Below are positions 1 through 64,000 of a stretch of DNA of 64,000 bases, piece by piece. Source of the DNA: an uncultured Gammaproteobacteria bacterium. GTDB lineage: Bacteria > Pseudomonadota > Gammaproteobacteria > Steroidobacterales > UBA11654. Below the pieces are notes generated by a model, which saw nothing but the letters and a program-made list of their open reading frames with translations, did not search any database and had not been told where the DNA came from. Made by a program: the position numbers and the translations under genes. Location of the stretch: positions 134,326 through 198,325 of the forward strand of contig CACJRN010000001.1 in the NCBI GenBank assembly GCA_902595845.1, given 5' to 3'. Every line of letters starts with the position of its first letter. The stretch's first letter is position 1.

Positions 1-75
1 TGGATTTATGCATAGTAGAAATCAATATTGTTAATAAAATGTTAATAAATTCTTAATTGACTCTTAATATCATGA

Positions 76-91
76 ACACAATATATTGTGT
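76..91. promoter_or_regulatory. NrdR box (distal)
   Basis: Perfect 16-nt palindrome ACACAATATATTGTGT. It matches the NrdR-box consensus (acaCwAtATaTwGtgt) known upstream of ribonucleotide reductase operons. Confidence 0.65.
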
Positions 92-232
92 TACTTGCTT
101 TGTAACAATGTGTGACATCTTTTATGAAAAATGTTTATTTATAGTTTGGATAAAATCTTTATAAATATATGATATATAAAGTAAAAAGTATAAAAAACAA
201 CAAAATCGAAAAATCTTGACAACCAGCGAAAA

Positions 233-260
233 TTGACAATAATCTAATATTGTCTATACA
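233..260 (+). promoter_or_regulatory. Candidate sigma70 promoter of nrdJab
   Basis: TTGACA (233-238), 16-nt spacer, TATACA (255-260), about 70 nt upstream of the nrdJ start. The -10 overlaps the proximal NrdR box. Confidence 0.35.
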
Positions 261-273
261 CAATATGTTGTGT
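258..273. promoter_or_regulatory. NrdR box (proximal)
   Basis: ACACAATATGTTGTGT is a 16-nt near-palindrome with one mismatched pair. It differs from the distal box at one position and lies 57 nt upstream of the nrdJ start. Confidence 0.7.
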
Positions 274-329
274 GATCGAAATACTAGAATTAACACATGT
301 AGGACTCAAAAATTAAGTCAGGGAAAAGA

Positions 330-2480
330 ATGTCTACAGCAAAAAAAACAGATGGCCTTAAAACTTTTGATATCGATCATCAAGAGGCATCAGTTGATAT
401 ATGGGATAAAAAATATCGACTAAAAGATTATGATGCCAATCCAGTTGATGTAACAATCGATGATACTTTCAAACGCGTTGCAAAAGCACTTTCAGAAGTT
501 GAAGAAACAGATAAAAAAGATCAATGCTATGAGGAGTTTCTCTGGGCTTTGAGGTCAGGCGCAATTCCTGCAGGAAGAATTATGTCTAATGCAGGTTCAA
601 TGGAATACAAGCCAGCAACATCAACTATCAATTGTACAGTTTCGGGATCAATTCAAGATTCTATGTCAGGTATTTTAGATAAAGTCACAGAAGCTGGGTT
701 GACTCTTAAAGCTGGTTGTGGGATCGGTTATGAGTTCTCAACACTTCGTCCAAAAGGTGCTTATGTAACTGGAGCAGGCGCATTCACATCAGGCCCTTTA
801 TCATTTATGGATATTTACGATAAAACATGCTTTACGGTTTCCTCTGCAGGAGGAAGAAGGGGTGCTCAAATGGCAACGTTTGATGTCAGCCATCCTGACG
901 TTGAGGAATTCATTAAAGTGAAAAGAGAGGACGGTAGGCTTCGTCAGTTTAATTTATCGCTGTTAATTACTAACGAGTTTATCGAAGCTGTTAAAGAAGA
1001 CGAAGATTGGCCACTTGTATTCCCATTAGATCCAAGTTTGCCGGAAGCAAAAGAAATTGATTTGAATGATGCAAATAAAGTCATTTGGAAAGACTGGGTT
1101 AAAACAGAAGGTTACCTTACCAATGACGAAGGACAAGTAGCATGCAAAGTTTATAAAACAATCCCTGCAAGAAAATTATGGGATCTTATCATGGCATCGA
1201 CCTATGACTATGCTGAACCAGGATTTATTTTGATTGATAAAGTTAATGAAATGAATAATAACTGGTTTGATGAAAATATTAGAGCCACAAACCCCTGTGG
1301 TGAGCAACCATTGCCAGAATATGGTTCTTGCTTGCTTGGTTCTGTTAATCTGACAAAATTTGTTAAAGATCCTTTCACCAATGATGCTGAGTTTGATTGG
1401 GAGACATTTAGAGAAGTGGTCAGAGTATTTACTCGCATGTTGGATAATGTAGTAGAAATTAACGGTCTGCCAATTGATCAACAACGAGATGAAATATTTA
1501 GAAAACGACGACATGGGATGGGATTCTTAGGGCTTGGATCTACAATGACAATGCTCACCATGAAATATGGATCTGATGAATCTCTAGAATTTACTGAAAA
1601 GGTTAGCAGGGAATTAGCTGTGACAGGATGGAGGGCATCACTTGATTTATCAAAAGAAAAAGGACCAGCTCCAATCCTTGAAGAAGATTTCGATGTAACA
1701 CATGAAATGCTAAGGAAACGTCCTGAAATGCTAGATGATGGATATGTGGTTGGAGACAAAGTCAAAGGCAGTGTTTTGCATGCAAAATATAGTCGTTACA
1801 TGCAAAAAATTGGCCAAGAAGATCCTCAATTAATCGATGAGCTTGCAAAACAAGGCGCAAGATTCACTCATCATTCTTCAATCGCACCGACAGGAACAAT
1901 ATCACTTTCCATAGGGAATAATGTAAGCAATGGTATTGAACCCAGTTTTGCACATCACTATTTTAGGAATGTCATCAGAGAGAAAAAGAAAACAAAAGAA
2001 AAGGTAGATGTTTACTCTTTCGAGCTTCTTTCATATATAGACAAAATTAACCCAAAAGCTGATATCAATGCAGAGCAGGGTGCAGAAAATGCTTTACCTG
2101 ACTACTTTATTACTGCTGATGATATTACACCAAAACAACATGTGGATGTTCAGAGTGCTTCACAGGAATGGATTGATTCTTCTATCTCCAAAACTGCAAA
2201 TGTACCAACTGATTTTCCGTTTGAAGAATTTAAAGATATTTATCTCTATGCTCATGAAAGAAATCTAAAGGGTTGTACAACATTCAGATTTAACCCAGAG
2301 GCTTTCCAAGGGGTACTTGTTAAAGAAAAAGATTTGGAACAAACAAAATATGTATTTGTTCTAGAAGATGGGCAAGAGGTTGAGGTTGCTGGAAATGAGG
2401 AAATTGAATATGACGGCGAGACTCACACAGCAGCGAATTTGTTTGATGCTCTGAAAGAGGGTTACTACGGGAAGTTCTAA
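330..2480 (+). CDS. nrdJ: Class II (adenosylcobalamin-dependent) ribonucleotide reductase, large fragment NrdJa
   Basis: 716 aa. Contains the RNR active-site finger-loop motif NPCGEQPLPEYGSCLLGSVNL and class II-type N- and C-terminal regions. A separate C-terminal fragment gene follows 2 nt later. Confidence 0.9.
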   Translation: MSTAKKTDGLKTFDIDHQEASVDIWDKKYRLKDYDANPVDVTIDDTFKRVAKALSEVEETDKKDQCYEEFLWALRSGAIPAGRIMSNAGSMEYKPATSTINCTVSGSIQDSMSGILDKVTEAGLTLKAGCGIGYEFSTLRPKGAYVTGAGAFTSGPLSFMDIYDKTCFTVSSAGGRRGAQMATFDVSHPDVEEFIKVKREDGRLRQFNLSLLITNEFIEAVKEDEDWPLVFPLDPSLPEAKEIDLNDANKVIWKDWVKTEGYLTNDEGQVACKVYKTIPARKLWDLIMASTYDYAEPGFILIDKVNEMNNNWFDENIRATNPCGEQPLPEYGSCLLGSVNLTKFVKDPFTNDAEFDWETFREVVRVFTRMLDNVVEINGLPIDQQRDEIFRKRRHGMGFLGLGSTMTMLTMKYGSDESLEFTEKVSRELAVTGWRASLDLSKEKGPAPILEEDFDVTHEMLRKRPEMLDDGYVVGDKVKGSVLHAKYSRYMQKIGQEDPQLIDELAKQGARFTHHSSIAPTGTISLSIGNNVSNGIEPSFAHHYFRNVIREKKKTKEKVDVYSFELLSYIDKINPKADINAEQGAENALPDYFITADDITPKQHVDVQSASQEWIDSSISKTANVPTDFPFEEFKDIYLYAHERNLKGCTTFRFNPEAFQGVLVKEKDLEQTKYVFVLEDGQEVEVAGNEEIEYDGETHTAANLFDALKEGYYGKF

Positions 2481-2482
2481 GA

Positions 2483-3184
2483 ATGGCTAAAGTCAAAATA
2501 GAAAATAAAATAGTTGGTTACAGAGTCAGTACCGAAGAAAAGCCCCAGATTAATGAAGCCTCTGAACAAATAACACAGGAAGAACCAAACGTTGTCCGAA
2601 TGCATGAGCGCCTTGAAAGGCCAGAAATGCTTAGAGGAACAACTTATAAAATTAAACCACCAGTCTCAGATCATGCAATGTATATCACAATCAATGATAT
2701 CGTCCTGAATCAGGATACAGAACATGAGAAATTCAGGCCATATGAGATCTTTATTAATTCAAAAAATCTTGATCACTACCAATGGATTGTTGCATTGACC
2801 AGGGTTTTGTCTGCTGTATTCAGAAAAGGTGGAGATGTTGCATTTCTGGTAGAAGAGCTAAAAGCAGTTTTTGATCCAAAAGGTGGTTATTTTGCTGGCG
2901 AAGGGAAGTTTATGCCCTCAATTATTGCAGAGTTGGGTTATGTCATTGAAAGGCACTTCAAGTATATAGGAATAATAGGCGAGCCAATTTTGGATGAGCA
3001 TCAACAAAAGCTAATTGAAGAGAAAAGACAAGAATTTGAAAATCAAAGCAAGCAGCAAGATGCCTTTGTAAATACTGAATTCCCAGAAGGCTCGAAGCTA
3101 TGCGGACAATGCAATACTGTTGCGATGGTTCTCATGGATGGTTGTGAAACTTGTTTGAATTGCGGCTACTCAAAGTGCGGATAG
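2483..3184 (+). CDS. nrdJ: Class II ribonucleotide reductase, small fragment NrdJb with Cys-rich C-terminal tail
   Basis: 233 aa, starting 2 nt after NrdJa. The tail CGQCNTVAMVLMDGCETCLNCGYSKCG is the Cys-rich zinc-finger/redox tail typical of class II RNRs. The split matches the NrdJa/NrdJb arrangement described in Pseudomonas. Confidence 0.8.
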   Translation: MAKVKIENKIVGYRVSTEEKPQINEASEQITQEEPNVVRMHERLERPEMLRGTTYKIKPPVSDHAMYITINDIVLNQDTEHEKFRPYEIFINSKNLDHYQWIVALTRVLSAVFRKGGDVAFLVEELKAVFDPKGGYFAGEGKFMPSIIAELGYVIERHFKYIGIIGEPILDEHQQKLIEEKRQEFENQSKQQDAFVNTEFPEGSKLCGQCNTVAMVLMDGCETCLNCGYSKCG

Positions 3185-3200
3185 AGAAGAGAGTATAAAG

Positions 3201-3563
3201 ATGAAAATGCCTCTTTCAGAAATCATAGATCGTTACACCATAACATTGCTCAAATCAGAGAGGACCAATGAAGATGTTTCTGAAGAACTAACTGCATATA
3301 AAAGAGAAATTCCAGATGGCGACTCTGTTAATACATTCATAGATAGGATGTACGAAATCAATGGAAAAATATGGGATACAGAAGGGGATATCAGAAGAGG
3401 CGTAGATATGCCACTTGAAGAAGTGGGAAGGCTTGCATTAATTGTGAGAGACCTTAATCAGATCAGAAATGGCATTAAGGGCGAGATTGTTGATGAGTTT
3501 GCTGAAGGCTTCAAAGAAATTAAAGTTAATTATAGAAAAGTCGATTACGGAAGATCTGAATAA
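3201..3563 (+). CDS. Hypothetical small soluble protein (120 aa)
   Basis: Clean ORF with AGAGAAGAGAG purine tract upstream and its own downstream hairpin. I recognise no motif. Confidence 0.55.
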   Translation: MKMPLSEIIDRYTITLLKSERTNEDVSEELTAYKREIPDGDSVNTFIDRMYEINGKIWDTEGDIRRGVDMPLEEVGRLALIVRDLNQIRNGIKGEIVDEFAEGFKEIKVNYRKVDYGRSE

Positions 3564-3583
3564 TTAATAAGCAGATCTTTTTA
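3551..3583 (+). terminator. Putative rho-independent terminator
   Basis: AAGATCTG (3551-3558) pairs with CAGATCTT (3572-3579) across a 13-nt loop and is followed by TTTAT. It overlaps the stop codon of the 120-aa ORF. Confidence 0.45.
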
Positions 3584-3631
3584 TTCCTCAATAAAAAACT
3601 AGTTTGGTAATCATTCAGCGATTATCATGGC

Positions 3632-4921
3632 ATGATGCTCACTACTAAAATATCGCGCTTTTTCTACGATATATTTACATATCTGGTATCACCCTTATTG
3701 ATCTTACATTTGATTTTTAGATCCATATCTGATCAAAGATATACCAATAGAATTGGTGAGAGATTTGGATTTTATGAGAAAGAGAACAATCATGATTCGA
3801 TTTGGATCCATGCTGTTTCTTATGGAGAGGTCAATGCAGCTCAATCACTGGTGAGATCATTATTGGAAGAGAATCCAGGCCATAAAATAATCTTCACATG
3901 TACGACACCAACTGGCTCGGCTTTAATAAATGAGTTATTCGATGATCGTGTCAGTAGTGTTTATCTTCCATATGATTTGAAGGGTCCTGTAAAGAGATTT
4001 TTCAAATGGGCTAAACCGAAAATTGCAATCATCATTGAGACAGAAATTTGGCCAAATATCTATCATTATTGTGGCAAAAGAAAAATTCCTTTGATTCTAG
4101 CAAGTGCATGCATATCTGATGACTCAATGAAGAAGTACTCCATTCTTTTTGGATTATTCAAAGATAGCGTTTCTCAAGGCATAGTTGTTGCAGCTCAGTC
4201 CGATGAGGATGCTCAGAAATTTATATCATTAGGCGCAAAACAAGAGAGAACATTTGTTACTGGAAATTTGAAATTTGATACAGAGATCAATCTTGATTCA
4301 TCCATGGATGTAGATTTGTTCAAAAATGAATTTATGGGTAAAAGGTTCTCATGGACTGCTGGGAGCACACATGACCGGGAAGAAATAGAAGCCATAAGAG
4401 CCCACAAGTCTATCAAAGAAAAAATACCCAATGCTCTTTTAATTCTGGCCCCCAGAAAACCAGAAAGATTCCAGGTTGTTTCTAAAATGCTAGATCAAAG
4501 TGGTTTGAGTTATTGTAAATGGTCAGAAAGTAAAGAAAAGAAGATTGATTCAGATGTTTTACTTGTAGATACGCTTGGTGATCTGCTTTTCTTCTATTCT
4601 GTGAGTGAAGTCACCTTTGTTGGAGGAAGCTTATTTGACATTGGTGGTCATAATCTAATTGAGCCAGCAATATTGATGAAACCGATTTTGACAGGCCCTA
4701 AACTAGAAAATGTTCAAGAGATTGCAGATCAGTTTCGATCAAATCAAGCCATCATTATAGTTAGCAGTCATAAAGATCTATCGAGCTCTATTATTGAATT
4801 ATCAGATGATCAAGAAAGATGTAATGAAATGACGAATAATGCCAAGCAGGTTATAGAGAAAAATAAGGGTTCAAAAGAAAAGATTTTGCAGCTGATTCAA
4901 CCGCACATAGAGCTACATTAG
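3632..4921 (+). CDS. waaA: 3-deoxy-D-manno-octulosonic acid (Kdo) transferase
   Basis: 429 aa, colinear with E. coli WaaA: HAVSYGEV vs HSVSVGET, YLPYDL, ETEIWPN vs ETELWPN, LILAPRKPERF vs LILVPRHPERF, FVGGSL...GGHN. Confidence 0.9.
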   Translation: MMLTTKISRFFYDIFTYLVSPLLILHLIFRSISDQRYTNRIGERFGFYEKENNHDSIWIHAVSYGEVNAAQSLVRSLLEENPGHKIIFTCTTPTGSALINELFDDRVSSVYLPYDLKGPVKRFFKWAKPKIAIIIETEIWPNIYHYCGKRKIPLILASACISDDSMKKYSILFGLFKDSVSQGIVVAAQSDEDAQKFISLGAKQERTFVTGNLKFDTEINLDSSMDVDLFKNEFMGKRFSWTAGSTHDREEIEAIRAHKSIKEKIPNALLILAPRKPERFQVVSKMLDQSGLSYCKWSESKEKKIDSDVLLVDTLGDLLFFYSVSEVTFVGGSLFDIGGHNLIEPAILMKPILTGPKLENVQEIADQFRSNQAIIIVSSHKDLSSSIIELSDDQERCNEMTNNAKQVIEKNKGSKEKILQLIQPHIELH

Positions 4922-6319
4922 CCAGCCATTAATTTGTTCCAAATCTTGAACATTCAGAGTTCCTGCAGCCTGCTTAAGTCTTAAAATGTTTAAAATATAG
5001 TCATATTTGCTGATCGCTAGATTTTTCTGAGCAGAGAAGAGCCTTCTTCTTGCATCCAGAACATCCACAGTTGTTCTTGTTCCAACTTCATATCCAGCCT
5101 CTGTGGCCTGCAAGGCTGTAGCCGATGACATCACTGATTGTTGAAGGGCTTTTACGGTTGCAATCCCAGAGATAACGCCCAGATATGAGTCCCTTGCAAC
5201 CTTTGTTGTTTCTCTCGCAACCCGCTCAAGCTTTTCTTTCGAGGCTCTATGTCTAGCAACAGCTTGTTTAACTCTCGATCTAACTTGACCACCACTATAG
5301 AGTGGAAGTGTCATTTGTATTCCAACTCCCTCATTGACATTTTCTGAGTCAGCTGGGCTCAAGGCTCCTCCACTGTCAGATCTGAAGCTATCTGTATCCG
5401 TATCTCTTCTTGCTGCTTGGACACCAATGGTTGGAAGATGCCCGCTTCTTTGTATCTTAATCTCACTTTTCGCAATTTCCACACCGACTTCAGCCGACAT
5501 CAGGCTCAAGTTCTGCTCTAAAGATGTATCAACCCAGTCATTTTCTCTTTGCGGATTGGGCATGATCAATGGGAGATCGTTGCCAGGTTTTTTTAGCTTA
5601 CCCGGATAGCTATCCGTGATGGATCTCAATGACTCTTTTGCGGTGGCTAAACTTCTTTTTGCAATGATTTCATTGGCAATCGATTGATCATAAGCAGCTT
5701 GTGCTTCTTGAACATCAGTAATTGCAATTAAGCCAACTTCAAATCGTTTTTGAGCCTGATCCAATTGTTTTTCGATTGATTGTCTCGCAGCTTGCTCAGC
5801 TTCAAGCGTATCTTCTGCAGCCAGAATATTAAAATATGCCGATGCCACTCTGATGATTAGATCTTGCTCAGCAGCCAAGTAATCGACCTCTGCTTGTGCA
5901 ACTGTCTTATTTGCTTTTCTGAGGTTCATCCATACACCATAATCAAAAATTGTCTGTCTAAGAGTAATGTCCCATTGCAGTGTTTCTGATTCTTGAATGA
6001 AATCGGTGTTGCTGGTTAGTACTGTTTCATCTCCTGTGATTGGATTGATGAATTTTTGTTGAAACGTGCTTTGACCATTGACATCACTGTCTGAAAAAGT
6101 TGCTGAGCTGCTCAGTTGCGGAAGAATGAGGCTTCGTGCTTGTGGCTTGCTCTCGATAATGGCTTCTTTATTTGCCAAAGCTTCTTTTATGAACGGATCA
6201 TTGATGGTTGCCAATTGATATATTTCTATCAATGAAGCACTTTTGGCACCTAAGCCAAAGGTCAGGAATAAGAAAGGAACTATTACTGCTTTTCTCATGC
6301 GACTACTTTCGTAATTCAT
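4913..6319 (-). CDS. tolC: TolC-family outer membrane efflux channel
   Basis: 468 aa with a signal peptide. N-terminal LIEIYQLA..NDP motif and a duplicated coiled-coil/beta-barrel repeat organisation typical of TolC. Confidence 0.85.
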   Translation of the reverse strand: MNYESSRMRKAVIVPFLFLTFGLGAKSASLIEIYQLATINDPFIKEALANKEAIIESKPQARSLILPQLSSSATFSDSDVNGQSTFQQKFINPITGDETVLTSNTDFIQESETLQWDITLRQTIFDYGVWMNLRKANKTVAQAEVDYLAAEQDLIIRVASAYFNILAAEDTLEAEQAARQSIEKQLDQAQKRFEVGLIAITDVQEAQAAYDQSIANEIIAKRSLATAKESLRSITDSYPGKLKKPGNDLPLIMPNPQRENDWVDTSLEQNLSLMSAEVGVEIAKSEIKIQRSGHLPTIGVQAARRDTDTDSFRSDSGGALSPADSENVNEGVGIQMTLPLYSGGQVRSRVKQAVARHRASKEKLERVARETTKVARDSYLGVISGIATVKALQQSVMSSATALQATEAGYEVGTRTTVDVLDARRRLFSAQKNLAISKYDYILNILRLKQAAGTLNVQDLEQINGWLM

Positions 6320-6342
6320 TTATATTTAGATTGACCTAATCA

Positions 6343-6378
6343 GGGAGAGGAGTGTTTTTTAACATTTTATCCTCTCCC
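6343..6378. other. Inverted repeat (9-bp stem) between hppA and tolC
   Basis: GGGAGAGGA (6343-6351) and TCCTCTCCC (6370-6378) are exact reverse complements with an 18-nt loop. No flanking T-run, so terminator function is uncertain. Confidence 0.3.
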
Positions 6379-6433
6379 ATGATGTAACGAATTGTAACCC
6401 TCTTTTTTGATTCAAATATGAATCAATGATGAA

Positions 6434-8470
6434 TTAGAGAAGAGGGATTAACAACAGTGCAACAATATTGATGATTTTGATCAATGGGTTGATAGCAGGA
6501 CCAGCGGTATCCTTATATGGATCTCCGACTGTATCACCTGTGATTGAAGCATTGTGTGCCTCAGATCCTTTACCACCACAATGACCATCTTCGACATATT
6601 TTTTTGCATTATCCCAAGCACCACCACCAGTGGTCATTGAAATTGCAACAAATATTCCAGTAACAATCGTACCAATCAAGAGTCCACCAAGTGCTTTAAT
6701 TCCACCATCTTCTGGCATCATAATATTCATCAGCACAGCCAATACAACCGGTACAAGCACGGGCAGTATTGAAGGGATTATCATTTCCTTGATGGCAGCT
6801 TTTGTTAATAGGTCAACACAGTTAGAGTAATCAGGCTTACCTGTGCCTTCCATAATGCCAGGGATTTCCTTAAATTGTCTGCGAACCTCAGTTACGACTG
6901 AGCTGGCTGCTCTACCAACAGCTTCCATCGCGAGAGCGCCAAACAGATATGGCACCATCCCGCCAACAAATAGGCCAATGATTACAGCAGGATCATTGAG
7001 CATGAATTGAACGGCTTTACCTTCAGACTCTAAGTTTGCAGTAAAGTCAGCGAATAATACCAATGCAGCAAGACCTGCTGAACCAATTGCATAACCCTTT
7101 GTTACAGCTTTTGTTGTATTTCCAACTGCATCCAATGGATCTGTGATACCTCTAATTTCAGAGGGTAATTCTGCCATTTCAGCAATCCCACCTGCGTTAT
7201 CAGTAATGGGACCAAATGCATCCAAAGCTACAATCATTCCAGTTAGAGACAACATTGATGTTGCAGCAATTGCGATCCCATATAGACCACCTAAAGCATA
7301 AGCGCCCCAGATGCTCAAACAAACTGCCAGTACAGGAAGAGCTGTCGACTTCATTGAAACCCCAAGTCCGGCAATGATATTAGTTGCATGCCCAGTAGTT
7401 GAAGCCTCAGCAATTTTTTGCACAGGACTATACTCAGTACTGGTATAGAATTCTGTTACCAATACCATAAAAGCGGTCAGGACTAATCCAATGATCGCAG
7501 ACCAAAATAGGCCCATGTCCATTTCCATCATTCCGGTGATTGGATAGAAAGCAATTGCAGCAAGTAAACCTGAGATAATCACACCTTTATAGAGCGCTCC
7601 CATGACACTGCCACCATCTTTCGCTTTAACAAATAATGCTCCAATTACAGAGGCAACAATTGATACCGCCCCTAAAACAAGTGGATACATAACAGCATTA
7701 GTTGCTTCTGCACCACTGAAGACCAAACCGCCAAGCAGCATAGTAGCTATGATGGTTACTGCATATGTCTCAAAAAGGTCTGCTGCCATACCAGCACAGT
7801 CACCGACATTGTCACCAACATTATCTGCAATAACGGCAGGATTTCTCGGATCATCTTCTGGAATTCCAGCTTCAATCTTACCGACAAGGTCCGCACCTAC
7901 GTCAGCACCCTTGGTGAAGATTCCTCCGCCAAGTCTTGCAAAAATAGAAATCAGAGAGCCTCCAAAAGCCAATCCGATTAATGCATGCAAGCTGTCATCA
8001 ACAGATACACCAGATGATGTAAGAATGAGGTAGTAACCCGCAATACTTAAAAGACCAAGACCAACGACAAGCAAGCCAGTAACTGCGCCGCCTCTAAAGG
8101 CCATTGATAGTGCTGCATTCATTCCTTGGTGTGCAGCTTGAGCAGTCCTCACATTTGCTCTGACGGAAATACTCATGCCGATATATCCTGCTAAGCCTGA
8201 GAAAACAGCACCAATTGCAAAGCCAATTGCACTTGACCAACCAATTCCACTTATACCCAATAGTATAAATATGACCACTCCAACAATCGCAATTGTGGAA
8301 TATTGTCTATTTAGATATGCTTGAGCTCCTTCTTGAATCGCTCCGGCAATTTCTCTCATTCGATCATTGCCATCAGATTCCTTCATGATTTGGAGTGAAA
8401 AAACAACTCCACAAACAATTGCAACTATCGAAGCAGATAATGCAATCCATAATGCTTGACCTTCAGTCAT
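6434..8470 (-). CDS. hppA: Membrane-bound proton/sodium-translocating pyrophosphatase
   Basis: 678 aa polytopic protein with hallmark motifs [21 protein letters not shown] and [21 protein letters not shown]. Confidence 0.95.
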
Positions 8471-8523
8471 CGTGTACTCCTCGTTTAATTCTTATATAGA
8501 AGTTTGTTAAAAAATTTTGTGGA

Positions 8524-9798
8524 TCATACCATAAATTTTGATTTTAGCCTCTTGGGAACGAGTTTATTTTTTAATTCACAAAAGACCGGTAAACCATCCT
8601 TATAGGGTGGATAACCTTCTCCGCTTATTAATGGCATCATATATTCTTTACAGGCTTTGGTAATGCCATAACCATTAGAGGTAATAAATTTTTTTGGCAT
8701 CATTTTTTCATTATTGGCAACTTTTGATAGATCTGTTGATCCAATTGCCCATTTATAGGGTTTATTTGACTTTCGTACAATTGTCATCATTTTTGATTTT
8801 TCACCTTTTATGGCTGCTTTGACAGCCATTTCACCCACTGCATAAGCTTGTTTTAAATCGACTTCCGAAGCAAGATGCCTTGCAGATCTTTGAAGATAAT
8901 CTGCGATTGCATAATGGTATTTGTATCCGAGTGATTTTTTTATCATATCTGCAAGAACTGGAGCAACCCCGCCAAGTTGTTTGTGGCCGAAGGAGTCTTT
9001 GCTTCCAGCATCTGCTAGGAATTTGCCATTTTTATATCTCGCTCCCTCACTTGCCACGATGACGCAATAGCCATTTTGCTTGACTGATTTATCAACATGC
9101 TTGAGAAAGTCTTTCTTTTCAAATGGAACCTCTGGAAAGAGAATAATATGGGGTGGATCATTTCTTTTCTTTGAGATCAAGCCTCCCGCCGCGGCTATCC
9201 ATCCTGCATGTCTTCCCATGACTTCCAGTATAAAAACTTTGGTTGACGTTTCGGCCATCGAAAGAACATCAAGACTTGCTTCATTTGTTGAAACAGCAAT
9301 GTACTTGGCAACTGAACCAAAGCCTGGGCATGTATCTGTAATCGGTAAGTCATTGTCTACAGTTTTTGGAATCCCAATAGAAGCAATTGGAAAACCCATC
9401 TGAGAGCCAATCTGAGAAACTTTATGCGCAGTATCCATTGAATCGCCACCACCGTTATAAAAGAAATAACCAATATCGTGTGCTTTAAAAACCTCTATCA
9501 ATCGCTCATATTCTCTTTGGTTTTCTTTTATCCCTCTCAGTTTGTATCTTGCAGAGCCAAACGCTCCTCCAGGCGTATATTTTAATAACTCAATTTGTTT
9601 TGATGTTTCATAGCTTGTATCAATTAAATTTTCCTCAAGAGCTCCTAGGATCCCGTTCTTTCCTGCAAAAACTTTTCCTATCTTCTTAGGGTATTTCCTT
9701 GCTGTTTCAATCACTCCAGCTGCACTTGCATTGATAACTGAAGTCACTCCTCCGGATTGAGCATAGAATGCATTCTTTGGCGCCATAATAACTTCCAA
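8524..9798 (-). CDS. pfp: 6-phosphofructokinase, probably pyrophosphate-dependent (Pfp type)
   Basis: 424 aa PFK fold: NAFYAQSGGVTSVINAS, NGGGDSMDTA, PKTVDNDL, MGRHAGW. The size and N-terminus resemble the long PPi-PFK group. It lies directly downstream of hppA. The start could be Met5 (9786). Confidence 0.72.
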   Translation of the reverse strand: MEVIMAPKNAFYAQSGGVTSVINASAAGVIETARKYPKKIGKVFAGKNGILGALEENLIDTSYETSKQIELLKYTPGGAFGSARYKLRGIKENQREYERLIEVFKAHDIGYFFYNGGGDSMDTAHKVSQIGSQMGFPIASIGIPKTVDNDLPITDTCPGFGSVAKYIAVSTNEASLDVLSMAETSTKVFILEVMGRHAGWIAAAGGLISKKRNDPPHIILFPEVPFEKKDFLKHVDKSVKQNGYCVIVASEGARYKNGKFLADAGSKDSFGHKQLGGVAPVLADMIKKSLGYKYHYAIADYLQRSARHLASEVDLKQAYAVGEMAVKAAIKGEKSKMMTIVRKSNKPYKWAIGSTDLSKVANNEKMMPKKFITSNGYGITKACKEYMMPLISGEGYPPYKDGLPVFCELKNKLVPKRLKSKFMV

Positions 9799-9871
9799 AA
9801 TTAAGAATTTTGCATATGATAGCTAGTCAGCCAATATTTTAATAGTGAAACTATCTAAAAGAGGATTATTT

Positions 9872-10513
9872 ATGAGATTAATTTTGATGGGAGCTCCCGG
9901 TTCTGGGAAGGGGACTCAGGCAGAAAAGCTCATGGATGACTTTGGTTGCCGCCAAATATCGACAGGTGTGTTACTTAGACAAGCCATAGAATCTGGTTCT
10001 GAACTTGGCAAAAAGGTGCAAAAGATCATGTCTGAGGGTTTGCTTGTTTCTGACGATATAGTTTTGGATTTAATCAATAATGAGTTATCAGAAATAGGTG
10101 AGAGTGGATTCCTTCTAGATGGGTATCCAAGAAACATCAATCAAGCAAAATCATTGAATGATCTACTTAAAAATATAGATAAACCATTGGATTACAGCAT
10201 ATTGATTGATGTACCGAGTGAAATTTTAATTAAAAGACTGTCTGGAAGAAGGACATGCTCATTAACAGGCAAGACTTTGAATATTTATTTTTCCTCAGAA
10301 AATGAAATAGATGAATGCCTTTCTAAAGGCGGTGAATTGCTCCAGCGAGAGGATGATAACGAGGAATCAATTACGAAAAGAATTGAAGTATACGAAGAGC
10401 AGACAGAGCCGATGGTTGATTTTTATAGATCAACAGGGCTTCTTCATACAATTGATGGTCAAGGTTCTGTTGATGATGTTTATATTAGATTAAAAAAACT
10501 GATGGAATTATGA
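9872..10513 (+). CDS. adk: Adenylate kinase
   Basis: MRLILMGAPGSGKGTQ P-loop and LLDGYPR. I use the ATG at 9872, preceded by AAAAGAGGA, rather than the GTG at 9845 in the ORF track. Confidence 0.95.
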   Translation: MRLILMGAPGSGKGTQAEKLMDDFGCRQISTGVLLRQAIESGSELGKKVQKIMSEGLLVSDDIVLDLINNELSEIGESGFLLDGYPRNINQAKSLNDLLKNIDKPLDYSILIDVPSEILIKRLSGRRTCSLTGKTLNIYFSSENEIDECLSKGGELLQREDDNEESITKRIEVYEEQTEPMVDFYRSTGLLHTIDGQGSVDDVYIRLKKLMEL

Positions 10514-10521
10514 AAAACCAT

Positions 10522-11595
10522 CTAATTAAGTAAATTTTCTAGATCTTTCAACAACAATTCTCTTCTCCATCCTTTACTCAACTTCCCAGCTCTATTCGCA
10601 ATAAAATTTTGCATATCTTTTTTGGATCCAAGCACTTCTTTACTGATTTGAAGCTCAATTGATCTTGATTCAAGATAATTGCTCACCGCTGACATATCAT
10701 CGTCTTTGATTCTTTTTCCTTTATTTAAACGACCTGATGATGGAGTGTTTTCTTCTGATAATTCTAAGAAATGATTTAGTTCGATTATTTCTTCTTTTCT
10801 CAGTCTATTGCTAGAAATGAGATCACGCATAGCCTCTGGTGAAAGGTTCTCCTTCTTTGCAATAGAAATAATTTCATGGTCATCAATCAGCCATTTACGT
10901 GGGACATCTTTCTCAGAAGCTTTCTCTTCTCTCCATTTTGAAACTAAGATAGCCGTTCGTAATTGGGTATTTTTCAATTTTTTGATGCCTTTTGTTTTTT
11001 TCCATATTTCAGATGTATCCATCAGTCCTATTCTTTTATTGATTAGGTCTTCACATTCTTCCTTAACCCATTTATGTCTATCCAGTTTAATGAGCTTATC
11101 TTTAATTGAATTCGCAAGCTCAATCAGATCTTCAACATCATCAAAAGCATATTCTAGCTGTGCTTTAGCCAATGGGCGTTTACTCCAATCGCTTCTTGTT
11201 TGAGACTTTTCAATTTTTACATTCAGTTCTTCTTCTAAAAGTTCCTTAAACCCAACTTGTGATGAATGACCTATGAATGCAGCCGCAATCTGAGTGTCGA
11301 AGATATTTTCTGGAATACCGTCATTCATTAGGAAGAATATTTCAAGATCTTGAGAGCAAGAGTGCATAATCTTTTCGATTTTCTTATCAAAGATCAGCCT
11401 CCATAACCCGTCAAGATCAATTTCACATAAACAATCAATACAAGCTATCAGAGATGGAGTTGCAATTTGCACCAAGCATAATTTTGGATAGTAGGAATTT
11501 ACTCTGGTGAATTCTGTATCGACAGCAATACACTCCTCGTTTTTAATATCATTAAGGAAGTGATCTAGGCTTTCTTGTTCTTCTATTAGGTACAA
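10522..11595 (-). CDS. rnd: Ribonuclease D
   Basis: 357 aa with DEDD 3'-5' exonuclease motifs (IAVDTEF, HSCSQDLE, YAFDDV) followed by an HRDC-like region. Confidence 0.85.
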   Translation of the reverse strand: MYLIEEQESLDHFLNDIKNEECIAVDTEFTRVNSYYPKLCLVQIATPSLIACIDCLCEIDLDGLWRLIFDKKIEKIMHSCSQDLEIFFLMNDGIPENIFDTQIAAAFIGHSSQVGFKELLEEELNVKIEKSQTRSDWSKRPLAKAQLEYAFDDVEDLIELANSIKDKLIKLDRHKWVKEECEDLINKRIGLMDTSEIWKKTKGIKKLKNTQLRTAILVSKWREEKASEKDVPRKWLIDDHEIISIAKKENLSPEAMRDLISSNRLRKEEIIELNHFLELSEENTPSSGRLNKGKRIKDDDMSAVSNYLESRSIELQISKEVLGSKKDMQNFIANRAGKLSKGWRRELLLKDLENLLN

Positions 11596-11659
11596 AATTA
11601 TTCTTGGTATTTTGTTAAAACGTTATTCTAAAGACAAAATTATAATAGAATTGTTTGTC

Positions 11660-12211
11660 ATGATTCAGTTATTAAAAGTTCTTTGGAATATTCTCTTGAG
11701 AAAATCCGATCAATTGGCATTACCAAACTCAATGTTTCTATTGTTTGTCGTCTTTTTATTGTACTTCCTTAGTCAGTCAATTTCTGGATTTACCGTATCA
11801 GAAACTCCGCTTGTTTTTGTTCGTTCATTTTTTGTAGATGTAGTTTTGATGATTGTATTTCTGAGAATCTTAACTCAGATATTTAGCACACAAGATGATT
11901 TCACTCGAACTTTAATTGCTTTATTTGGTTCAGGCGCGCTATTTAATGTCATCGCGAGTCCTTTGATCATAAGATTTGCTGATATTCTAAGTAAGAGTGA
12001 TCCGATTGATTCAGCTGACCTTCCTCTTTGGCTTCCCTTGTTATTTTTTATGATAGCCATCTGGTCAATCATGGTAATGGGTCATATTTTTTCAAGATCA
12101 ATGATAAAAGACGCTTCAAGCTCTTCTTCGCCACCAATTTCAGGTGTTGCAATTGCGCTTCTCTACATGATGATTAATTTTTTGGTCCATTCTTCGTTTT
12201 TAGGCGAATGA
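11660..12211 (+). CDS. Hypothetical polytopic inner-membrane protein
   Basis: About 5 hydrophobic helices and no recognisable motif. I prefer the ATG at 11660 over the upstream TTG at 11612. Confidence 0.5.
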   Translation: MIQLLKVLWNILLRKSDQLALPNSMFLLFVVFLLYFLSQSISGFTVSETPLVFVRSFFVDVVLMIVFLRILTQIFSTQDDFTRTLIALFGSGALFNVIASPLIIRFADILSKSDPIDSADLPLWLPLLFFMIAIWSIMVMGHIFSRSMIKDASSSSSPPISGVAIALLYMMINFLVHSSFLGE

Positions 12212-12220
12212 TTTAGAGCG

Positions 12221-13561
12221 ATGCATATTCATATATTAGGTATTTGCGGAACGTTCATGGGCAGTCTTGCTGTTCTTGCAAAAGAATCAGGACACCATGT
12301 AACCGGTTCAGACATCAATTGTTACCCACCAATCAGTGATCAGTTGGATGAAATGGGTATTGATGTGATTCCCAATTATGATGTCGATCAACTTAAATTA
12401 TCTCCTGATTTGATTGTGATTGGCAATGTCATGACAAGAGATATGGAGATCATAGAGTATATTCTTAACCATGGCTTAATATATACTTCAGGACCAGAAT
12501 GGTTAGGTAAAAATATTCTTGCTAATAGAAGGGTTATCTCAGTTGCTGGCACGCATGGCAAGACCACAACCTCTAGCATTATTGCATCTGCGCTAGAAGA
12601 GTTGGGTGAAGATCCTGGCTATCTCATAGGAGGTGTTCCAATAAATTTTGAGGCATCCGCATCACTGGGAAGCTCACCATATTTTGTGATCGAGGCAGAC
12701 GAGTATGACACCGCTTTTTTTGATAAAAGATCAAAGTTTATCCACTATCCAACTGAAACATTTATAATCAATAATCTTGAATTTGATCATGCTGATATTT
12801 TCAAAGATTTAGACCAAATCAAATGGCACTTTCACCAGTTAATCAGGTCTTTGCCTTCAAAGACAGAAGTGAGAGTGCCTATTAATGATGACAATATTTC
12901 AGATTTATTGGATATGGGCAATTGGTCTTCCACTAAATCATTTGGTATGAGCGATGAAGCTGACTATTCAATCATTTCAAATAATGAGAATCTTCATATA
13001 AAAGAAGGCGATGTATTGCATGGAAATCTTAGTCCCAAATTATTTGGCAAGCACAACTTAATGAATATTATTTCAGCTTTCTCAGCATTGCGATCAATAG
13101 GTTTTGAAGGCGATAAAATCCTTGATGCAATCAATCAATTTAATGGAGTAAAGAGAAGGCTCCAGCAACTTGATCAATTTATAAGTCACAATGTATTCGA
13201 TGATTTTGCACATCATCCAACCGCAATCAAATATGGTATCAATGCAATCAAAGAAAGATTCCCTGATCAGAAGTTATGTGTGCTGGCAGAATTGGCTTCG
13301 AATACAATGAGGAAAGGAACATTGAAAGATGAAGTAGTGAATTCTTTTTCTGAAGCTGATTATGCATTTATTAGTGCCAGTGATGATTTTGAATGGGATA
13401 TTGAGATTGAATTTGGATCTCATGAAGGAGTTCATGTAGTGAAATCCGATCAAGATTTGATCAATAAATTAGCATCAATCGATACTGATGGGCTTAATTT
13501 TCTAATAATGACCAATAAAAGTTCCCTTCCTTTTATCAATGCTCTGGAAAGCAGGATCTAA
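12221..13561 (+). CDS. mpl: UDP-N-acetylmuramate:L-alanyl-gamma-D-glutamyl-meso-DAP ligase (murein peptide ligase)
   Basis: 446 aa. Has the MHIHILGICGTFMGSLA N-terminus characteristic of Mpl and the Mur ligase ATP site GTHGKTTT. Confidence 0.9.
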   Translation: MHIHILGICGTFMGSLAVLAKESGHHVTGSDINCYPPISDQLDEMGIDVIPNYDVDQLKLSPDLIVIGNVMTRDMEIIEYILNHGLIYTSGPEWLGKNILANRRVISVAGTHGKTTTSSIIASALEELGEDPGYLIGGVPINFEASASLGSSPYFVIEADEYDTAFFDKRSKFIHYPTETFIINNLEFDHADIFKDLDQIKWHFHQLIRSLPSKTEVRVPINDDNISDLLDMGNWSSTKSFGMSDEADYSIISNNENLHIKEGDVLHGNLSPKLFGKHNLMNIISAFSALRSIGFEGDKILDAINQFNGVKRRLQQLDQFISHNVFDDFAHHPTAIKYGINAIKERFPDQKLCVLAELASNTMRKGTLKDEVVNSFSEADYAFISASDDFEWDIEIEFGSHEGVHVVKSDQDLINKLASIDTDGLNFLIMTNKSSLPFINALESRI

Positions 13562-13564
13562 ATC

Positions 13565-14158
13565 ATGAGCAATAGAGAAGATTTGCCAATATTTCCCTTA
13601 AGAACAATCTTGTTCCCCGATTCAAAGCTGCCACTAAGAATTTTTGAACCAAGGTATATTGATATGGTCAGTAGATGTATGCGAGAAGATAGTGAGTTTG
13701 GAATCATTCTTAGTCGAGAAAGCACAGATCCAAAAATGTTTGAAACTTATGATACCGGAACACTTGCGAAAATAATTGATTGGGATCAAGGTGAGGACGG
13801 ACTGTTGGGAATCACCACGATTGGAACACAAAAATACAGACTAAAAGGACTAAATAAACAAGAGGATGGACTAAATATTGGGACAATAGAGCGTATAGAT
13901 AGAGAAGGGGATTACAAGCCCACCAAAGAATTCACGCACTTGGTAGAATTGCTCCAAGCAATCTTAGATGATGTAAATATTTACGGCGATGATGAGAAAA
14001 ATTTTGAAAGCGCAGCATGGATCAGTTACCGATTTGCAGAAATATTACCACTTAGGATTGAAGACAAGCAAAAGTGTCTAGAAATTGATGACCCAATAAT
14101 CAGGCTTAATTTTCTCGAGCCTCTGATTAAGATGATTAGAGAGTCATCACAACAATAA
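13565..14158 (+). CDS. LON substrate-binding (Lon N-terminal) domain protein
   Basis: 197 aa. LPIFPLRTILFPDSKLPLRIFEPRY is the canonical start of the Lon N-terminal domain. No ATPase or protease domain. Confidence 0.8.
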   Translation: MSNREDLPIFPLRTILFPDSKLPLRIFEPRYIDMVSRCMREDSEFGIILSRESTDPKMFETYDTGTLAKIIDWDQGEDGLLGITTIGTQKYRLKGLNKQEDGLNIGTIERIDREGDYKPTKEFTHLVELLQAILDDVNIYGDDEKNFESAAWISYRFAEILPLRIEDKQKCLEIDDPIIRLNFLEPLIKMIRESSQQ

Positions 14159-14159
14159 A

Positions 14160-15482
14160 TCAGTATCTGTAATGATCAGGCTTATATGGTCCTGATTCCT
14201 TAACACCAATATATTCAGCTTGTTCAGTAGTCAATTTGGTCAGCTTAGCTCCTATCTTATCGAGATGAAGTTTTGCAACCTTTTCATCTAATGATTTCGG
14301 CAGAACATAAACTTGGTTCTCATAATTTGAGCTGTTTTTAAATAGCTCTATTTGTGCAAGAGTTTGGTTGCAGAATGAGTTAGACATCACAAAACTAGGG
14401 TGACCAGTCCCACAACCTAAATTTACCAAACGTCCTTCAGCGAGAAGAATGATTCTTTTGCCATCAGGGAAAACAATGTGATCAACTTGCGGTTTGATAT
14501 TGATCCACTCATGATCCTTCATAGAATCAACATTGATCTCATTATCAAAATGACCAATATTACAGACGATTGCTTGATCCTTCATCTGCTCTAAGTGATG
14601 TTTATCGATAACATTATAATTTCCAGTGGCAGTCACAAAAATGTCTGCTTGAGAACATGCATCATCCATTGTCACAACTCGATATCCTTCCATCGCAGCT
14701 TGAAGTGCACATATTGGGTCGATTTCTGTTATCCAAACTGTAGCGCCAAGGCCTCTAAGGCTCTGCGCTGAGCCTTTTCCAACGTCCCCGTATCCAGCAA
14801 CGACAGCAATTTTTCCAGCCACCATGACATCGGTTGCTCTCTTAATCCCATCTACAAGTGATTCGCGACATCCATAGAGATTGTCAAATTTTGATTTTGT
14901 CACCGAGTCATTGACATTGATTGCAGGACACATGAGTGTTCCATCTTTCTCCATGTTGTATAGACGCAATACCCCAGTTGTTGTCTCTTCTGAGACACCG
15001 ATGATGTCTTTCATCAGCTCAGGATATTTTTCATGCATGAGGCCCGTTAAATCTCCTCCGTCATCAAGTATAAGATTTGGCGTCCAACCGTCTGGACCAT
15101 TGATTGTCTTTTCTACGCACCACCAGTATTCTTCTTCGCTCTCATCCTTCCATGCAAATATTGGAATGCCTTTGGCTGCTAGAGCAGCTGCAGCATGATC
15201 TTGAGTTGAGAAGATATTACAAGAAGACCACCTGATATCAGCACCGAGTTCAATCAATGTTTCAATGAGTACTGCTGTTTGAATCGTCATATGAAGACAG
15301 CCTGCAATTCTTGCTCCTTTCAGAGGCTTTTCCTTTCCGAATTCTTCTCTGATGCTCATCAAGCCTGGCATTTCTGTTTCTGCAATTTTGATTTCCTTCT
15401 CTCCCCATTCAGCCAGAGAGATATCAGCGACTTTGTAATCGTTCATCAAATCTATTTTATTTTCTTTTGCTGTTTCTGCCAT
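14160..15482 (-). CDS. ahcY: Adenosylhomocysteinase
   Basis: 440 aa. Motifs [35 protein letters not shown] and the PDHYRY C-terminus. Confidence 0.95.
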
Positions 15483-15529
15483 GTCAGTTTCCTTTAATAT
15501 TAAACAGTTAAATCATCATTCGGCTTGAA

Positions 15530-16693
15530 TTACAAGCCAGATTGCTCCTTTAGTGCATCGGATCGATCGGTTTTTTCCCAGGGGAATGCTTCATCCTCTC
15601 TGCCAAAATGACCATATGCTGCTGACTTCTCATAGATTGGTTGGAGCAGGTCCAACATGTTCATGATTCCATAAGGAGTTAAATCGAAATTTTCATTTAC
15701 CAAATGCACAATTTCTTCTTCTGAAATCTTTTCAGTACCAAAAGTCTTTATTCTTACTGAGGTTGGTTTTGCAACACCAATGGCATATGAGACTTGAATT
15801 TCACATCGGTCTGCCAACCCTGCAGCAACGACATTTTTAGCCACATATCTTGCTGCATATGCTGCAGATCGATCGACCTTTGATGGATCTTTTCCAGAGA
15901 ATGCGCCGCCCCCATGTCTCGCCATACCGCCATATGTATCAACGATGATTTTTCTTCCAGTCAAGCCACAATCTCCGACTGGCCCACCGATTATGAAGTT
16001 TCCAGTGGGATTAATGAGATATTGCGTTGAATCAGTTAACAAGCCCTCAGGGAGTATTGGTTTAATGATATGTTCCATGACACCTTCATGAATATCATTC
16101 ATTGAAACATCTTCATCGTGTTGAGTGGATAGAACAACTGTATCGATTGATTTGGGCTTTCCATCTTCAAAAAGAATGGTTACTTGACTCTTTGCATCGG
16201 GTCTCAGCCAACTGAGCTCACCGCTCCTTCTGACATCTGCATGCCTCTTGACCAGTTGATGAGATAGCTGAATTGTTGCTGGCATCAGTTCTTTTGTTTC
16301 ATTGGTTGCATATCCAAACATGAGACCTTGATCTCCAGCACCTTGTTCTTTTTTGTCAGCTCGGTCAACGCCCATTGCAATATCCGGAGATTGTTTGCTG
16401 ATTGCAGATAAGACTTCACAAGATTGATCATCAAAGCCAAGTTCTTCTCTGTCATAGCCGATTCTTTTGATGGTTCGTCGGGCAATGGCTTCATAATCAA
16501 CATTGGCACTTGTTGTGATCTCACCAGCAAGGACAACCAGCCCCGTCTTTACAAGAGTTTCAACGGCAACTCTACAGCCTTTATCTTGCTCAAGAATTGC
16601 ATCTAAGATCGCATCTGAAATTTGATCAGCCATTTTGTCAGGATGACCCTCTCCAACAGACTCAGATGTCATTAAATATGTTTGATTTGTCAT
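15530..16693 (-). CDS. metK: S-adenosylmethionine synthase
   Basis: 387 aa. Motifs [40 protein letters not shown]. Confidence 0.97.
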
Positions 16694-16885
16694 ATTTTTT
16701 TCTCCGTTATCGGCGCGATTATATATCTATATTATTGTTTTTTATATAATCAATGAAAATTTGTTGCCAGCCGATCATTAGTCATAGACAATAATGAATG
16801 TTTCATTAACTTAGAAGTCTAAAATATTCATATCAATCCCGTTATTAGTATTGAAAAGAAAAAATTAGCAGATTGCATTAGAGTT

Positions 16886-18844
16886 TTGTCAGCGGATGCT
16901 GTGCAAGAGGCAAATTCTGGGCATCCTGGGATGCCGATGGGAATGGCAGACATCGCTGAAGTGCTTTGGAATGATCACATGAAGCACAATCCTTCAAATC
17001 CTAAATGGGTAGACCGCGATCGATTTGTGCTCTCCAATGGCCATGGCTCGATGCTTTTATATTCCTTATTGCACTTAACGGGTTATCCACTGAGCATTGA
17101 GGACATAAAGAAATTCAGACAATTTGGATCTCACACTGCTGGACATCCTGAGCTTGACCTTGAGCTAGGAATTGAAACCACGACTGGACCCCTTGGACAG
17201 GGTATTACAAATGCTGTTGGCATGGCGCTCGCTGAGAGTATTCTGGCATCAAAATTCAACAAAGGTGATCACTCAATTGTGGATCACTTCACATATGTTT
17301 TTCTTGGTGACGGGTGTCTTATGGAAGGTATTTCACATGAAGCATGTTCACTTGCAGGCACTTTGAATCTGGGAAAGTTAATTTGCATCTATGATGACAA
17401 TGGGATTTCAATTGATGGTGAAGTAGATGATTGGTTTGATGAAGATGTTTGTACAAGATTCAAGTCATATGGATGGCATGTCATTGAGGGTGTAGATGGC
17501 CATGATGCTGATGCCATTTCAAAAGCAATCACAGAGGCAAAAGCATCCGATAAGCCATCCTTGATTGATTGCAAAACAGTCATTGGATTTGGTTCACCCA
17601 ACAAAGCTGGAACAGCTGATACGCATGGTGCCCCCCTCGGTGATGAAGAAATTGCCAATGTGAGAGAATCACTGGGATGGGAGCATGATCGGTTTGAGAT
17701 TCCAAGTGAGATTAAGAATGCGTGGGATTGTAAGAAAAAAGGACAATCAGCAGAAAACGACTGGAAAGAGAGATTTGAACAATACAAATCTGAGAACCCG
17801 GAACTGGCAGATGAATTCTTGGCAAGCATGGAAGGAAATGTCAGTAATGACATGGCTCATCTTGATGCATTGATTGATGAATTAAGAGAAGATGCGAATG
17901 TGGTTGCCACACGAAAATCATCACTTTTTGTTCTGAATGCTTTGAAGGAAGATCAATCAAATATGATCGGTGGTTCTGCTGATCTAACAGGCTCGGTTTG
18001 TACATATCATGATGCTTCAAAACCAATCACGAAAGATGACCATGACGGAAATTACATATTTTACGGCGTAAGAGAATTTGGAATGTCTGCAATCATGAAT
18101 GGAATAGCCCTTCATGGAGGATTGATTCCTTATGCCGGAACATTTCTGACATTCAGTGATTACTCAAGAAATGCGATTCGTATGGCAGCGATGATGGAAC
18201 TAGGGGTCATACATGTTCTGACCCATGATTCGATTGGGCTTGGAGAAGATGGTCCAACGCATCAACCCATAGAACATGTCCCAAGCCTCAGGCTGATTCC
18301 TGGGCTGGATGTATGGAGACCATGTGACACACTTGAGACGGCAGTTGCTTGGAAGATAGCCACTCAAAAAAGAAAGACCCCGTCTGCATTGATTTTAACC
18401 AGACAGTCTTTGCCTCAGCATAATCGATCAAAAGAAATGACAGATAACATCCAGAAAGGAGGTTATATTTTAATAGGGAGCGAAGATTCACAGCCTGATG
18501 CAATCATCATCGCAACAGGATCAGAGGTCCAATATGCAGTTAATGCATCCAACACACTTCAATCAGAAGGGTATTCCATTAGAGTTGTATCCATGCCATG
18601 TGTTGAGATATTTGAACAACAATCAGATGAATATAAAGAATTTGTGGTCCCGCATGATCATGAGAAAATTATGGTGATTGAGGCTTCAATGGCAAGTGCG
18701 TGGACAGGATATGCAGGACGAAAAGGAGTTGTGGTTGGCATGGAGAGCTTTGGCGCATCTGCACCAGCACCTGAATTATTCAAACACTTTGGTTTTTCAG
18801 ACGAAAATGTGATCGAAAAACTAAAGGCAATGATTAACAGATAA
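16886..18844 (+). CDS. tkt: Transketolase (5' end uncertain, see findings)
   Basis: SGHPGMPMGMADIAEVLW, DRDRFVLSNGHGSMLLYSLLHLTGY, GPLGQG and THDSIGLGEDGPTHQP. Homology continues about 10 codons upstream of the only canonical start (TTG 16886). Confidence 0.93.
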   Translation: MSADAVQEANSGHPGMPMGMADIAEVLWNDHMKHNPSNPKWVDRDRFVLSNGHGSMLLYSLLHLTGYPLSIEDIKKFRQFGSHTAGHPELDLELGIETTTGPLGQGITNAVGMALAESILASKFNKGDHSIVDHFTYVFLGDGCLMEGISHEACSLAGTLNLGKLICIYDDNGISIDGEVDDWFDEDVCTRFKSYGWHVIEGVDGHDADAISKAITEAKASDKPSLIDCKTVIGFGSPNKAGTADTHGAPLGDEEIANVRESLGWEHDRFEIPSEIKNAWDCKKKGQSAENDWKERFEQYKSENPELADEFLASMEGNVSNDMAHLDALIDELREDANVVATRKSSLFVLNALKEDQSNMIGGSADLTGSVCTYHDASKPITKDDHDGNYIFYGVREFGMSAIMNGIALHGGLIPYAGTFLTFSDYSRNAIRMAAMMELGVIHVLTHDSIGLGEDGPTHQPIEHVPSLRLIPGLDVWRPCDTLETAVAWKIATQKRKTPSALILTRQSLPQHNRSKEMTDNIQKGGYILIGSEDSQPDAIIIATGSEVQYAVNASNTLQSEGYSIRVVSMPCVEIFEQQSDEYKEFVVPHDHEKIMVIEASMASAWTGYAGRKGVVVGMESFGASAPAPELFKHFGFSDENVIEKLKAMINR

Positions 18845-18862
18845 AAAGGAAAGGAGACTGTA

Positions 18863-19876
18863 ATGACAGTAAAGATAGCAATCAATGGATACGGAAGAAT
18901 TGGTAGAAATGTGATGAGAGCACTTTATGAAAGTGGCCGCACCGATGAATTACAAGTTCTTGCGATCAATGATTTGGGTGATGCCAACAGCAATGCCCAT
19001 TTAACAAAATATGATACTGCTCATGGCCAATTTCCATATTCTGTAGAAGCTCGAGATGACGCACTCACTGTCAATGGCGATGAGATTAAAGTTTTTGCTG
19101 AGAGAGATCCTGAACAATTGCCTTGGGGCGAGCTTGGTGTCGATGTTGTGCTTGAGTGTACTGGCTTTTTTGCAAAAAAAGAGCTGGCAAGCAAACACAT
19201 CAAAGCTGGAGCAAAAAAAGTTGTGATCTCTGCACCCGCTGGCACTGACATCGATGCAACAATTGTATATGGAGTCAACCATGACACCCTTTCAAAAGAC
19301 GATGCAGTGATTTCGAACGCATCTTGCACAACCAATTGTCTTGCTCCACTTGTAAAACCCATACATGAGAGCATTGGGCTCGAGAGCGGGATTATGACAA
19401 CCATCCATGCATACACAAATGATCAAGTTTTGACCGATGTCATGCATAGCGATCTCAGAAGAGCCAGGTCTGCTACGCAATCAATGATTCCGACCAAAAC
19501 AGGTGCAGCTGCTGCAGTTGGCCTTGTCTTGCCTGAACTGGATGGGAAGCTAGATGGCTTTTCAGTGAGAGTGCCGACGATCAATGTTTCATTGGTTGAT
19601 CTCAGCTTTATCGCTTCCAGAGAAACTTCGGTCGATGAGATCAATGAGGTGATCAAGGCGGCATCAGAGGGTGCTTTAAAAGGCGTGCTTGATTACAGCG
19701 ATGGACCATTGGTATCAATCGATTTCAATCATAACCCTGCATCTTCCACATATGATGCAACCATGACAAAAGTACAAGAGGGAACTTTGGTGAAAGTATG
19801 CTCTTGGTATGACAATGAATGGGGTTTTTCAAATCGCATGCTCGATACAACACTCGCATTGGTCAACGCTGAGTAA
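18863..19876 (+). CDS. Glyceraldehyde-3-phosphate / erythrose-4-phosphate dehydrogenase (Gap/Epd family)
   Basis: 337 aa. [10 protein letters not shown], catalytic [22 protein letters not shown]. Its position between tkt and pgk matches E. coli epd, but I cannot call the substrate from sequence. Confidence 0.9.
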
Positions 19877-19887
19877 TTTAAAAACTG

Positions 19888-21060
19888 ATGCAAATACCAA
19901 GCATGGAAACATTGGATTTGCAGGGCAAGAGGACCATGATCCGATTGGATCTCAATGTGCCAATCAAAGACGGGTTAGTGACCAGTGATGCCAGAATCAT
20001 GGCTTCTCTTTCAACCATTCAAATGGCACTTGATAAGGGCGCAAAAGTCATCTTACTCTCACATCTGGGAAGACCAGATCCTGATCATTTAGATGGCAGT
20101 TTTTCTCTTGAGCCGGTCGCAAATAGGTTAAAAGAGATCTTGAATAAAAATATTTCTTTTCAAACCGATTGGCTTGAGGGAATCAATGATGAATCTGATG
20201 AGATCATACTCTGTGAGAATGTTCGTTATCAGGCGGGTGAAAAAAAGAATGATGAGACCCTGTCTCAGAACATTGCCAATCTATGTGATGTTTATGTCAT
20301 GGATGCATTCGGAGCTTCACATAGGAAACATTCAAGCACATATGGCGTGCTTCAATATGCGAAAGAGGGATGCATAGGTCCGCTTTTATCAAATGAAGTG
20401 AGCTCAATAAAAAAAGCGATTGATAGACCAACTGCACCTGTGACAGCGATTATTGGTGGTGCAAAGGTCTCTTCAAAGTTGGGTGTGATTGAGAGGTTCT
20501 CAAGTTTTTGTGATCACGTTATTGTAGGAGGTGGCATTGCGAACACATTCCTTCTTGCAAGTGGGAAGCAGGTTGGTGCGTCATTGGTTGAACCAGAAAT
20601 GGTCGATGCAGCGAATAAAATCCTTCAAATGGAGAATGTGAACGTTCCTCTTCCTATTGATGTCAGAGTGGCAAAAGAATTCTCAGCTGATGCAGAGGCT
20701 ACCATCAAGTCAATTGATGAAGTTAGTGAGGACGATCTGATTTTAGACATAGGACCTGAGACCACCGAATCATATTGCAATATCATCAATGAGACCAAAA
20801 CAACCATTTGGAACGGACCTTTGGGTGTATTTGAATTCAGCTCTTTCGCAGAAGGAACAAGAGCACTCGGACACGCTGTTTCTTCAAATCAAGGTTTCAC
20901 CATTGTTGGAGGGGGTGATACTGTTGCTGTGGTTGAAGAATTGGGGATTGCTGATTCAATGAGTTATATTTCAACCGGTGGAGGGGCATTTCTAGACTTT
21001 GTTCAGAATGGTACGCTTCCAATACTAGATTTACTTGAAAAGAAGAGGGGCGATTCATGA
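19888..21060 (+). CDS. pgk: Phosphoglycerate kinase
   Basis: 390 aa. RLDLNVP, SHLGRP, NVRYQAGEKKND, GGGDT...STGGGA. Confidence 0.95.
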   Translation: MQIPSMETLDLQGKRTMIRLDLNVPIKDGLVTSDARIMASLSTIQMALDKGAKVILLSHLGRPDPDHLDGSFSLEPVANRLKEILNKNISFQTDWLEGINDESDEIILCENVRYQAGEKKNDETLSQNIANLCDVYVMDAFGASHRKHSSTYGVLQYAKEGCIGPLLSNEVSSIKKAIDRPTAPVTAIIGGAKVSSKLGVIERFSSFCDHVIVGGGIANTFLLASGKQVGASLVEPEMVDAANKILQMENVNVPLPIDVRVAKEFSADAEATIKSIDEVSEDDLILDIGPETTESYCNIINETKTTIWNGPLGVFEFSSFAEGTRALGHAVSSNQGFTIVGGGDTVAVVEELGIADSMSYISTGGGAFLDFVQNGTLPILDLLEKKRGDS

Positions 21061-22316
21061 TCAATCAGATAATTAGCAAGTCGACAAAAATTAAACCAGA
21101 TGAGTTTCGAGCAGTCATACTCTCATTTGCTTTTATTTTTTCGATTCTGGCTGCTTACTACATCATCCGAGCGGTTCGAGATGGACTCTCCAGTAATTGG
21201 TCTGATGCTGAGCTCAGTACTGTCTGGACCATGACATTTTTTATCAGTTTTTTGGTGGTGTCTTTTTACAGCTACATTTGCTCTAAAGTGAACTTTAAAT
21301 ATTTGGTTCCAGGCATTTATGGATTCTTTTCGCTTACCTTCTTCTGTGCTTATGCACTTTTGAAAATCAATCCTGAAACAGAGCTTGTTCGTAAAGCGTT
21401 CTATATTTGGGTCAGTGTTTTCAGCTTATTGAATATATCTGTATTTTGGAGCTTTATGGCCGATATTTTCAATAAGGAGCAAGCGAAGAGACTCTTTGGA
21501 TTCATTGCAGCAGGAAGCAGTTTGGGGGCAATCATTGGGCCAACAATCACCTTAATTTTTGCAGAAAGATTGGGATCAGAGACTTTGATACTGGTTTCAT
21601 CCACTATGCTTTTCATTCCACTTACAATTGCTGTATTGCTTGGTAAAGCCACAGATTCAGATGGGCACAATCAGCAAAACAATGAACGTGCAATGGGTGG
21701 AAATTTTTGGGATGGTTTCTTAGAGTTTCTAAAGCCACCCATCTTAAAGAATCTTTTGTTTGGTATTGGTATGTTCATTGTCATCTATACAGGCATGAGT
21801 ACCTTTGTTTATTTTGCCATCAAAAATATCCTTACAGATATCGATCAAGACACCAGAACACAGATATGGGCTGGTATCGATTTGGCAGTGAATATACTAG
21901 CTGTCTTTACAGCAATGTTTGGAACTGCAAGGCTTACCAAAAAGTTTGGACTGAAAGTAACATTGCCACTGGTGCCAATGATTATTGTCTTTGGAATGCT
22001 CATATTGGCAATCTCGCCGATCCTTTGGGTGGTTGTCGGATTGCAAGTTGTGAGGAGAGCAGGGGAGTATGCGATCACAAAGCCAGCAAGAGAAATGTTG
22101 TTTACAACATTAGATAGAGATGTTCGATTCAAAGGGAAAAGCGTCATCGATGTCGTTGTATATAGGGCTGGGGATATCATGTGGGCCTGGCTTTTTACTG
22201 GTCTTACACAAGTACTTGGTTTGACACTTGGAGGTGTTGCAGCTGTTGGAAGTGCTGTGGCAATCGTTTGGTCTTACCTCGGATTTCGTTTAGGTAAAAA
22301 CTTTGACACCGAATAA
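21057..22316 (+). CDS. Polytopic permease resembling the TLC/AAA (ATP:ADP antiporter-like) branch of MFS transporters
   Basis: 419 aa with about 11-12 TM helices. The N-terminus IKPDEFRAVILSFAFIFSILAAYYIIRAVRDGL follows the pattern of the Tlc/Npt N-terminus (E-x-K/R-K-F-x...F-x-Y-x-x-L-R-x-x-K-D). ATGA overlap with pgk. Family assignment is by eye only. Confidence 0.45.
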   Translation: MINQIISKSTKIKPDEFRAVILSFAFIFSILAAYYIIRAVRDGLSSNWSDAELSTVWTMTFFISFLVVSFYSYICSKVNFKYLVPGIYGFFSLTFFCAYALLKINPETELVRKAFYIWVSVFSLLNISVFWSFMADIFNKEQAKRLFGFIAAGSSLGAIIGPTITLIFAERLGSETLILVSSTMLFIPLTIAVLLGKATDSDGHNQQNNERAMGGNFWDGFLEFLKPPILKNLLFGIGMFIVIYTGMSTFVYFAIKNILTDIDQDTRTQIWAGIDLAVNILAVFTAMFGTARLTKKFGLKVTLPLVPMIIVFGMLILAISPILWVVVGLQVVRRAGEYAITKPAREMLFTTLDRDVRFKGKSVIDVVVYRAGDIMWAWLFTGLTQVLGLTLGGVAAVGSAVAIVWSYLGFRLGKNFDTE

Positions 22317-22430
22317 ATTAATCATACTTTTAGGCCTCGGAATGATGCTTGCCATTATTGGGATGCTGATTTATGGACTTCTCAGTCACTGATTTATATC
22401 GAAAAAAATAAATTATACTAGGTTTTTTAA

Positions 22431-23489
22431 CTAGTCTTTTTCAATCGGTATTTCTTGCTTTTCCTCAGGAGCTTCTATTTTTCTAGTACTATCAGCAATA
22501 CCCATCTCTTCAATTTTTCTGACAGATGGCATTAAGCGACTTTCCCAGGATCTCACACCGTCATTATAGGATTTGATTGCTCTTCCTAAATCAGTTCCAA
22601 TTTTTGAAAAGAAGTCATCATTGAATTTTTTCAATCTTGCATGCACCTCTGAAGCTTGCTGTTTTATATTCTCTGCATTCTCATAAACTTCCTGCTGTTG
22701 CCATGTAAGCATGATTGTTTTTAATGCTGCATAAACAAGCGAAGGAGGGCAAATCATGACTCTATGTTTTGCAGCTTGCTCAACAAGATCAGGTATCTGC
22801 TCTATAGCAGACATATAAATTGAAACATTGGGCATATACATAATTACAAAGTCAGGTGTTTTCTTGCCAATCGCACCTGAGTAGTCTTTTTTCCCTAACT
22901 TTTTTGCATGATCGAGAACATTCTTAGCATGATCTTTAAGCTTTGATTTCTTTAGGTTTTCATCTTCTATTTCGATTGCTTCTTTATAGAGCTTCATCGG
23001 CGCTTTTGAGTCAATAATGATTGTGCCCTGATCTGGTGTATTCACATATACATCCGGCCTGTAATCACCCTGATCCGTTTTTTCTGATTGTTGCTCACTA
23101 AAGTTTACTCCTTTTACAAATCCAGCTGTTTCAAGCATGACTTTCAATGACTCTTCTGCAAGCGCACCTTGCTGCCCAGGGTTTGACAGTGCCTCTGCCC
23201 ACTGCGTATGAGATTTTGTTAGATCCCCGACTTCTTGAGCAAGGTTCTTAGTGTTTGCATCCCAAGTTGAAGAGGCTTTTATGATTGCGGTATTGAGTGC
23301 TTCTAGCCTCTTGGAAAGATCATCTTCGTTTTGTTTATTGTCATCAGAAATTTGATTTTGAATTTCTGATAATTCATCTCTCGCTGTTTCTCTAAAAATT
23401 GATTTCAGGAATCCTGGCAATAACTTGAAAGTGATGCCACCACCAATAATGGCTCCAACAATAAAGGCAAGAATGAGTTCTAGATTCAT
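22431..23489 (-). CDS. rmuC: DNA recombination protein RmuC
   Basis: 352 aa. N-terminal TM helix, long coiled-coil, then a RmuC nuclease-like core (YRPDVYVNTPDQGTIIIDSKAP, PDFVIMYMP). Confidence 0.82.
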   Translation of the reverse strand: MNLELILAFIVGAIIGGGITFKLLPGFLKSIFRETARDELSEIQNQISDDNKQNEDDLSKRLEALNTAIIKASSTWDANTKNLAQEVGDLTKSHTQWAEALSNPGQQGALAEESLKVMLETAGFVKGVNFSEQQSEKTDQGDYRPDVYVNTPDQGTIIIDSKAPMKLYKEAIEIEDENLKKSKLKDHAKNVLDHAKKLGKKDYSGAIGKKTPDFVIMYMPNVSIYMSAIEQIPDLVEQAAKHRVMICPPSLVYAALKTIMLTWQQQEVYENAENIKQQASEVHARLKKFNDDFFSKIGTDLGRAIKSYNDGVRSWESRLMPSVRKIEEMGIADSTRKIEAPEEKQEIPIEKD

Positions 23490-23516
23490 TGATTTATCTT
23501 ATCACTAATCAAATCA

Positions 23517-24608
23517 TTAGACGGATAAGATAAGCCCTCTATTGGGTGGTGTGTTTCCTTGCACTGTATCTTTGAAAGCCTCTTTGATTTCAATCATGCC
23601 TGAGCCTCGATTGACATTCAGCCATTGGTCACTGTGTACCTGAAAATCATTCAAACTCATGCCAATTCTTTTTTGTACCTCACCAGCGCCCCATTCTTCA
23701 GTTCTCTTCTGTGCTTGAGTTGGAGCAAAGAAAAAAGTGGGTTTTGCTCCTGGAAATTGACTCATATCGCCTTCGAGGTTATCTAGATGTGTCGCTCCAA
23801 CCTTGCATGAATATTTCACATGATCACCAAAGTGTTCGTGCAGATCCTTCATCGCATCATAATGACCGGCCATGTCCACAATCATGATCTTTTGAGCATT
23901 ATTCATGGTCTTAACTTCATCGTAAGTTAAGACCTCATCATAGCAATCCAAACTATTGGTGAAGGATCGATTTTTTTCAGATGTGATTCCAATTGTTTTC
24001 TTAAGCCCTCTTTGTTTTGCCACAAAAGCAAGTGCAATGCTTGTCTTTGATGAAGCACAAGTGATGACGTATGCATCGGCACCAAAATGATCATTATCAA
24101 ACATGAAATCATCCACCAACCATGAGGTAAGAAATAGGCCCCTTAATAAAAGATCCTGATCCTCTCTCTCTTCATCATAGAGCGGGTTAAATCGAACATC
24201 ATCGAACCTTGAATAAATCGGTGCCAGTTTTTCTCGATGTTCACTTACATCACTGAAACCACTTTTGGTGATTTTACCTGCCTTGGCAATGAGATGAGTC
24301 GACATGGGATAAAAGCCCCAGTATCGGTTTCCAATTTCAATTTCAGGATGATTGGATTGAATGACATTGGCATAGCCCATAGCCGGGATTCTGCCGTACC
24401 CATCTGTGGCTGGAAAAAACTGCCAATAGCCCAACATGTCCCCTGATGCGGCATAAGAAATATTATTCGAAGTCAGTGCAAATCGATCGACTTCAAAGAG
24501 CACTTCATTTTCATTGAGATCGCCATTGAATGATGAAGTATGGACTCGAGTATTGAGCCAATTGGCTTTCTCGACCTCAAACGTTTTAATATCGATTGAG
24601 TTACTCAA
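23517..24608 (-). CDS. Conserved hypothetical protein, probably DUF2855 family
   Basis: 363 aa. The segment FALTSNNISYAASGDMLGYWQFFPA matches my recollection of the DUF2855 signature, but I could not verify it. Confidence 0.45.
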   Translation of the reverse strand: MSNSIDIKTFEVEKANWLNTRVHTSSFNGDLNENEVLFEVDRFALTSNNISYAASGDMLGYWQFFPATDGYGRIPAMGYANVIQSNHPEIEIGNRYWGFYPMSTHLIAKAGKITKSGFSDVSEHREKLAPIYSRFDDVRFNPLYDEEREDQDLLLRGLFLTSWLVDDFMFDNDHFGADAYVITCASSKTSIALAFVAKQRGLKKTIGITSEKNRSFTNSLDCYDEVLTYDEVKTMNNAQKIMIVDMAGHYDAMKDLHEHFGDHVKYSCKVGATHLDNLEGDMSQFPGAKPTFFFAPTQAQKRTEEWGAGEVQKRIGMSLNDFQVHSDQWLNVNRGSGMIEIKEAFKDTVQGNTPPNRGLILSV

Positions 24609-25482
24609 TATCTAGACCATAGATGCGAATGGCATTGTCTCGCATGAGTTTTCTTCTGACTTCTGGTTTGAAACCAATCTCATTAATATCATCGGTTGTT
24701 TTCTTGAAATCAAGGACTGGAAAGTCTGTGCCAAAGATGACTTTGTCTTGACCATAACTGTTGACATAATGCGTGAAACTTTTCGGCCAATATTTGGGTC
24801 GATGGGCATCGCATCCAATGTAAATGTTTTCATGCTTCCAAGCCATTGAGATCATCTCGTCATGCCACGGAATTCCAACATGAATTCCAATGAGCTTCAA
24901 TTCCGGCAAATCGCAAGCGACTGCATCGAGTGTGATGGGCTGCCCAACACTTCTTGTGCGATATTCTTTTGAGTACACCATCGACTGACCCACTTGCATT
25001 TGAATGGGGACATCGAGCTCACAACATTTTGCATAAAAAGGATAGTACTTAGCATGATCCGGTGCCAACTCATACCAGTGCGGATATAGATGAGCACCGA
25101 TGAAGCCCATGTTTTGAACTGCATCTTCAAAGGCCCTTACACCTTCCATGCCATCAAATGGATCAATTCCAGCAAGCCCATAAAAACGATCTGGATATTC
25201 CTCACACGCCCTTGCAACAATTTCATAAGGCATGTGATAACAACCCGGCATGCCGACTCTTCCTGCATGAGCAGCAATCAGAAATGCTTTATCAATGCCT
25301 GCTGTTTCCATCCGCTCAAGCATTTCATCTAAGGATAATCCAGTCATGAGGGAGTCCTTTGCATTCATTTTTCCAACAAAGAAATCATCACCCCAATCGG
25401 GTCTTTGTGAGAGGGCTTCTCTCGTCCAAATATTCACCACCGCATCGATGGCTTTGTAATCATAATTATTTTCTTCATTCAT
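24601..25482 (-). CDS. Amidohydrolase-2 (ACMSD/metal-dependent hydrolase-decarboxylase) family protein
   Basis: 293 aa TIM-barrel hydrolase pattern: DAVVNIW, IGAHLYPHW, IHVGIPW, FGTDFP. Overlaps the downstream gene by 8 nt. Confidence 0.7.
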   Translation of the reverse strand: MNEENNYDYKAIDAVVNIWTREALSQRPDWGDDFFVGKMNAKDSLMTGLSLDEMLERMETAGIDKAFLIAAHAGRVGMPGCYHMPYEIVARACEEYPDRFYGLAGIDPFDGMEGVRAFEDAVQNMGFIGAHLYPHWYELAPDHAKYYPFYAKCCELDVPIQMQVGQSMVYSKEYRTRSVGQPITLDAVACDLPELKLIGIHVGIPWHDEMISMAWKHENIYIGCDAHRPKYWPKSFTHYVNSYGQDKVIFGTDFPVLDFKKTTDDINEIGFKPEVRRKLMRDNAIRIYGLDIE

Positions 25483-25523
25483 GCTGAGAACGATAGCAAA
25501 TCTTGAGCCAATATACTATGATA

Positions 25524-25607
25524 GCGACACGTGCAAGGGGTGGCTTTTGCCTGAGACTTTAGGGAACCCTTTGAACCTGAACCATATAATAATGGCGGAG
25601 GAATCGC
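25524..25607 (+). promoter_or_regulatory. TPP (THI-box) riboswitch
   Basis: P1 is GCGA...TCGC. Conserved blocks are AGGGGTGGC, CTGAGA and ACCCTTTGAACCTGAACCATATAATAATGGCGGAGGA (compare E. coli CUGAGA...ACCUGAUCUGGAUAAUGCCAGCGUAGGGAA). It sits 84 nt upstream of the TonB receptor start. Confidence 0.87.
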
Positions 25608-25690
25608 ATAATCCAAATTATAAAAATAATGGGTGATGGACTTGGTTATTTGGAGCCGGTCCTGTTCCAGTTCAATGGCGGAGGTGTACC

Positions 25691-27829
25691 ATGCAAAACA
25701 TAACTTTATCCAATTATATTAACTCCTTTACTAGGGCTTTGAGTCTCGGTTTGCTATCGATGACCATGGTTCCGCTGCAAATTGATGCAGCAGAGATCGA
25801 AGAGATCATAGTCAAGGCAAGCTATCGAGAGATCGCTTTAGAGAAAAATGACGGCAGTTTATTGGTTCTCAATGAGGATCAACTCAAAGCAGAGCCAATC
25901 AAGCATTTAGAGCAACTCTCATTTTTGGTACCAAATCTCAATTTTGCATTGAGTGATGGGCGTCCAAGGTATTTTCAAATCAGAGGGATTGGTGAACAAT
26001 CAGGCTATGAGGGCACACCAAATTCATCAGTGGGACTTATGATTGATGACATTGATTTTTCTGGTCAAGGCGGCATTTCCAGCAGCTTTGATATGGAGCA
26101 AGTTGAGGTGCATCGAGGGCCACAAGGTTCTCGTATGGGTGCCAATGCGCTTGCAGGTATGATCTATATGCGATCAAAAGAGCCAACCGAGATTTTCTCT
26201 GGATTGTCTGAGGTGACTCTGGGTTCAGACGGAGTGAAATCCGTTGGATTGGCCTTCGGTGGACCTTTTCAAGAAAATCCAGACACAAAATACCGTTTTT
26301 CGATCAGGCAAGATCAAAACGATGGCTTCAGAAAAAATTCTTATCTCAATCGAGACGACACAACGGGTAAGGATGAGTTGACTGCTCGACTCAAATTGAG
26401 CCATCAGCTGAATGAAGATACGGATATCAATCTACTCATACAAAAGTCTGATTTTGAAGCCATGTCTGATTCTTGGACAACCGATGGCAGTCTCAACACA
26501 CTCTCAGATAAACCAGGATTTGATTCTCAAGATTCCAGTGCCTATGGAATTAAAATCAATCATGATGCCAAAGCATTTTCCTTTCAGAGTCTAACGAGTG
26601 GAACGAATTCTGACATCATTGTGAGCTACGATGCCGACTGGAGTAATCCAGTAGATAATGCGCCTTATACATATGATTTTTATTCTGAAACCTTGCGCTC
26701 AAGAAGATCATTCAATCAAGAATTTAGATTACTCTCTGATCCCATCAGTTATGAATCAGGACAAACATTTGCATGGGTTGTAGGAGCGTATTACCTAGAT
26801 TTGAGTGAGCAAAATGACATCACGGATCTGGGAACCTATATCAACCCATTCAGTTCATGGCCGCCTTACATCAAGAATGTGACTGGATCAAGAGATTATG
26901 ATTCTGAAAATACAGCAATATTTGGAACATTTGACTACCTTCTCTCAGAGACTTTGACGTTGAGTTTTGGCATGCGATGGGAAGATTGGGAAGCCCACTA
27001 TAAAGATACTTTTGGTGAGCAATTCAACCCCAGTGATCAAATGATAGGCGGTAAATTATCCTTGGTTAGTGAATGGAGCGATGATGTCAACATCTATGCC
27101 AGTATCGGCAGAGGTTATAAGGCAGGTGGATTCAATCTTGGTACAGGTTTTTCAAATGATCAATATGCTGATACTTTGATTTATGATCCTGAGTATTTAT
27201 GGAATTATGAGTTGGGTATCAATAAACAATTTGGAGCTTCGAATACCAATCTTGATGCAGTGATCTTTTATTCAGATCGAAAAGATCAGCAAGTGATGGC
27301 TTCAACCCAAGTGGATGCAAATGACCCGAATACTTTCACATTTCTAACCCAGAATGCAGCGAGTGGAAAAAATTATGGGTTGGAATTATCAATCAAATCC
27401 AATCCAACCGATTCTCTCAGCTTATTTGCCTCCATTGGCCTTTTAAAAACGGAAGTCAACTATTTAGATGCCGCCAATGAGCAAAATGGAAGAGCGCAAG
27501 CACATGCGCCCGAGCGATCATTTGCAATTGGCATGAGATGGTTCCCAGCAGAGTCGATTTATTTTGGCATGGATGTGAATGGCAAGAGTGATTTTTATTA
27601 TTCAGATTCTCATGACAATAAATCATCATCCTATACCCTTGCCAACCTGGTGATTGGTTATGAAAAAGATCAATGGAACTACGAATTCTGGGTAAGAAAT
27701 CTTTTTGATGAGTATTATTCATTAAGAGGTTTTTATTTTGGTAATGTTCCACCCAGTTTTCCAAGAACGCTTTTTGAAAGACAAGGCGACCTGAGACACA
27801 TGGGTATTTTAGTTAGATATCAATTTTAG
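25691..27829 (+). CDS. TonB-dependent outer membrane receptor (riboswitch context suggests thiamine or a thiamine precursor)
   Basis: 712 aa. Signal peptide, TonB-box-like EEIIVKA, plug domain (VEVHRGPQGSRMGANALAGMI) and the C-terminal barrel ending in RYQF. Confidence 0.9.
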   Translation: MQNITLSNYINSFTRALSLGLLSMTMVPLQIDAAEIEEIIVKASYREIALEKNDGSLLVLNEDQLKAEPIKHLEQLSFLVPNLNFALSDGRPRYFQIRGIGEQSGYEGTPNSSVGLMIDDIDFSGQGGISSSFDMEQVEVHRGPQGSRMGANALAGMIYMRSKEPTEIFSGLSEVTLGSDGVKSVGLAFGGPFQENPDTKYRFSIRQDQNDGFRKNSYLNRDDTTGKDELTARLKLSHQLNEDTDINLLIQKSDFEAMSDSWTTDGSLNTLSDKPGFDSQDSSAYGIKINHDAKAFSFQSLTSGTNSDIIVSYDADWSNPVDNAPYTYDFYSETLRSRRSFNQEFRLLSDPISYESGQTFAWVVGAYYLDLSEQNDITDLGTYINPFSSWPPYIKNVTGSRDYDSENTAIFGTFDYLLSETLTLSFGMRWEDWEAHYKDTFGEQFNPSDQMIGGKLSLVSEWSDDVNIYASIGRGYKAGGFNLGTGFSNDQYADTLIYDPEYLWNYELGINKQFGASNTNLDAVIFYSDRKDQQVMASTQVDANDPNTFTFLTQNAASGKNYGLELSIKSNPTDSLSLFASIGLLKTEVNYLDAANEQNGRAQAHAPERSFAIGMRWFPAESIYFGMDVNGKSDFYYSDSHDNKSSSYTLANLVIGYEKDQWNYEFWVRNLFDEYYSLRGFYFGNVPPSFPRTLFERQGDLRHMGILVRYQF

Positions 27830-27835
27830 TTTTTT

Positions 27836-28396
27836 ATGATGAGCCCAATAGAGATAATTGCTGTTTTCACAGCAATTCTCTATTTGGTTCTGGCTGTTCG
27901 TCAAAATATCCTTTGTTGGTCGGCATGGATCATCAGTTCCTGTCTCTATTTCTTCATCATGTTCCAGGCGAATCTCTATATGGAATCGCTGCTTCAAATT
28001 TTTTATGTCGTTATGGGTATATACGGCTGGTTGCAATGGAAAAAAGGAGATTCAGAGAAGGCGTTTGAAGTCAATACAATGTCCATTAATGATCACATCA
28101 AGATCATCAGCATTATTTTGTTTTTGAGTATCCTCTTTGGATCCATTTTGGGTCAATTCACAGATGCTGTTCTGCCGTTCTGGGATTCTCTGACAACCTG
28201 GGGTGCGGTATTGACCACATACTTGGTTGCAAAGAAATTCTTAGAAAATTGGATCTATTGGTTTGTGATTGATTTCATTTCAGTGTTTCTTTTTATCTCT
28301 CGAGATTTATATCTAACAGCAGGTTTATTTTTTGTTTATCTGATCATCATCTTCTTTGGCTATCGGTCTTGGAAATCTGAGATGGAGGCTTCATGA
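27836..28396 (+). CDS. pnuT: PnuC-family vitamin permease, probably thiamine-specific (PnuT-like)
   Basis: 186 aa with 7 short TM helices and the Trp-rich PnuC pattern (NILCWSAWIISS, VVMGIYGWLQW, ENWIYWFVID). Lies in the TPP-riboswitch operon. Confidence 0.72.
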   Translation: MMSPIEIIAVFTAILYLVLAVRQNILCWSAWIISSCLYFFIMFQANLYMESLLQIFYVVMGIYGWLQWKKGDSEKAFEVNTMSINDHIKIISIILFLSILFGSILGQFTDAVLPFWDSLTTWGAVLTTYLVAKKFLENWIYWFVIDFISVFLFISRDLYLTAGLFFVYLIIIFFGYRSWKSEMEAS

Positions 28397-29205
28397 ATCT
28401 CAATGAATCTATGCTAAAAATTGATGGTCTAGACTCACTCTCTTTAATTAAAAGTGGCGCCTACAAAGATACATATCATTGCATGTACAAAGAAAAAAAT
28501 GCGATCTTGGGTCATTACAAGATTCAAGAGAATCATTTCAATCTGAACCCCCAAAGAGAAGCCAATATTTTGATCAAGATCAATGATTTACAACTCGCCC
28601 CTGAGACACTATTTTTTGATAAAAATACATCGATCATCATCACAAGCAAGATTGAAGGAGAGCATTTCTCACATTCAAAACAAAGAAAGCGCTTAATTTC
28701 TAGAATTGCCAAGGGCCTTTTTTCACTTCATTCCAATGACTTTATTGGCATCACTCATACCTTCCGTGATTCATTGATTGCCTATAATGAGCATCTCGCA
28801 GGCAAAGAAGAGGAAAATATATTTATTCAAACAATTGAATTATATGATTCTCTCAGTAATGTTTATGATGGATATTGCCTTTGTCATAATGATCTACATC
28901 CTGAAAATGTTCTTTTTAATAATCGAATACAATTTATTGATTGGGAGTATGCATCATTGAACTTGCCTTATTTTGATCTTGCTTATGCAATTGAGCATTT
29001 TCAAATGAATAAGAGTGAAATTGGTTATTTCATTTCAGAATACAGTGAATCAATTCAAGATATTGACCTTGATACCATTAATAAATATAGAAAACTTTCA
29101 AAATATGTCACTTTGATTTGGCTTTTGATTCTAGATAAATACTATACAATGAGTTCTTCAGAAACCGAGTTAATGGCTTCGCTTAAAATAAAATTAAACG
29201 TATAA
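28393..29205 (+). CDS. Choline/ethanolamine-kinase-fold phosphotransferase, ThiK-like (putative thiamine kinase)
   Basis: 270 aa. Brenner motif LCHNDLHPENVLF and the IDWEYA motif. Size and fold family match E. coli ThiK. 4-nt overlap with the pnuT-like gene. Confidence 0.55.
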   Translation: MNLNESMLKIDGLDSLSLIKSGAYKDTYHCMYKEKNAILGHYKIQENHFNLNPQREANILIKINDLQLAPETLFFDKNTSIIITSKIEGEHFSHSKQRKRLISRIAKGLFSLHSNDFIGITHTFRDSLIAYNEHLAGKEEENIFIQTIELYDSLSNVYDGYCLCHNDLHPENVLFNNRIQFIDWEYASLNLPYFDLAYAIEHFQMNKSEIGYFISEYSESIQDIDLDTINKYRKLSKYVTLIWLLILDKYYTMSSSETELMASLKIKLNV

Positions 29206-29210
29206 GAATT

Positions 29211-30515
29211 ATGGCAAAAGTAAAAACATTTGAATTTGACACACTTTCCAATCATGCAGGCCAGAGACCAGATAAAGAAACTGGTTCTCGTGCCGTTCCC
29301 ATTTATCAAACGGCTTCCTATGTATTCAGGGATTCTGATGCAGGCGCTGCGATGTTTAATATTGAAAGAGGGGGTCATGTCTATTCTCGAATCTCCAACC
29401 CAACAACTGCAGTCTTAGAAGAAAGAATATCAGCACTTGAGGGTGGGGTTGGAGCAGTTGCAACTTCAAGCGGCCAAGCAGCCGTTTACAACGCAATTGC
29501 GACACTGGTCGATCAGGGCGGACATATTGTTGCATCTTATGCATTGTATGGTGGAACACATAACCTATTGGAATACACACTACCTCGATTTGGAATCACT
29601 ACTACTTTTGTGGACCCAAATGATATAGAAGGCTTTAAGAAAGCCATAAAACCAGAAACGAGGCTTATTTTTGGCGAGACAGTCGCCAATCCAAAAACTG
29701 AGGTTTTCAACATACCCGAGGTATCTAAGATTGCCCATGATCATGAAATTCCTCTCGTGATTGACTCAACGACCACCACACCTTATTTAATTAGACCATT
29801 TGATCTAGGTGCTGATATTGTTGTTCACTCAGCGACAAAATTCCTCAGCGGCCATGGAACAACGATGGCAGGTTTAATAGTCGATGGTGGAACATTCGAC
29901 TGGGAGGCAACCGATAAGTTTCCTCAAATGACTGATAAGTATGAGGGCTTCCATAATTTATCTTTCACCGAAGAATTTGGACCCGCAGCATTTATTTCGC
30001 GTGTGAGAAATGAAGCAGCAAGGGACTTTGGTTCATGTTTGGCTCCTCATTCTGCATTCTTGGTTCTTAATGGCACTGAGACACTTTCAGTGAGAATGGA
30101 TAAACACATCAGCAACACCAATAAAGTTGTAGAATATCTTGATCAGCACGATATGGTCGAATGGGTCAGCCACCCAAATTTAGCCAATCATCCGAATCAC
30201 GAACTAGCAAAAGAGCTCTTGCCAAAGGGTTCAACAGCAGTCTTTAGTTTTGGAATAAAAGGTGGACGCGAAATTGGACAGGTGTTTATAGATCGATTGG
30301 ATCTGTTTTCAAACTTGGCAAATATAGGTGATGCAAAATCACTGGTTATTCATCCAGCAAGTACGACACATCAAAGGATGTCAGTTGAAGCACTCGAAGA
30401 AGCAGGCATATCTGAGGGTTTAATTAGATTGTCAATCGGTATTGAATCTGTTGATGATCTCATCGAGGATCTTGAAAAAGGTTTTAGGACAGCGTCTAAA
30501 GCGCTTAAGAAGTAA
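29211..30515 (+). CDS. metY: O-acetylhomoserine sulfhydrylase (aminocarboxypropyltransferase)
   Basis: 434 aa. TGSRAVPIYQTASYVF, RISNPT and the PLP-lysine region HSATKFLSGHG. Confidence 0.9.
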   Translation: MAKVKTFEFDTLSNHAGQRPDKETGSRAVPIYQTASYVFRDSDAGAAMFNIERGGHVYSRISNPTTAVLEERISALEGGVGAVATSSGQAAVYNAIATLVDQGGHIVASYALYGGTHNLLEYTLPRFGITTTFVDPNDIEGFKKAIKPETRLIFGETVANPKTEVFNIPEVSKIAHDHEIPLVIDSTTTTPYLIRPFDLGADIVVHSATKFLSGHGTTMAGLIVDGGTFDWEATDKFPQMTDKYEGFHNLSFTEEFGPAAFISRVRNEAARDFGSCLAPHSAFLVLNGTETLSVRMDKHISNTNKVVEYLDQHDMVEWVSHPNLANHPNHELAKELLPKGSTAVFSFGIKGGREIGQVFIDRLDLFSNLANIGDAKSLVIHPASTTHQRMSVEALEEAGISEGLIRLSIGIESVDDLIEDLEKGFRTASKALKK

Positions 30516-30528
30516 TAGAGAGAGACAT

Positions 30529-31317
30529 ATGTATATTGAAGTTGATAATAAAAAAACCTATGTAGCAACTGGAAGCAAAGATCATGTTGATGGAAATCTT
30601 GGCATGACATTTGTTCATGGCACAGGAATGGATCACACCGTATGGACTCTAGCGGGAAGACATTTTGCAAGAAAGGGCCTTAATATTCATGCAGTCGATC
30701 TACCTGGGCATGGACGGTCTGAGGGTGCCGTAGTTGACTCCATAGAAGGGATGGCCGATTGGGTGATCAGTGTCCTTGATACAACCAAGCAAGACAAAAC
30801 AATCATTGTTGGTCATAGCATGGGATCTTTGGTTGCTTTTGATCTAGCTGCCAGGTATCCGGATCGAGTCGATACACTTGTCATGGTCGGAACATCCATA
30901 CCTATGCCTGTAGGAGATGTGCTTCTTGACAGTGCAAAAGATGATCTCGATGTAGCAAAAGAGATGGTTAATTTTTGGTCCCATAGCCAGGCTGCACATT
31001 TGGGTGGCTCTCAAGTACCTGGAACTTGGATGATTGGTAAGCTGCAAAGACTCTTAGAGAGATCTGGACCAGGTGTAATCTACAATGACTTAAAAGCTTG
31101 TGCAGACTACACTTCAGGCATTGAAAGAAGCAAAGACATTGCTTGCCCAACTTTGTTGATATTAGGCGAGGATGACTTTATGACGCCCGTAAGAAATTCA
31201 AAATCATTGGCTGAGAATATTCCTCAGTCTCAAACGATCATGTTGCCTAATTGTGGTCATGCAATTGTCAATGAGGCGCCAAACGAAATGTTAGATGCAA
31301 TAGCGACAGTCGTTTAA
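30529..31317 (+). CDS. Alpha/beta hydrolase
   Basis: 262 aa from the ATG at 30529; the ORF-track start at 30442 lies inside metY. Nucleophile elbow GHSMGS and C-terminal GHA histidine motif. Confidence 0.75.
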   Translation: MYIEVDNKKTYVATGSKDHVDGNLGMTFVHGTGMDHTVWTLAGRHFARKGLNIHAVDLPGHGRSEGAVVDSIEGMADWVISVLDTTKQDKTIIVGHSMGSLVAFDLAARYPDRVDTLVMVGTSIPMPVGDVLLDSAKDDLDVAKEMVNFWSHSQAAHLGGSQVPGTWMIGKLQRLLERSGPGVIYNDLKACADYTSGIERSKDIACPTLLILGEDDFMTPVRNSKSLAENIPQSQTIMLPNCGHAIVNEAPNEMLDAIATVV

Positions 31318-31324
31318 AACAGTC

Positions 31325-32299
31325 ATGCCTGTAGTATCCCATCCAAATCTTCCATCACTGGAAAGACTGGAGTCATCTGAATTAGTTATCAAAGAAGATG
31401 ATTCTAAGAGTGAATCATTTTCAAGACATCTGCATATCGGTTTTTTGAATCTGATGCCAGATGCTGCCTTTCAAGCAACTGAACGTCAATTTGTTAGCAT
31501 GCTTGCTAGTGATGACGAGCTTCTTGTTCATTTGTATCCAACATCTGTAGCAGCAGATGAGAGGGGTAATGAATTCAAAAACTACATTGATGAACATTAC
31601 AATCACATCAAAGATATTCAAAAAAGGAAATATGATGGATTCATCATTTCTGGCGCCAATCCGTCACAACAAGATATGACAAAAGAGACTTTCTGGAATC
31701 CATTGATTGAAGTATTTGAATGGGCAGAAGAAAATACAAACTCTGTCCTTTGCTCATGCCTTGCAACGCATGCGATTATGAAAGCAAAATATGGCATTGA
31801 AAGACAAATGAGAAACGAGAAGGCTTGGGGTATCTTTAAGCATGATGTCGGAAAAGCAAGCCATCATCTTATCCAAGGTCTTGTGGATGGTTTTGATGGC
31901 CCTCACTCTCATTATTATGATTTTCCTATAAATGAAATTGAGTCGACCGATTTAGAAATATTGGCCACCAATGATTTTGCTGGCATGTATTTGGCATCAT
32001 CAAAAGACGGAAGTCTGGTTTTGTTTCAAGGGCATCCAGAATATGGGGGAAATAGTTTGCTCAAAGAATATCAGCGTGAAATCAATAATTTTGTCTCAGG
32101 AAGTAGGGCAGATTATCCTCCTTTACCCAAAAATTATTTTTCAAGCTCTAAGATCAAAAAAATTGAAGAATTAAAACAAAGCCTTCTTTCTGAACCAAAA
32201 CATATAACTTTAGATGAGAGTTTGATTTCAGATATTGACCTTAATTGGCAAAGTGCGGGCAAAATCATATATTGCAATTGGCTAAACTCTTTGGTTTAG
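31325..32299 (+). CDS. metA: Homoserine O-acyltransferase, MetA (HTS) family
   Basis: 324 aa, colinear with E. coli MetA: IGFLNLMP vs LILNLMP, DGFIISGA vs DGLIVTGA, the active-site Cys context CSCLA vs VCWA, GHPEY, NWLN. Confidence 0.85.
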   Translation: MPVVSHPNLPSLERLESSELVIKEDDSKSESFSRHLHIGFLNLMPDAAFQATERQFVSMLASDDELLVHLYPTSVAADERGNEFKNYIDEHYNHIKDIQKRKYDGFIISGANPSQQDMTKETFWNPLIEVFEWAEENTNSVLCSCLATHAIMKAKYGIERQMRNEKAWGIFKHDVGKASHHLIQGLVDGFDGPHSHYYDFPINEIESTDLEILATNDFAGMYLASSKDGSLVLFQGHPEYGGNSLLKEYQREINNFVSGSRADYPPLPKNYFSSSKIKKIEELKQSLLSEPKHITLDESLISDIDLNWQSAGKIIYCNWLNSLV

Positions 32300-32306
32300 G
32301 CACAGA

Positions 32307-33974
32307 TTATTTCTTTTTCTTTTGTATTTTTGCCCAAGTGTCTTTAAGAGTGACAATCCTGTTGAATGAGAGTTTTTCATCCTCAATCTCATCAAGAATA
32401 AAATATCCGCTTCTTTCAAATTGGAATCTAGACCCAATTTTGGCATTGGACAAAGATTGCTCAAATTGAGCTTCATCGATTTCAATCTTTGAGTTCGGAT
32501 TCAATGGGCTATCAGAGTCAGGGCTTGGATCTGAGTAGAGTGTTTCAAAGAGGCGCACTTTTCCTGTAATCGAGTGGTCTGCAGAAACCCAGTGGATTGC
32601 ACTTTTGACCTTCTTTTTTGATTTACCAACACCACTTTTTGTATCTGGATCATATGAACAGATGAGTTCTATGATCTCTCCATCTTCATCTTTTATTATT
32701 TCTTCACATTTGATGATGTATGCATACCTAAGTCTGACTTCAGCTCCTGGAGACAGCCTGTAAAAATCTTCTTCGGGACTCTCCATGAAATCATCTTTCT
32801 CAATCAATATATTTTTACCAAATGACATCTCTCGGATTCCCATTTCTTTTTTCTTTGGATGATTGCTTGCTTCAAGTGTTTCAGACTCACCATCTGGATA
32901 ATTTTTAATTGTCACTTTTAGAGGATTCATTATGGCCATCACTCTATTGCAAGTTGCATCCAATTCTTCTCTTACAGTACTTTCCAGAAGTGACATTTCA
33001 ATGGACTTATCTTTTTTTGTAATACCAACTCGCTTACAAAATTCTCTGAGAGCACTAGCTGGATAACCCCTTTTTCTGAGTCCTGATATGGTTGGCATCC
33101 TTGGATCATCCCATCCTGATACATCACCAGAATCGACAAGCTCACCAAGCTTCCTTTTGCTGGTGATGGTGTGTTCCACATTCAAACGTGAGAATTCAAT
33201 TTGTCTGGGTCTGGTTGATAGATTGAGGTTATCAAGAAACCACTCATATAGCGGTCTGTGATCCTCAAATTCAAGTGTACAGAGCGAGTGAGTTGTTCCC
33301 TCAATTGCATCTGATAGGGTGTGAGCAAAGTCGTACATTGGATATATGCACCAAGTCTTACCGGTTCTTTGATGTTCTAAGTTCAAGATACGATAAATCA
33401 CGGGATCCCTTAGATTGATATTCGGTGATGACATATCTATTTTTGCTCTAAGGACATGCTCTCCATTTTCAAATTCACCATTTTTCATTCTATTGAATAA
33501 TCCAAGATTCTCAGATACTGAGCGATTACGATATGGACTTTCAATACCTGGAGAGTTGAGTGTTCCTCTTGTATTTCTTATCTCTTCACTCGTCTGGCTA
33601 TCGACAAAGGCAAGATCTTTTTCAATCAGTTCTATGGCAAATTCATGGATTGATTCAAAGTAATCAGAAGCATGTGCAAGGTTATTGCCCCAATCAAAGC
33701 CAAGCCACTTCACATCTTCCATGATTGAGTTGACATATTCATCAGACTCTTTGGCAGGGTTGGTGTCATCAAATCTCAGATAGCAGGGTGCATCAAATTC
33801 TTCAGCTATACCAAAATTAATATAGATCGAAAGCGCATGACCAATGTGTAAATATCCGTTTGGCTCAGGAGGAAATCTTGTTGCCAATCTTCCATCATTG
33901 ACACCTTGGTCAATATCATGATGGATCATCTGACGGATGAAATCCTTGCCTCGATATTTATCTTTTTTGCTCAT
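32307..33974 (-). CDS. glnS: Glutamine--tRNA ligase
   Basis: Class I HIGH motif (PEPNGYLHIGHA) and the GlnS-type body. I prefer the start at 33974, which forms an ATGA overlap with the stop of the upstream SDR gene, over 34004. Confidence 0.93.
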   Translation of the reverse strand: MSKKDKYRGKDFIRQMIHHDIDQGVNDGRLATRFPPEPNGYLHIGHALSIYINFGIAEEFDAPCYLRFDDTNPAKESDEYVNSIMEDVKWLGFDWGNNLAHASDYFESIHEFAIELIEKDLAFVDSQTSEEIRNTRGTLNSPGIESPYRNRSVSENLGLFNRMKNGEFENGEHVLRAKIDMSSPNINLRDPVIYRILNLEHQRTGKTWCIYPMYDFAHTLSDAIEGTTHSLCTLEFEDHRPLYEWFLDNLNLSTRPRQIEFSRLNVEHTITSKRKLGELVDSGDVSGWDDPRMPTISGLRKRGYPASALREFCKRVGITKKDKSIEMSLLESTVREELDATCNRVMAIMNPLKVTIKNYPDGESETLEASNHPKKKEMGIREMSFGKNILIEKDDFMESPEEDFYRLSPGAEVRLRYAYIIKCEEIIKDEDGEIIELICSYDPDTKSGVGKSKKKVKSAIHWVSADHSITGKVRLFETLYSDPSPDSDSPLNPNSKIEIDEAQFEQSLSNAKIGSRFQFERSGYFILDEIEDEKLSFNRIVTLKDTWAKIQKKKK

Positions 33975-34789
33975 GAATGGTTTTCTGCTTGCTCTCTTTC
34001 CCAATCATCTATGACTTGTTTTTTGCAGAATAATCTTCCAAAAATCAATCGACCGAGTACTTTTATCGTAGTCAGCCAAGCTATTTTTGCTCCGTTTTTA
34101 TTGTTTTTTAGCACCTCATCAACCAACCAAGGTGTCACAATTTCAGCACGATCCGCTAAAACATTTAGAACTTTTTTAGCCTTTTCCCAGTCCTTCTCGC
34201 TGGATTTTGATGAACGCAAGAGTAAGTCAGTCGTAACGATGCCGGGACTGATTGATCCAATGACAATAGGTGTATCCTTAAATTCATTTGCAGCTGCTGC
34301 TGTGAAATATCTGAGCGCACGCTTTGTGGAGCCATAAACACTGATGCCTTTCTGAAGCTGCCCGTTGCTGCCAAAGCCTTCAAACATATAAATTTGTCCT
34401 GAACCTTGTTTCAGCATTCTTGATGACACAATTCTTGTTGCCAATATGGTGCCTGTTAAATTTGTATCAATTGTTCTTGTGATCTCATCGTAACTCAGTT
34501 CTTCCAAGCCATTTCTTGAGGTTGCTGCACCAGCATTATTAATCCAGACATCGACAGTACTGAATCTCTCGATTGCTTTATCCCAAACCTTTTCAATTGA
34601 GTCAGTGTTTTCAACCAGGCAAGGAACACCAATTACATCACTATTCTCACCGATATCTCTGAGACCTCTTGCAACGCTCTCCTCACTGGTTCCTGTTATG
34701 ACAACATTATGTCCCCGAGACAAGAATTCCTTAGCCATTCCTAGCCCAATTCCTCTAGTGCCTCCTGTGATAACTACGGTCTTTTTCAT
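33971..34789 (-). CDS. Short-chain dehydrogenase/reductase (SDR)
   Basis: 272 aa. TGGTRGIG cofactor motif, NNAG, and the YGSTK catalytic Tyr/Lys. Confidence 0.85.
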   Translation of the reverse strand: MKKTVVITGGTRGIGLGMAKEFLSRGHNVVITGTSEESVARGLRDIGENSDVIGVPCLVENTDSIEKVWDKAIERFSTVDVWINNAGAATSRNGLEELSYDEITRTIDTNLTGTILATRIVSSRMLKQGSGQIYMFEGFGSNGQLQKGISVYGSTKRALRYFTAAAANEFKDTPIVIGSISPGIVTTDLLLRSSKSSEKDWEKAKKVLNVLADRAEIVTPWLVDEVLKNNKNGAKIAWLTTIKVLGRLIFGRLFCKKQVIDDWEREQAENHS

Positions 34790-34806
34790 ATTTTTCTCCT
34801 CTGACT

Positions 34807-35982
34807 CTATTCTAGTCCCTCATTTTTACGTCTTAAAGCAAAGTTTGTGATTAATGCAATGACAGGAATCGCAAGCAAAGCTCCTGTATAGAGAGGTGCA
34901 GAAGTGCTCACCTGACTGAATAGGATACCTGAGAATGTCGGCCCAAGAATTCTCCCCATGGCACAGGCTGATTGATATTGCCCTAAGAAAAGTCCTTTTT
35001 CATCTGCCTTTGCACTCTTTGAGACCAAGCTTGAAAGACTTGGGTTAAACATTGCAGCACCACAGCCATAGAAAAATAAACCAATCCACAATATCACTGT
35101 ACTGATTGCGCTTCCTATTAGAGAAAGCCCAATCATCATGAATATGGCAGCAGTTTGAACGAGCTTTATTTCACCAAGCCATTTTGTAAGTGGCCCAATC
35201 AGCCCACCTTGGATGATCACAGATATCAGACCCAACATAAAAAATACACTACCAATATGAGATGGACCATACATAAAGAGTTGATTTGCCCAGAGCGGGA
35301 AAATGGCCTCCATCAAGGACATCCCTGAGTAAAAAAATAAACCTGACAAGGCAAGCATGATGATTTTTTCTCCAGGCTTGAATGTCTCTTTCTTAAATAT
35401 TTTAAAAAGACCATCCATGGATTTTCTATCTTTATCTGGAAGTGACTCTTTCAGAAAGATTATTGCACCAACTAGAGCAATCACATTAATGGCAGCGCCT
35501 GAGAGTGCGGTGAGAACATAATTGGCATTTTCTACATCATTGCCAGCAAGGAAACCACCAATCGCTGGTCCAGTCATAAATCCAAGACCCAATGCGGCAC
35601 TTACTTTTCCCAATCCTGCAGATCGATTTTCCTCATCAGTGATATCGGCGACATAGGCAAATGCGATTGAAATATTTCCTGCCATCAGACCAGATAACAC
35701 CCTACTTATGATGACCATGGTAAGAGTCTCTGCAAAGGCCAGCATGACATATGAAATAGATGATCCAATCAGACTGATAATTAAAACTTTCTTGCGGCCA
35801 ATGGAATCACTGAGTCTCCCCCAAAAAGGAGAGGCAATAAACTGACCGAGTGAGAAGACCGCCATAGTCAATGTGATGACCTCAGGTGATGCGCCAAGTC
35901 TTTCAGCATAAAAAGGAAAGAGGGGCAAAATGATGCCAAAGCCCATTAGACCGATGAAAGTAACTAAAAATATAATTAACAT
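34807..35982 (-). CDS. MFS transporter (DHA1/tetracycline-efflux-like, 12 TM)
   Basis: 391 aa. GRLSDSIGRKKV motif A between TM2 and TM3; 12 predicted helices. Confidence 0.8.
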   Translation of the reverse strand: MLIIFLVTFIGLMGFGIILPLFPFYAERLGASPEVITLTMAVFSLGQFIASPFWGRLSDSIGRKKVLIISLIGSSISYVMLAFAETLTMVIISRVLSGLMAGNISIAFAYVADITDEENRSAGLGKVSAALGLGFMTGPAIGGFLAGNDVENANYVLTALSGAAINVIALVGAIIFLKESLPDKDRKSMDGLFKIFKKETFKPGEKIIMLALSGLFFYSGMSLMEAIFPLWANQLFMYGPSHIGSVFFMLGLISVIIQGGLIGPLTKWLGEIKLVQTAAIFMMIGLSLIGSAISTVILWIGLFFYGCGAAMFNPSLSSLVSKSAKADEKGLFLGQYQSACAMGRILGPTFSGILFSQVSTSAPLYTGALLAIPVIALITNFALRRKNEGLE

Positions 35983-36233
35983 TGATTTTTTTCCTTAATA
36001 GTGAGGTTTTTTCGACCAAAACCTTACATAATTTTGTTTAAAAACAACAAACCACTGATCCAACACACCTTTCTTTGCGAACTATTCACTTTTATTGGCA
36101 ATTAATTGCATTTAGAATGAAGACCATCAAATTCGCAAGTATTAAAAACTGACTAATCACATTTAACAAGCTGTTTTTGATGATTAGTACTAGAATTTGT
36201 GAAAATAAATTTAATAATTTTGAGGTATTACAC

Positions 36234-38699
36234 ATGTCAAAATACTTGAATAAGGGATTGATTGCATTCGTCTCAGCGATGATGCTTTTACCAGTCTCTG
36301 AAATCTTTGCTCAATCTGTCATAGAGGAAATAACTGTGACAGCTCGACAAAGGGAGGAATCACTTCAGGATGTTCCTGGAACGATTACTGTGCTAACTGC
36401 TGATCAGCTTGAAAGATCAGGCGTTCAAAGAGCAGCTGATTTTATTAATCTAACACCTGGAGTAACAATTGTTGATACAGCTGAGGTTGGAGATACGCAA
36501 GTCAGCATCAGGGGTTTAAACGGTGCACGTGATGCAGAAACCAGTTTTGGTTTGATCATCGATGGTATTGTGATGACAAACCCTGCAGCGCTTAATAGAG
36601 AGTATCTAGGTTTGTCTCAGATAGAGGTTCTTAAAGGCCCACAAGGTGCACTTTATGGACGAAACGCATCTGCAGGAGCAATTATAGTTTCTACTGAAAA
36701 ACCAAGTGATGTAGCTAGTTCTGTAGCGAAAGTCTCAATTGGTGATGATGCTACTTATGCGATCACAGCTAAGACAGAAGGCCCTACACCGCAAGGTGGT
36801 GCATTCAGTGCAATGATTAATTACAACACGACAGATGGATGGAGAGAGAATCGTTGGACAGGTTGTGATGACTGTGTCGATCAATATAAGTCTTATGACA
36901 TCGTCACAAGATACGTAGGCGAATGGGACGAGAATACAACTGTTGATGCAAAACTTCGGTACGGCGAAGTCGATACATCATCAATCCAATTTAATGCGGT
37001 TTTTGCTCTTCCTATTTTTGAAGCATTTCTAGGTATTCCAACTCTTTATGAAGATGTCAATGATCATAATTTTGAGTATGTAAATAATATTCCTCACTTC
37101 AATGATCAAAAATCTACTGAATTCTCTTTGAAAATGGAAAGAGAGTTAGATTGGGGAACTTTAAGTGCTTGGACACTTTATAGTGATATTGATAATTCTT
37201 TCGGAGCAGATGGAACAAGTGGAGCATGGGGCTTTTTCTTTACAGATCAGTCATGCCTAGATTCTTTGGCTGAGATTGTAAATGCTGGTCAAGGATTTTC
37301 ATTGCCTTCACCACAGTATATTGCAGCAGCTGATCCAACTATTCCAAATGGACTCTTGCTCGGGCCATATACACCGACAAGATGTGACGGAACACAGTAC
37401 CAAGTTAGAAATCAGGACGACATAAGTTTTGAAATTCGATTAACGTCTCCTGATGATCAAGCAATAAGATGGTCAGCAGGAATGTACTACCTTGACGTTT
37501 CTAGAGAAGTTGGTGTGAACCAAGGAACAGATAAAGGCAAAGGCATTGTTCCAAGAATGTATGTTGCACCAAATGGGAATAATCCAACAGAGCAAATGGT
37601 ATGGGATGATTTTGATAATGAAGTCACTGCATTTTTTGCATCTGTCAACATTGATTTAAACGACGCAGTTGAATTATCGATAGCAGGACGTTATGACAAA
37701 GAAGACAGAAGCGTTAGCAGTCTTGTCCCTACTGGCGTCAATTCAACATACATTGATTGTGATGGACCTCCATATACTGGTGGACCACTTAATACTGGTC
37801 TTTGTAGTGCTTCTTCAATTCCTGATCAAAGCCGATCTTTTGAAGCTTTTCAGCCTAAGATCAGTTTGACTTATGATGTGAGTGATGACTTAACTCTATT
37901 CACAAGTTGGGGTGAAGGATTTAAGAGTGGTGGTTTCAATAATTCAGGCTCTAGAGCTACGATTGATACCTTTATTAATCCACTTAATCCTGGTTCACCC
38001 GTAGCAGTCACTGATGTCTATGAAAAAGAAACCAACGATTCACTTGAGGTTGGATTTAAAGCAAGGCTTGCTGGAAATAGAGTCAGCGTTGAAGGTTCTT
38101 ACTTCGATACGAATGCAAATGATCTTCAGTTTTTTGAATTCATTGTCGGACCATTTGGACTTCTTAGAATTGTTGAAAATATTGATGAGGCAGAGATGGA
38201 CGGTTTCGAGCTAGCCATTTCAGCTATTCTTAATGACAACATTAGTGTTTATCTATCTGGTGCACAAATTGATAGTGAAATCATTAAAAACTCTGTGAGA
38301 TCAGACAGCGTTGGGAATGATGTTCCTTATCATGCTGAGCACACCTACAATGCAGGTATATCACTTGATTACCCAATGGCAAATGGCAGAGAGTTTTTTG
38401 CTCAACTCGACTATTCAGTCGTCGGCCCGACATGGTTCCATGTGATGCAGGAGAACAACTCTAGAGTTTCATTATTTGGCGTGCCAATGGCATATGACAA
38501 GACTCAAAGAGATGAGTATGACACTGTGAACTTGAGAATGGGAATCAAGGGTGATAATTATACTCTTGTTGCTTATGCTAAAAACCTTACTGATGAGGAA
38601 TATCTAGCAGAGGTGATTCCTGCTCCTGAGTTTGGCGGATCTTTTGCACATGAAGGTACTTCAAGAAGAGTAGGTATTGAACTGACTTATCAGTTCTAA
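36234..38699 (+). CDS. TonB-dependent outer membrane receptor
   Basis: 821 aa from the ATG at 36234 (TGAGG Shine-Dalgarno at 36221). Signal peptide ending FAQ, TonB box EEITVTA, plug domain (IEVLKGPQGALYGRNASAGAI), and terminal TYQF. Confidence 0.9.
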   Translation: MSKYLNKGLIAFVSAMMLLPVSEIFAQSVIEEITVTARQREESLQDVPGTITVLTADQLERSGVQRAADFINLTPGVTIVDTAEVGDTQVSIRGLNGARDAETSFGLIIDGIVMTNPAALNREYLGLSQIEVLKGPQGALYGRNASAGAIIVSTEKPSDVASSVAKVSIGDDATYAITAKTEGPTPQGGAFSAMINYNTTDGWRENRWTGCDDCVDQYKSYDIVTRYVGEWDENTTVDAKLRYGEVDTSSIQFNAVFALPIFEAFLGIPTLYEDVNDHNFEYVNNIPHFNDQKSTEFSLKMERELDWGTLSAWTLYSDIDNSFGADGTSGAWGFFFTDQSCLDSLAEIVNAGQGFSLPSPQYIAAADPTIPNGLLLGPYTPTRCDGTQYQVRNQDDISFEIRLTSPDDQAIRWSAGMYYLDVSREVGVNQGTDKGKGIVPRMYVAPNGNNPTEQMVWDDFDNEVTAFFASVNIDLNDAVELSIAGRYDKEDRSVSSLVPTGVNSTYIDCDGPPYTGGPLNTGLCSASSIPDQSRSFEAFQPKISLTYDVSDDLTLFTSWGEGFKSGGFNNSGSRATIDTFINPLNPGSPVAVTDVYEKETNDSLEVGFKARLAGNRVSVEGSYFDTNANDLQFFEFIVGPFGLLRIVENIDEAEMDGFELAISAILNDNISVYLSGAQIDSEIIKNSVRSDSVGNDVPYHAEHTYNAGISLDYPMANGREFFAQLDYSVVGPTWFHVMQENNSRVSLFGVPMAYDKTQRDEYDTVNLRMGIKGDNYTLVAYAKNLTDEEYLAEVIPAPEFGGSFAHEGTSRRVGIELTYQF

Positions 38700-38718
38700 A
38701 CTGTAAACATCAGAAATA

Positions 38719-38747
38719 AAAAAGCCCCTGAAATGGGGCTTTTTTTA
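38719..38747. terminator. Bidirectional rho-independent terminator
   Basis: AAAAAA-GCCCC-TGAAAT-GGGGC-TTTTTTT lies between two convergent genes, the TonB receptor and the hydantoinase-like gene. Confidence 0.8.
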
Positions 38748-40217
38748 TTAGCAAGGTCTTTTTAGATAATTCCCTTTGGGTTCACCGATCACTTGTTCAT
38801 TGTCATAGATGCAGTTCCCACGCAGGAAAGTAGTCATAACTTTTGCATCAAGCTCTAGCCCCTCAAAAGGAGTATAGCCTTGACCGGATTCTGATTCTTC
38901 TGCTCTGATTGTCCAAGTCTTTTCAGGATCGACTAGTGCAAGATCTGCGTCTAGGCCAATCTCGATGTCGCCTTTGCTTCTAAGTCCATATCTTCTGGCA
39001 GGATTGAGACTAGTTAATTCAGCCATTTTATTGAGTGATAGGCCTCTTTTACGGCCTTCACTGACCAATGCTGACAATAAGTACTCTGTACCTCCAAAGC
39101 CTGACTTTGCTAGCCATATATCCTCGCTTTGCTCAGAATCAACCTTATCTTCATGTTTACAGCATGCATGATCACTGCAAATCCAACTGATGTCTCCATT
39201 TAGAACACTGTCCCAAAGGTATTCGACATCCTCACGAGGTCTGATTGGTGGGTTTACTTTTGCCAAGTTTCCAGTTTCAGCATCAACATCCAATATCAAG
39301 TGGCCAATTGTGACTTCGCGTCTAAAGTTGATGTGAGGAAATACACTCTGCATTTGCATTGCAGCATCCACCGCTTTTTTTGAGGTTAAATGCAATAGAT
39401 TGATGTTGGGTAATTCAGTCTCATTTGCCAAATATGAAGCTATGAATATTGCAAGGCCTTCAGAATGTGGCGGTCTCGAGGCACTATATGCCCTTAACCC
39501 AGTTAGTTTATTCTCTTCTTGAACCATTTTAGTATAAGCAGCCATGATTTCTGCTGTTTCGCAATGAAGGCTTAGGCTGATATCATCTTTTTTGTCAGGG
39601 AAACGAGTGATCGCATCTTGAACTCCTCTCATAACAAATTCGAAATGTGCAATGTCATATTTTTCCTCTGGATTAATCATTAAGAATTCATGCTGGTTCG
39701 ATGATGCACCATGAAGTCCGTGCCCACCATAGAACATGAAAATTTTGAAAGATGTTACTCCGAAATCCTCAATCAGTTCCGGGATCTCTGAGATATGTTT
39801 TTTATCCATTGGGGCCAAATGATATGCATAGTCAACATAGAAATTATCATTTGAGAGTTCAAAAACCTCAGGCATGAAGTCTCGGTATGGACCACCTTTA
39901 TTTAGATAATACCCACCAGTTCTCATGTAATTCAGGCTTGATGTTACCCCGCCCATCGCAGCCGCACGACTTTCGATGACAGCATCTTTATCAAGTGGAT
40001 TATAAATTCCTGTATGCATATGAGCATCAACCAAGCCTGGAAATGCCAATTTGCCTTTACCGTCATATATTTCATTTGAATGCTCAGGGTCAATATTGCT
40101 TTCAATGGCAGCAAATTTTCCATCTCTTATCGCAATATCTTTCTCTTCTACATTTTCTGATTGAGGTTTGACAACCTTTAGATTTTTTATGATGAGATCA
40201 TATTTTTTTTCATTCAA
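38748..40217 (-). CDS. Cyclic amidohydrolase (dihydropyrimidinase/hydantoinase/allantoinase-like)
   Basis: 489 aa. PGLVDAHMHTG metal site, SFKIFM (carbamylated-Lys context), and a distal SDHAC region. Confidence 0.72.
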   Translation of the reverse strand: MNEKKYDLIIKNLKVVKPQSENVEEKDIAIRDGKFAAIESNIDPEHSNEIYDGKGKLAFPGLVDAHMHTGIYNPLDKDAVIESRAAAMGGVTSSLNYMRTGGYYLNKGGPYRDFMPEVFELSNDNFYVDYAYHLAPMDKKHISEIPELIEDFGVTSFKIFMFYGGHGLHGASSNQHEFLMINPEEKYDIAHFEFVMRGVQDAITRFPDKKDDISLSLHCETAEIMAAYTKMVQEENKLTGLRAYSASRPPHSEGLAIFIASYLANETELPNINLLHLTSKKAVDAAMQMQSVFPHINFRREVTIGHLILDVDAETGNLAKVNPPIRPREDVEYLWDSVLNGDISWICSDHACCKHEDKVDSEQSEDIWLAKSGFGGTEYLLSALVSEGRKRGLSLNKMAELTSLNPARRYGLRSKGDIEIGLDADLALVDPEKTWTIRAEESESGQGYTPFEGLELDAKVMTTFLRGNCIYDNEQVIGEPKGNYLKRPC

Positions 40218-40228
40218 TGTAATTCCCC

Positions 40229-41806
40229 TTATATCTTTTCATCAAAACCCAAATTACCTGGGTTAATTAAATTCTTTGGATCCATTTCTTTTTTAAGCAT
40301 CAAAAGAAGTTTTTTTGTGCTTTCTGTTCTGGTCTTTAAATATGGATAGTCTTTTCCAATCTGAAAATGAATTGCGCCATTGTTTCTTGCCATTTCCTCT
40401 AAGCGATCTTTTATTTCATGAACAAGCTTATAGCCCTCAGGATTTCGCTCAAAGGTTGGAATATTTTCCAAATCAAGCGGGTAGACCTTTTTATGATAAA
40501 TCGTTTGCTCATCTTGCCAGAGGAAGGTGGGCTCATAGAGAAAGGCATTACTGTCAATGAATGAAAACATCATGTTCATATAAACCCCATGTTTATTCAT
40601 TCGATCCTCATACTCTGCCATCAAGGATTGGTAATCTTGGTTATGCTTCAATACCCTGGAGAATGGTAAGACAGAATGAGTAGGTTTCCATAGCTCCCCA
40701 TTTGGTCCTAAAATGGGTGTCAGCTCCATAAATGGGTTTGCATGGAGGTATAGAGGTATGCTGTTCGCTACTTCTTTCCCGAATTTCTGAGCAACCTTTC
40801 TTACTTCAGCCAACTTGAGCTTGGCTTCTTTTGAATTGATGCCTTCTGTGGTGAAATGTCCAGAATATGCCGAACCTTTAAGAAATCCTCTGCCTGCCAG
40901 GCCCATTTTCATTAGTTGTGCCAGACCATCAAGAACATTTCTTGATGACTTCATAATGGATTGAGCTGCTGCAATGGTGCTGGCATTTTCCATTTCCATG
41001 ATTGCTGTTTTTTGTTTTCTTGGATCTAAGCCATGGTTATCTGAGACCAGACCGAGTTTAGAGATCTCTTTCATCGCATTGAATAGATGCTCAAAGTCCT
41101 CAAATCCAAATGAGCATGCAGCAAATCCCTCGGGATATTTTACAAGCTTTAAAGTAATTCTTGTTTTGACTCCTAGCGCGCCTGAATCTCCTAAGAATAA
41201 ACCACCAAGATCTGGTCCGTAGTGTCTGAAAAAACGTGACGATGCTTCGTCGCTTCCTTGAGATCCTGTTTCAATGACATCCGCGGTTCCAGTTATTACC
41301 TGTAGACTTGATAAGGAATCAGCTGAAACAGCATTATTGGTTCCATGACTGATGGCGTGGAATGACATTGATCCTGCAATGGTGGCGACTCTCCCTGAGA
41401 AAGGTCCCCAATGAGGCGTTCTCAATCCCAGGGGCTTCAATGTTTCATAGAGTTCAAGCCAAGTGACCCCAGGCTCAACTGTGACATACATGTCTTCCTC
41501 ATTGACTTCAATCTTCTTTAATCTCTGGCTATCAATGATAACCGTCTCTTTTCTAGCAGGCAGAAATGAACTTGTATAGGACGCACCGCCACCTCTTGTA
41601 GACACTGTAATTTCATTTTCAATACAGAGTTTTATCAGTGATATAAGTTCGTCAGCATTTCCAGGTCGAACAACTGCAATTGCCTGTTCATTGGCAGTTC
41701 CAAAAATATCCGTTGAATAAAAGTGAAGACTTTCTTGATCTTGGATAACATGTTCAGCACCAATTAGGCTGGAAATTTTTTGAATATTATTTTCTATAGA
41801 TGTCAT
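40229..41806 (-). CDS. FAD-linked oxidase (PCMH/GlcD-type FAD-binding domain)
   Basis: 525 aa. VVRPGNADELISLIKLC...VSTRGGGASYT FAD-binding N-domain and a large C-terminal cap domain. Confidence 0.78.
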   Translation of the reverse strand: MTSIENNIQKISSLIGAEHVIQDQESLHFYSTDIFGTANEQAIAVVRPGNADELISLIKLCIENEITVSTRGGGASYTSSFLPARKETVIIDSQRLKKIEVNEEDMYVTVEPGVTWLELYETLKPLGLRTPHWGPFSGRVATIAGSMSFHAISHGTNNAVSADSLSSLQVITGTADVIETGSQGSDEASSRFFRHYGPDLGGLFLGDSGALGVKTRITLKLVKYPEGFAACSFGFEDFEHLFNAMKEISKLGLVSDNHGLDPRKQKTAIMEMENASTIAAAQSIMKSSRNVLDGLAQLMKMGLAGRGFLKGSAYSGHFTTEGINSKEAKLKLAEVRKVAQKFGKEVANSIPLYLHANPFMELTPILGPNGELWKPTHSVLPFSRVLKHNQDYQSLMAEYEDRMNKHGVYMNMMFSFIDSNAFLYEPTFLWQDEQTIYHKKVYPLDLENIPTFERNPEGYKLVHEIKDRLEEMARNNGAIHFQIGKDYPYLKTRTESTKKLLLMLKKEMDPKNLINPGNLGFDEKI

Positions 41807-41895
41807 TTTTTAAAAAAGCCTTTTCTAACTTTTTGAGGATTTAGATTATATCCTTTGAGACCATCACATGTTAAATTATTTGGCGAAAAAGAATT

Positions 41896-42699
41896 ATGAA
41901 TATTTCATCAAGAAAAGGTTACATCGATAGTATTTTTGGTCAGCTTCATTTTCATGTCACTGGCGAGGGCAAACCATTAATTTTATGCCATCAATCGCCG
42001 AGTTCACTCGAAATGTTCACCAAAGCTTTTGAGCCTTTGGCAAGCTCAGGAATTCAGGTCATTGCAGTCGATACTCCCGGTTATGGGCAATCCGATGCTC
42101 CGAAGACTCAACCAAGCATCCATGATTATTCTATGTGTGTTTTGGATCTGATTGAATTTTTGAAGCTCGAAAAAGTATCTTTGCTTGGTCATCATACCGG
42201 AGCTTGTATCGTTGCTGAACTTTCAGTCATTGCTTCAGATAGAGTCGATAAGCTAATTCTCAATGGCCCTCCTGTTCTTACCCAAGAAGAGAAGAACAAT
42301 TTGATGAGCATGATTGAAAAAGCTCCAAAAATGAAACTCGAGGAAAACGGCTCTCATTTAACTGATTTATGGGAGAGGAGAAAGCTTTTTACTCCTGGAT
42401 GGAGCGACTTAGATGCAATGCACCGAGGAGTCATACAAATGCTGAGAGTGACTGGCGATGAAATACATGGTTTTAAGGCAGCATTTACTCAAGATCTTGA
42501 AAAAGTCTTATTGGCTATAAACGTGCCCACAATGATTCTTACTAATACGGGGGATGATATCTATTTTGCAGCAAAAAGAGCAGCATCTCTTAGGCCTGAT
42601 TTTAAATTTAAGGAGCTTTCAGATGGGACACACGATATTGTGGATGAGCAAACAGACAAATGGGTCAAATCCGTCACAGACTTTCTGCAGAATGATTAG
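41896..42699 (+). CDS. Alpha/beta hydrolase
   Basis: 267 aa. LCHQSP oxyanion region, GHHTGA nucleophile-elbow position, C-terminal GTHD. Confidence 0.7.
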   Translation: MNISSRKGYIDSIFGQLHFHVTGEGKPLILCHQSPSSLEMFTKAFEPLASSGIQVIAVDTPGYGQSDAPKTQPSIHDYSMCVLDLIEFLKLEKVSLLGHHTGACIVAELSVIASDRVDKLILNGPPVLTQEEKNNLMSMIEKAPKMKLEENGSHLTDLWERRKLFTPGWSDLDAMHRGVIQMLRVTGDEIHGFKAAFTQDLEKVLLAINVPTMILTNTGDDIYFAAKRAASLRPDFKFKELSDGTHDIVDEQTDKWVKSVTDFLQND

Positions 42700-42965
42700 T
42701 GATGGTTTCTGAAAAAATAAAAGATATTTTGACAAAGTTGCTGATAGTCATTTTCCTATTTTTCATAGGCTATTATTTTCTTATGGGGTCATCAACCCAA
42801 ACACCGGAAGAATTTGATAAAGAATTTATTGAAAAATTTGACGCATGCGTTGAAAGAGCAAAAAACAGGTGCGATGAGGGGATATCTGAAACGGCATGTA
42901 CCGACTATGCGATGAATCGATGTGAAACTTTTTTAGGGACTAAAGAAAACCCCATTATCAAATAA
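42699..42965 (+). CDS. Small membrane-anchored Cys-containing hypothetical protein (88 aa)
   Basis: One N-terminal TM helix, then a soluble domain with 4 Cys (DACVERAKNRCDEGISETACTDYAMNRC). The start is the GTG at 42699 or the ATG at 42702, abutting the hydrolase stop. Confidence 0.45.
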   Translation: MMVSEKIKDILTKLLIVIFLFFIGYYFLMGSSTQTPEEFDKEFIEKFDACVERAKNRCDEGISETACTDYAMNRCETFLGTKENPIIK

Positions 42966-42970
42966 TTCAC

Positions 42971-43687
42971 TCAATTCTGAGCCAGTTTGCTCGAAATGAT
43001 CCAAAGGACGATTCCTGAGACAACTGTCAGCACACTCAGTGCTGCAAAGATTCTTATCAACCAGTGCGAAAAATCATCACGTTCTCTGTAGTCCATGATG
43101 TGAAGAGACCACAAAAAATCCCACGCACGCCATAATGTCGTTCGGATTGCCATTATGTCTCCTGTTGTTGGATCGATATAGACTACGCCACTTTCAGGTT
43201 TTTCAACCCTTACACGATAGAGCGGTAAATCTCTCCCTCGATATTCTGAGCCAATTTTAGGCTCATTTATCAATTCGACTCCAATGGGTTTCATTGTCGT
43301 CTTATTATCAACAACCCAGATTGCTTCTGATTGGCTGATTGAACTCAATTGTTGGCCATTGAATGCATTGAAAATTTTAGTTTTTCTGTTACTTGATTGA
43401 ACTTCATATACCCAAGACTGTGCTCTTTTTTTTAATATGATTTTAAAATCTTCATCCATAAAGTCTGAGTCATTTTTAATAATGCTTTGAATTGGAGCTA
43501 AGTTTTTCGGGCTTGACTCAATTTCATGATTATCTTTGGCCAGCCTATATTGCTCTCCCCGGACATCGGTGATATCGGGAACAGTGAAAAAAAGCCCAGA
43601 AACAGTCCATAGCAATAATTGAATTGAGGTAAAAAGACCCAGCCAGCGATGCCAGGCTCTCATGCTTCTCTTCAAGCCGATGCTCAT
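42971..43687 (-). CDS. PepSY-associated TM helix / PepSY domain membrane protein
   Basis: 238 aa. N-terminus RAWHRWLGLFTSIQLLLWTVSGLFF and C-terminal HWLIRIFAALSVLTVVSGIVLW helices flank a periplasmic domain. Confidence 0.65.
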   Translation of the reverse strand: MSIGLKRSMRAWHRWLGLFTSIQLLLWTVSGLFFTVPDITDVRGEQYRLAKDNHEIESSPKNLAPIQSIIKNDSDFMDEDFKIILKKRAQSWVYEVQSSNRKTKIFNAFNGQQLSSISQSEAIWVVDNKTTMKPIGVELINEPKIGSEYRGRDLPLYRVRVEKPESGVVYIDPTTGDIMAIRTTLWRAWDFLWSLHIMDYRERDDFSHWLIRIFAALSVLTVVSGIVLWIISSKLAQN

Positions 43688-44418
43688 CTTTCGGTTCCAG
43701 CGACTTTCCAGCTTCTGGCCCAGTAGACAAAAGGTGTGTCAAAAGCTGCGATGCCTATCTTAAACATCATCTTCACTATTCCTAATTCAATCGCTGTCTG
43801 CAGATCAACAACTCCCCACCAGACAACAAAGGAATATATGGTTGTGTCAATTGTTTGAGAAGCCATCGTAGATAGATTATTTCTAAGCCAGAGATGTTTG
43901 CCATTGGTCCAAGCTTTAATTTTATGAAAACACCAAACATCAAATCTCTGACTAATTAAATATGCAAGCAACGAGCCAATAATAAATCTGGGTGTAAAAT
44001 CCAATATTCTAACAAAAGCATTGTGTACCTCAGTTGAGAAAACTTGATTGTCTTGCGTTGATGGAGAAAATAACAAAGAAATACTCAACATAATGAGAAC
44101 GATCACGCTGATGCTAAACCCCATCATGACAGCTTGATCAGCAGCATTTTTCCCAAACTTCTCACTCATCAAATCGGTTGCAAAGAATATGCTGGAATAA
44201 AAAATCACACCCAAACTAGTTTGCATGCCAAAGATGACCGTTAATTTAGGGCCTTGGAGATTAGCCAAAAGAATGGATAGTACTATGCATGCAAGTAATC
44301 CATTTTTTCCAAAAAACCGATACATAAGGACCGTGAACCCAAGATCAAGAATCAAAGCTAAAAAATAAAGCAGATTCTGGTTCTCGGCAAAAAATAGCTG
44401 TATTGATTGATCGAACAT
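43684..44418 (-). CDS. yhhQ: Queuosine-precursor (preQ0/preQ1) transporter, YhhQ/VUT (DUF165) family
   Basis: 244 aa, about 6 TM. Has the RF(I)IGS..AYLISQ..DVW motif region typical of YhhQ. Confidence 0.7.
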   Translation of the reverse strand: MFDQSIQLFFAENQNLLYFLALILDLGFTVLMYRFFGKNGLLACIVLSILLANLQGPKLTVIFGMQTSLGVIFYSSIFFATDLMSEKFGKNAADQAVMMGFSISVIVLIMLSISLLFSPSTQDNQVFSTEVHNAFVRILDFTPRFIIGSLLAYLISQRFDVWCFHKIKAWTNGKHLWLRNNLSTMASQTIDTTIYSFVVWWGVVDLQTAIELGIVKMMFKIGIAAFDTPFVYWARSWKVAGTER

Positions 44419-44519
44419 ATTTTTTAAATCAGTATTTTGGGATTAGGTTTTCTTTTGTTGACATCATCCAATAAACTGAAGATAAATAAAAGACAGAATT
44501 ATTTGGAGAAAGAATAAGA

Positions 44520-45224
44520 ATGATTACATTTGGATATTCAGTAATAGCGGTGATCGCTTTTTCATGTTTTGTTTTTGGTGTAAGGGCATATATCAGCGAG
44601 CCAAATAAAATACTATTTTTAATCCTTATAAATACATCATTGCTTTGGTTTGATTCCTTTGTAACAGCGATTGGGCAATATACTGGAGAAGGCACTCTTT
44701 TGCTTGTCATGACATATATACGTTATGCAGCACACTGGCTCACTCTTCCGCTTCTTTTTATCGTCGCTGGAATGATTCTCAGAGCTGCTGACTTTAAATT
44801 TGCACAAAGTAAATATGTCATGGGACTCTTTTGTCTTATTGCTGTATTTTTCATAGTTTATGATTTTAGATACATGTTTATTTTAGATTTCTACCCAGTT
44901 TGTTATGCCGAAACTTTCAGATATGCAACACAAGTTCCGATTGGTCAGGAGTGCTCACCTGGAATGGCGGGAATGGGATATAAAGTTCTCCCTATAGCTC
45001 CAATATTACTGACTTTGATTTTACTGATGTCAGGAATAGCAATATGGATCAAACACAAATGGCCATGGCTTGCAGTGGGTTGTGCCGTAATGCTGTTAGC
45101 TGCTCAGCCAACTCCAATTGGCCCAATTCTAAGTAATGCTGGTGAGCCAATATTTATTTTTGCGCTCATGCTTGCTGCAATCAAGTTTGGCAGTAAGGTA
45201 AAAAAAGAAAATAGTCCTGCTTGA
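44520..45224 (+). CDS. Hypothetical polytopic membrane protein
   Basis: 234 aa, about 6-7 TM helices, no motif recognised. The antisense 93-aa ORF (44429-44710) is judged spurious. Confidence 0.5.
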   Translation: MITFGYSVIAVIAFSCFVFGVRAYISEPNKILFLILINTSLLWFDSFVTAIGQYTGEGTLLLVMTYIRYAAHWLTLPLLFIVAGMILRAADFKFAQSKYVMGLFCLIAVFFIVYDFRYMFILDFYPVCYAETFRYATQVPIGQECSPGMAGMGYKVLPIAPILLTLILLMSGIAIWIKHKWPWLAVGCAVMLLAAQPTPIGPILSNAGEPIFIFALMLAAIKFGSKVKKENSPA

Positions 45225-45232
45225 AAAAAATT

Positions 45233-46462
45233 TTAAAAATTAATGTCTCCATCGCTAGAGAGGGGGTAGATTGAGATAATCTCATCTTTCTTTACGGTCT
45301 CAATCCCCTCTGGGATTAATGCCCAGCAGTTTGCATCACGAAATGGTTTCACCTTGAAAGATTCCTGCCCAGACATGACTTCGGTATGAATTTGTCCACC
45401 ATCATCAACATGAGCTATGGCTTTAGCAAATAAGCAAAATTTTTCTGACTTCTTATAACTCTTTAAATTCTTGCTGGTAATGGGTTTTTCTAACTTTCTA
45501 CCTTGAGCAATTCTTATAGCTTGAGCAGCGAGGAATCTAAATCCAACTGCGACAGAGACTGGGTTACCGGGTAAGCCAAAGACAATTTGACCATTAGGAA
45601 ATTTTGCCATCAATACAGGCTTTCCAGGTCTGATCCAGAGTTTATGAAAAAGTATTTCTGCTCCCATTTCAGTTAGTGCTGCCGGAATGAAATCTGCTTT
45701 ACCTGCTGAGACACCACCACTCGTCAGAATGATATTTGCACCGCTATCCTTTAATTCTTGAATTTGATTAATGATGAGATTTATTTGATCTTCCGCATGC
45801 ACATTCATCGTGCATTCCAGACCCATTGATTGAACTGCAGATTCTAGAAATGGACCATTTGAGTTTGGAATAGATGATGATGAAGTTCGATTCAGCTCAT
45901 TACCTGTGGTGAGTATACCAATCAAAGGCTTTCTGAATGCTTTAATTGAACTGATATTATTCATTATCATTCCAATCTTATGATGGTCATTGATTAGCGA
46001 CCCCTTTGATAATATCAAGTCATCTTTTTGAAAATCTTCACCTGATTTTCTGACATTTGCATTTTTCTTAACTGGCTCATTTATGAGGAGGAATTTAGAA
46101 CCATCTTTCTCAATCAACTTGCCTTTTTCTACAGGCAAAACAGTATCCATATCATCTGGCATTTTGGCGCCAGTCATAATTTCATATACATCAAAATCTT
46201 TTATATTCGATGGAGGCTCGTCTCCAGCAAAAATTGAACCTTTTACTTGAAATTCAATATGATTATCTGAGCATGCTTTATCTGTGATGCTGCTTTTCAG
46301 GCAATATCCATCCATGGCTGAATTAGAAAATGATGGGACTGGGTGACTCGAGAAAATATCATCTGCGATTACTACATTCGCAGATCTTACATCCACCTCT
46401 TCTGTTCCAAAAGAGGAGACTGCTTTTTCTATGATTTGTAATGCTTCCGTGTAGTTTTTCAT
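45233..46462 (-). CDS. moeA: Molybdopterin molybdotransferase
   Basis: 409 aa. SFSNSAMDGY, TGNEL, TSGGVSAGKADF, RPGKP. Confidence 0.9.
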   Translation of the reverse strand: MKNYTEALQIIEKAVSSFGTEEVDVRSANVVIADDIFSSHPVPSFSNSAMDGYCLKSSITDKACSDNHIEFQVKGSIFAGDEPPSNIKDFDVYEIMTGAKMPDDMDTVLPVEKGKLIEKDGSKFLLINEPVKKNANVRKSGEDFQKDDLILSKGSLINDHHKIGMIMNNISSIKAFRKPLIGILTTGNELNRTSSSSIPNSNGPFLESAVQSMGLECTMNVHAEDQINLIINQIQELKDSGANIILTSGGVSAGKADFIPAALTEMGAEILFHKLWIRPGKPVLMAKFPNGQIVFGLPGNPVSVAVGFRFLAAQAIRIAQGRKLEKPITSKNLKSYKKSEKFCLFAKAIAHVDDGGQIHTEVMSGQESFKVKPFRDANCWALIPEGIETVKKDEIISIYPLSSDGDINF

Positions 46463-46566
46463 GGCTTTCTTCTGATCTGATACTAGTTCTAATTATGATG
46501 CAAAGAAATAAAAATTTTTGAAATTTAGGATAGAATGATGCTGTAAAAAACTAATATCTATTCGAA

Positions 46567-49308
46567 TTGAAGATAAATAGAAGAAATTTTTTAAAGGGTT
46601 CAGCGTCAACAGGTCTTTTGCTCCAATACTCCATGAGCACCCAAGCTATCGCGGATACCCCTTATCGCGGTACTGAAGATTTGTATCGTAGAAAATGGAC
46701 TTGGGACAAAGTGGTTAGAGGAACTCATGGCACCAACTGTGCGGGCACATGTGCATTCAATGTTTATATCAAAGATGGTGTAGTTTGGAGAGAGGAACAG
46801 CAAGGCCAGTATGAGCAACTTGGTGATGTCCCTGATTTTGGTCCAAGAGGTTGTCAAAAGGGATTGCGTCATCATAAATATATGTATGGCAAACAACGAA
46901 TACTATACCCCCTTAAAAGAGTTGGAGAGAGGGGAGAAGGCAAATGGGAAAGAATCAGTTGGGAGCAAGCAACAACAGAGATCGCTGATAAGTTCTTAGA
47001 TTATGCTACTGAGTACAATCCAGAATGTATCTCCTATGGAAGCGGAACTCAGATGTCGGTTAAACTTGCATCTTATGCTTCTTTGTTAAGATTAGGAAAC
47101 ATCACTGGGATCACTGTTCCAGAATTCTTTTCAGGCGTTGGCGATTTACCTACAGGTTCCTATATGACTTTGGGACAAGTATATACCGGGGATACATTTG
47201 CCTCTGTATATAAGTCAAAGTGTGTGATGGTTTGGATGAGCAATCCTGCTGCAACTAGAATTCCTGATGCACATTTCTTTTGGGAAGCAAAATACAATGG
47301 AACACAAGTGATTGCTGTTTCACCAGAATTCACACCAACTGCAATGCATTCAAGTCTTTGGCTCAATCCTAAACCAGGCACCGATGCAGCATTAGCTATG
47401 TCTATGGTTCAGGTCATCTTGAGAGAGAATCTTTATCAGGCAGACTATATAAAAGAACAGACAGACCTCCCTTTTCTTGTAAGAACTGATACGAAAGAAT
47501 TTCTAAGGAGAGAAGATTTGTCTCTCTATGGATTGCTTGCTGTCGCTGACAATGTCTATTACATGTGGGATGAATCAACCAACTCAGTGGTTCAAGCACC
47601 AGGAACAGGTCGAGCAGACAAACCATTTGGTAGAGATAGAAGAAAGTATGGAACACTTGAGCTGGGTGAAATCAAACCCAGTTTAGAGGGAAGATGGATT
47701 GTCGATACATTGGATGGCGAAGTAGAAGTAACCACCGTTTTTGAGTTGCTTAAAGAAGAATCAGAAAATTATAAACCAGAGAATGCATCAGAAATCACAG
47801 GCGTCAGTGCCAAGGTCATAGAGAAAACCGCAAAAATCTTTGCAGATGCAGATCCAGGGATGATCTACGCAGGTTACGCTTCATGTAAATGGCTTCATGG
47901 AGACCTCTTGCAAAGAGCCATGCTTTTACTTCTAGCCTTGACTGGAAGCACAGGAAAAGAAGGCGGAGGTCTTCAAATAGCAAATTCTCCGAATGCTAGG
48001 GGGTTGACACAGTTTGGCTTCTCAGATGTTGGTCCAGCTTTCAGGCTCATATCTTCTACAACCTGGGATTATGACCATGCTGATATGAAAGAGTTAAATC
48101 AAAAAATTTATGGCAATGATTTAGCAGAAAAATTTGATCGATATTACAAGAAGAGTATCGAAGAGGATTGGTTTCCTGACTACAGTAAAAATGGATGGAA
48201 AATGGGCTTTTTTGCAGGCAACAATGGTGCCAACTGGAGAGCGACTGGTAGCACTTGGAGAAAAACAGCATTTGAGGAGCTAGAGACAATCGTATCCCTT
48301 GCCCCAGATATGGGGGTGACTTCATTGTATTCAGATTATGTTTTACCCATAGCTCATCATTACGAGAGAAATGATCTAATGCTTCAATCAAGGGTTCCAT
48401 ATTTACAGGTCCTGAATGAAGCCGTGCCTCCTCTTGGTGAAGCAGTGGATGATTGGGAAGCAAACAGAAGGCTTGCTGAAGCAATATCAAGAAGAGCGAA
48501 AGAAAGGAATATTAAGCCAATTCAAGACGCCGTTGATGGAAGAACGGTTAGAAGGGATTACACCAAAACTTTGGAACTTTACACCATGGGAGGCAGGGTA
48601 AATAACTCAAAAGATGTTGCTCAGTTCATTATCAATGCAAGCCATGGCATACCAAAGATCAGCTTTGAGGAACTCTCGCAAAAAGGAATCGTTAAAGTTG
48701 AAGGTGTTGAAAGCACAATGTGGGAAAAAGATGAATCCCCTTATCACAATGAAATTGTAAAGAGCGTGAAGAAAAAATTACCTTATGAAACCTTCACGGG
48801 AAGACAGCAATTTTATATCGATCATGAATGGTTTATCGAATTTGGCGAAACCTTACCGACTTTCAAAGAGCCATTGAAAATTGATGAATTCCCATTGAGG
48901 ATGATGATGGGGCATGCCAGACATGGCATACATAGTACTTGGCGAGATGATTCATTTCTTCTGAGTTTGCAACGAGGTGAGCCTGATATTTATGTGAATC
49001 CTGATGACGCTACAAATAGGGGTGTTCAAGATGGAGATATGATCAGGGTCTATAATACAGCCGGTGAATTTTTCGCAATGGCACATGTGAGTTCAGGTAT
49101 CCAGCCAGGGATGTTATTCATGTACCATGGTTGGGATCCAAAAATGTTCAAAGGTGATAAGAATTTCAGTGAAGTCATTCCAACAGGCGGCCTAATTAAG
49201 CCAACTTCTATGGCAGGAGATTATGGCCATCTTGGCTATCAACCTTTGGCTTTTGCTCCAAATCAAACATACAAGGATTTTACCTGCGATTTTGAGAAGT
49301 CAGCGTAG
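46567..49308 (+). CDS. Tat-exported molybdopterin oxidoreductase catalytic subunit, Nar-type (type II DMSO reductase family)
   Basis: 913 aa with a TTG start. Twin-arginine signal MKINRRNFLKG...AIA|D. FS0 motif H54-x3-C58-x3-C62...C96 (HGTNCAGTC...PRGCQKG). VGDLPTGS...NPAATRIPDAHFF aligns with NarG CDLPPAS...NVPQTRTPDAHFF, which carries the Asp Mo ligand. Confidence 0.9.
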   Translation: MKINRRNFLKGSASTGLLLQYSMSTQAIADTPYRGTEDLYRRKWTWDKVVRGTHGTNCAGTCAFNVYIKDGVVWREEQQGQYEQLGDVPDFGPRGCQKGLRHHKYMYGKQRILYPLKRVGERGEGKWERISWEQATTEIADKFLDYATEYNPECISYGSGTQMSVKLASYASLLRLGNITGITVPEFFSGVGDLPTGSYMTLGQVYTGDTFASVYKSKCVMVWMSNPAATRIPDAHFFWEAKYNGTQVIAVSPEFTPTAMHSSLWLNPKPGTDAALAMSMVQVILRENLYQADYIKEQTDLPFLVRTDTKEFLRREDLSLYGLLAVADNVYYMWDESTNSVVQAPGTGRADKPFGRDRRKYGTLELGEIKPSLEGRWIVDTLDGEVEVTTVFELLKEESENYKPENASEITGVSAKVIEKTAKIFADADPGMIYAGYASCKWLHGDLLQRAMLLLLALTGSTGKEGGGLQIANSPNARGLTQFGFSDVGPAFRLISSTTWDYDHADMKELNQKIYGNDLAEKFDRYYKKSIEEDWFPDYSKNGWKMGFFAGNNGANWRATGSTWRKTAFEELETIVSLAPDMGVTSLYSDYVLPIAHHYERNDLMLQSRVPYLQVLNEAVPPLGEAVDDWEANRRLAEAISRRAKERNIKPIQDAVDGRTVRRDYTKTLELYTMGGRVNNSKDVAQFIINASHGIPKISFEELSQKGIVKVEGVESTMWEKDESPYHNEIVKSVKKKLPYETFTGRQQFYIDHEWFIEFGETLPTFKEPLKIDEFPLRMMMGHARHGIHSTWRDDSFLLSLQRGEPDIYVNPDDATNRGVQDGDMIRVYNTAGEFFAMAHVSSGIQPGMLFMYHGWDPKMFKGDKNFSEVIPTGGLIKPTSMAGDYGHLGYQPLAFAPNQTYKDFTCDFEKSA

Positions 49309-49314
49309 CTTATT

Positions 49315-49959
49315 ATGGAAAGAGTAACGAATGAAGTGCAAAGACAATCGGAGACTACAGCACTGCCTCGTGCCACAATATACTCACTATTTTCACAGCT
49401 GCTAAGCTCACCTCATGAATTAAAACCACTGAGCTTAACTTCAGATATATCTTTCGAAGGTTTGCCTTTTGATTTCAATGTTAGTGAAATGATCGATAAC
49501 TATATCAAATATGATCATGATGAACTCCGCCTGAGATACAGTGGTTTATTTGAGGTCGGAGATGATGGACCTCCTGTACCCATAAGAGAGGATCTTTTTT
49601 TGGCACAACCAGCAAAACTAAGAGAAGACATAGTAAGATTCTACGATTATTTTGGCTATCAATTGGATGAGGAGTTTCAATGGCAAATGGATCATTTATC
49701 CATCGAGTTAGAGTTCATGCATTTTCTGATTATCGGTGAGCTTCGTTCAGATAACGATAAGCTTTCATTCCAATTAGGCCAGTATGATTTTCTAGAAAAA
49801 CATTTGATAAATTGGGTTCCACCATTTCTAAAGAAATTATCAACTCTAGATGAGAGTGATATCTACACAAAAATTGTTATAGAATTAGAGGAGTTCCTTT
49901 TAAAAGACCAATTTTGGCAAAAGGAAACCATTTCACATAAAGATGTAGCTGGAGGTTAA
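49315..49959 (+). CDS. TorD/NarJ/DmsD-family redox-enzyme maturation chaperone
   Basis: 214 aa all-helical protein sitting between the alpha and beta genes (gaps of 6 and 3 nt). Has the YSGLFEVGDDGPPVPIRED pattern similar to TorD-family cores. Confidence 0.62.
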   Translation: MERVTNEVQRQSETTALPRATIYSLFSQLLSSPHELKPLSLTSDISFEGLPFDFNVSEMIDNYIKYDHDELRLRYSGLFEVGDDGPPVPIREDLFLAQPAKLREDIVRFYDYFGYQLDEEFQWQMDHLSIELEFMHFLIIGELRSDNDKLSFQLGQYDFLEKHLINWVPPFLKKLSTLDESDIYTKIVIELEEFLLKDQFWQKETISHKDVAGG

Positions 49960-49962
49960 GGT

Positions 49963-50952
49963 ATGGGTCAGGTTGCAATGGTGATAGATTTAAACAAGTG
50001 TATTGGTTGTCAAACCTGCACAACTGCTTGTAAATCTCTTTGGACAGATGAACCTGGCCAAGAATATATGCTATGGAATAATGTTGAGACAAAGCCTGGT
50101 CCTGGCTATCCAAGATATTGGGAAGATGGCGGCGGCGGTTTCGATGATGAAGGAAACCTCAAACGCGATGGATTAATGCCTAAAAAAGAAGATCATGGAG
50201 AAGAAGTCCCACTTAATCATGACGAAGTTTATTTCAAAGGCGTTGAAGTTAGGCTTCAACAAGAAAAGCCAATGACCAAAGGCGCCAATTGGGATGAAGA
50301 TACCAGCTCTGGAGATTATCCAAATAATTATCATTTCTACTTGCCCAGAATGTGTAATCATTGCACCAAGCCTGCATGTTTAGAAGCATGTCCTGTGAGA
50401 GCCATTTATAAAAGAGAAGAGGACGGTGTTGTACTGATTGACGATGACAAATGTCAAGGTATCAGAGAATGCAATAAAGCATGTCCATACGATAAGATTT
50501 ATTTTAATTACATCACGGGTAAGTCACAAAAATGTATATTCTGCTTCCCAAGACTAGAAGAGGGCGTTGCACCAGCATGCGCAAGACAGTGTCCAGGTAG
50601 ATTAAGGTTTGTTGGGTTTTTGGAAGATGAGGATGGGCCAATCAATGAATTAGTTTATCAATGGAAGGTCGCCTTACCGCTTCATCCAGAATATGGTACA
50701 GATCCAAATGTATTTTATGTGCCACCAATGTTGCCACCAAATTTTGATGAAGATGGAGATTTCTCTGATGATCCAAGGGTTCCAACAGAATACTTAAGAA
50801 GTCTATTTGGGGATGCCGTGGATGAAGCACTGATAACGCTTCAGTTTGAGATGGAGAAAAAACAAGAAGGAAAGGAATCCAGATTAATGGATATTCTGAT
50901 TGCCAAAGAATGGAAGTCTTTATTTAGCATTCCTGACGTCAAAATTTACTAA
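49963..50952 (+). CDS. Iron-sulfur (beta) subunit of Nar-type molybdoenzyme, 3x[4Fe-4S] + [3Fe-4S]
   Basis: 329 aa. Cluster motifs CIGCQTCTTAC, CNHCTKPACLEACP, CQGIRECNKACP (second Cys replaced, as in the NarH 3Fe-4S site) and CIFCFPRLEEGVAPACARQCP. Confidence 0.9.
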   Translation: MGQVAMVIDLNKCIGCQTCTTACKSLWTDEPGQEYMLWNNVETKPGPGYPRYWEDGGGGFDDEGNLKRDGLMPKKEDHGEEVPLNHDEVYFKGVEVRLQQEKPMTKGANWDEDTSSGDYPNNYHFYLPRMCNHCTKPACLEACPVRAIYKREEDGVVLIDDDKCQGIRECNKACPYDKIYFNYITGKSQKCIFCFPRLEEGVAPACARQCPGRLRFVGFLEDEDGPINELVYQWKVALPLHPEYGTDPNVFYVPPMLPPNFDEDGDFSDDPRVPTEYLRSLFGDAVDEALITLQFEMEKKQEGKESRLMDILIAKEWKSLFSIPDVKIY

Positions 50953-50969
50953 TTCATTACAATAAGGCG

Positions 50970-52928
50970 ATGACGATGCAATTATCCAACAGTCGCATTT
51001 TTTTAATCATGACATCACTGGTCCTATCATCTGTGATGGCCAGCCTTGACTCCAGTTTCACGCCAATCGCTATTCCAGATATGATCGATAAGCTTGATTC
51101 AAGCACGAGTGAAATTGTTTGGGTTGCACTTGGATATCTCATTGCAGCAAGCGGCCCGATGCTCTTGGCTGCAAAAATGGCTGATGGGATCGGCCATGCC
51201 CGTTTTTTTCAAATTGGGACATTAATATATAGTTTAGCAATGATCGCGTGTGCTTGGGCACCAGATGCTAATACGCTGATTATTATTCGGTTTGTTCAAG
51301 GTTTTGGTATGGCATTATTTCTGCCTACAACCTTCGCTATTGCTACTGCAATGTATGGCCCTGAAAGAAGAGGTAGTGCATTAGGAATTCTTCAGGCAGC
51401 CAATGCAGTCGGTTTTGTCATGGGACCAATTTTCGCAGGATGGTTACTCGATGCATATGACTGGACAGCTATTTTTTGGTCTAGAATTCCATTCGCCATA
51501 CTTGCGATAGTATTGGCTTTTCTCGCATTAGGATTCAAGCAGCCATTTCAATTTTCTGAACGTCAGAAATCTTATGATTATTCTGGCGCAGTATTTTTAA
51601 CATTGGCATTGTATGGAATTTTATATGGTTGCAATAAACTTCCTGTAGAAGACAATCATTTAGAACCAATGGTATGGATTATTTTCCTTTCAGGTTTTGT
51701 TTTTTTTGCACTTTTTATTAAGCAGGAGAAAAAACATCCTGATCCATTGATTGACTTATCACTGTTCTCAAATAACAACGAATTCACAAAAGCCTCTATT
51801 GCATTTACATCGGTTTTTGCAAGTTTCCCAGTGTATCTCTTTATCTTACCAATCATCATGATCAATGGTCTTGAGCTAAAAGCATGGGATGCGGGATTGG
51901 CATTGGGAGCAGCTGCTCTTGCTACCTTATTGATCAGTCCTGTGGCTGGTAATTTATCAGACCGTATTGGCCCAGAAAAACTTTGTATGAGTGGAGCACT
52001 TCTTACAGTGTTTGGTTACATGCTTCTTTTCCTGGTTAATTCAGATTCAGGAGCTTTAGAGATCATTCCAGCGATGATTTTTATTGGTGGTGGGACAGGT
52101 CTATTCTTCTCTCCAAATAATAATTTAATGCTATCAAGTGCTCCACCTGAGAGAGCAGGTATGGTTTCTGGTTTATTCGGTGTATACAGGCAATCAGGCT
52201 ATGCATTGGGATTTGCGATTACAGCCAGCTTATTTACTGCCGTTCAGAATTGGTTTGATGTCAATTGGGCATATGACTCACTTAATGCAACAACTGTCGA
52301 ATCGGCAGATACAATCACTCAGCTCTATAATCAAGGCAGCCAATGGTCACCAGAGGTTCTGGTCTTTATTTTGCATATTGGTATTTTGCTCTGCTCAAGT
52401 ATATTGATCATTACTTTTGTGAATTCAATCCCAAAAGTGAAGCTCATGTTTTCAAAACAGATGACCACAGCGCTGATGGCAGTCGTTGTTTCAATCATTT
52501 CAATGGCTTCATATAGCTTGAATGCTCCTGGAGTTATTGACAGTCTTCAAATAAATGAGATCAATCGACCTGTTGTTTCTGTGCAAGCATTTGGTATGTC
52601 TTCAAGAGAGTATGAGATTCAAGATCAAACGAATTTTAGAATCATAAATGCCATGAATGATGAACCATTTGCCAATGAAAAATATGAATTAAGGTGTGGT
52701 TTTTGTCACGGAGCAGATCTAGATGGCATTGAAGGACTGGGAGTTACACTCAAGAATTCAGACTTTCTGAAGAGCATGACAACAGACGAAATTATAGATT
52801 TTTTGAAAGTAGGCAGGATGCCGGATGCCGAAGATACTATTTCTGGGGGCGTGATGCCAGGATTCAACTGGCTTGAAACATCTGAGCTTGAAGAAATTGC
52901 CAATTTTATAAAGATTAACAATGAATGA
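50970..52928 (+). CDS. Fusion protein: 14-TM MFS (DHA2/EmrB-like) permease + 15th TM helix + C-terminal monoheme class I cytochrome c domain
   Basis: 652 aa with 14 hydrophobic helices in the usual MFS pattern. An extra helix TTALMAVVVSIISMASYSL spans residues 499-517 and is followed by a 58-aa linker. Then comes CGFCH (residues 576-580, nt 52695-52709) and a distal Met in GGVMPGF. Confidence 0.85.
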   Translation: MTMQLSNSRIFLIMTSLVLSSVMASLDSSFTPIAIPDMIDKLDSSTSEIVWVALGYLIAASGPMLLAAKMADGIGHARFFQIGTLIYSLAMIACAWAPDANTLIIIRFVQGFGMALFLPTTFAIATAMYGPERRGSALGILQAANAVGFVMGPIFAGWLLDAYDWTAIFWSRIPFAILAIVLAFLALGFKQPFQFSERQKSYDYSGAVFLTLALYGILYGCNKLPVEDNHLEPMVWIIFLSGFVFFALFIKQEKKHPDPLIDLSLFSNNNEFTKASIAFTSVFASFPVYLFILPIIMINGLELKAWDAGLALGAAALATLLISPVAGNLSDRIGPEKLCMSGALLTVFGYMLLFLVNSDSGALEIIPAMIFIGGGTGLFFSPNNNLMLSSAPPERAGMVSGLFGVYRQSGYALGFAITASLFTAVQNWFDVNWAYDSLNATTVESADTITQLYNQGSQWSPEVLVFILHIGILLCSSILIITFVNSIPKVKLMFSKQMTTALMAVVVSIISMASYSLNAPGVIDSLQINEINRPVVSVQAFGMSSREYEIQDQTNFRIINAMNDEPFANEKYELRCGFCHGADLDGIEGLGVTLKNSDFLKSMTTDEIIDFLKVGRMPDAEDTISGGVMPGFNWLETSELEEIANFIKINNE

Positions 52929-54237
52929 TTTGGTAAATGCAAAGCAACAAGACTCCAAGGCTGCATGGTATGCAGTCTTTGTCCTCTTGCTCGCTTATGT
53001 TCTTTCCTTCGTGGATAGAATCATTCTCAGTCTATTGGTCACACCAATTAAAGCTGACCTAGGCACAACTGATGCACAAATGGGACTACTCATGGGGTTT
53101 GCATTTGCCATATTTTATACAGTAGCAGGCATACCGATTGCTAAATATTCAGATGTGAAGAGCAGAAGAATGATAATCGCCATTGGGGTATTTTTGTGGA
53201 GCATAATGACTGCTGTTTGTGGATTGGCTAGAAGTTTTTTCCAACTTTTCCTAGCAAGAGTAGGCGTTGGAGTGGGAGAGGCTGCACTCACACCTGCAGC
53301 TTACTCTATGATTTCCGATTATTTCAGCGAAGATAAGTTAGGCAGAGCAATGGCAGTATATAAATCTGGTGCGATGTTTGGCGGAGGCTTGGCTTTTATC
53401 ATAGGCGGTGCAGTGGTTGGATATGTGGTCAATTCCGATTCCATTATCCTTCCAATATTAGGAGAAATGAAGCCATGGCAAATGGCATTCATCATTGTCG
53501 GTCTTCCAGGCGTTTTAATCGGTCTTTTGATGTTGACAGTAAAGGAGCCAAGAAGGACAGGAATAGCTGATACGCTTGATAAAAAAGTATCCATATCTGA
53601 TGCCATTAAATATATGCAAAAACGTTGGAGGATTTATTTGTTTATCTTCTTGGGTTTCGCTTTTATGGGGGCTCCCATTAGTTCAGCATTGACTTGGATA
53701 CCTGTTTACCTTCAGAGAATACATGAGATGAGTATTCCCGAGAGTGGAAGAACCCTTGGTATTATTATTTTCTTCTTATCGACAAGTGGAGTCATTGTCA
53801 GTGGTTGGTTGATTGATACTTTTAAGAAAAAAGGTTTTCAGGATGGTTATTTTAAGGTTGCTTTAATGATTTGTATTGTCACCATACCCATCTCCTATTT
53901 TGTCATGAACGATGAAAGTCTAGAAAAAACCCTCTGGTGGTTACACCCATTTGTATTCGTTGCAAGTATGCCGCTCGCTATTTCTGCAACTGTGTTACAA
54001 ATTGTTACGCCTAATCAATTAAGGGCTCAAGTCTCAGCAGTATATATGCTTTTTTTGAATCTGATCACAGCACTCATAGTGACCACAGGCATTGGTTTTA
54101 TTACTGATTTCTGGTTTAAGAATGAAATGGCTCTAGGTCAATCCATCACTATGGTTAATCTCTTATCAATGTTTCTGGCTTTTCTATGCTTATACATTGC
54201 AATGTCAAACTTTAATAAAGAATTCACAAAGTCCTAA
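52921..54237 (+). CDS. MFS transporter (12 TM)
   Basis: 438 aa. FVDRIILSLL, then G-x-x-x-D-x-x-x-R-R-like motif A (KYSDVKSRRMII). 8-nt overlap with the preceding gene. Confidence 0.8.
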   Translation: MNDLVNAKQQDSKAAWYAVFVLLLAYVLSFVDRIILSLLVTPIKADLGTTDAQMGLLMGFAFAIFYTVAGIPIAKYSDVKSRRMIIAIGVFLWSIMTAVCGLARSFFQLFLARVGVGVGEAALTPAAYSMISDYFSEDKLGRAMAVYKSGAMFGGGLAFIIGGAVVGYVVNSDSIILPILGEMKPWQMAFIIVGLPGVLIGLLMLTVKEPRRTGIADTLDKKVSISDAIKYMQKRWRIYLFIFLGFAFMGAPISSALTWIPVYLQRIHEMSIPESGRTLGIIIFFLSTSGVIVSGWLIDTFKKKGFQDGYFKVALMICIVTIPISYFVMNDESLEKTLWWLHPFVFVASMPLAISATVLQIVTPNQLRAQVSAVYMLFLNLITALIVTTGIGFITDFWFKNEMALGQSITMVNLLSMFLAFLCLYIAMSNFNKEFTKS

Positions 54238-54312
54238 AAAGTCGGTTAGTATAAAAGTTCGCCTTGTAGAAAATAAACAGGGTTAAATAGACAATTTTTA
54301 AGGGGAGTTTTT

Positions 54313-54945
54313 ATGGTTGATCAGTCAACAGAAGATAATTACGCTGGTGTCTGGGATAGTGGATTAGGGTTTGGTGAAAAATCGGCTTTAATTGTTATTG
54401 ATTTACTTCAGGGTTATACCACTGAAGGCTCAGCACTCTATGCACCTGGTGTAGTTGAGTGTGTAAAGGAAGTGCCAGATCTACTCGGATTGGCAAGAGA
54501 AAAAAATGTGCCTGTGATTCACACCAGGGTTCTATACACAAAACCAAATTACGAGGATGGAGGTGTTTGGATTAAGAAAGCGCCAGTGCTTCTTGATTTG
54601 GTCGAAGGCCATCCTTATGCAGAGTTTTGCGAAGGAGTTGAGCCTCAAGAAGGAGAGGTCGTTATAGTGAAGCAGTATGCAAGTGCATTCTTTGGTACCT
54701 CATTGGTGGCTACATTAAATGGTCTTGGCGTTGATACACTCATCATTACTGGATGCACAACATCTGGATGTATCCGTGCCACTGCCGTTGATACAGTTCA
54801 GCATGGTTTCAGACCTATCTGCGTAAGAGAGTGTATCGGTGATAGAGCTGAAGGCCCACATGAAGCAAATCTTTTTGATATCAATGCCAAATATGGTGAT
54901 GTCATCAGCAAAGATGTTGCTATGGATTATTTAAACAGTTTATAA
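54313..54945 (+). CDS. Isochorismatase-family cysteine hydrolase (N-carbamoylsarcosine amidase-like)
   Basis: 210 aa. ALIVIDLLQGY (Asp), VKQYASAF (Lys) and ITGCTTSGCIRATAVD (nucleophile Cys), the family catalytic triad pattern. Confidence 0.8.
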   Translation: MVDQSTEDNYAGVWDSGLGFGEKSALIVIDLLQGYTTEGSALYAPGVVECVKEVPDLLGLAREKNVPVIHTRVLYTKPNYEDGGVWIKKAPVLLDLVEGHPYAEFCEGVEPQEGEVVIVKQYASAFFGTSLVATLNGLGVDTLIITGCTTSGCIRATAVDTVQHGFRPICVRECIGDRAEGPHEANLFDINAKYGDVISKDVAMDYLNSL

Positions 54946-54964
54946 AAATTTAGGGGAAGGAATT

Positions 54965-55888
54965 ATGAGTGATTTAACACAATGCAGGCACTATGATTAT
55001 GTGCCAATAATTGACAGGGAACCATTCAAGCTACCTGATGGCGCTAGAGTCGCAATACTGCCATATATCAACATTGAACATTTTCCAGCAGCCATTCCGG
55101 GCACATCATTGATACCTGGGACAGCGGCTTTCTCTCCTGATCCATTGAATTATGGATGGAGGGATTATGGAAACAGAGTTGGTTTATGGAGAATGATGGA
55201 ATTGATGGATAAGCTCGGCATGAGAGGCACTGTGTGTTTGAATGCAGAAATTATTAGAGAGTATCCAAGAATCATCGAAGAATCTCTGGCAAGAGACTGG
55301 GCATTCATAGGGCATGGAATCAATAATGCCCCTGCAAACTTTATAGGTAACGCGCCAGATGGGGAAGGTGGTCATACGCCACTTCCTGAGGAGAAAGAGA
55401 GAGAAATCATCAGCACAGTTTGCCAGACAATGGAAGAGGCATTGGGTAAGAAAACTAAAGGTTGGTTAAGCCCATTCCTAACTCATACAGATAATACTCC
55501 AAAAATATTGGAAGAAAATGGAGTTGAGTATCTATGTGACTATACAGCAGATGATCATCCTTTTAGGTTTAATACACCACAGAATAATCTCATTGCTGTT
55601 CCATACACTGTAGAACTCAATGATATTCCTGCATTTTTGGGTCACTCAGGAGTCGGAGTTTCATCAGAGGCATTTGGAGACATGATTGTTGATCAATTTG
55701 ATGTCCTATATGAGGAGGGCGCAACCAATGCAAGATGTATGCCTATTTGCTTGCATACTTTTCATGTTGGGCAGCCAAATAAATTCAAGCATCTTAAAAG
55801 AGCTTTTGAATATATTGCCAGCCATGATGATGTCATTCTTTCAACAGGAGATGACATTAATGATTGGTATCGAGAACAATACATGTAA
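54965..55888 (+). CDS. Polysaccharide-deacetylase-fold hydrolase (divergent, PuuE-size)
   Basis: 307 aa. The size and the pattern (ARVAILPYINIEHF..., IGHGINN, LCDYTADDHPF) resemble the divergent NodB/PuuE-type deacetylase family. Assigned by eye only. Confidence 0.55.
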   Translation: MSDLTQCRHYDYVPIIDREPFKLPDGARVAILPYINIEHFPAAIPGTSLIPGTAAFSPDPLNYGWRDYGNRVGLWRMMELMDKLGMRGTVCLNAEIIREYPRIIEESLARDWAFIGHGINNAPANFIGNAPDGEGGHTPLPEEKEREIISTVCQTMEEALGKKTKGWLSPFLTHTDNTPKILEENGVEYLCDYTADDHPFRFNTPQNNLIAVPYTVELNDIPAFLGHSGVGVSSEAFGDMIVDQFDVLYEEGATNARCMPICLHTFHVGQPNKFKHLKRAFEYIASHDDVILSTGDDINDWYREQYM

Positions 55889-55921
55889 AGCATCGGCTAT
55901 TTAGCCAAGCTTAGTTATAAT

Positions 55922-55952
55922 AATGGGCAGTATTACTGCCCATTATTTTTTT
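55922..55952 (+). terminator. Rho-independent terminator
   Basis: AATGGGCAGT (55922-55931) and ACTGCCCATT (55935-55944) form a perfect 10-bp stem, followed by A-TTTTTTT. Confidence 0.88.
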
Positions 55953-57212
55953 ATGACTAAGGATTATCAAAACATCAAAGCATTCTTGATTTTTATTCTG
56001 CTAATGCAGACTGAATTATTTGCAGCAAAAATTCCAGAACCGGGACCCAGTGTGATGAGACTCCCAGTTTTGATTGAAAATGAGCAGTCAGAACTGATCG
56101 TTGCAAATGGATTCAAGGTTGAAACACTTATCAGTGGTCTTGACTCTCCAAGATGGCCGATCGTGCTAACAAATGGAAACATACTGATTTCAGGATCAAA
56201 GACTGAGGCATTGCCTAATATGCCTGAGGAAACCATTCGTTTGCTCACCAGCATGAATATATTTGGTAAATCTCCGAATACTATTGTTGAAATCAAAATG
56301 GATCAAAACCCTCCTAAAGTTGAGAATCTGATTGAGGGCCTCAATCAACCATTTGGGATCTTATATGCTAACGAAAATCTTTATGTAGCTAATACAGATT
56401 CCATAATTAAGTTTCCGTTTAAGGGCTTCACTGTTTCAGGCAAAGCAGAGAAGATTATTGATTTACCATTTGGTCCACCCAATAACCATTGGACTAGGAA
56501 CATCATCCTGAATGAAGAGGGAAATAAGATACTAGTCACGGTTGGTTCGGGTACCAATGTGAATTCAGAAGGTGTAAATGAAAATGAGAGAGCTGCAATT
56601 TGGGAAATCAATCTGGATGGCAGTCAAAAAAGAATATATGCATCTGGCCTAAGAAACCCTGTTGGATTGGATTTTTATAAAGAAAATGGAAGTTTATGGA
56701 CAACTGTCAATGAGCGGGATGGGATAGGAGAGTTTACGCCCCCTGATTATCTGACTGAAGTCACAGAAGGTGCTGATTATGGGTGGCCATACGTCTACTT
56801 TAAGGACCATGCAGATCCAACGCATTTGAAGCTTAATCCAAAAAAAGTTCAAGAAGCAATGGAGAACTCATTGATGCCTGATCTTCCGCTTGATGCACAC
56901 TCTGTCCCATTGGGCTTATTGTTTCATAGCGGAAAAAATATCAACACAAAGTATAAGAATGGTGCTTTTGTTGTTCGACGTGGCGGAGTATCGACATCAA
57001 AGCTCACTGGTTATGATGTACTTTTTATTCCATTTAAGGATGGTAAGCCCACCGGAGCTATAGAGACCTTTTTGTCCGGCTTTATAGCCAGCGAGGAAAG
57101 AGGAGAAATATATGGAAGGCCTGTTGGTATTGCAGAAGCATTAAATGGAGAAATCATCATCACGGATGATGTTGGTGGTAGGCTTTTGTTAATCAGCCCA
57201 TTGTCTGATTAG
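55953..57212 (+). CDS. PQQ-dependent sugar (glucose/sorbosone) dehydrogenase-family beta-propeller protein
   Basis: 419 aa from the ATG at 55953; the ORF-track start at 55923 lies inside the terminator stem. Signal peptide, then GLRNPVGLDF...ERDG...PPDYL...GADYGWPY. Confidence 0.72.
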   Translation: MTKDYQNIKAFLIFILLMQTELFAAKIPEPGPSVMRLPVLIENEQSELIVANGFKVETLISGLDSPRWPIVLTNGNILISGSKTEALPNMPEETIRLLTSMNIFGKSPNTIVEIKMDQNPPKVENLIEGLNQPFGILYANENLYVANTDSIIKFPFKGFTVSGKAEKIIDLPFGPPNNHWTRNIILNEEGNKILVTVGSGTNVNSEGVNENERAAIWEINLDGSQKRIYASGLRNPVGLDFYKENGSLWTTVNERDGIGEFTPPDYLTEVTEGADYGWPYVYFKDHADPTHLKLNPKKVQEAMENSLMPDLPLDAHSVPLGLLFHSGKNINTKYKNGAFVVRRGGVSTSKLTGYDVLFIPFKDGKPTGAIETFLSGFIASEERGEIYGRPVGIAEALNGEIIITDDVGGRLLLISPLSD

Positions 57213-57213
57213 T

Positions 57214-58413
57214 TTATTTCTTTAATGCATTCAGAATTAAGTTTGGCAGTTTTGAATCATCCCATTCAGGCGAGTTATCACCGGTTCTGAGTATTACAAG
57301 AGACTCAGAGGGAATAATGTACATCCTTTGTTTTCCAATCCCATCCATAAAGAAAAGGTCGTCGGCAACATACGGTTCGCTGTGGAAGTTTGCATACATG
57401 GTTAGTCTTGCATCATAAGCTCTTCTTTCCTGATATTCATTGCCAAGCCAAATTTGCATTCCATAATTTCTATTTGAATCAGAAGGCGTAATCATCTGAT
57501 TTACCCAGTTTTTAGGTAACACCTCTCTATCCATAAAATACCCTTTATTCATGAGCATCTGACCGATACGAATCATGTCACTGATTGAAGCCCACATACA
57601 GCAGTCTGTATGGACCATTCCATTGGGTCGATCAACAAAGAAGAATGCATCCCGACTTCCAAGTGGAGACCATATTTTTTCAGAGAAATATTCGCTGTAT
57701 CTCTTTCCAGAAGTTCTTTGAATCAGAATGCCAAGTATTTGGCTGTTGTAGTTATTATGCGAGAAAACAGTGCCTGGCTTGATTTCTGGATCCATATTTA
57801 GATTTGCACTTACAATGTCTGTTCCATAAGCTCTTTGGATTCGATCTGAGAATGGAGAGTAATCAAAGGATTCTTTGAGCCCTCCTGACATGTGTAGTAA
57901 ATGCTTTATAGTGATGTTCGTTTTATCACCATTTCTCCATTCTTCAATGTAATTTGCAACAGGATCATCTATTGAATCTATAAACCCATCTTCAATTAAG
58001 TGTCCCACCAATAGTGCATTCATGGTTTTTGTGAAAGAGTGAAGGCCAAAAAGTGAGTCTGGCTCGGTCTCTTGCCAGTAAGACTCAAAAACAATTTTAC
58101 CTTTATGTTGAATTACAAGACTTTTGCTGCCATGTATTTCTGCATATTGTCTAGCCTCTTCAAATACCTCCAAAGCTATCTCGCTTTGTTCTGGGCTTAT
58201 TTTTTCAAGAGGGGATAGAAAATTTCCCTGCGTTCTTTCGAGCGGTTGATACCAAGAAAAGTCTGGATCCAATGGGTTACCCATTAGAGCAGTTGTCCAT
58301 CTTTCCCAAAACAGCCCAAAGAGCCCAAAACTTGCTGAACCAATGATTGAGCTGATGACGAAAATCACGACCACAATAGAGATCAGTATGAATTTGAAAA
58401 ATTGTCTAATCAT
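57214..58413 (-). CDS. Membrane-anchored beta-lactamase-fold serine hydrolase (paralog 2)
   Basis: 399 aa. N-terminal TM helix, S-x-x-K motif SFTK, HLLHMSGGL. Confidence 0.8.
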   Translation of the reverse strand: MIRQFFKFILISIVVVIFVISSIIGSASFGLFGLFWERWTTALMGNPLDPDFSWYQPLERTQGNFLSPLEKISPEQSEIALEVFEEARQYAEIHGSKSLVIQHKGKIVFESYWQETEPDSLFGLHSFTKTMNALLVGHLIEDGFIDSIDDPVANYIEEWRNGDKTNITIKHLLHMSGGLKESFDYSPFSDRIQRAYGTDIVSANLNMDPEIKPGTVFSHNNYNSQILGILIQRTSGKRYSEYFSEKIWSPLGSRDAFFFVDRPNGMVHTDCCMWASISDMIRIGQMLMNKGYFMDREVLPKNWVNQMITPSDSNRNYGMQIWLGNEYQERRAYDARLTMYANFHSEPYVADDLFFMDGIGKQRMYIIPSESLVILRTGDNSPEWDDSKLPNLILNALKK

Positions 58414-59599
58414 TTCTTATTCCTCTACTAATTGTGTTCGGTAATACCGAGTCATCCCACTCCATTTGACCAGCACCCGTTCTCACTATAACCAATTTTT
58501 TTGAAGGAATAACATAAACTCTTTGTCCACCAAAACCATCTAGATAAATGATGTCCTTATCATCAAAGGGTTCTCCATGGATTCCTGTTGCAGTGCTTTT
58601 GGGATTATAGATTCTATTTTCTTGGTGCTCTGTCCCAAGCCAAGTCAGGTAACCATAGTTTGGATTTGTGATGGATGGTGTTTTCATTTCGTTTATCCAT
58701 GACTTTGATACTATTTGTTCATCTTTGAATTTGCCTTCATTGAGAATAATGGTCCCTATTCTCAACCAATCTCTTGCAGTTGCGTTGAGACAGCAATATG
58801 TTCTTGGCATTTGATTTTTATCTGAATCCAGAACCACTGATGCATCATCTTGTGCGACCTTTTGCCATATTTTTTCAGATAAAAGATCAGCATATCTCTT
58901 ATCGTATGCTCGTTGAAGCAATAAACCCAAGTTCTGAGGATTTACACCGTTGTATTCAAATATTTCATTGGGTTGTCGGTAGGCTAATTGGCGAAGTGTC
59001 ATTTTTGTTACATCTTCACCAAGCATCAGTTGATTAAATTCACTAAGTGGGTGGAATGAAAATTCTGGGTAATCAAGACCACTCGACTGTTGCAGCAAAT
59101 GTTTTATTGTAATCTGATTTCTAGAGTCATCTCTCCATTCGATGAGATGTTTTGAAGCAGGCTCATTGACGCTCTCAATGATGCCTTCATCAATTGCAAT
59201 CCCAACCATCATTGCTAACACTGTTTTATGCATCGACTGAGTGTCACTGATTGTTTCGGCATTATAGTCATCAAAATATTTCTCAAGAATGATTTCATCA
59301 TTCTGATATATCAAAAGGGCATGAGACCCCATCTTTTCTGAAAATTCGATTGCTGCCTCTATAGACTCATCTGATATATTTTTTGGCGAGCCACTATTTA
59401 TGAAAACAGCATTGCTTGCTTTAACTGTTTCAAGTTCACCTGTTGGTTCACCCATTATCATCGATGTAATTCTGGTCATTACAGTTGGGCTTTGAAAATA
59501 GAGGTATCCAATATAGGCAGACACTAAAAAAACCACTGAGATGAAAATCTTGACGATGAGTTTAATTAATTTGAAGAACATCAAAGTATCATAGCTCAC
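58406..59599 (-). CDS. Membrane-anchored beta-lactamase-fold serine hydrolase (paralog 1)
   Basis: 397 aa. N-terminal TM helix, S-x-x-K motif SMHK, HLLQQSSGL. Colinear with the downstream paralog, which it overlaps by 8 nt. Confidence 0.8.
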   Translation of the reverse strand: MSYDTLMFFKLIKLIVKIFISVVFLVSAYIGYLYFQSPTVMTRITSMIMGEPTGELETVKASNAVFINSGSPKNISDESIEAAIEFSEKMGSHALLIYQNDEIILEKYFDDYNAETISDTQSMHKTVLAMMVGIAIDEGIIESVNEPASKHLIEWRDDSRNQITIKHLLQQSSGLDYPEFSFHPLSEFNQLMLGEDVTKMTLRQLAYRQPNEIFEYNGVNPQNLGLLLQRAYDKRYADLLSEKIWQKVAQDDASVVLDSDKNQMPRTYCCLNATARDWLRIGTIILNEGKFKDEQIVSKSWINEMKTPSITNPNYGYLTWLGTEHQENRIYNPKSTATGIHGEPFDDKDIIYLDGFGGQRVYVIPSKKLVIVRTGAGQMEWDDSVLPNTISRGIRND

Positions 59600-59707
59600 T
59601 TTTTAACTTCCATCACTCTAGAACAAGAGAATGAATCAGTAACTTTCGTTTATAAAAAAAAGTAATATAATTCTTTATATAAATAAATAGTTATATAGAT
59701 TGGATCC

Positions 59708-60706
59708 ATGACATTAACACAGCTCAAATATCTCATATCAGTTGTTGATAATAAGCTCAACATCAGTAAAGCTGCAGAATTATCAAATACCAGTCAACCC
59801 GGCATAAGTAAGCAGGTTAAGTTACTAGAAGATGAGCTTGGCGCATATCTTTTTATCAGAAAAGGCAAAAAGATCGAATCACTGACTCCTCTTGGTGAGA
59901 GGGTGACGACTTATGCAAGAAAGATTCTCCAAGATGTTGAAAATATTAAAGTGATTGGAAATCAAATATCTAAAGTAGATGAGGGCGTCATGACGGTTGC
60001 TGCAACATCTGCTCAAGCGAGATATGTTCTTCCAGAAGTGATTAAAACTTTCAAGCAAGATTATCCAAAGATTAAATTGGAACTGAAGCTCGGATCATCT
60101 GAGCAAATATTAGAAATGGTGAAAAATAATGAAGTTGATTTTGCAATCGCAACAGATTTGATTGATCTAACTGATGAGCTTGTTCTTTTGCCAGCCTATC
60201 ATTGGTTTAATGCAATTATTGCACCTTTGGATCACCCTTTAAAAAAGCATATGAAAAATCTAACCATTAAACGGATTGCTAAGGAGCCTCTTGTGACATA
60301 TGCATTCAGCGTTGGTCCTGACACCTCTTTCACGGAAACCTTTAAGAAAAATAAGCTTGATCCAAATATTGTCTTTGCAGCCAGAGATGCAGATATCATT
60401 AAGACATATGTGAAGATGGGTATGGGTGTTGGGGTCATATCTGGAATGGCTTATGAATGTGATGACAATGAAGAGTTCATTGCCATTAGTGGTGAGAATA
60501 TTTTTCCAAAATGCACAACCTATTTTGGCTTTCGACGTGGAATGGTCCTCAGTCGTTATGCAATGAGTTTCATCAACTTATTTTCAGAGCATCTCACGCC
60601 AAGTATTGTCAATAATGCTGCATCCACAAAAACTCAAGCAGAGGTTGATAACTTATTTAAAAAGATTAAGCTTCCTGTGAAAGGCGGGTGTGATCAAATT
60701 AAATAA
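59708..60706 (+). CDS. cysB: LysR-family transcriptional regulator, CysB-like
   Basis: 332 aa, colinear with E. coli CysB over the whole length: LNISKAAE..TSQPGISKQVKLLEDELG, TSAQARYVLP, DFAIAT, LPAYHWF, PLVTYAF, DADIIKTYVKMGMGVGVISGMA, FKKIKLP. Confidence 0.8.
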   Translation: MTLTQLKYLISVVDNKLNISKAAELSNTSQPGISKQVKLLEDELGAYLFIRKGKKIESLTPLGERVTTYARKILQDVENIKVIGNQISKVDEGVMTVAATSAQARYVLPEVIKTFKQDYPKIKLELKLGSSEQILEMVKNNEVDFAIATDLIDLTDELVLLPAYHWFNAIIAPLDHPLKKHMKNLTIKRIAKEPLVTYAFSVGPDTSFTETFKKNKLDPNIVFAARDADIIKTYVKMGMGVGVISGMAYECDDNEEFIAISGENIFPKCTTYFGFRRGMVLSRYAMSFINLFSEHLTPSIVNNAASTKTQAEVDNLFKKIKLPVKGGCDQIK

Positions 60707-60718
60707 GAGCAATCAATA

Positions 60719-61603
60719 TTGAAAGACAGAACGACATTAGTGGCCATTGGCTATTTTCTTTTTGCCGTCTTTTTGATGGCAGTATTGGACATCATTGCAA
60801 AGATACTTCTTTATGATTATTCAGTGTTCCAATTGACTTTTCTTCGTGGGCTTTTCTCTCTTATTATCCTCGCGTTAATAGGTCTGAATATGGGAGGAGT
60901 TAAATCATTCAAGACAAAAATACCTGGATGGCATTTTCTTAGAACATGCCTGATGTCATTATCTTCCTATACTTTTTTTGCAGCTCTTGCGCTTCTTCCA
61001 TTGGTCAATATCATGGTCATTGTTTTTATTGCTCCAATCATCATCACCGCATTGTCTGGACCACTGCTGAAAGAAGACGTAGGGATATGGCGTTGGAGTG
61101 CAGTTCTGATTGGTTTCTTTGGGGTAATTGTGATTCTCCAACCCAGTGCCGAATTTAGCTCAACTGGAACAATTTATGCTGTGATAGGAGTGATTACTTA
61201 TTCTTTAACTGCTTTAACTGCTAGAAAATTATCAGATAGAGAATCTGCATCTAATCTCAGTTTCTATATATTTATCGGCCCGACCCTGCTTGGTGCAATA
61301 GGCAGTTACTATAGCTGGATTCCATTGAATTCTTGGGATTTCTTTTTATTCTTTCTCACTGGATTGACGGGTGGGTTGGCATTCATTTTCTTTAATCTTG
61401 CATTACAGAAAGCCGAAGCCTCTCTTTTGACATCATTTGAATATACAGGACTCATTTGGGCGTCTCTTGCCGGTTACTTTATATTTAATGAAATTGTGGA
61501 TTCAAGAGTATGGTTGGGTGCCGCAATAATAATTATGTGCGGCATTGTTATTCTTTTCAGAGAGTCAAGATTAGCGAAAACAAATGAGAATTCTGCTGAC
61601 TAA
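60719..61603 (+). CDS. DMT-superfamily (EamA-like) transporter
   Basis: 294 aa, 10 TM helices as two 5-TM EamA repeats. TTG start. Confidence 0.78.
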   Translation: MKDRTTLVAIGYFLFAVFLMAVLDIIAKILLYDYSVFQLTFLRGLFSLIILALIGLNMGGVKSFKTKIPGWHFLRTCLMSLSSYTFFAALALLPLVNIMVIVFIAPIIITALSGPLLKEDVGIWRWSAVLIGFFGVIVILQPSAEFSSTGTIYAVIGVITYSLTALTARKLSDRESASNLSFYIFIGPTLLGAIGSYYSWIPLNSWDFFLFFLTGLTGGLAFIFFNLALQKAEASLLTSFEYTGLIWASLAGYFIFNEIVDSRVWLGAAIIIMCGIVILFRESRLAKTNENSAD

Positions 61604-61660
61604 AAAGCTATAATTTATTTCTCAAATCACTCATTTAATATTTAATCTCAGAGAGAAATA

Positions 61661-62659
61661 ATGGATCAAAAAAACAGAGATAAAGCACTTGAATCAGCGC
61701 TTAGCAATATAGAAAAACAATTCGGCAAAGGATCACTTATGAAGTTAGGTGATGATTCTGTTGATCAATCAATAGAGGCGATATCAACAGGTTCAATTGG
61801 CCTAGATGCTGCATTGGGAATAGGCGGTCTTCCAAAGGGTCGAGTGGTAGAGATTTATGGCCCAGAATCATCAGGAAAAACAACACTTACTTTGCAAGTT
61901 GTTGCAGAATGTCAAAAAGCAGGTGGAACAGCAGCATTTATTGATGCTGAGCACGCTCTAGATCCAGTTTATGCTGAGAAAATTGGAGTAAACACAACAG
62001 ATTTCTTGGTCTCACAGCCAGATACGGGTGAACAGGCTCTGGAGATCACTGACATGTTGGTCGCTTCTGGAGCTGTCGATTTGATTGTCATTGACTCTGT
62101 CGCAGCACTTACACCTAGGGCGGAGATCGAGGGTGAGATGGGAGATTCTCACGTTGGTTTACAAGCTCGATTGATGTCTCAGGCTCTTAGAAAGTTGACA
62201 GCAAATATAAAAAAATCAAATACCATGGTGATTTTTATTAATCAGATCAGAATGAAAATCGGCGTCATGTTTGGAAGTCCTGAGACAACAACTGGAGGAA
62301 ACGCACTGAAATTTTATTCCTCCGTCAGATTGGATATTAGAAGAATTGGTGCCATTAAGAAGGGTGACGAGATAGTCGGTAATCAGACCCGAGTCAAAGT
62401 GGTTAAGAATAAAGTTTCTCCACCATTCAGAATTGCAGAATTTGAAATTCTATATGGTCATGGAATATCCACAGAGGGAGAGATCATTGATATGGGAGTG
62501 GAGAATAATTTAATAGAGAAGTCTGGGTCATGGTACAGCTATGATGGAGACCGAATAGGTCAAGGCAAAGAAAATGTTAGAGAATTCTTAGCTGATAATC
62601 CCAAGATAGCCAAAGCGTTGGCAAAAAAAATTCGCCAGGAAATCATTAAGAAAAAATAA
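61661..62659 (+). CDS. recA: Recombinase RecA
   Basis: 332 aa. [12 protein letters not shown], Walker [36 protein letters not shown]. Confidence 0.98.
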
Positions 62660-62683
62660 TCTTTTAATCAACGCCAGATAACT

Positions 62684-63178
62684 TTGACCGAAAAGATCAC
62701 TGATCCAAAAAAAACCAGGAAGAGGGCGATGGATCTCCTTGCTCGGAGAGAACATTCACGCCTCGAACTTTATCAAAAACTTAAGCAAAAAAAATTCGAA
62801 CCAAATATCATCAATGCTGAGCTGGATAAATTATCTGATGAGGGTTTGCAGAGCGATGAAAGATTTGCCGAAGCATTCTTGAGATCTCGAATTGATAAGG
62901 GCAAAGGCCCAAATATTATTCTCTCTGAGCTATTGCAAAGAGGCGTTGACGAACTACTTGTTTCAAATGTCCTAGACAGTATATCTGAAGGGCAATGGTG
63001 TGAGTTGGCTTATGAGACAATGAACAAAAAGTTGGGGAATGAGTCAGAACTTGATTATGATAAGCAATTGAAGTTAATGAAGTTTTTAAACAACAGAGGA
63101 TTTAAACGAAGCCAGATAGAAAGAGCAAAAATTCTATTGAGTGAGAAAAGCACTATAAGATCAAATGAAAACGAATGA
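62684..63178 (+). CDS. recX: RecA regulator RecX
   Basis: 164 aa. [15 protein letters not shown] and the tandem helical repeat pattern. Conserved position after recA. TTG start. Confidence 0.82.
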
Positions 63179-64000
63179 AATAAGAAAAGCATTTATCAAA
63201 TTCTTTGAGTCGGAAGGGCATCAAAGCATCAAGAGTTCGCCTCTGATTCCTGCAAATGATCCGACACTTTTGTTTACAAACGCTGGAATGGTTCAGTTCA
63301 AGGACATTTTTTTAGGAAAAGAAGATCAAGGTTTCACAAAAGCAGTCAGTGCTCAGAGATGTTTAAGAGCAGGTGGTAAGCACAATGATCTTGAAAATGT
63401 TGGCTATACATCACGTCATCACACTTTCTTTGAAATGCTTGGCAACTTTAGTTTTGGAGACTACTTTAAAGAGGATGCAATCCAATTGGCATGGGATTTC
63501 ATTACCAATGAACTCAAACTTGAAAAGGATCGTCTTTGGGTAACCATTTTTGAAGATGATGATGAGGCTGCAAGCATTTGGCTTGAAAAGATTGGAGTAT
63601 CAGCTGATAGACTTGTTCGACTGGGTGAAAAGTCTAACTTTTGGTCTATGGGTGATACTGGACCATGCGGTCCTTGTAGCGAGATATTTTATGATCATGG
63701 AGATCATATCGATGGCGGTCCTCCTGGATCAGATGATGAAGATGGCGATCGTTTCGTAGAAATTTGGAATCTTGTTTTCATGCAATTTGATAGACAAGCA
63801 AATGGGGAGCTTATTAACTTGCCAGAACCATCAGTTGATACAGGCATGGGATTAGAGCGAATTGCAGCAGTGATGCAAGGTGTAAGCAGTAACTATGATA
63901 TTGATTTGTTTCAAAAAATAATTGCTGCAATAAAAAACCAATCACAAAAAGGGGAGGAGAGTCACTATAGAGTCATCGCTGATCATATTCGATCCTCTTC
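63165..64000 (+). CDS. alaS: Alanine--tRNA ligase (5' partial, runs off the window)
   Basis: Not in the ORF track because there is no stop in the window. Reading from the ATG at 63165 gives [47 protein letters not shown]...[38 protein letters not shown], the canonical AlaS N-terminus. It overlaps the recX end by 14 nt. Confidence 0.95.

Follow-up and report, generated by a model that had tools for sequence, protein, structure and literature searches.

A 64,000-nucleotide stretch of contig CACJRN010000001.1 from an uncultured gammaproteobacterium (the window) carries a molybdoenzyme operon that probably encodes a periplasmic alpha-beta oxidoreductase with a transporter-tethered cytochrome c in the place of the gamma subunit. 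Sixty-nine loci, drawn from several phyla, have the full gene order alpha-chaperone-beta-(MFS::cytochrome c), and locus comparisons support cytochrome c as the constant fourth component, which occurs either as a fusion with an MFS transporter or as a free protein with a Sec signal. All of the sequence features listed in an initial annotation of the window were recovered at the same coordinates when ORFs and spacers were checked. The features of the locus are as follows (window coordinates).

44520..45224, + strand: 234-aa membrane protein, considered as a NarI-like anchor
45233..46462, - strand: moeA (molybdopterin molybdotransferase), oriented away from the operon, with MoeA_N, MoCF_biosynth, and MoeA_C domains (NF007960, E 9e-73)
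46463..46566, no strand: divergent intergenic gap of 104 nt, a putative promoter region
46567..49308, + strand: alpha (catalytic) subunit, 913 aa, with a TTG start and the N terminus MKINRRNFLKG
49315..49959, + strand: NarJ/TorD-family assembly chaperone
49963..50952, + strand: beta subunit, 329 aa, without a signal peptide
50970..52928, + strand: MFS-cytochrome c fusion gene
50970..52421, + strand: 14-TM DHA2/EmrB-type MFS portion of the fusion, residues 1 to 484 (TIGR00711, 239.5 bits, above the cutoff of 230.2; AlphaFold2 helices)
52449..52517, + strand: extra 15th TM helix of the fusion, residues 494 to 516 (hydropathy profile and AlphaFold2 helix 494-516)
52668..52925, + strand: predicted monoheme class I cytochrome c domain of the fusion, residues 567 to 652, with CGFCH at 52695-52709 and the axial Met in GGVMPGF
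52921..54237, + strand: gene of a second MFS transporter (438 aa), whose first 8 nt overlap the 3' end of the fusion gene
54313..54945, + strand: isochorismatase-family hydrolase (PF00857, E 2e-34), weakly BiuH/RutB-like by weak NCBIfam matches
54965..55888, + strand: PuuE-like hydrolase of the polysaccharide deacetylase fold (PF01522; TIGR03212, allantoinase PuuE, 118 bits, below the cutoff)
55919..55957, + strand: terminator-like hairpin directly 3' of the PuuE-like gene, with a 13-bp stem followed by a T run

The spacers along the alpha-chaperone-beta-fusion series are 6, 3, and 17 nt, and moeA is divergent at a distance of 104 nt from alpha, exactly as the initial annotation had described. 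moeA adjoins alpha in 12 of the 32 clade 1 genome loci, and mobA or mobB is adjacent in its place at other loci. A promoter scan found no promoter-like site within the divergent gap, and the scanned region contained 35 such sites versus 39.5 expected from shuffles, which is no excess. The isochorismatase-family gene is probably cotranscribed with the operon, and the PuuE-like gene is probably the final gene of the transcription unit, since the 8-nt overlap of the second MFS gene and the short gaps to both hydrolase genes are followed by the strongest terminator-like site within positions 45000 to 58500. In the marine lineage, the second MFS gene is conserved downstream of the fusion, and the synteny of the isochorismatase-family gene is also kept. 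A pair of isochorismatase-like and PuuE-like genes is additionally found near the clade 2 alphas in four loci (L004, L035, L071, and L072). The conserved neighbors at nonmarine loci, which are MarR, VIT-family, MobB, and cyclopropane fatty acid genes, offer no clue to the substrate.

The initial annotation had read alpha as a type II enzyme with a Tat signal, FS0, and Asp-ligand motifs, and the domain matches, motifs, and alignments all bear out this reading. The Tat signal occupies residues 1 to 29 (46567-46653) and is followed by the Molybdopterin (PF00384, E 6e-38) and Molydop_binding (PF01568, E 1e-17) domains. The FS0 motif is H54-x3-C58-x3-C62...C96, whose four residues are conserved without exception in 12 family members and line up with those of NarG, PcrA, and ClrA. 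Asp193, located in VGDLPTGS, is likewise invariant and aligns with NarG D222 and PcrA D170. These motifs support alpha as a predicted Tat-exported, Asp-ligated type II (Nar-type) Mo-bisPGD enzyme. The profile TIGR03479 (DMSO_red_II_alp) matches alpha over its full length (E 2e-267) with 889.9 bits, below the cutoff of 984.75, and by this score alpha falls outside the curated subfamily, although closely related to it. The chaperone between alpha and beta was also borne out by its coordinates and its match to PF02613 (E 1.4e-14; 54.8 bits, cutoff 22.2), and its score against TIGR03482 was 94.5 bits, below the cutoff of 152.3. The beta subunit exceeds the cutoff of TIGR03478 (512.3 versus 480.7 bits). 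Its Cys residues fall into four groups (13/16/19/23, 131/134/139/143, 164/170/174, and 191/194/206/210) in a 4+4+3+4 pattern, and the third group, C164QGIRE-C170-NKA-C174, is without the second Cys, which agrees with the four-cluster beta originally described.

The family to which the operon belongs is a real and widespread group of periplasmic molybdenum enzymes of marine and soil bacteria. It comprises at least 80 species-level genomes, and single marine protein clusters hold hundreds of sequences; a protein identical to alpha (P0001) stands for a cluster with 458 members. The conserved order occurs in Gamma- and Alphaproteobacteria, Marinimicrobia, Polyangiaceae, and Steroidobacteraceae, and about 20 further loci are truncated by contig ends yet consistent with it. 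The synteny check proposed in the initial annotation thus showed the A-D-B-(MFS-cytochrome c) order to be conserved across phyla and the EB_dh gamma to be absent from the loci searched. A neighbor-joining tree was built from PcrA (rebuilt from a PDB alignment), ClrA, the NarGs of Haloferax and Escherichia coli, and about 30 representatives of 50% clusters, leaving out DdhA, SerA, EbdA, S25dA, CmdA, and NxrA. In this tree, the alpha subunits formed one tight clade with 100% bootstrap support, a distinct lineage not nested among the characterized clades that were included, and the deep branches were poorly supported (31 to 49%). Nesting within a characterized clade, represented by PcrA, ClrA, and the two NarGs, is therefore rejected by the tree. 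Alpha shares amino acid identities of 38% with PcrA, 38% with the haloarchaeal NarG, and 36% with ClrA. The nitrite oxidoreductase of Nitrotoga belongs to a different lineage and is about 1170 aa long. Cluster lookups of the nearest outgroups returned only generic or KO-derived labels, and the same KO origin applies to JGI labels such as "dimethylsulfide dehydrogenase subunit alpha/...". No description of this alpha-chaperone-beta-cytochrome c family or of MFS-cytochrome c fusions was found in the literature searched.

In the preferred explanation, the locus would encode a type II Mo-bisPGD oxidoreductase that is periplasmic and composed of two subunits, alpha and beta. By homology, the NarJ/TorD-type chaperone would hold alpha until its cofactor is inserted, and the folded alpha-beta pair would then be exported through the Tat system on the twin-arginine signal of alpha. 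As predicted from the cluster motifs, electrons may pass between the Asp-ligated Mo center, FS0, and the clusters of beta, which are three of the [4Fe-4S] type and a terminal one of the [3Fe-4S] type. Beyond beta, they would presumably reach the monoheme class I cytochrome c, which would occupy the slot of the heme-b EB_dh-type gamma subunit (PF09459/TIGR03477) of Ddh, Ser, Clr, and Ebd. The beta gene is absent from six loci (L021, L031, and L143 to L146), which fits poorly with an obligatory alpha-beta-cytochrome c wire, unless the six genomes have a beta gene at another site.

The catalytic direction is marginally in favor of a substrate:cytochrome c dehydrogenase or hydroxylase feeding the aerobic respiratory chain, since the hosts apparently come mostly from oxic habitats and the operon has no linked gene for a quinol dehydrogenase or a chlorite dismutase; the direction is deduced from host ecology. 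The strongest competing explanation, which we regard as possible but clearly the less likely, is that the same complex works as a reductase, with electrons flowing from bc1 through the tethered cytochrome c to alpha-beta and a periplasmic oxyanion or N- or S-oxide (chlorate, selenate, an iodate-like species, or DMSO) being reduced for respiration or detoxification while the DHA2-type MFS exports or exchanges the substrate or product. Consistent with this explanation, the characterized enzymes closest to alpha (PcrA, pNarG, and ClrA) are all reductases, DHA2 transporters are typically exporters, and a Crp-family regulator lies upstream in one locus (L001). In addition, c-type cytochromes supply electrons to Clr and Pcr (PMC5845722). 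However, many of the hosts are surface ocean, lake, and soil bacteria, and neither a chlorite dismutase gene (cld; none among the scanned window ORFs) nor a NapC/NirT-type quinol dehydrogenase gene occurs in the window or the examined loci. The substrate-site motifs of Nar and Pcr are also missing: FYDWY(C/S/G)D is changed to F(Y/F)SGVGD in the family, and the HY(V/I)GQ(E/W)K segment is replaced as well. These replacements, together with the absence of the Trp gate of PcrA (Trp461), disfavor a Nar, Nxr, or Pcr function, and the NarG profile TIGR01580 scored alpha at 347 bits, below its cutoff of 1084.

If the complex acts as a dehydrogenase or hydroxylase, the product of the periplasmic oxidation might be imported and then hydrolyzed by the isochorismatase-like and PuuE-like enzymes. 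The downstream MFS and hydrolase genes give a weak hint of a small organic nitrogen compound as the candidate substrate, weak because the amidohydrolase neighbors are conserved mainly in one marine lineage and the four clade 2 loci. DMS or an inorganic compound is also a possible substrate.

The identification of the fourth gene as an MFS-cytochrome c fusion is supported by its TIGR00711 match, the CGFCH motif, and an AlphaFold2 model (pLDDT 80.6). The model contains 15 TM helices, a low-confidence linker (residues 525 to 566), and a cytochrome c domain. Based on this odd number of helices, the 15th helix would bring the chain back to the periplasmic side, and the heme domain would be periplasmic. 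The cytochrome is thus joined to the 14-TM DHA2-type MFS by way of the 15th helix and a flexible linker, at what would be the periplasmic end of the transporter, and the redox partner would be membrane tethered beside it. CGFCH, at residue 576 of the fusion, is the only CxxCH motif in the operon, and C576, C579, H580, M629, and P630 are invariant across 30 fusion homologs. The Pfam matches of the domain are weak, comprising Cytochrom_C PF00034 (19.2 bits, below the gathering score of 21.3) and PF13442, and the fusion homologs carry precomputed matches to one or the other. Three loci (L002, L017, and L020) encode, right after beta, a free cytochrome c of 108 to 129 aa with a Sec signal, which is orthologous to the fused domain and is followed by an MFS gene similar to the second MFS gene of the window. 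The free and fused cytochromes share the motifs CxxCHG...GVEGLGV...FLKVGRMP...MPGF. The position of the free cytochrome directly after beta indicates that the cytochrome, rather than the MFS, is the constant partner.

A different function for the fusion has to be weighed here, namely that it is not the electron partner of the enzyme and is instead a transporter with its own redox- or heme-dependent function, linked to the operon solely because it moves the substrate or product. MFS::cytochrome c paralogs (about 50% identical) occur without any molybdenum enzyme in four loci (L089, L090, L140, and L150), where they are translationally coupled to a 220-aa membrane protein, which indicates that the fusion is not exclusive to the molybdenum enzyme and also has other partners. 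This explanation is nevertheless improbable, as the tight four-gene order is kept in at least 69 loci, a free cytochrome c ortholog follows beta at loci with a separate MFS, and no other redox partner is encoded nearby. Electron transfer between beta and the cytochrome is the presumed role of the fourth gene.

The statement in the initial annotation that no gamma-like ORF exists in the 64 kb held up under three kinds of search. No Pfam match to the EB_dh gamma was found among the plausible window ORFs, a scan that took in about 40 ORFs, with the remaining housekeeping ORFs between 1 and 28 kb judged by translation. No gamma homolog was found in the six-frame translation of the window by phmmer or by a two-sequence HMM of genuine gamma subunits, ClrC and the Haloferax gamma. 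The same searches gave no match in 22,739 ORF fragments from the window and 167 related loci viewed with flanks of ±7 to 10 kb. As a positive control, ClrC and the haloarchaeal gamma detect each other at E 1e-37, which shows that the search had power. In addition, precomputed Pfam matches for the called genes of four loci (L001, L002, L004, and L088) include no EB_dh, and an outgroup locus carries a normal EB_dh gene. The least credible of the alternatives, that a conventional heme-b gamma is encoded elsewhere in the genome and the linked cytochrome c is a soluble or tethered downstream carrier, can point to Ideonella, where clrA-B-D-C is followed by a c-type cytochrome gene, but gamma lies within the operon in all characterized systems retrieved, none was detected in the window or around the 167 loci despite the sensitive control, and the slot directly after beta is taken by the cytochrome gene. 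The 234-aa membrane protein upstream of moeA, which had been raised as a potential NarI-like anchor, is not NarI-like, as E. coli NarI matches no ORF at E ≤ 1e-3. Of its His residues, H72 is invariant and H179 is 89% conserved, and the protein is limited to the marine gammaproteobacterial lineage.

The preferred reading of an alpha-beta enzyme with a tethered cytochrome c can be extended, speculatively and with rather low probability, to an unrecognized, abundant periplasmic dehydrogenase in marine and soil bacteria with an aerobic lifestyle. It would oxidize DMS or a dissolved organic nitrogen compound and pass the electrons to the respiratory chain, and its accepting cytochrome c would be physically part of the transporter that imports the product, a "redox-coupled uptake" module. 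If so, many of the "ddhA" counts in ocean metagenomes would represent this enzyme. In public annotations, alpha goes under "dimethylsulfide dehydrogenase/..." or the general label of a type II enzyme, and the fusion is listed as a drug efflux MFS, with the heme domain missed. Marine sulfur cycle surveys count DdhA by HMM at E ≤ 1e-50 (PMC8520302), a threshold that would presumably admit this alpha family, and knowledge of the substrate would correct such DdhA inventories.

The comparison with known enzymes revised one premise of the initial annotation, according to which the characterized periplasmic type II enzymes have a heme-b gamma subunit. This is wrong for perchlorate reductase, whose PcrC is a tetraheme c-type cytochrome (PMC5845722) and which in Arcobacter sp. 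strain CAB is encoded by pcrABD with a monoheme cytochrome c replacing PcrC (PMC3656443). One of the two closest characterized relatives thus already provides a precedent for a c-type cytochrome in place of a heme-b gamma. The proposal of a distinct architectural variant stands with respect to the conserved lineage and gene order. Its premise was overstated, given the Pcr precedent and the variation of gene order among uncharacterized relatives, such as a marine Halieaceae relative with the order A-gamma-B-D. A transporter-tethered monoheme cytochrome c would represent a third type II link to the respiratory chain, beside the heme-b gamma and the soluble multiheme PcrC.

PcrAB(C)D of Azospira suillum (PDB 4ydd/5e7o) is the best solved-structure match (E 1e-174), and the systems share a Tat-exported alpha-beta pair, an Asp ligand, FS0, a four-cluster beta, and a c-type partner without a heme-b gamma. 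However, the window family is only 38% identical to and not nested with PcrA, and the Pcr gene order is ABCD or ABD versus A-D-B here. PcrC is soluble and tetraheme, and no transporter is attached to the Pcr partner, whereas the cytochrome here is monoheme and fused to an MFS. The aromatic gate of PcrA reportedly consists of Phe164, Tyr165, and Trp461. At the positions of Phe164 and Tyr165, the window alpha carries F187 and F188, with Tyr as the family consensus at the latter; FYDWYGD of PcrA is replaced by FFSGVGD, and no residue is equivalent to Trp461. Like the operon studied here, ClrABDC of Ideonella dechloratans, to which SerABC and DdhABC are related, is a periplasmic type II system with a dedicated chaperone, a linked c-type cytochrome gene, and a TIGR03478-type beta. 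ClrA is 36% identical to the window alpha, and the Clr order is A-B-D-C with a heme-b EB_dh gamma that is missing here.

EbdABC and the anaerobic hydroxylases (S25dA and CmdA) are also periplasmic type II enzymes, and they act on organic substrates; ethylbenzene dehydrogenase passes its electrons on to cytochrome c. Among solved structures, EbdABC ranks second in similarity (2ivf, E 2e-120). However, it has a heme-b gamma and the order ABCD, and the equivalog cutoffs were not reached for EbdA (NF042978; 424 of 2000 bits), EbdB (408 of 740 bits), or EbdD (77 of 360 bits). The haloarchaeal pNarGH is similarly Tat exported and 38% identical in alpha, but pNar has genes for an EB_dh-type gamma, a Rieske protein, and a cytochrome b, with the arrangement G-H-gamma-J, and pNarG keeps the nitrate-type FYDWYSD and HYVGQEK, both of which are replaced in the window alpha. 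For the cytochrome c domain, the best PDB match is the fused cytochrome c domain of the Cu nitrite reductase 2zoo, a weak similarity (E 0.007). The 2zoo protein exemplifies a class I cytochrome c joined to its redox partner protein, there the enzyme itself, whereas in the window the cytochrome is fused to a membrane transporter.

The molybdoenzyme operon lies on the forward strand at positions 46567 to 52928, with moeA divergent upstream.

45233-46462, reverse strand, moeA, 104-nt gap to the alpha gene
46567-49308, forward strand, alpha subunit of 913 aa, TTG start, N-terminus MKINRRNFLKG
49315-49959, forward strand, NarJ/TorD-type chaperone of 214 aa, 6 nt after alpha
49963-50952, forward strand, beta subunit of 329 aa, 3 nt after the chaperone gene
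50970-52928, forward strand, MFS-cytochrome c fusion of 652 aa, 17 nt after beta

In the Pfam and NCBIfam searches, alpha was identified as a Molybdopterin/Molydop_binding protein matching the type II alpha model TIGR03479 over its full length (E value of 2e-267), with a score of 889.9 bits, below the curated cutoff of 984.75. The beta ORF scored 512 bits with the type II beta model TIGR03478, above the cutoff, and the chaperone ORF matched PF02613, with a TIGR03482 score below the cutoff. The fourth ORF encodes an MFS transporter of the DHA2/EmrB type whose C-terminus gave a weak cytochrome c match. Alpha contains the FS0 Fe-S cluster motif H54-x3-C58-x3-C62...C96, and its Asp193, located in VGDLPTGS, aligns with the Mo-ligand Asp of PcrA. 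The Cys groups of beta follow a 4+4+3+4 pattern, with the third group (CQGIRECNKAC) missing the second Cys. A single CxxCH motif occurs in the operon, at residue 576 of the fusion (CGFCH). The coordinates and spacers of the initial annotation match the ORF list exactly, and its alpha FS0 and Asp motifs and beta cluster motifs were all found in their places; the observation is confirmed in full.

That annotation also saw no gamma-like ORF in the 64 kb, and our searches found none. In Pfam scans, none of about 40 ORFs spread over the window matched EB_dh (PF09459), the usual haem-b third subunit of type II enzymes. Two genuine gamma subunits, taken from annotated plasmids, served as queries, namely, ClrC of Ideonella dechloratans and, from the narG-narH-gamma-narJ cluster of Haloferax mediterranei, the "ethylbenzene dehydrogenase-related" protein. 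The two queries detected each other with an E value of 1e-37, and neither they nor a two-sequence HMM matched any of 22,739 ORF fragments obtained by six-frame translation of the window and 167 related loci. A marine Halieaceae relative (38% identical) provides a positive example, its genes running alpha, EB_dh gamma, beta, and chaperone. On a contig of this type (L172:7001-12288), four luciferase-like monooxygenase genes precede this different, uncharacterised type II enzyme. The upstream 234-aa membrane protein, which had been considered as a possible NarI-like anchor, is not of that kind: it has no similarity to Escherichia coli NarI, contains one invariant His, and occurs in one marine lineage only.

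Alphas related to the window protein fall into two clades. Those of clade 1 are at least 64% identical to it and are encoded in the order alpha-chaperone-beta followed by the MFS-cytochrome c fusion in Gammaproteobacteria, Alphaproteobacteria, Marinimicrobia, a Polyangiaceae MAG, and Steroidobacteraceae. Often, moeA, mobA, or mobB lies next to these genes. Conservation of this synteny, which the initial annotation had proposed as a check, was examined in metagenome contigs searched from the fusion protein, with all loci pooled. The complete order was present in 69 loci, and about 20 more, cut by a contig end, were consistent with it. Three loci (L002, L017, and L020) have a free cytochrome c gene after beta, six (L021, L031, and L143-L146) have no beta gene, and four (L089, L090, L140, and L150) have a gene for a 220-aa membrane protein followed by the fusion without a Mo enzyme. 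Five of the beta-less variants are arranged as alpha-chaperone-fusion and L031 as alpha-fusion; they are mostly alphaproteobacterial or have fusions about 48% identical. These loci imply either a beta gene located elsewhere or direct communication between alpha and the cytochrome. Clade 2 alphas (55 to 60% identical) are encoded alone or as alpha-beta in differing contexts. This sister group (L004 and L035-L084; e.g., L004:5909-12766) lacks the chaperone gene, and all of its alphas have twin-arginine signals. Many clade 2 alphas are preceded by a conserved set of DUF4437-cupin, Amidohydro_2, AMP-binding (CoA ligase), and DSBA-like genes.

The free cytochromes are 108 to 129 aa long with a Sec signal and have the motifs CxxCHG, GVEGLGV, FLKVGRMP, and MPGF in common with the fused domain. 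These shared motifs indicate that the cytochrome is the conserved fourth component, with the MFS fusion being one way to deliver it. Residues C576, C579, H580, M629, and P630 are invariant in 30 fusion homologues. The AlphaFold2 model of the fusion (mean pLDDT of 80.6) contains 14 DHA2 helices and a 15th helix (residues 494 to 516), followed by a low-confidence linker (525 to 566) and a small helical domain (567 to 652). The odd number of helices would place this C-terminal cytochrome domain in the periplasm, opposite the cytoplasmic N-terminus; the periplasm is the site of c-type cytochrome maturation and the predicted home of the Tat-exported alpha-beta pair. The best PDB match of the domain is weak (E value of 0.007) and is to 2zoo, a copper nitrite reductase, in its fused cytochrome c domain. 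The window domain (52668-52925) scores below the Pfam gathering thresholds, and the source names listed for fusion homologues P0312-P0431 are "MFS transporter" or "EmrB/QacA drug resistance transporter," with no mention of a cytochrome. The polytopic membrane protein of about 220 aa (L089:7329-7991, L090:7345-8004, L140, and L150) has the conserved motif RFxHxxLFxYWxGxDxGVF and matches nothing in Pfam or NCBIfam. Its gene shows translational coupling to fusion paralogues without a Mo enzyme and also lies some 5 kb upstream of alpha in over 20 clade 2 loci, often as a divergent pair; the protein may serve as a further redox or membrane partner of the molybdoenzyme system.

Alpha has thousands of database relatives, many in marine clusters with hundreds of member sequences. 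At least 80 loci were found with one genome per species, all those listed being at least 55% identical to alpha; among the matches listed, the nearest (98% identity) is from the marine gammaproteobacterial single-cell genome AG-365-L08. After clustering of a library at 50% identity, one representative stood for the whole family, and the next was only 42% identical. Neighbour-joining analysis (53 sequences, 876 columns) recovered the family with 100% bootstrap support, outside both the PcrA/pNarG and ClrA groups. The nearest outside representatives, P0121 and P0124, which have uninformative database names, join it weakly (31% support). Over the 876 trimmed columns, alpha shares 38% identity with both PcrA and Haloferax NarG, 36% with ClrA, and 32% with E. 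coli NarG. Where Nar, pNar, and Pcr have FYDWY(C/S/G)D before the Asp ligand, the aligned segment of the family is F(Y/F)SGVGD; another sequence also stands in place of HY(V/I)GQ(E/W)K, and Trp461 of PcrA has no counterpart. Alpha is therefore not nested in any of the characterised clades represented here (PcrA, ClrA, and the NarG proteins), a possibility the initial annotation had raised against its own reading. The P0124 locus (L171:7001-16694) encodes an alpha-beta pair, with P0124 having no Tat signal, followed by a ParA-like ATPase, a SnoaL-CoA ligase fusion, an enoyl-CoA hydratase, and a xanthine-oxidase-family Mo enzyme, and it looks like a cytoplasmic catabolic cluster.

By homology, the chaperone would aid cofactor insertion and alpha-beta would be exported via Tat. 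Conserved motifs predict an internal wire of Mo, FS0, FS1-FS3, and a terminal [3Fe-4S] cluster, and the conserved linkage and topology suggest that electrons would be handed over to the tethered haem c, with a presumed onward link to the respiratory chain. The oxidative direction, as a substrate:cytochrome c oxidoreductase, is favoured on three grounds: most carriers appear to live in the oxic surface ocean, in lakes, or in soils; the operon has neither a quinol dehydrogenase nor a chlorite dismutase linked to it; and a cytochrome c is the sole linked acceptor. A serious alternative is the reverse direction, with the enzyme fed from bc1.

The operon probably continues beyond the fusion gene, which is overlapped by 8 nt by a second MFS gene, followed after 75 nt by an isochorismatase-family hydrolase gene and, 19 nt further, by a PuuE-like hydrolase gene. 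The Mo-enzyme transcription unit probably ends after the latter at 55919-55957, where a terminator-like hairpin (13-bp stem and T run) is the strongest in the scanned region. This hairpin overlaps the listed ATG (55923) of a 429-aa GSDH-like ORF, and therefore that gene probably starts further downstream. The isochorismatase-family protein is weakly BiuH/RutB-like, and the hydrolase pair also occurs near clade 2 alphas in four loci. Hydrolase genes of cyclic-amide and ureide type flank the operon (38748-42699 and 54313-55888), all scoring below equivalog cutoffs; they include an allantoinase/hydantoinase-like gene (489 aa) and an FAD_binding_4 oxidase gene (525 aa) upstream, an alpha/beta hydrolase gene, and the isochorismatase-family and PuuE-like genes. 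The flanking hydrolase and oxidase genes, in a partial association, hint at a small N-containing organic compound that would be oxidised in the periplasm and then taken up and hydrolysed. A TonB-dependent receptor is encoded at 36177-38699, and TonB receptors occur in 10 of 32 clade 1 loci.

The family matters because it is abundant, uncharacterised, and mis-annotated. Environmental "DdhA" counts made with an HMM cutoff of E ≤ 1e-50 (PMC8520302) would, we infer, also take in this family.

According to the initial annotation, every characterised periplasmic type II enzyme has a soluble haem-b gamma; this is wrong for perchlorate reductase (PMC5845722, PMC3656443). PcrC is a tetrahaem c-type cytochrome delivering electrons to PcrA via PcrB (PMC5845722), and in Arcobacter sp. 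CAB, which has no pcrC, the perchlorate island instead contains a gene for a monohaem cytochrome c (PMC3656443). In the Ideonella chlorate operon clrA-B-D-C, a c-type cytochrome gene follows in addition to gamma. Therefore, a c-type cytochrome in the place of gamma has precedent, and the claim of uniqueness was overstated; the core of the interpretation, a distinct variant without gamma and with a putative cytochrome c partner, is supported, electron transfer being a predicted step. Gene order by itself is a weak criterion because, in contrast to the A-chaperone-B order of the window, relatives show A-B-D-C (Ideonella Clr), G-H-gamma-J (Haloferax mediterranei nar), and A-gamma-B-D (the marine Halieaceae relative). 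Compared with these systems, what is new is a separate and very large lineage, a monohaem cytochrome that is a constant in-operon partner and is frequently fused to a transporter, and a chaperone gene between alpha and beta.

Follow-up and report, generated by a model that had tools for sequence, protein, structure and literature searches.

A conserved fusion of a DHA2-type MFS protein with a class I cytochrome c beside a PcrA-related molybdoenzyme operon

The operon and its molybdoenzyme

The window (the whole stretch of DNA that was analysed, 64,000 nucleotides) carries genes for the alpha, delta and beta proteins of a molybdoenzyme, followed directly by a gene in which an MFS protein is joined to a cytochrome c. 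The genes at the locus are:

45233..46462, minus strand: MoeA molybdopterin molybdotransferase, divergent from alpha
46567..49308, plus strand: alpha subunit, 913 aa with a TTG start, the Tat-exported Mo-bisMGD catalytic subunit, probably a type II member of the DMSO-reductase family, sister to PcrA
49315..49959, plus strand: delta subunit, a NarJ/TorD-type assembly chaperone (PF02613, E=1.4e-14; TIGR03482, 94.5 bits against a cut-off of 152.3)
49963..50952, plus strand: beta subunit, the four-cluster Fe-S electron-transfer subunit (TIGR03478, 512.3 bits against a cut-off of 480.7)
50970..52928, plus strand: fusion gene, 652 aa, in the order MFS, 15th transmembrane helix (TM15), linker, cytochrome c
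52921..54237, plus strand: second MFS gene, 12-TM and anion:cation-symporter-like by its family matches, translationally coupled to the fusion gene
54313-54945, plus strand: isochorismatase-family hydrolase, by domain matches
54965-55888, plus strand: PuuE-like deacetylase, by domain matches

The open reading frame of the fusion is present in full as the first-pass annotation had given it. It starts 17 nt past the beta stop codon, and its own stop codon and the start of the gene behind it overlap (ATGAATGA). The hydrolase and deacetylase genes (54313..55888) are probably the tail of the transcription unit of alpha, delta, beta and the fusion, and a terminator-like 13-bp hairpin lies at 55919-55947. 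The presence of these two genes beside the operon is specific to the lineage of the window. MoeA adjoins the operon both in the clade of the window and in loci with an unfused cytochrome, which are described below. The second MFS protein is 44% identical (E=4e-115) to the MFS protein of an unfused Chromatiales operon; its gene recurs in locus L015 and also in L039, L042, L053 and L063, in these four at a distance of about 7 kb downstream. This second MFS protein may be the real transporter of the pathway, which would leave the DHA2 half of the fusion with no obvious job. Neither chlorite dismutase nor respiratory genes occur within the window, and no gene for an EmrA-type adaptor lies near the fusion.

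The alpha subunit scores 889.9 bits with TIGR03479, by far its best-scoring model, for which the cut-off is 984.75. Its closest PDB entry is PcrA (4ydd/5e7o, 586 bits, matched over the full length), and it has a Tat motif (KINRRNFLK) and an FS0 motif (HX3CX3C..C). In the alignment to 5e7o the Asp ligand of Mo (D170) and F164 are kept, Y165 is replaced by Phe and W461 by Ser. In PcrA, F164, Y165 and W461 form an aromatic gate at the Mo, whose ligand is Asp170. As this gate is not kept, alpha was not firmly assigned perchlorate or chlorate as substrate; nitrite or nitrate was rejected because the Y-4x-D-11x-Q pattern is missing. An EB_dh-type haem-b gamma subunit was found neither in the fusion nor in any operon gene, in the window and in the related loci. 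In function the cytochrome c would take the place of gamma, of which it is no homologue.

Architecture and spread of the fusion protein

The fusion protein divides into four parts:

50970..52421, plus strand: 14-TM DHA2-type MFS core, residues 1-484, from family models, AF2 and invariant motifs
52449..52520, plus strand: TM15, residues 494-517, with a K/R-rich, predicted cytoplasmic loop before it and a conserved (A/V/T)PG after it
52521..52664, plus strand: flexible, putatively periplasmic tether, residues 518-565, with low pLDDT and the conserved motif (A/P)FG(M/W)xxR
52665..52925, plus strand: class I mono-haem cytochrome c domain, residues 566-652, from invariant residues, profile and fold

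Residues 1-484 had been described from the sequence as a 14-helix DHA2/EmrB-like core, and this is confirmed. Matches to this part come from MFS_1 (E=1.7e-54) and from TIGR00711, the model for DHA2/EmrB (efflux_EmrB; 239.5 bits, over the curated cut-off of 230.2). AF2 places 14 helices ahead of residue 485 (pLDDT 80), and Foldseek aligns the model with EmrB, QacA and EfpA, all 14-TM structures, at target-normalised TM-scores of 0.80, 0.78 and 0.80-0.82, respectively. Conservation of individual residues was judged on 27 fused homologues, down to 47% identity. Invariant among them are R107, Q110 and G111 of motif B (TM4), G148, G152, P153 and G157 of the antiporter motif C (G-x3-GP-x2-G, TM5), and Asp27, the membrane-embedded acidic residue of TM1, which by alignment offset only would be the counterpart of QacA D34. 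Three predicted periplasmic loops (LPVEDNHL, LLDAYDW and WSPE) are unusually conserved, and these acidic loops may form a docking surface. Mean pairwise identity is 0.63 for the MFS core (0.71 for its N-domain), 0.43 for the cytochrome, 0.27 for TM15 and 0.21 for the linker. Close relatives of the fused DHA2 core without a fusion are lacking: in the genome scan, the best matches that lack a cytochrome domain are only 27-31% identical. Going by its motifs and conservation, the MFS half probably works as an H+-coupled transporter.

The additional hydrophobic helix had been placed at residues 499-517 (nt 52464-52520), and this span is correct; AF2 models a helix at 494-516 with pLDDT 86-91. TM15 is variable in sequence, yet it is hydrophobic in all 27 homologues. 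The loop ahead of it, NSIPKVKLMFSKQ, is rich in Lys, and in the family this loop between helices 14 and 15 has on average 3.1 K+R and 0.1 D+E. Over the whole protein the predicted cytoplasmic loops have a family mean of 18.5 K+R, and the periplasmic ones of 4.2. The C-terminal domain is predicted to be periplasmic because of this positive-inside count and because stand-alone orthologues of the cytochrome carry Sec signal peptides. Both lines of evidence favour the proposal of the first-pass annotation that an odd 15th helix brings the cytochrome to the periplasmic side.

Residues 524-567 have pLDDT values below 50 in the AF2 model, and the linker of about 50 residues is thus modelled as disordered. 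Its motif reads AFGMSSR in the window (nt 52587-52607), with F541 and G542 invariant and R546 conserved in at least 90% of the homologues. The same linker motif is borne by a putative lipoprotein cytochrome, P0267. This sharing, together with the position of TM15 and the linker as the least conserved regions of the protein, speaks for a tether.

The haem motif CGFCH (residues 576-580, nt 52695-52709) and the distal Met of GGVMPGF (M629, which with P630 occupies nt 52854-52859) lie where they had been reported from the sequence. C576, C579, H580, M629 and P630 are invariant in the 27 fused homologues and in nine stand-alone members of the cytochrome family. Met629 is presumably the axial haem ligand, as in class I cytochromes generally, and the CxxCH motif suggests covalent attachment of haem to this domain. 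Pfam searches had been proposed for both halves of the protein. The MFS half responded clearly, as given above, whereas the single sequence stays below the gathering scores of both Cytochrom_C (PF00034, 19.2 vs 21.3) and Cytochrome_CBB3 (PF13442, 16.7 vs 27). Precomputed PF00034 or PF13442 matches exist for many homologues. Among PDB cytochromes the family profile matches the haem domains of CcoP (E=1e-17), with the MP of the family aligned to the 'vmPsw' segment of CcoP. Modelled alone, the domain reaches a pLDDT of 91.5, and the Foldseek matches listed for it are c-type cytochromes or cytochrome c domains, including XoxG, c-553, c6 and the cytochrome c domains of cd1 and haem-Cu nitrite reductases (query-normalised TM about 0.6-0.74). 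The assignment to class I cytochromes c is far beyond chance, despite the sub-threshold Pfam scores of the single sequence.

The fusion is genuine. Full-length homologues of 645-680 aa form more than 100 protein clusters, down to 46% identity, and the fusion is carried by about 64 species genomes from the Gamma- and Alphaproteobacteria, Marinimicrobia and Vicinamibacteria, in independent assemblies. The continuous open reading frame recurs in single-cell genomes, MAGs and metagenome contigs of many projects. The junction region, with TM15 and the linker motif, aligns throughout homologues down to 44-46% identity, and no conserved internal start codon precedes TM15 among them. Separate translation of an anchored cytochrome was considered and rejected: Met493 and Met498 are variable, and promoter-like matches (26 vs 31.8 expected) are at chance level. 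The first-pass annotation knew of no characterised MFS-cytochrome c fusion. In the literature covered, to which most subscription journals do not belong, we likewise found no description of such a fusion or of this enzyme clade. The fusion is thus real, conserved over several phyla and, as far as that literature extends, previously undescribed. The family is environmentally abundant (some clusters at 90% identity have about 500 member sequences), and its hosts are uncultured: pelagic Woeseiaceae-like Gammaproteobacteria, Marinimicrobia and Alphaproteobacteria. Databases label it only "MFS transporter", which misses the haem domain.

Synteny and unfused relatives

The order alpha-delta-beta-fusion is kept in two clades whose fusion proteins are only 44-48% identical to each other. 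In two Chromatiales-like loci, L083 and L087, the slot right after beta is filled by a cytochrome c that stands alone, measures 114-120 aa and has a signal peptide. Between the cytochrome of L083 and the fused domain the identity is 49% (E=2e-30). Each fused group shares 42-50% identity with the stand-alone members, which in a rough tree come out nested among these groups. The enzymes of the two kinds of loci are similarly close: alpha of the unfused loci (P0138) is 69% identical to alpha of the window, and the alphas of distant fused loci are 64-69% identical to it. A link between the fusion and the molybdoenzyme had been suggested at the outset, and these unfused orthologues, encoded right after beta in other genomes, back it. 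The fused cytochrome is most likely the dedicated redox partner of the enzyme, since an orthologous free cytochrome c fills the same slot elsewhere, and its attachment to the membrane would resemble that of cytochrome cy.

The unfused loci have further features. In all four of them the gene after that of the stand-alone cytochrome is of the rhomboid family, and neither the window nor the annotated fused loci have a rhomboid gene beside the fusion. A HiPIP also occurs in unfused loci. A search of the representative library with residues 485-652 brought up one lipoprotein-like form besides numerous free cytochromes (105-130 aa), with no single-stretch match of about 650 aa among the matches listed. 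Several matches spanning TM15 and the linker proved to be gene fragments. Near an alpha homologue at L084, a cytochrome c was considered as a counterpart and is unrelated to the fused domain; the MFS genes of that locus are not unfused versions of the DHA2 core. This sister group of PcrA, which has no gamma subunit of the usual kind, appears to use a dedicated mono-haem cytochrome c that is free, possibly lipid-anchored, or fused to an MFS protein. It can be regarded as a natural experiment in wiring periplasmic redox enzymes to the membrane.

A third clade, at about 50% identity (L017-L024 and others), has a different arrangement, which the first-pass annotation had not foreseen. There the fusion is complete, including CxxCH and the Met, and forms a two-gene unit behind an orphan membrane protein of 220 aa, away from alpha-delta-beta. 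In the sole genome of this clade in which both loci are visible, the enzyme operon retains a soluble cytochrome of its own. The 220-aa protein has no relative in Pfam, NCBIfam or PDB and no counterpart in the window; orf234 of the window was considered and is unrelated. The position of the fusion in this clade indicates that it can occur independently of the enzyme operon, or have a further role.

Proposed working and known systems

We think it probable that the fusion has two working halves, a cytochrome tethered in the manner of cytochrome cy as the dedicated electron partner of alpha-beta, and an MFS half that is probably active. The N-terminal half would be an intact 14-TM DHA2-type MFS protein with both ends in the cytoplasm. 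TM15 would add one more membrane crossing, and thereby place the disordered tether of about 50 residues and the mono-haem cytochrome c in the periplasm. There the cytochrome domain would serve the upstream-encoded, Tat-exported alpha-beta complex. Like cytochrome cy, the C-terminal module could swing between the Fe-S clusters of beta and respiratory complexes of the membrane, and the tether would hold the carrier at the membrane surface rather than loose in the periplasm. Which way the electrons run is our guess: substrate oxidation seems the likelier, with electrons passing to the cytochrome and on to a terminal oxidase, because the hosts are oxic and pelagic and a HiPIP is present in unfused loci. 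The MFS half would probably carry out H+-coupled transport, and its acidic periplasmic loops may dock partners. Since the host lineages are uncultured, the substrate of the enzyme could correspond to an unrecognised marine redox process.

A more far-reaching version of the two-halves model has a low probability in our estimate. The fusion would be a new type of third subunit of periplasmic molybdoenzymes, one that links solute transport physically to electron transfer. Its MFS half would bring in or take away the substrate or product of the enzyme, or present a membrane-soluble substrate, at the docking surface of its invariant acidic loops, and the tethered haem would take up or give electrons; the two would make up a substrate-channelling respiratory module that is common among uncultured marine bacteria. 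The first-pass annotation had proposed, as a possibility, that the protein anchors the molybdoenzyme to the membrane and couples electron transfer to transport. Should the transporter half be functionally tied to the redox half, the fusion would be a rare case of an MFS protein integrated in an electron-transfer chain.

The two halves might instead act on a common solute. The MFS half would move a redox-active compound, which the cytochrome oxidises or reduces at the periplasmic mouth, or the cytochrome would gate transport, and both would be largely independent of an alpha-beta complex that shares the cytochrome pool. The third clade, which keeps a complete fusion with an orphan membrane protein and away from the enzyme, fits such an action, as do the stronger conservation of the MFS core than of the cytochrome, the near invariance of the loops round the transport mouth and the lack of close unfused relatives of the core. 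MamZ, which combines an MFS and a YedZ-like redox domain, has been proposed to form an oxidoreductase-and-transport complex (PMC3905215). Most loci, however, place the gene in the exact slot of the enzyme's own, orthologous cytochrome, there is no candidate cargo, and such an action is not known for DHA2 proteins. We consider this unlikely.

The first-pass annotation had also raised the possibility that the MFS part is a mere anchor. It would then have lost transport and be a big membrane anchor or docking platform for cytochrome and enzyme. Tethering does seem to be what matters, as the cytochrome family is localised in other ways too (soluble, or as a putative lipoprotein), and the second MFS protein of the operon could do the transport of the pathway. 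For tethering, however, one helix or a lipid anchor would suffice. TM15, the actual anchor element, is free to vary, whereas the 484-residue core is the best conserved part, and R107, motif C and the Asp of TM1 are invariant across phyla. Because of this conservation, we disfavour the anchor as quite improbable.

Cleavage is a further possibility, and a very improbable one. TM15 would be an internal signal or anchor from which a protease frees a soluble cytochrome c, and the fusion would be a device for co-expression. The layout of TM15 (basic residues, a hydrophobic stretch, the conserved (A/V/T)PG) resembles that of a signal peptide, the signal peptides of the stand-alone orthologues look cleavable, and the stand-alone gene is followed by the rhomboid-family gene. 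But the residues ahead of the conserved PG form no consistent AxA-type signal-peptidase site, the rhomboid gene does not accompany the fused form in the window or the annotated fused loci, and a long linker of conserved length with its FGMxSR motif would be needless in a released protein. An assembly or frameshift artefact joining two genes, finally, is practically out of the question given the more than 100 full-length homologues, the roughly 64 species genomes with the same continuous frame and the aligned junction without a conserved internal start.

A close analogue of the tethered-partner model is cytochrome cy of Rhodobacter capsulatus, with c552 of Paracoccus. These proteins consist of a transmembrane anchor, a long flexible linker and a periplasmic class I mono-haem cytochrome c, which shuttles electrons between respiratory partners. 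Membrane anchor, flexible tether and class I mono-haem domain are thus common to both systems. The anchor of cytochrome cy, however, is an N-terminal signal-anchor in a protein of about 200 aa, and its partners are bc1 or cbb3, whereas the fusion is anchored by helix 15 of an MFS protein and presumably serves a periplasmic molybdoenzyme. Among the profile matches is 6xkx, an engineered CcoP-cy fusion, but its cy domain itself scores only about 7 bits. The fusion would be cy-like in its working and is not a member of the cytochrome cy family. In the three-domain haem-Cu nitrite reductase, among the best domain matches (TM-score 0.73-0.74), a tethered class I cytochrome c likewise keeps the electron donor by its partner; there the cytochrome sits on the catalytic enzyme itself, while here a transporter bears it and the enzyme is exported as a complex of its own.

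With the DHA2 drug:H+ antiporters QacA, EmrB and EfpA the fusion shares the 14-TM fold, motifs B and C and the acidic residue of TM1. It differs from them in sequence (20-23% identity in structural alignments), in its extra helix and haem domain, in its conserved periplasmic loops, in its setting in a redox-enzyme operon and in having no EmrA-type neighbour. In MamZ of magnetotactic bacteria an MFS domain is joined to a YedZ-like ferric-reductase domain, and transport and redox activity with partner proteins have been proposed (PMC3905215). Both proteins have an MFS part with a C-terminal redox domain in one polypeptide. The redox parts are not homologous: MamZ has a membrane-embedded YedZ-like domain on a 12-TM MFS protein, whereas the fusion has a soluble, predicted periplasmic haem-c domain, which an additional helix and the tether connect to a 14-TM DHA2 protein.

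The type II enzymes of the DMSO-reductase family (PcrABCD, SerABC, ClrABC, DdhABC, EbdABC and the NXR of Nitrotoga) share a Tat-exported alpha with FS0 and an Asp ligand of Mo, a beta with four clusters, a delta chaperone of the NarJ kind and, as third component, a haem protein that exchanges electrons with c-type cytochromes (PMC6050957). The enzyme of the window departs from these relatives in its alpha, which has neither the gate residues of PcrA nor the Y-4x-D-11x-Q pattern of NXR and NAR, and in its gene order, alpha-delta-beta. Where the relatives have an EB_dh haem-b gamma or the multihaem PcrC, its third component is a mono-haem cytochrome c, either free or fused to an MFS protein.

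The fusion gene and its protein

In the window, the fusion is the fourth gene of a tightly packed set that begins with the subunits and chaperone of a probable type II DMSO-reductase-family molybdoenzyme:

46567-49308, alpha, catalytic subunit with Tat signal KINRRNFLK and FS0 motif HX3CX3C..C
49315-49959, delta, NarJ-type chaperone
49963-50952, beta, Fe-S subunit with a TIGR03478 match over the cut-off
50970-52928 (+), fusion, starting 17 nt past the beta stop
52921-54237, second MFS, 12-TM, its start overlapping the fusion stop (ATGAATGA)

The intact fusion ORF encodes 652 residues. It matches MFS_1 (residues 17-414, E=1.7e-54) and scores over the curated cut-off of TIGR00711, the DHA2/EmrB model (239.5 against 230.2 bits). 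An AlphaFold2 model from 27 homologues (mean pLDDT 80.3, pTM 0.75) has fourteen helices before residue 485, a fifteenth at residues 494-516 (pLDDT 86-91), a stretch with pLDDT <50 at residues 524-567, and a small helical domain at the C-terminus. The solved 14-TM DHA2 structures EmrB, QacA, EfpA and MHAS2168 superpose on the MFS part with target-normalised TM-scores of 0.77-0.82. These results agree with the 14-helix DHA2/EmrB-like core described in the first-pass annotation, which also places helix 15 (at nt 52464-52520), CGFCH (at 52695-52709) and the Met of GGVMPGF correctly.

Pfam searches, proposed at the same time, recover the MFS half, but both cytochrome models fall under their gathering thresholds on the single fusion sequence (19.2 against 21.3; 16.7 against 27), so that the cytochrome call had to be backed by other evidence, which is strong. 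C576, C579, H580, M629 and P630 do not vary among 27 homologues (lowest identity 47%). A profile of the domain matches CcoP haem domains (E=1e-17); the CxxCH motifs align, and Met-Pro of the family falls at the CcoP "vmPsw" segment. Modelled by itself, the domain reaches a pLDDT of 91.5, and the Foldseek matches listed for this model are c-type cytochromes or cytochrome c domains (XoxG, c-553, c6, and the cytochrome domains of cd1 and haem-Cu nitrite reductases).

Both termini of MFS proteins are cytoplasmic, so helix 15 would export the C-terminal part of the fusion. This placement, proposed earlier, is supported by loop charges counted over 27 sequences, each helix being taken as the most hydrophobic 19-residue core of the modelled helix: K+R is 18.5 in the loops that are cytoplasmic with the N-terminus inside, against 4.2 in the remaining loops. 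The loop between helices 14 and 15 has 3.1 K/R and 0.1 D/E. Stand-alone members of the cytochrome family carry N-terminal Sec-type signal peptides, which independently supports a periplasmic location.

Spread and conservation of the fusion family

The fusion family is real, widespread and unannotated. Among 5.8 billion proteins searched, >100 clusters with lengths of 645-680 aa match the query over at least 97% of its length, at identities down to 46%. Some have ~500 member sequences, and the database names of all are only "MFS transporter" or similar. The architecture survey suggested in the first-pass annotation, made as a genome scan in which each species was represented by a single genome, located the fusion in ~64 genomes, none clearly from a cultured isolate. 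The hosts are Woeseia-labelled and other Gammaproteobacteria, Chromatiales, Steroidobacteraceae, Alphaproteobacteria, Neomarinimicrobiota, Vicinamibacteria and one Bacteroidetes-labelled bin. The MFS-cytochrome junction can be aligned family-wide, as an N-S ending TM14, a basic loop, the hydrophobic helix, (A/V/T)PG and a linker with the motif (A/P)FG(M/W)xxR, and the family alignment has no conserved internal start codon ahead of helix 15. Conservation across independent assemblies answers the question of a frameshift: the fusion is genuine, as had been argued. One alpha-delta-beta-fusion cassette typical of Steroidobacteraceae-like loci lies in a MAG labelled Klebsiella pneumoniae (L053, CAMCBU010000005.1), a label that probably reflects a wrong taxonomic assignment in the public database entry.

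Mean pairwise identity by region of the fusion
MFS core, 0.63
MFS N-domain, 0.71
Cytochrome domain, 0.43
Helix 15, 0.27
Linker, 0.21

Helix 15 and the linker keep their length and character while their sequence drifts, except in the short FG(M/W)xxR motif, and appear to behave as anchor and tether. The MFS core, judged by its residues, seems to behave as a working protein; motif B (R107, Q110, G111), motif C (G-x3-G-P-x3-G) and Asp27 of TM1 are invariant among the 27 homologues. Periplasmic loops are unusually conserved (LLDA(Y/F)DW between TM5 and TM6, LPVEDNHL(D/E) between TM7 and TM8, WSPE before TM14), which points to either a surface for contact with another protein or a mouth that matters for transport. 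In the genome scan, the nearest MFS proteins without a cytochrome-domain match are only 27-31% identical, so this DHA2 lineage seems to exist in fused form only. The DHA2 half is probably active in transport and may serve as a docking platform.

The molybdoenzyme and its probable cytochrome partner, free or fused

Downstream of the second MFS lie genes for an isochorismatase-family hydrolase and then a PuuE-like deacetylase, followed by a strong hairpin that resembles a terminator, the only one in the region (55919-55947, a perfect 13-bp stem with a T-run). The hairpin overlaps the annotated start (55923) of a GSDH-like ORF, whose real start is probably further downstream. A MoeA gene upstream of the operon is transcribed divergently. 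Between moeA and a queuosine-precursor transporter gene is a 234-aa polytopic membrane protein (44520-45224) with only a weak DUF373 match and no family assignment; its counterparts across the window clade occupy the same place and are 67-85% identical. Two tandem overlapping beta-lactamase/serine-hydrolase paralogues (57214-59599, -; 399 and 397 aa), with weak matches to 3-succinylated cholic acid synthase, are kept downstream of the operon in related genomes. Elsewhere in the window (6434-9798), an H+-translocating pyrophosphatase gene adjoins a phosphofructokinase gene with a TTG start, which may be a PPi-based glycolytic arrangement.

Among solved structures, alpha is closest to the perchlorate reductase PcrA (586 bits, full length), followed by EbdA (407) and NarG (~300). 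The Mo-ligand Asp is retained; in the alignment to PcrA the gate is not (Y165 to F, W461 to S). The Y-4x-D-11x-Q pattern given for NXR/NAR (PMC6050957) is missing from alpha as well. Its own family is large and bears generic names only. No gamma, the EB_dh-type haem-b third subunit, was found in the window operon or any related operon examined.

Synteny was examined by tblastn of window proteins against 76 loci. The order alpha-delta-beta-fusion occurs in two clades, the window's own (fusion 71-98% identical) and a distant multi-phylum clade (fusion 44-48%, alpha 64-69%, beta 68-75%) in which MobA and MobB are the only recurrent extra genes. The arrangement differs in L083, from a Chromatiales-labelled MAG, and L087, a metagenome contig, whose alpha (P0138) is 69% identical to that of the window. 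Here beta is directly followed by the gene for a 114-120-aa cytochrome c that stands alone and has a signal peptide; next come a rhomboid-family gene, an MFS gene (44% identical to the window's second MFS) and a TonB-dependent receptor gene. Over 81 residues, the free cytochrome and the window's fused domain share 49% identity (E=2e-30); with the fused domains in all other loci the free form shares 38-59%. By group, free forms are 42-50% identical to each fused group, and fused groups 33-43% identical among themselves; in a rough tree, free forms fall in between fused ones. The representative library holds dozens of free-cytochrome clusters (105-130 aa) and one stand-alone member, P0267 (171 aa), with a lipoprotein-like N-terminus (...VVYGC) and the linker motif PFGMASR that fused proteins also have, which suggests that motif and membrane tethering matter whatever the anchor type.

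These sequences point to one cytochrome family, free, possibly lipid-anchored or MFS-fused, that would belong to the molybdoenzyme's operon slot. Occupation of this slot by either form is the main basis for regarding it as a dedicated redox partner, and the conserved gene order and the free orthologue right after beta support the link between fusion and molybdoenzyme made in the first-pass annotation.

The rhomboid-family gene stands 3' of the cytochrome gene in all four unfused loci (L083:12886-13815, L087:6626-7540, L086:8394-9323, L088:8388-9317) and is absent from the window and the annotated fused loci examined. Whether free or fused, the cytochrome has a polytopic membrane protein next to it or joined to it. 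L086:6827-8369 and L088:6428-8363 are decayed unfused operons that keep MoeA, delta, cytochrome c, rhomboid and MFS, with alpha and beta reduced to 260-nt and 225-nt gaps (L086) or 66-69-aa ORF remnants (L088). An SDR and glutaminyl-tRNA synthetase pair upstream of the molybdoenzyme region (window 32307-34789, L083:1943-4477, also L086 and L088) hints that fused and unfused operons share a homologous chromosomal neighbourhood.

Proposed function and relation to known systems

The fusion is likely a bifunctional membrane component whose C-terminal module would be a tethered electron carrier for alpha-beta, replacing the missing gamma and operating like the non-homologous cytochrome cy. Electrons from the oxidised substrate might pass through beta and the haem to a terminal oxidase, a tentative direction based on the pelagic hosts and the HiPIP carried by unfused loci. 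The surrounding genes (TonB-dependent receptor, second MFS, and hydantoinase-like, isochorismatase-like and PuuE-like hydrolases) tentatively suggest, for this lineage only, periplasmic oxidation of an organic nitrogen compound ahead of uptake. Near the operon are allantoinase/hydantoinase-like and FAD-linked oxidase genes (38748-41806) and, at 54313-55888, the isochorismatase-like hydrolase (best match biuret hydrolase) and PuuE-like deacetylase. A similar set (isochorismatase, polysaccharide deacetylase, Amidohydro_2, CN_hydrolases; L084:12688-18375) accompanies a 58%-identical alpha homologue that has no adjoining delta or beta.

That transporter and haem instead act jointly on a transported solute is unlikely, an idea kept alive by a third clade away from the enzyme. 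Its fusions are ~50% identical to the window protein, come mostly from GC-rich Gammaproteobacteria- and Chromatiales/Chromatiaceae-labelled MAGs, and have no alpha-delta-beta within 10 kb. In every third-clade locus (~20, among L017-L032, L041, L055, L059 and L077-L080), a polytopic ~220-aa membrane protein directly precedes the fusion (as at L077:9345-10004 and L079:9329-9991). This protein has no relative in Pfam, NCBIfam or PDB and was never found in enzyme-linked loci or the window. It has ~6 TM helices, with invariant residues including H13, F17, W20, G22, D24 and the motif GVF; two distant paralogues (1713-2537, 2556-3227) flank the alpha homologue of L084. In the one genome that has both loci on a single contig (L023 and L083), the enzyme operon carries a free cytochrome of its own; the fusion can therefore persist apart from the operon.

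How important the fusion family is would depend on whether transport is linked to electron transfer, and on the enzyme's substrate. A search of literature mostly from outside subscription journals found no description of an MFS-cytochrome c architecture. Membrane-anchored cytochromes c share the tether logic of the fusion but differ in overall architecture. MamZ, an MFS with a YedZ-like domain, is a precedent for joining an MFS to a redox domain (PMC3905215), although not in the same architecture, and haem-Cu nitrite reductases, again of different architecture, have cytochrome c covalently tethered to its redox partner.
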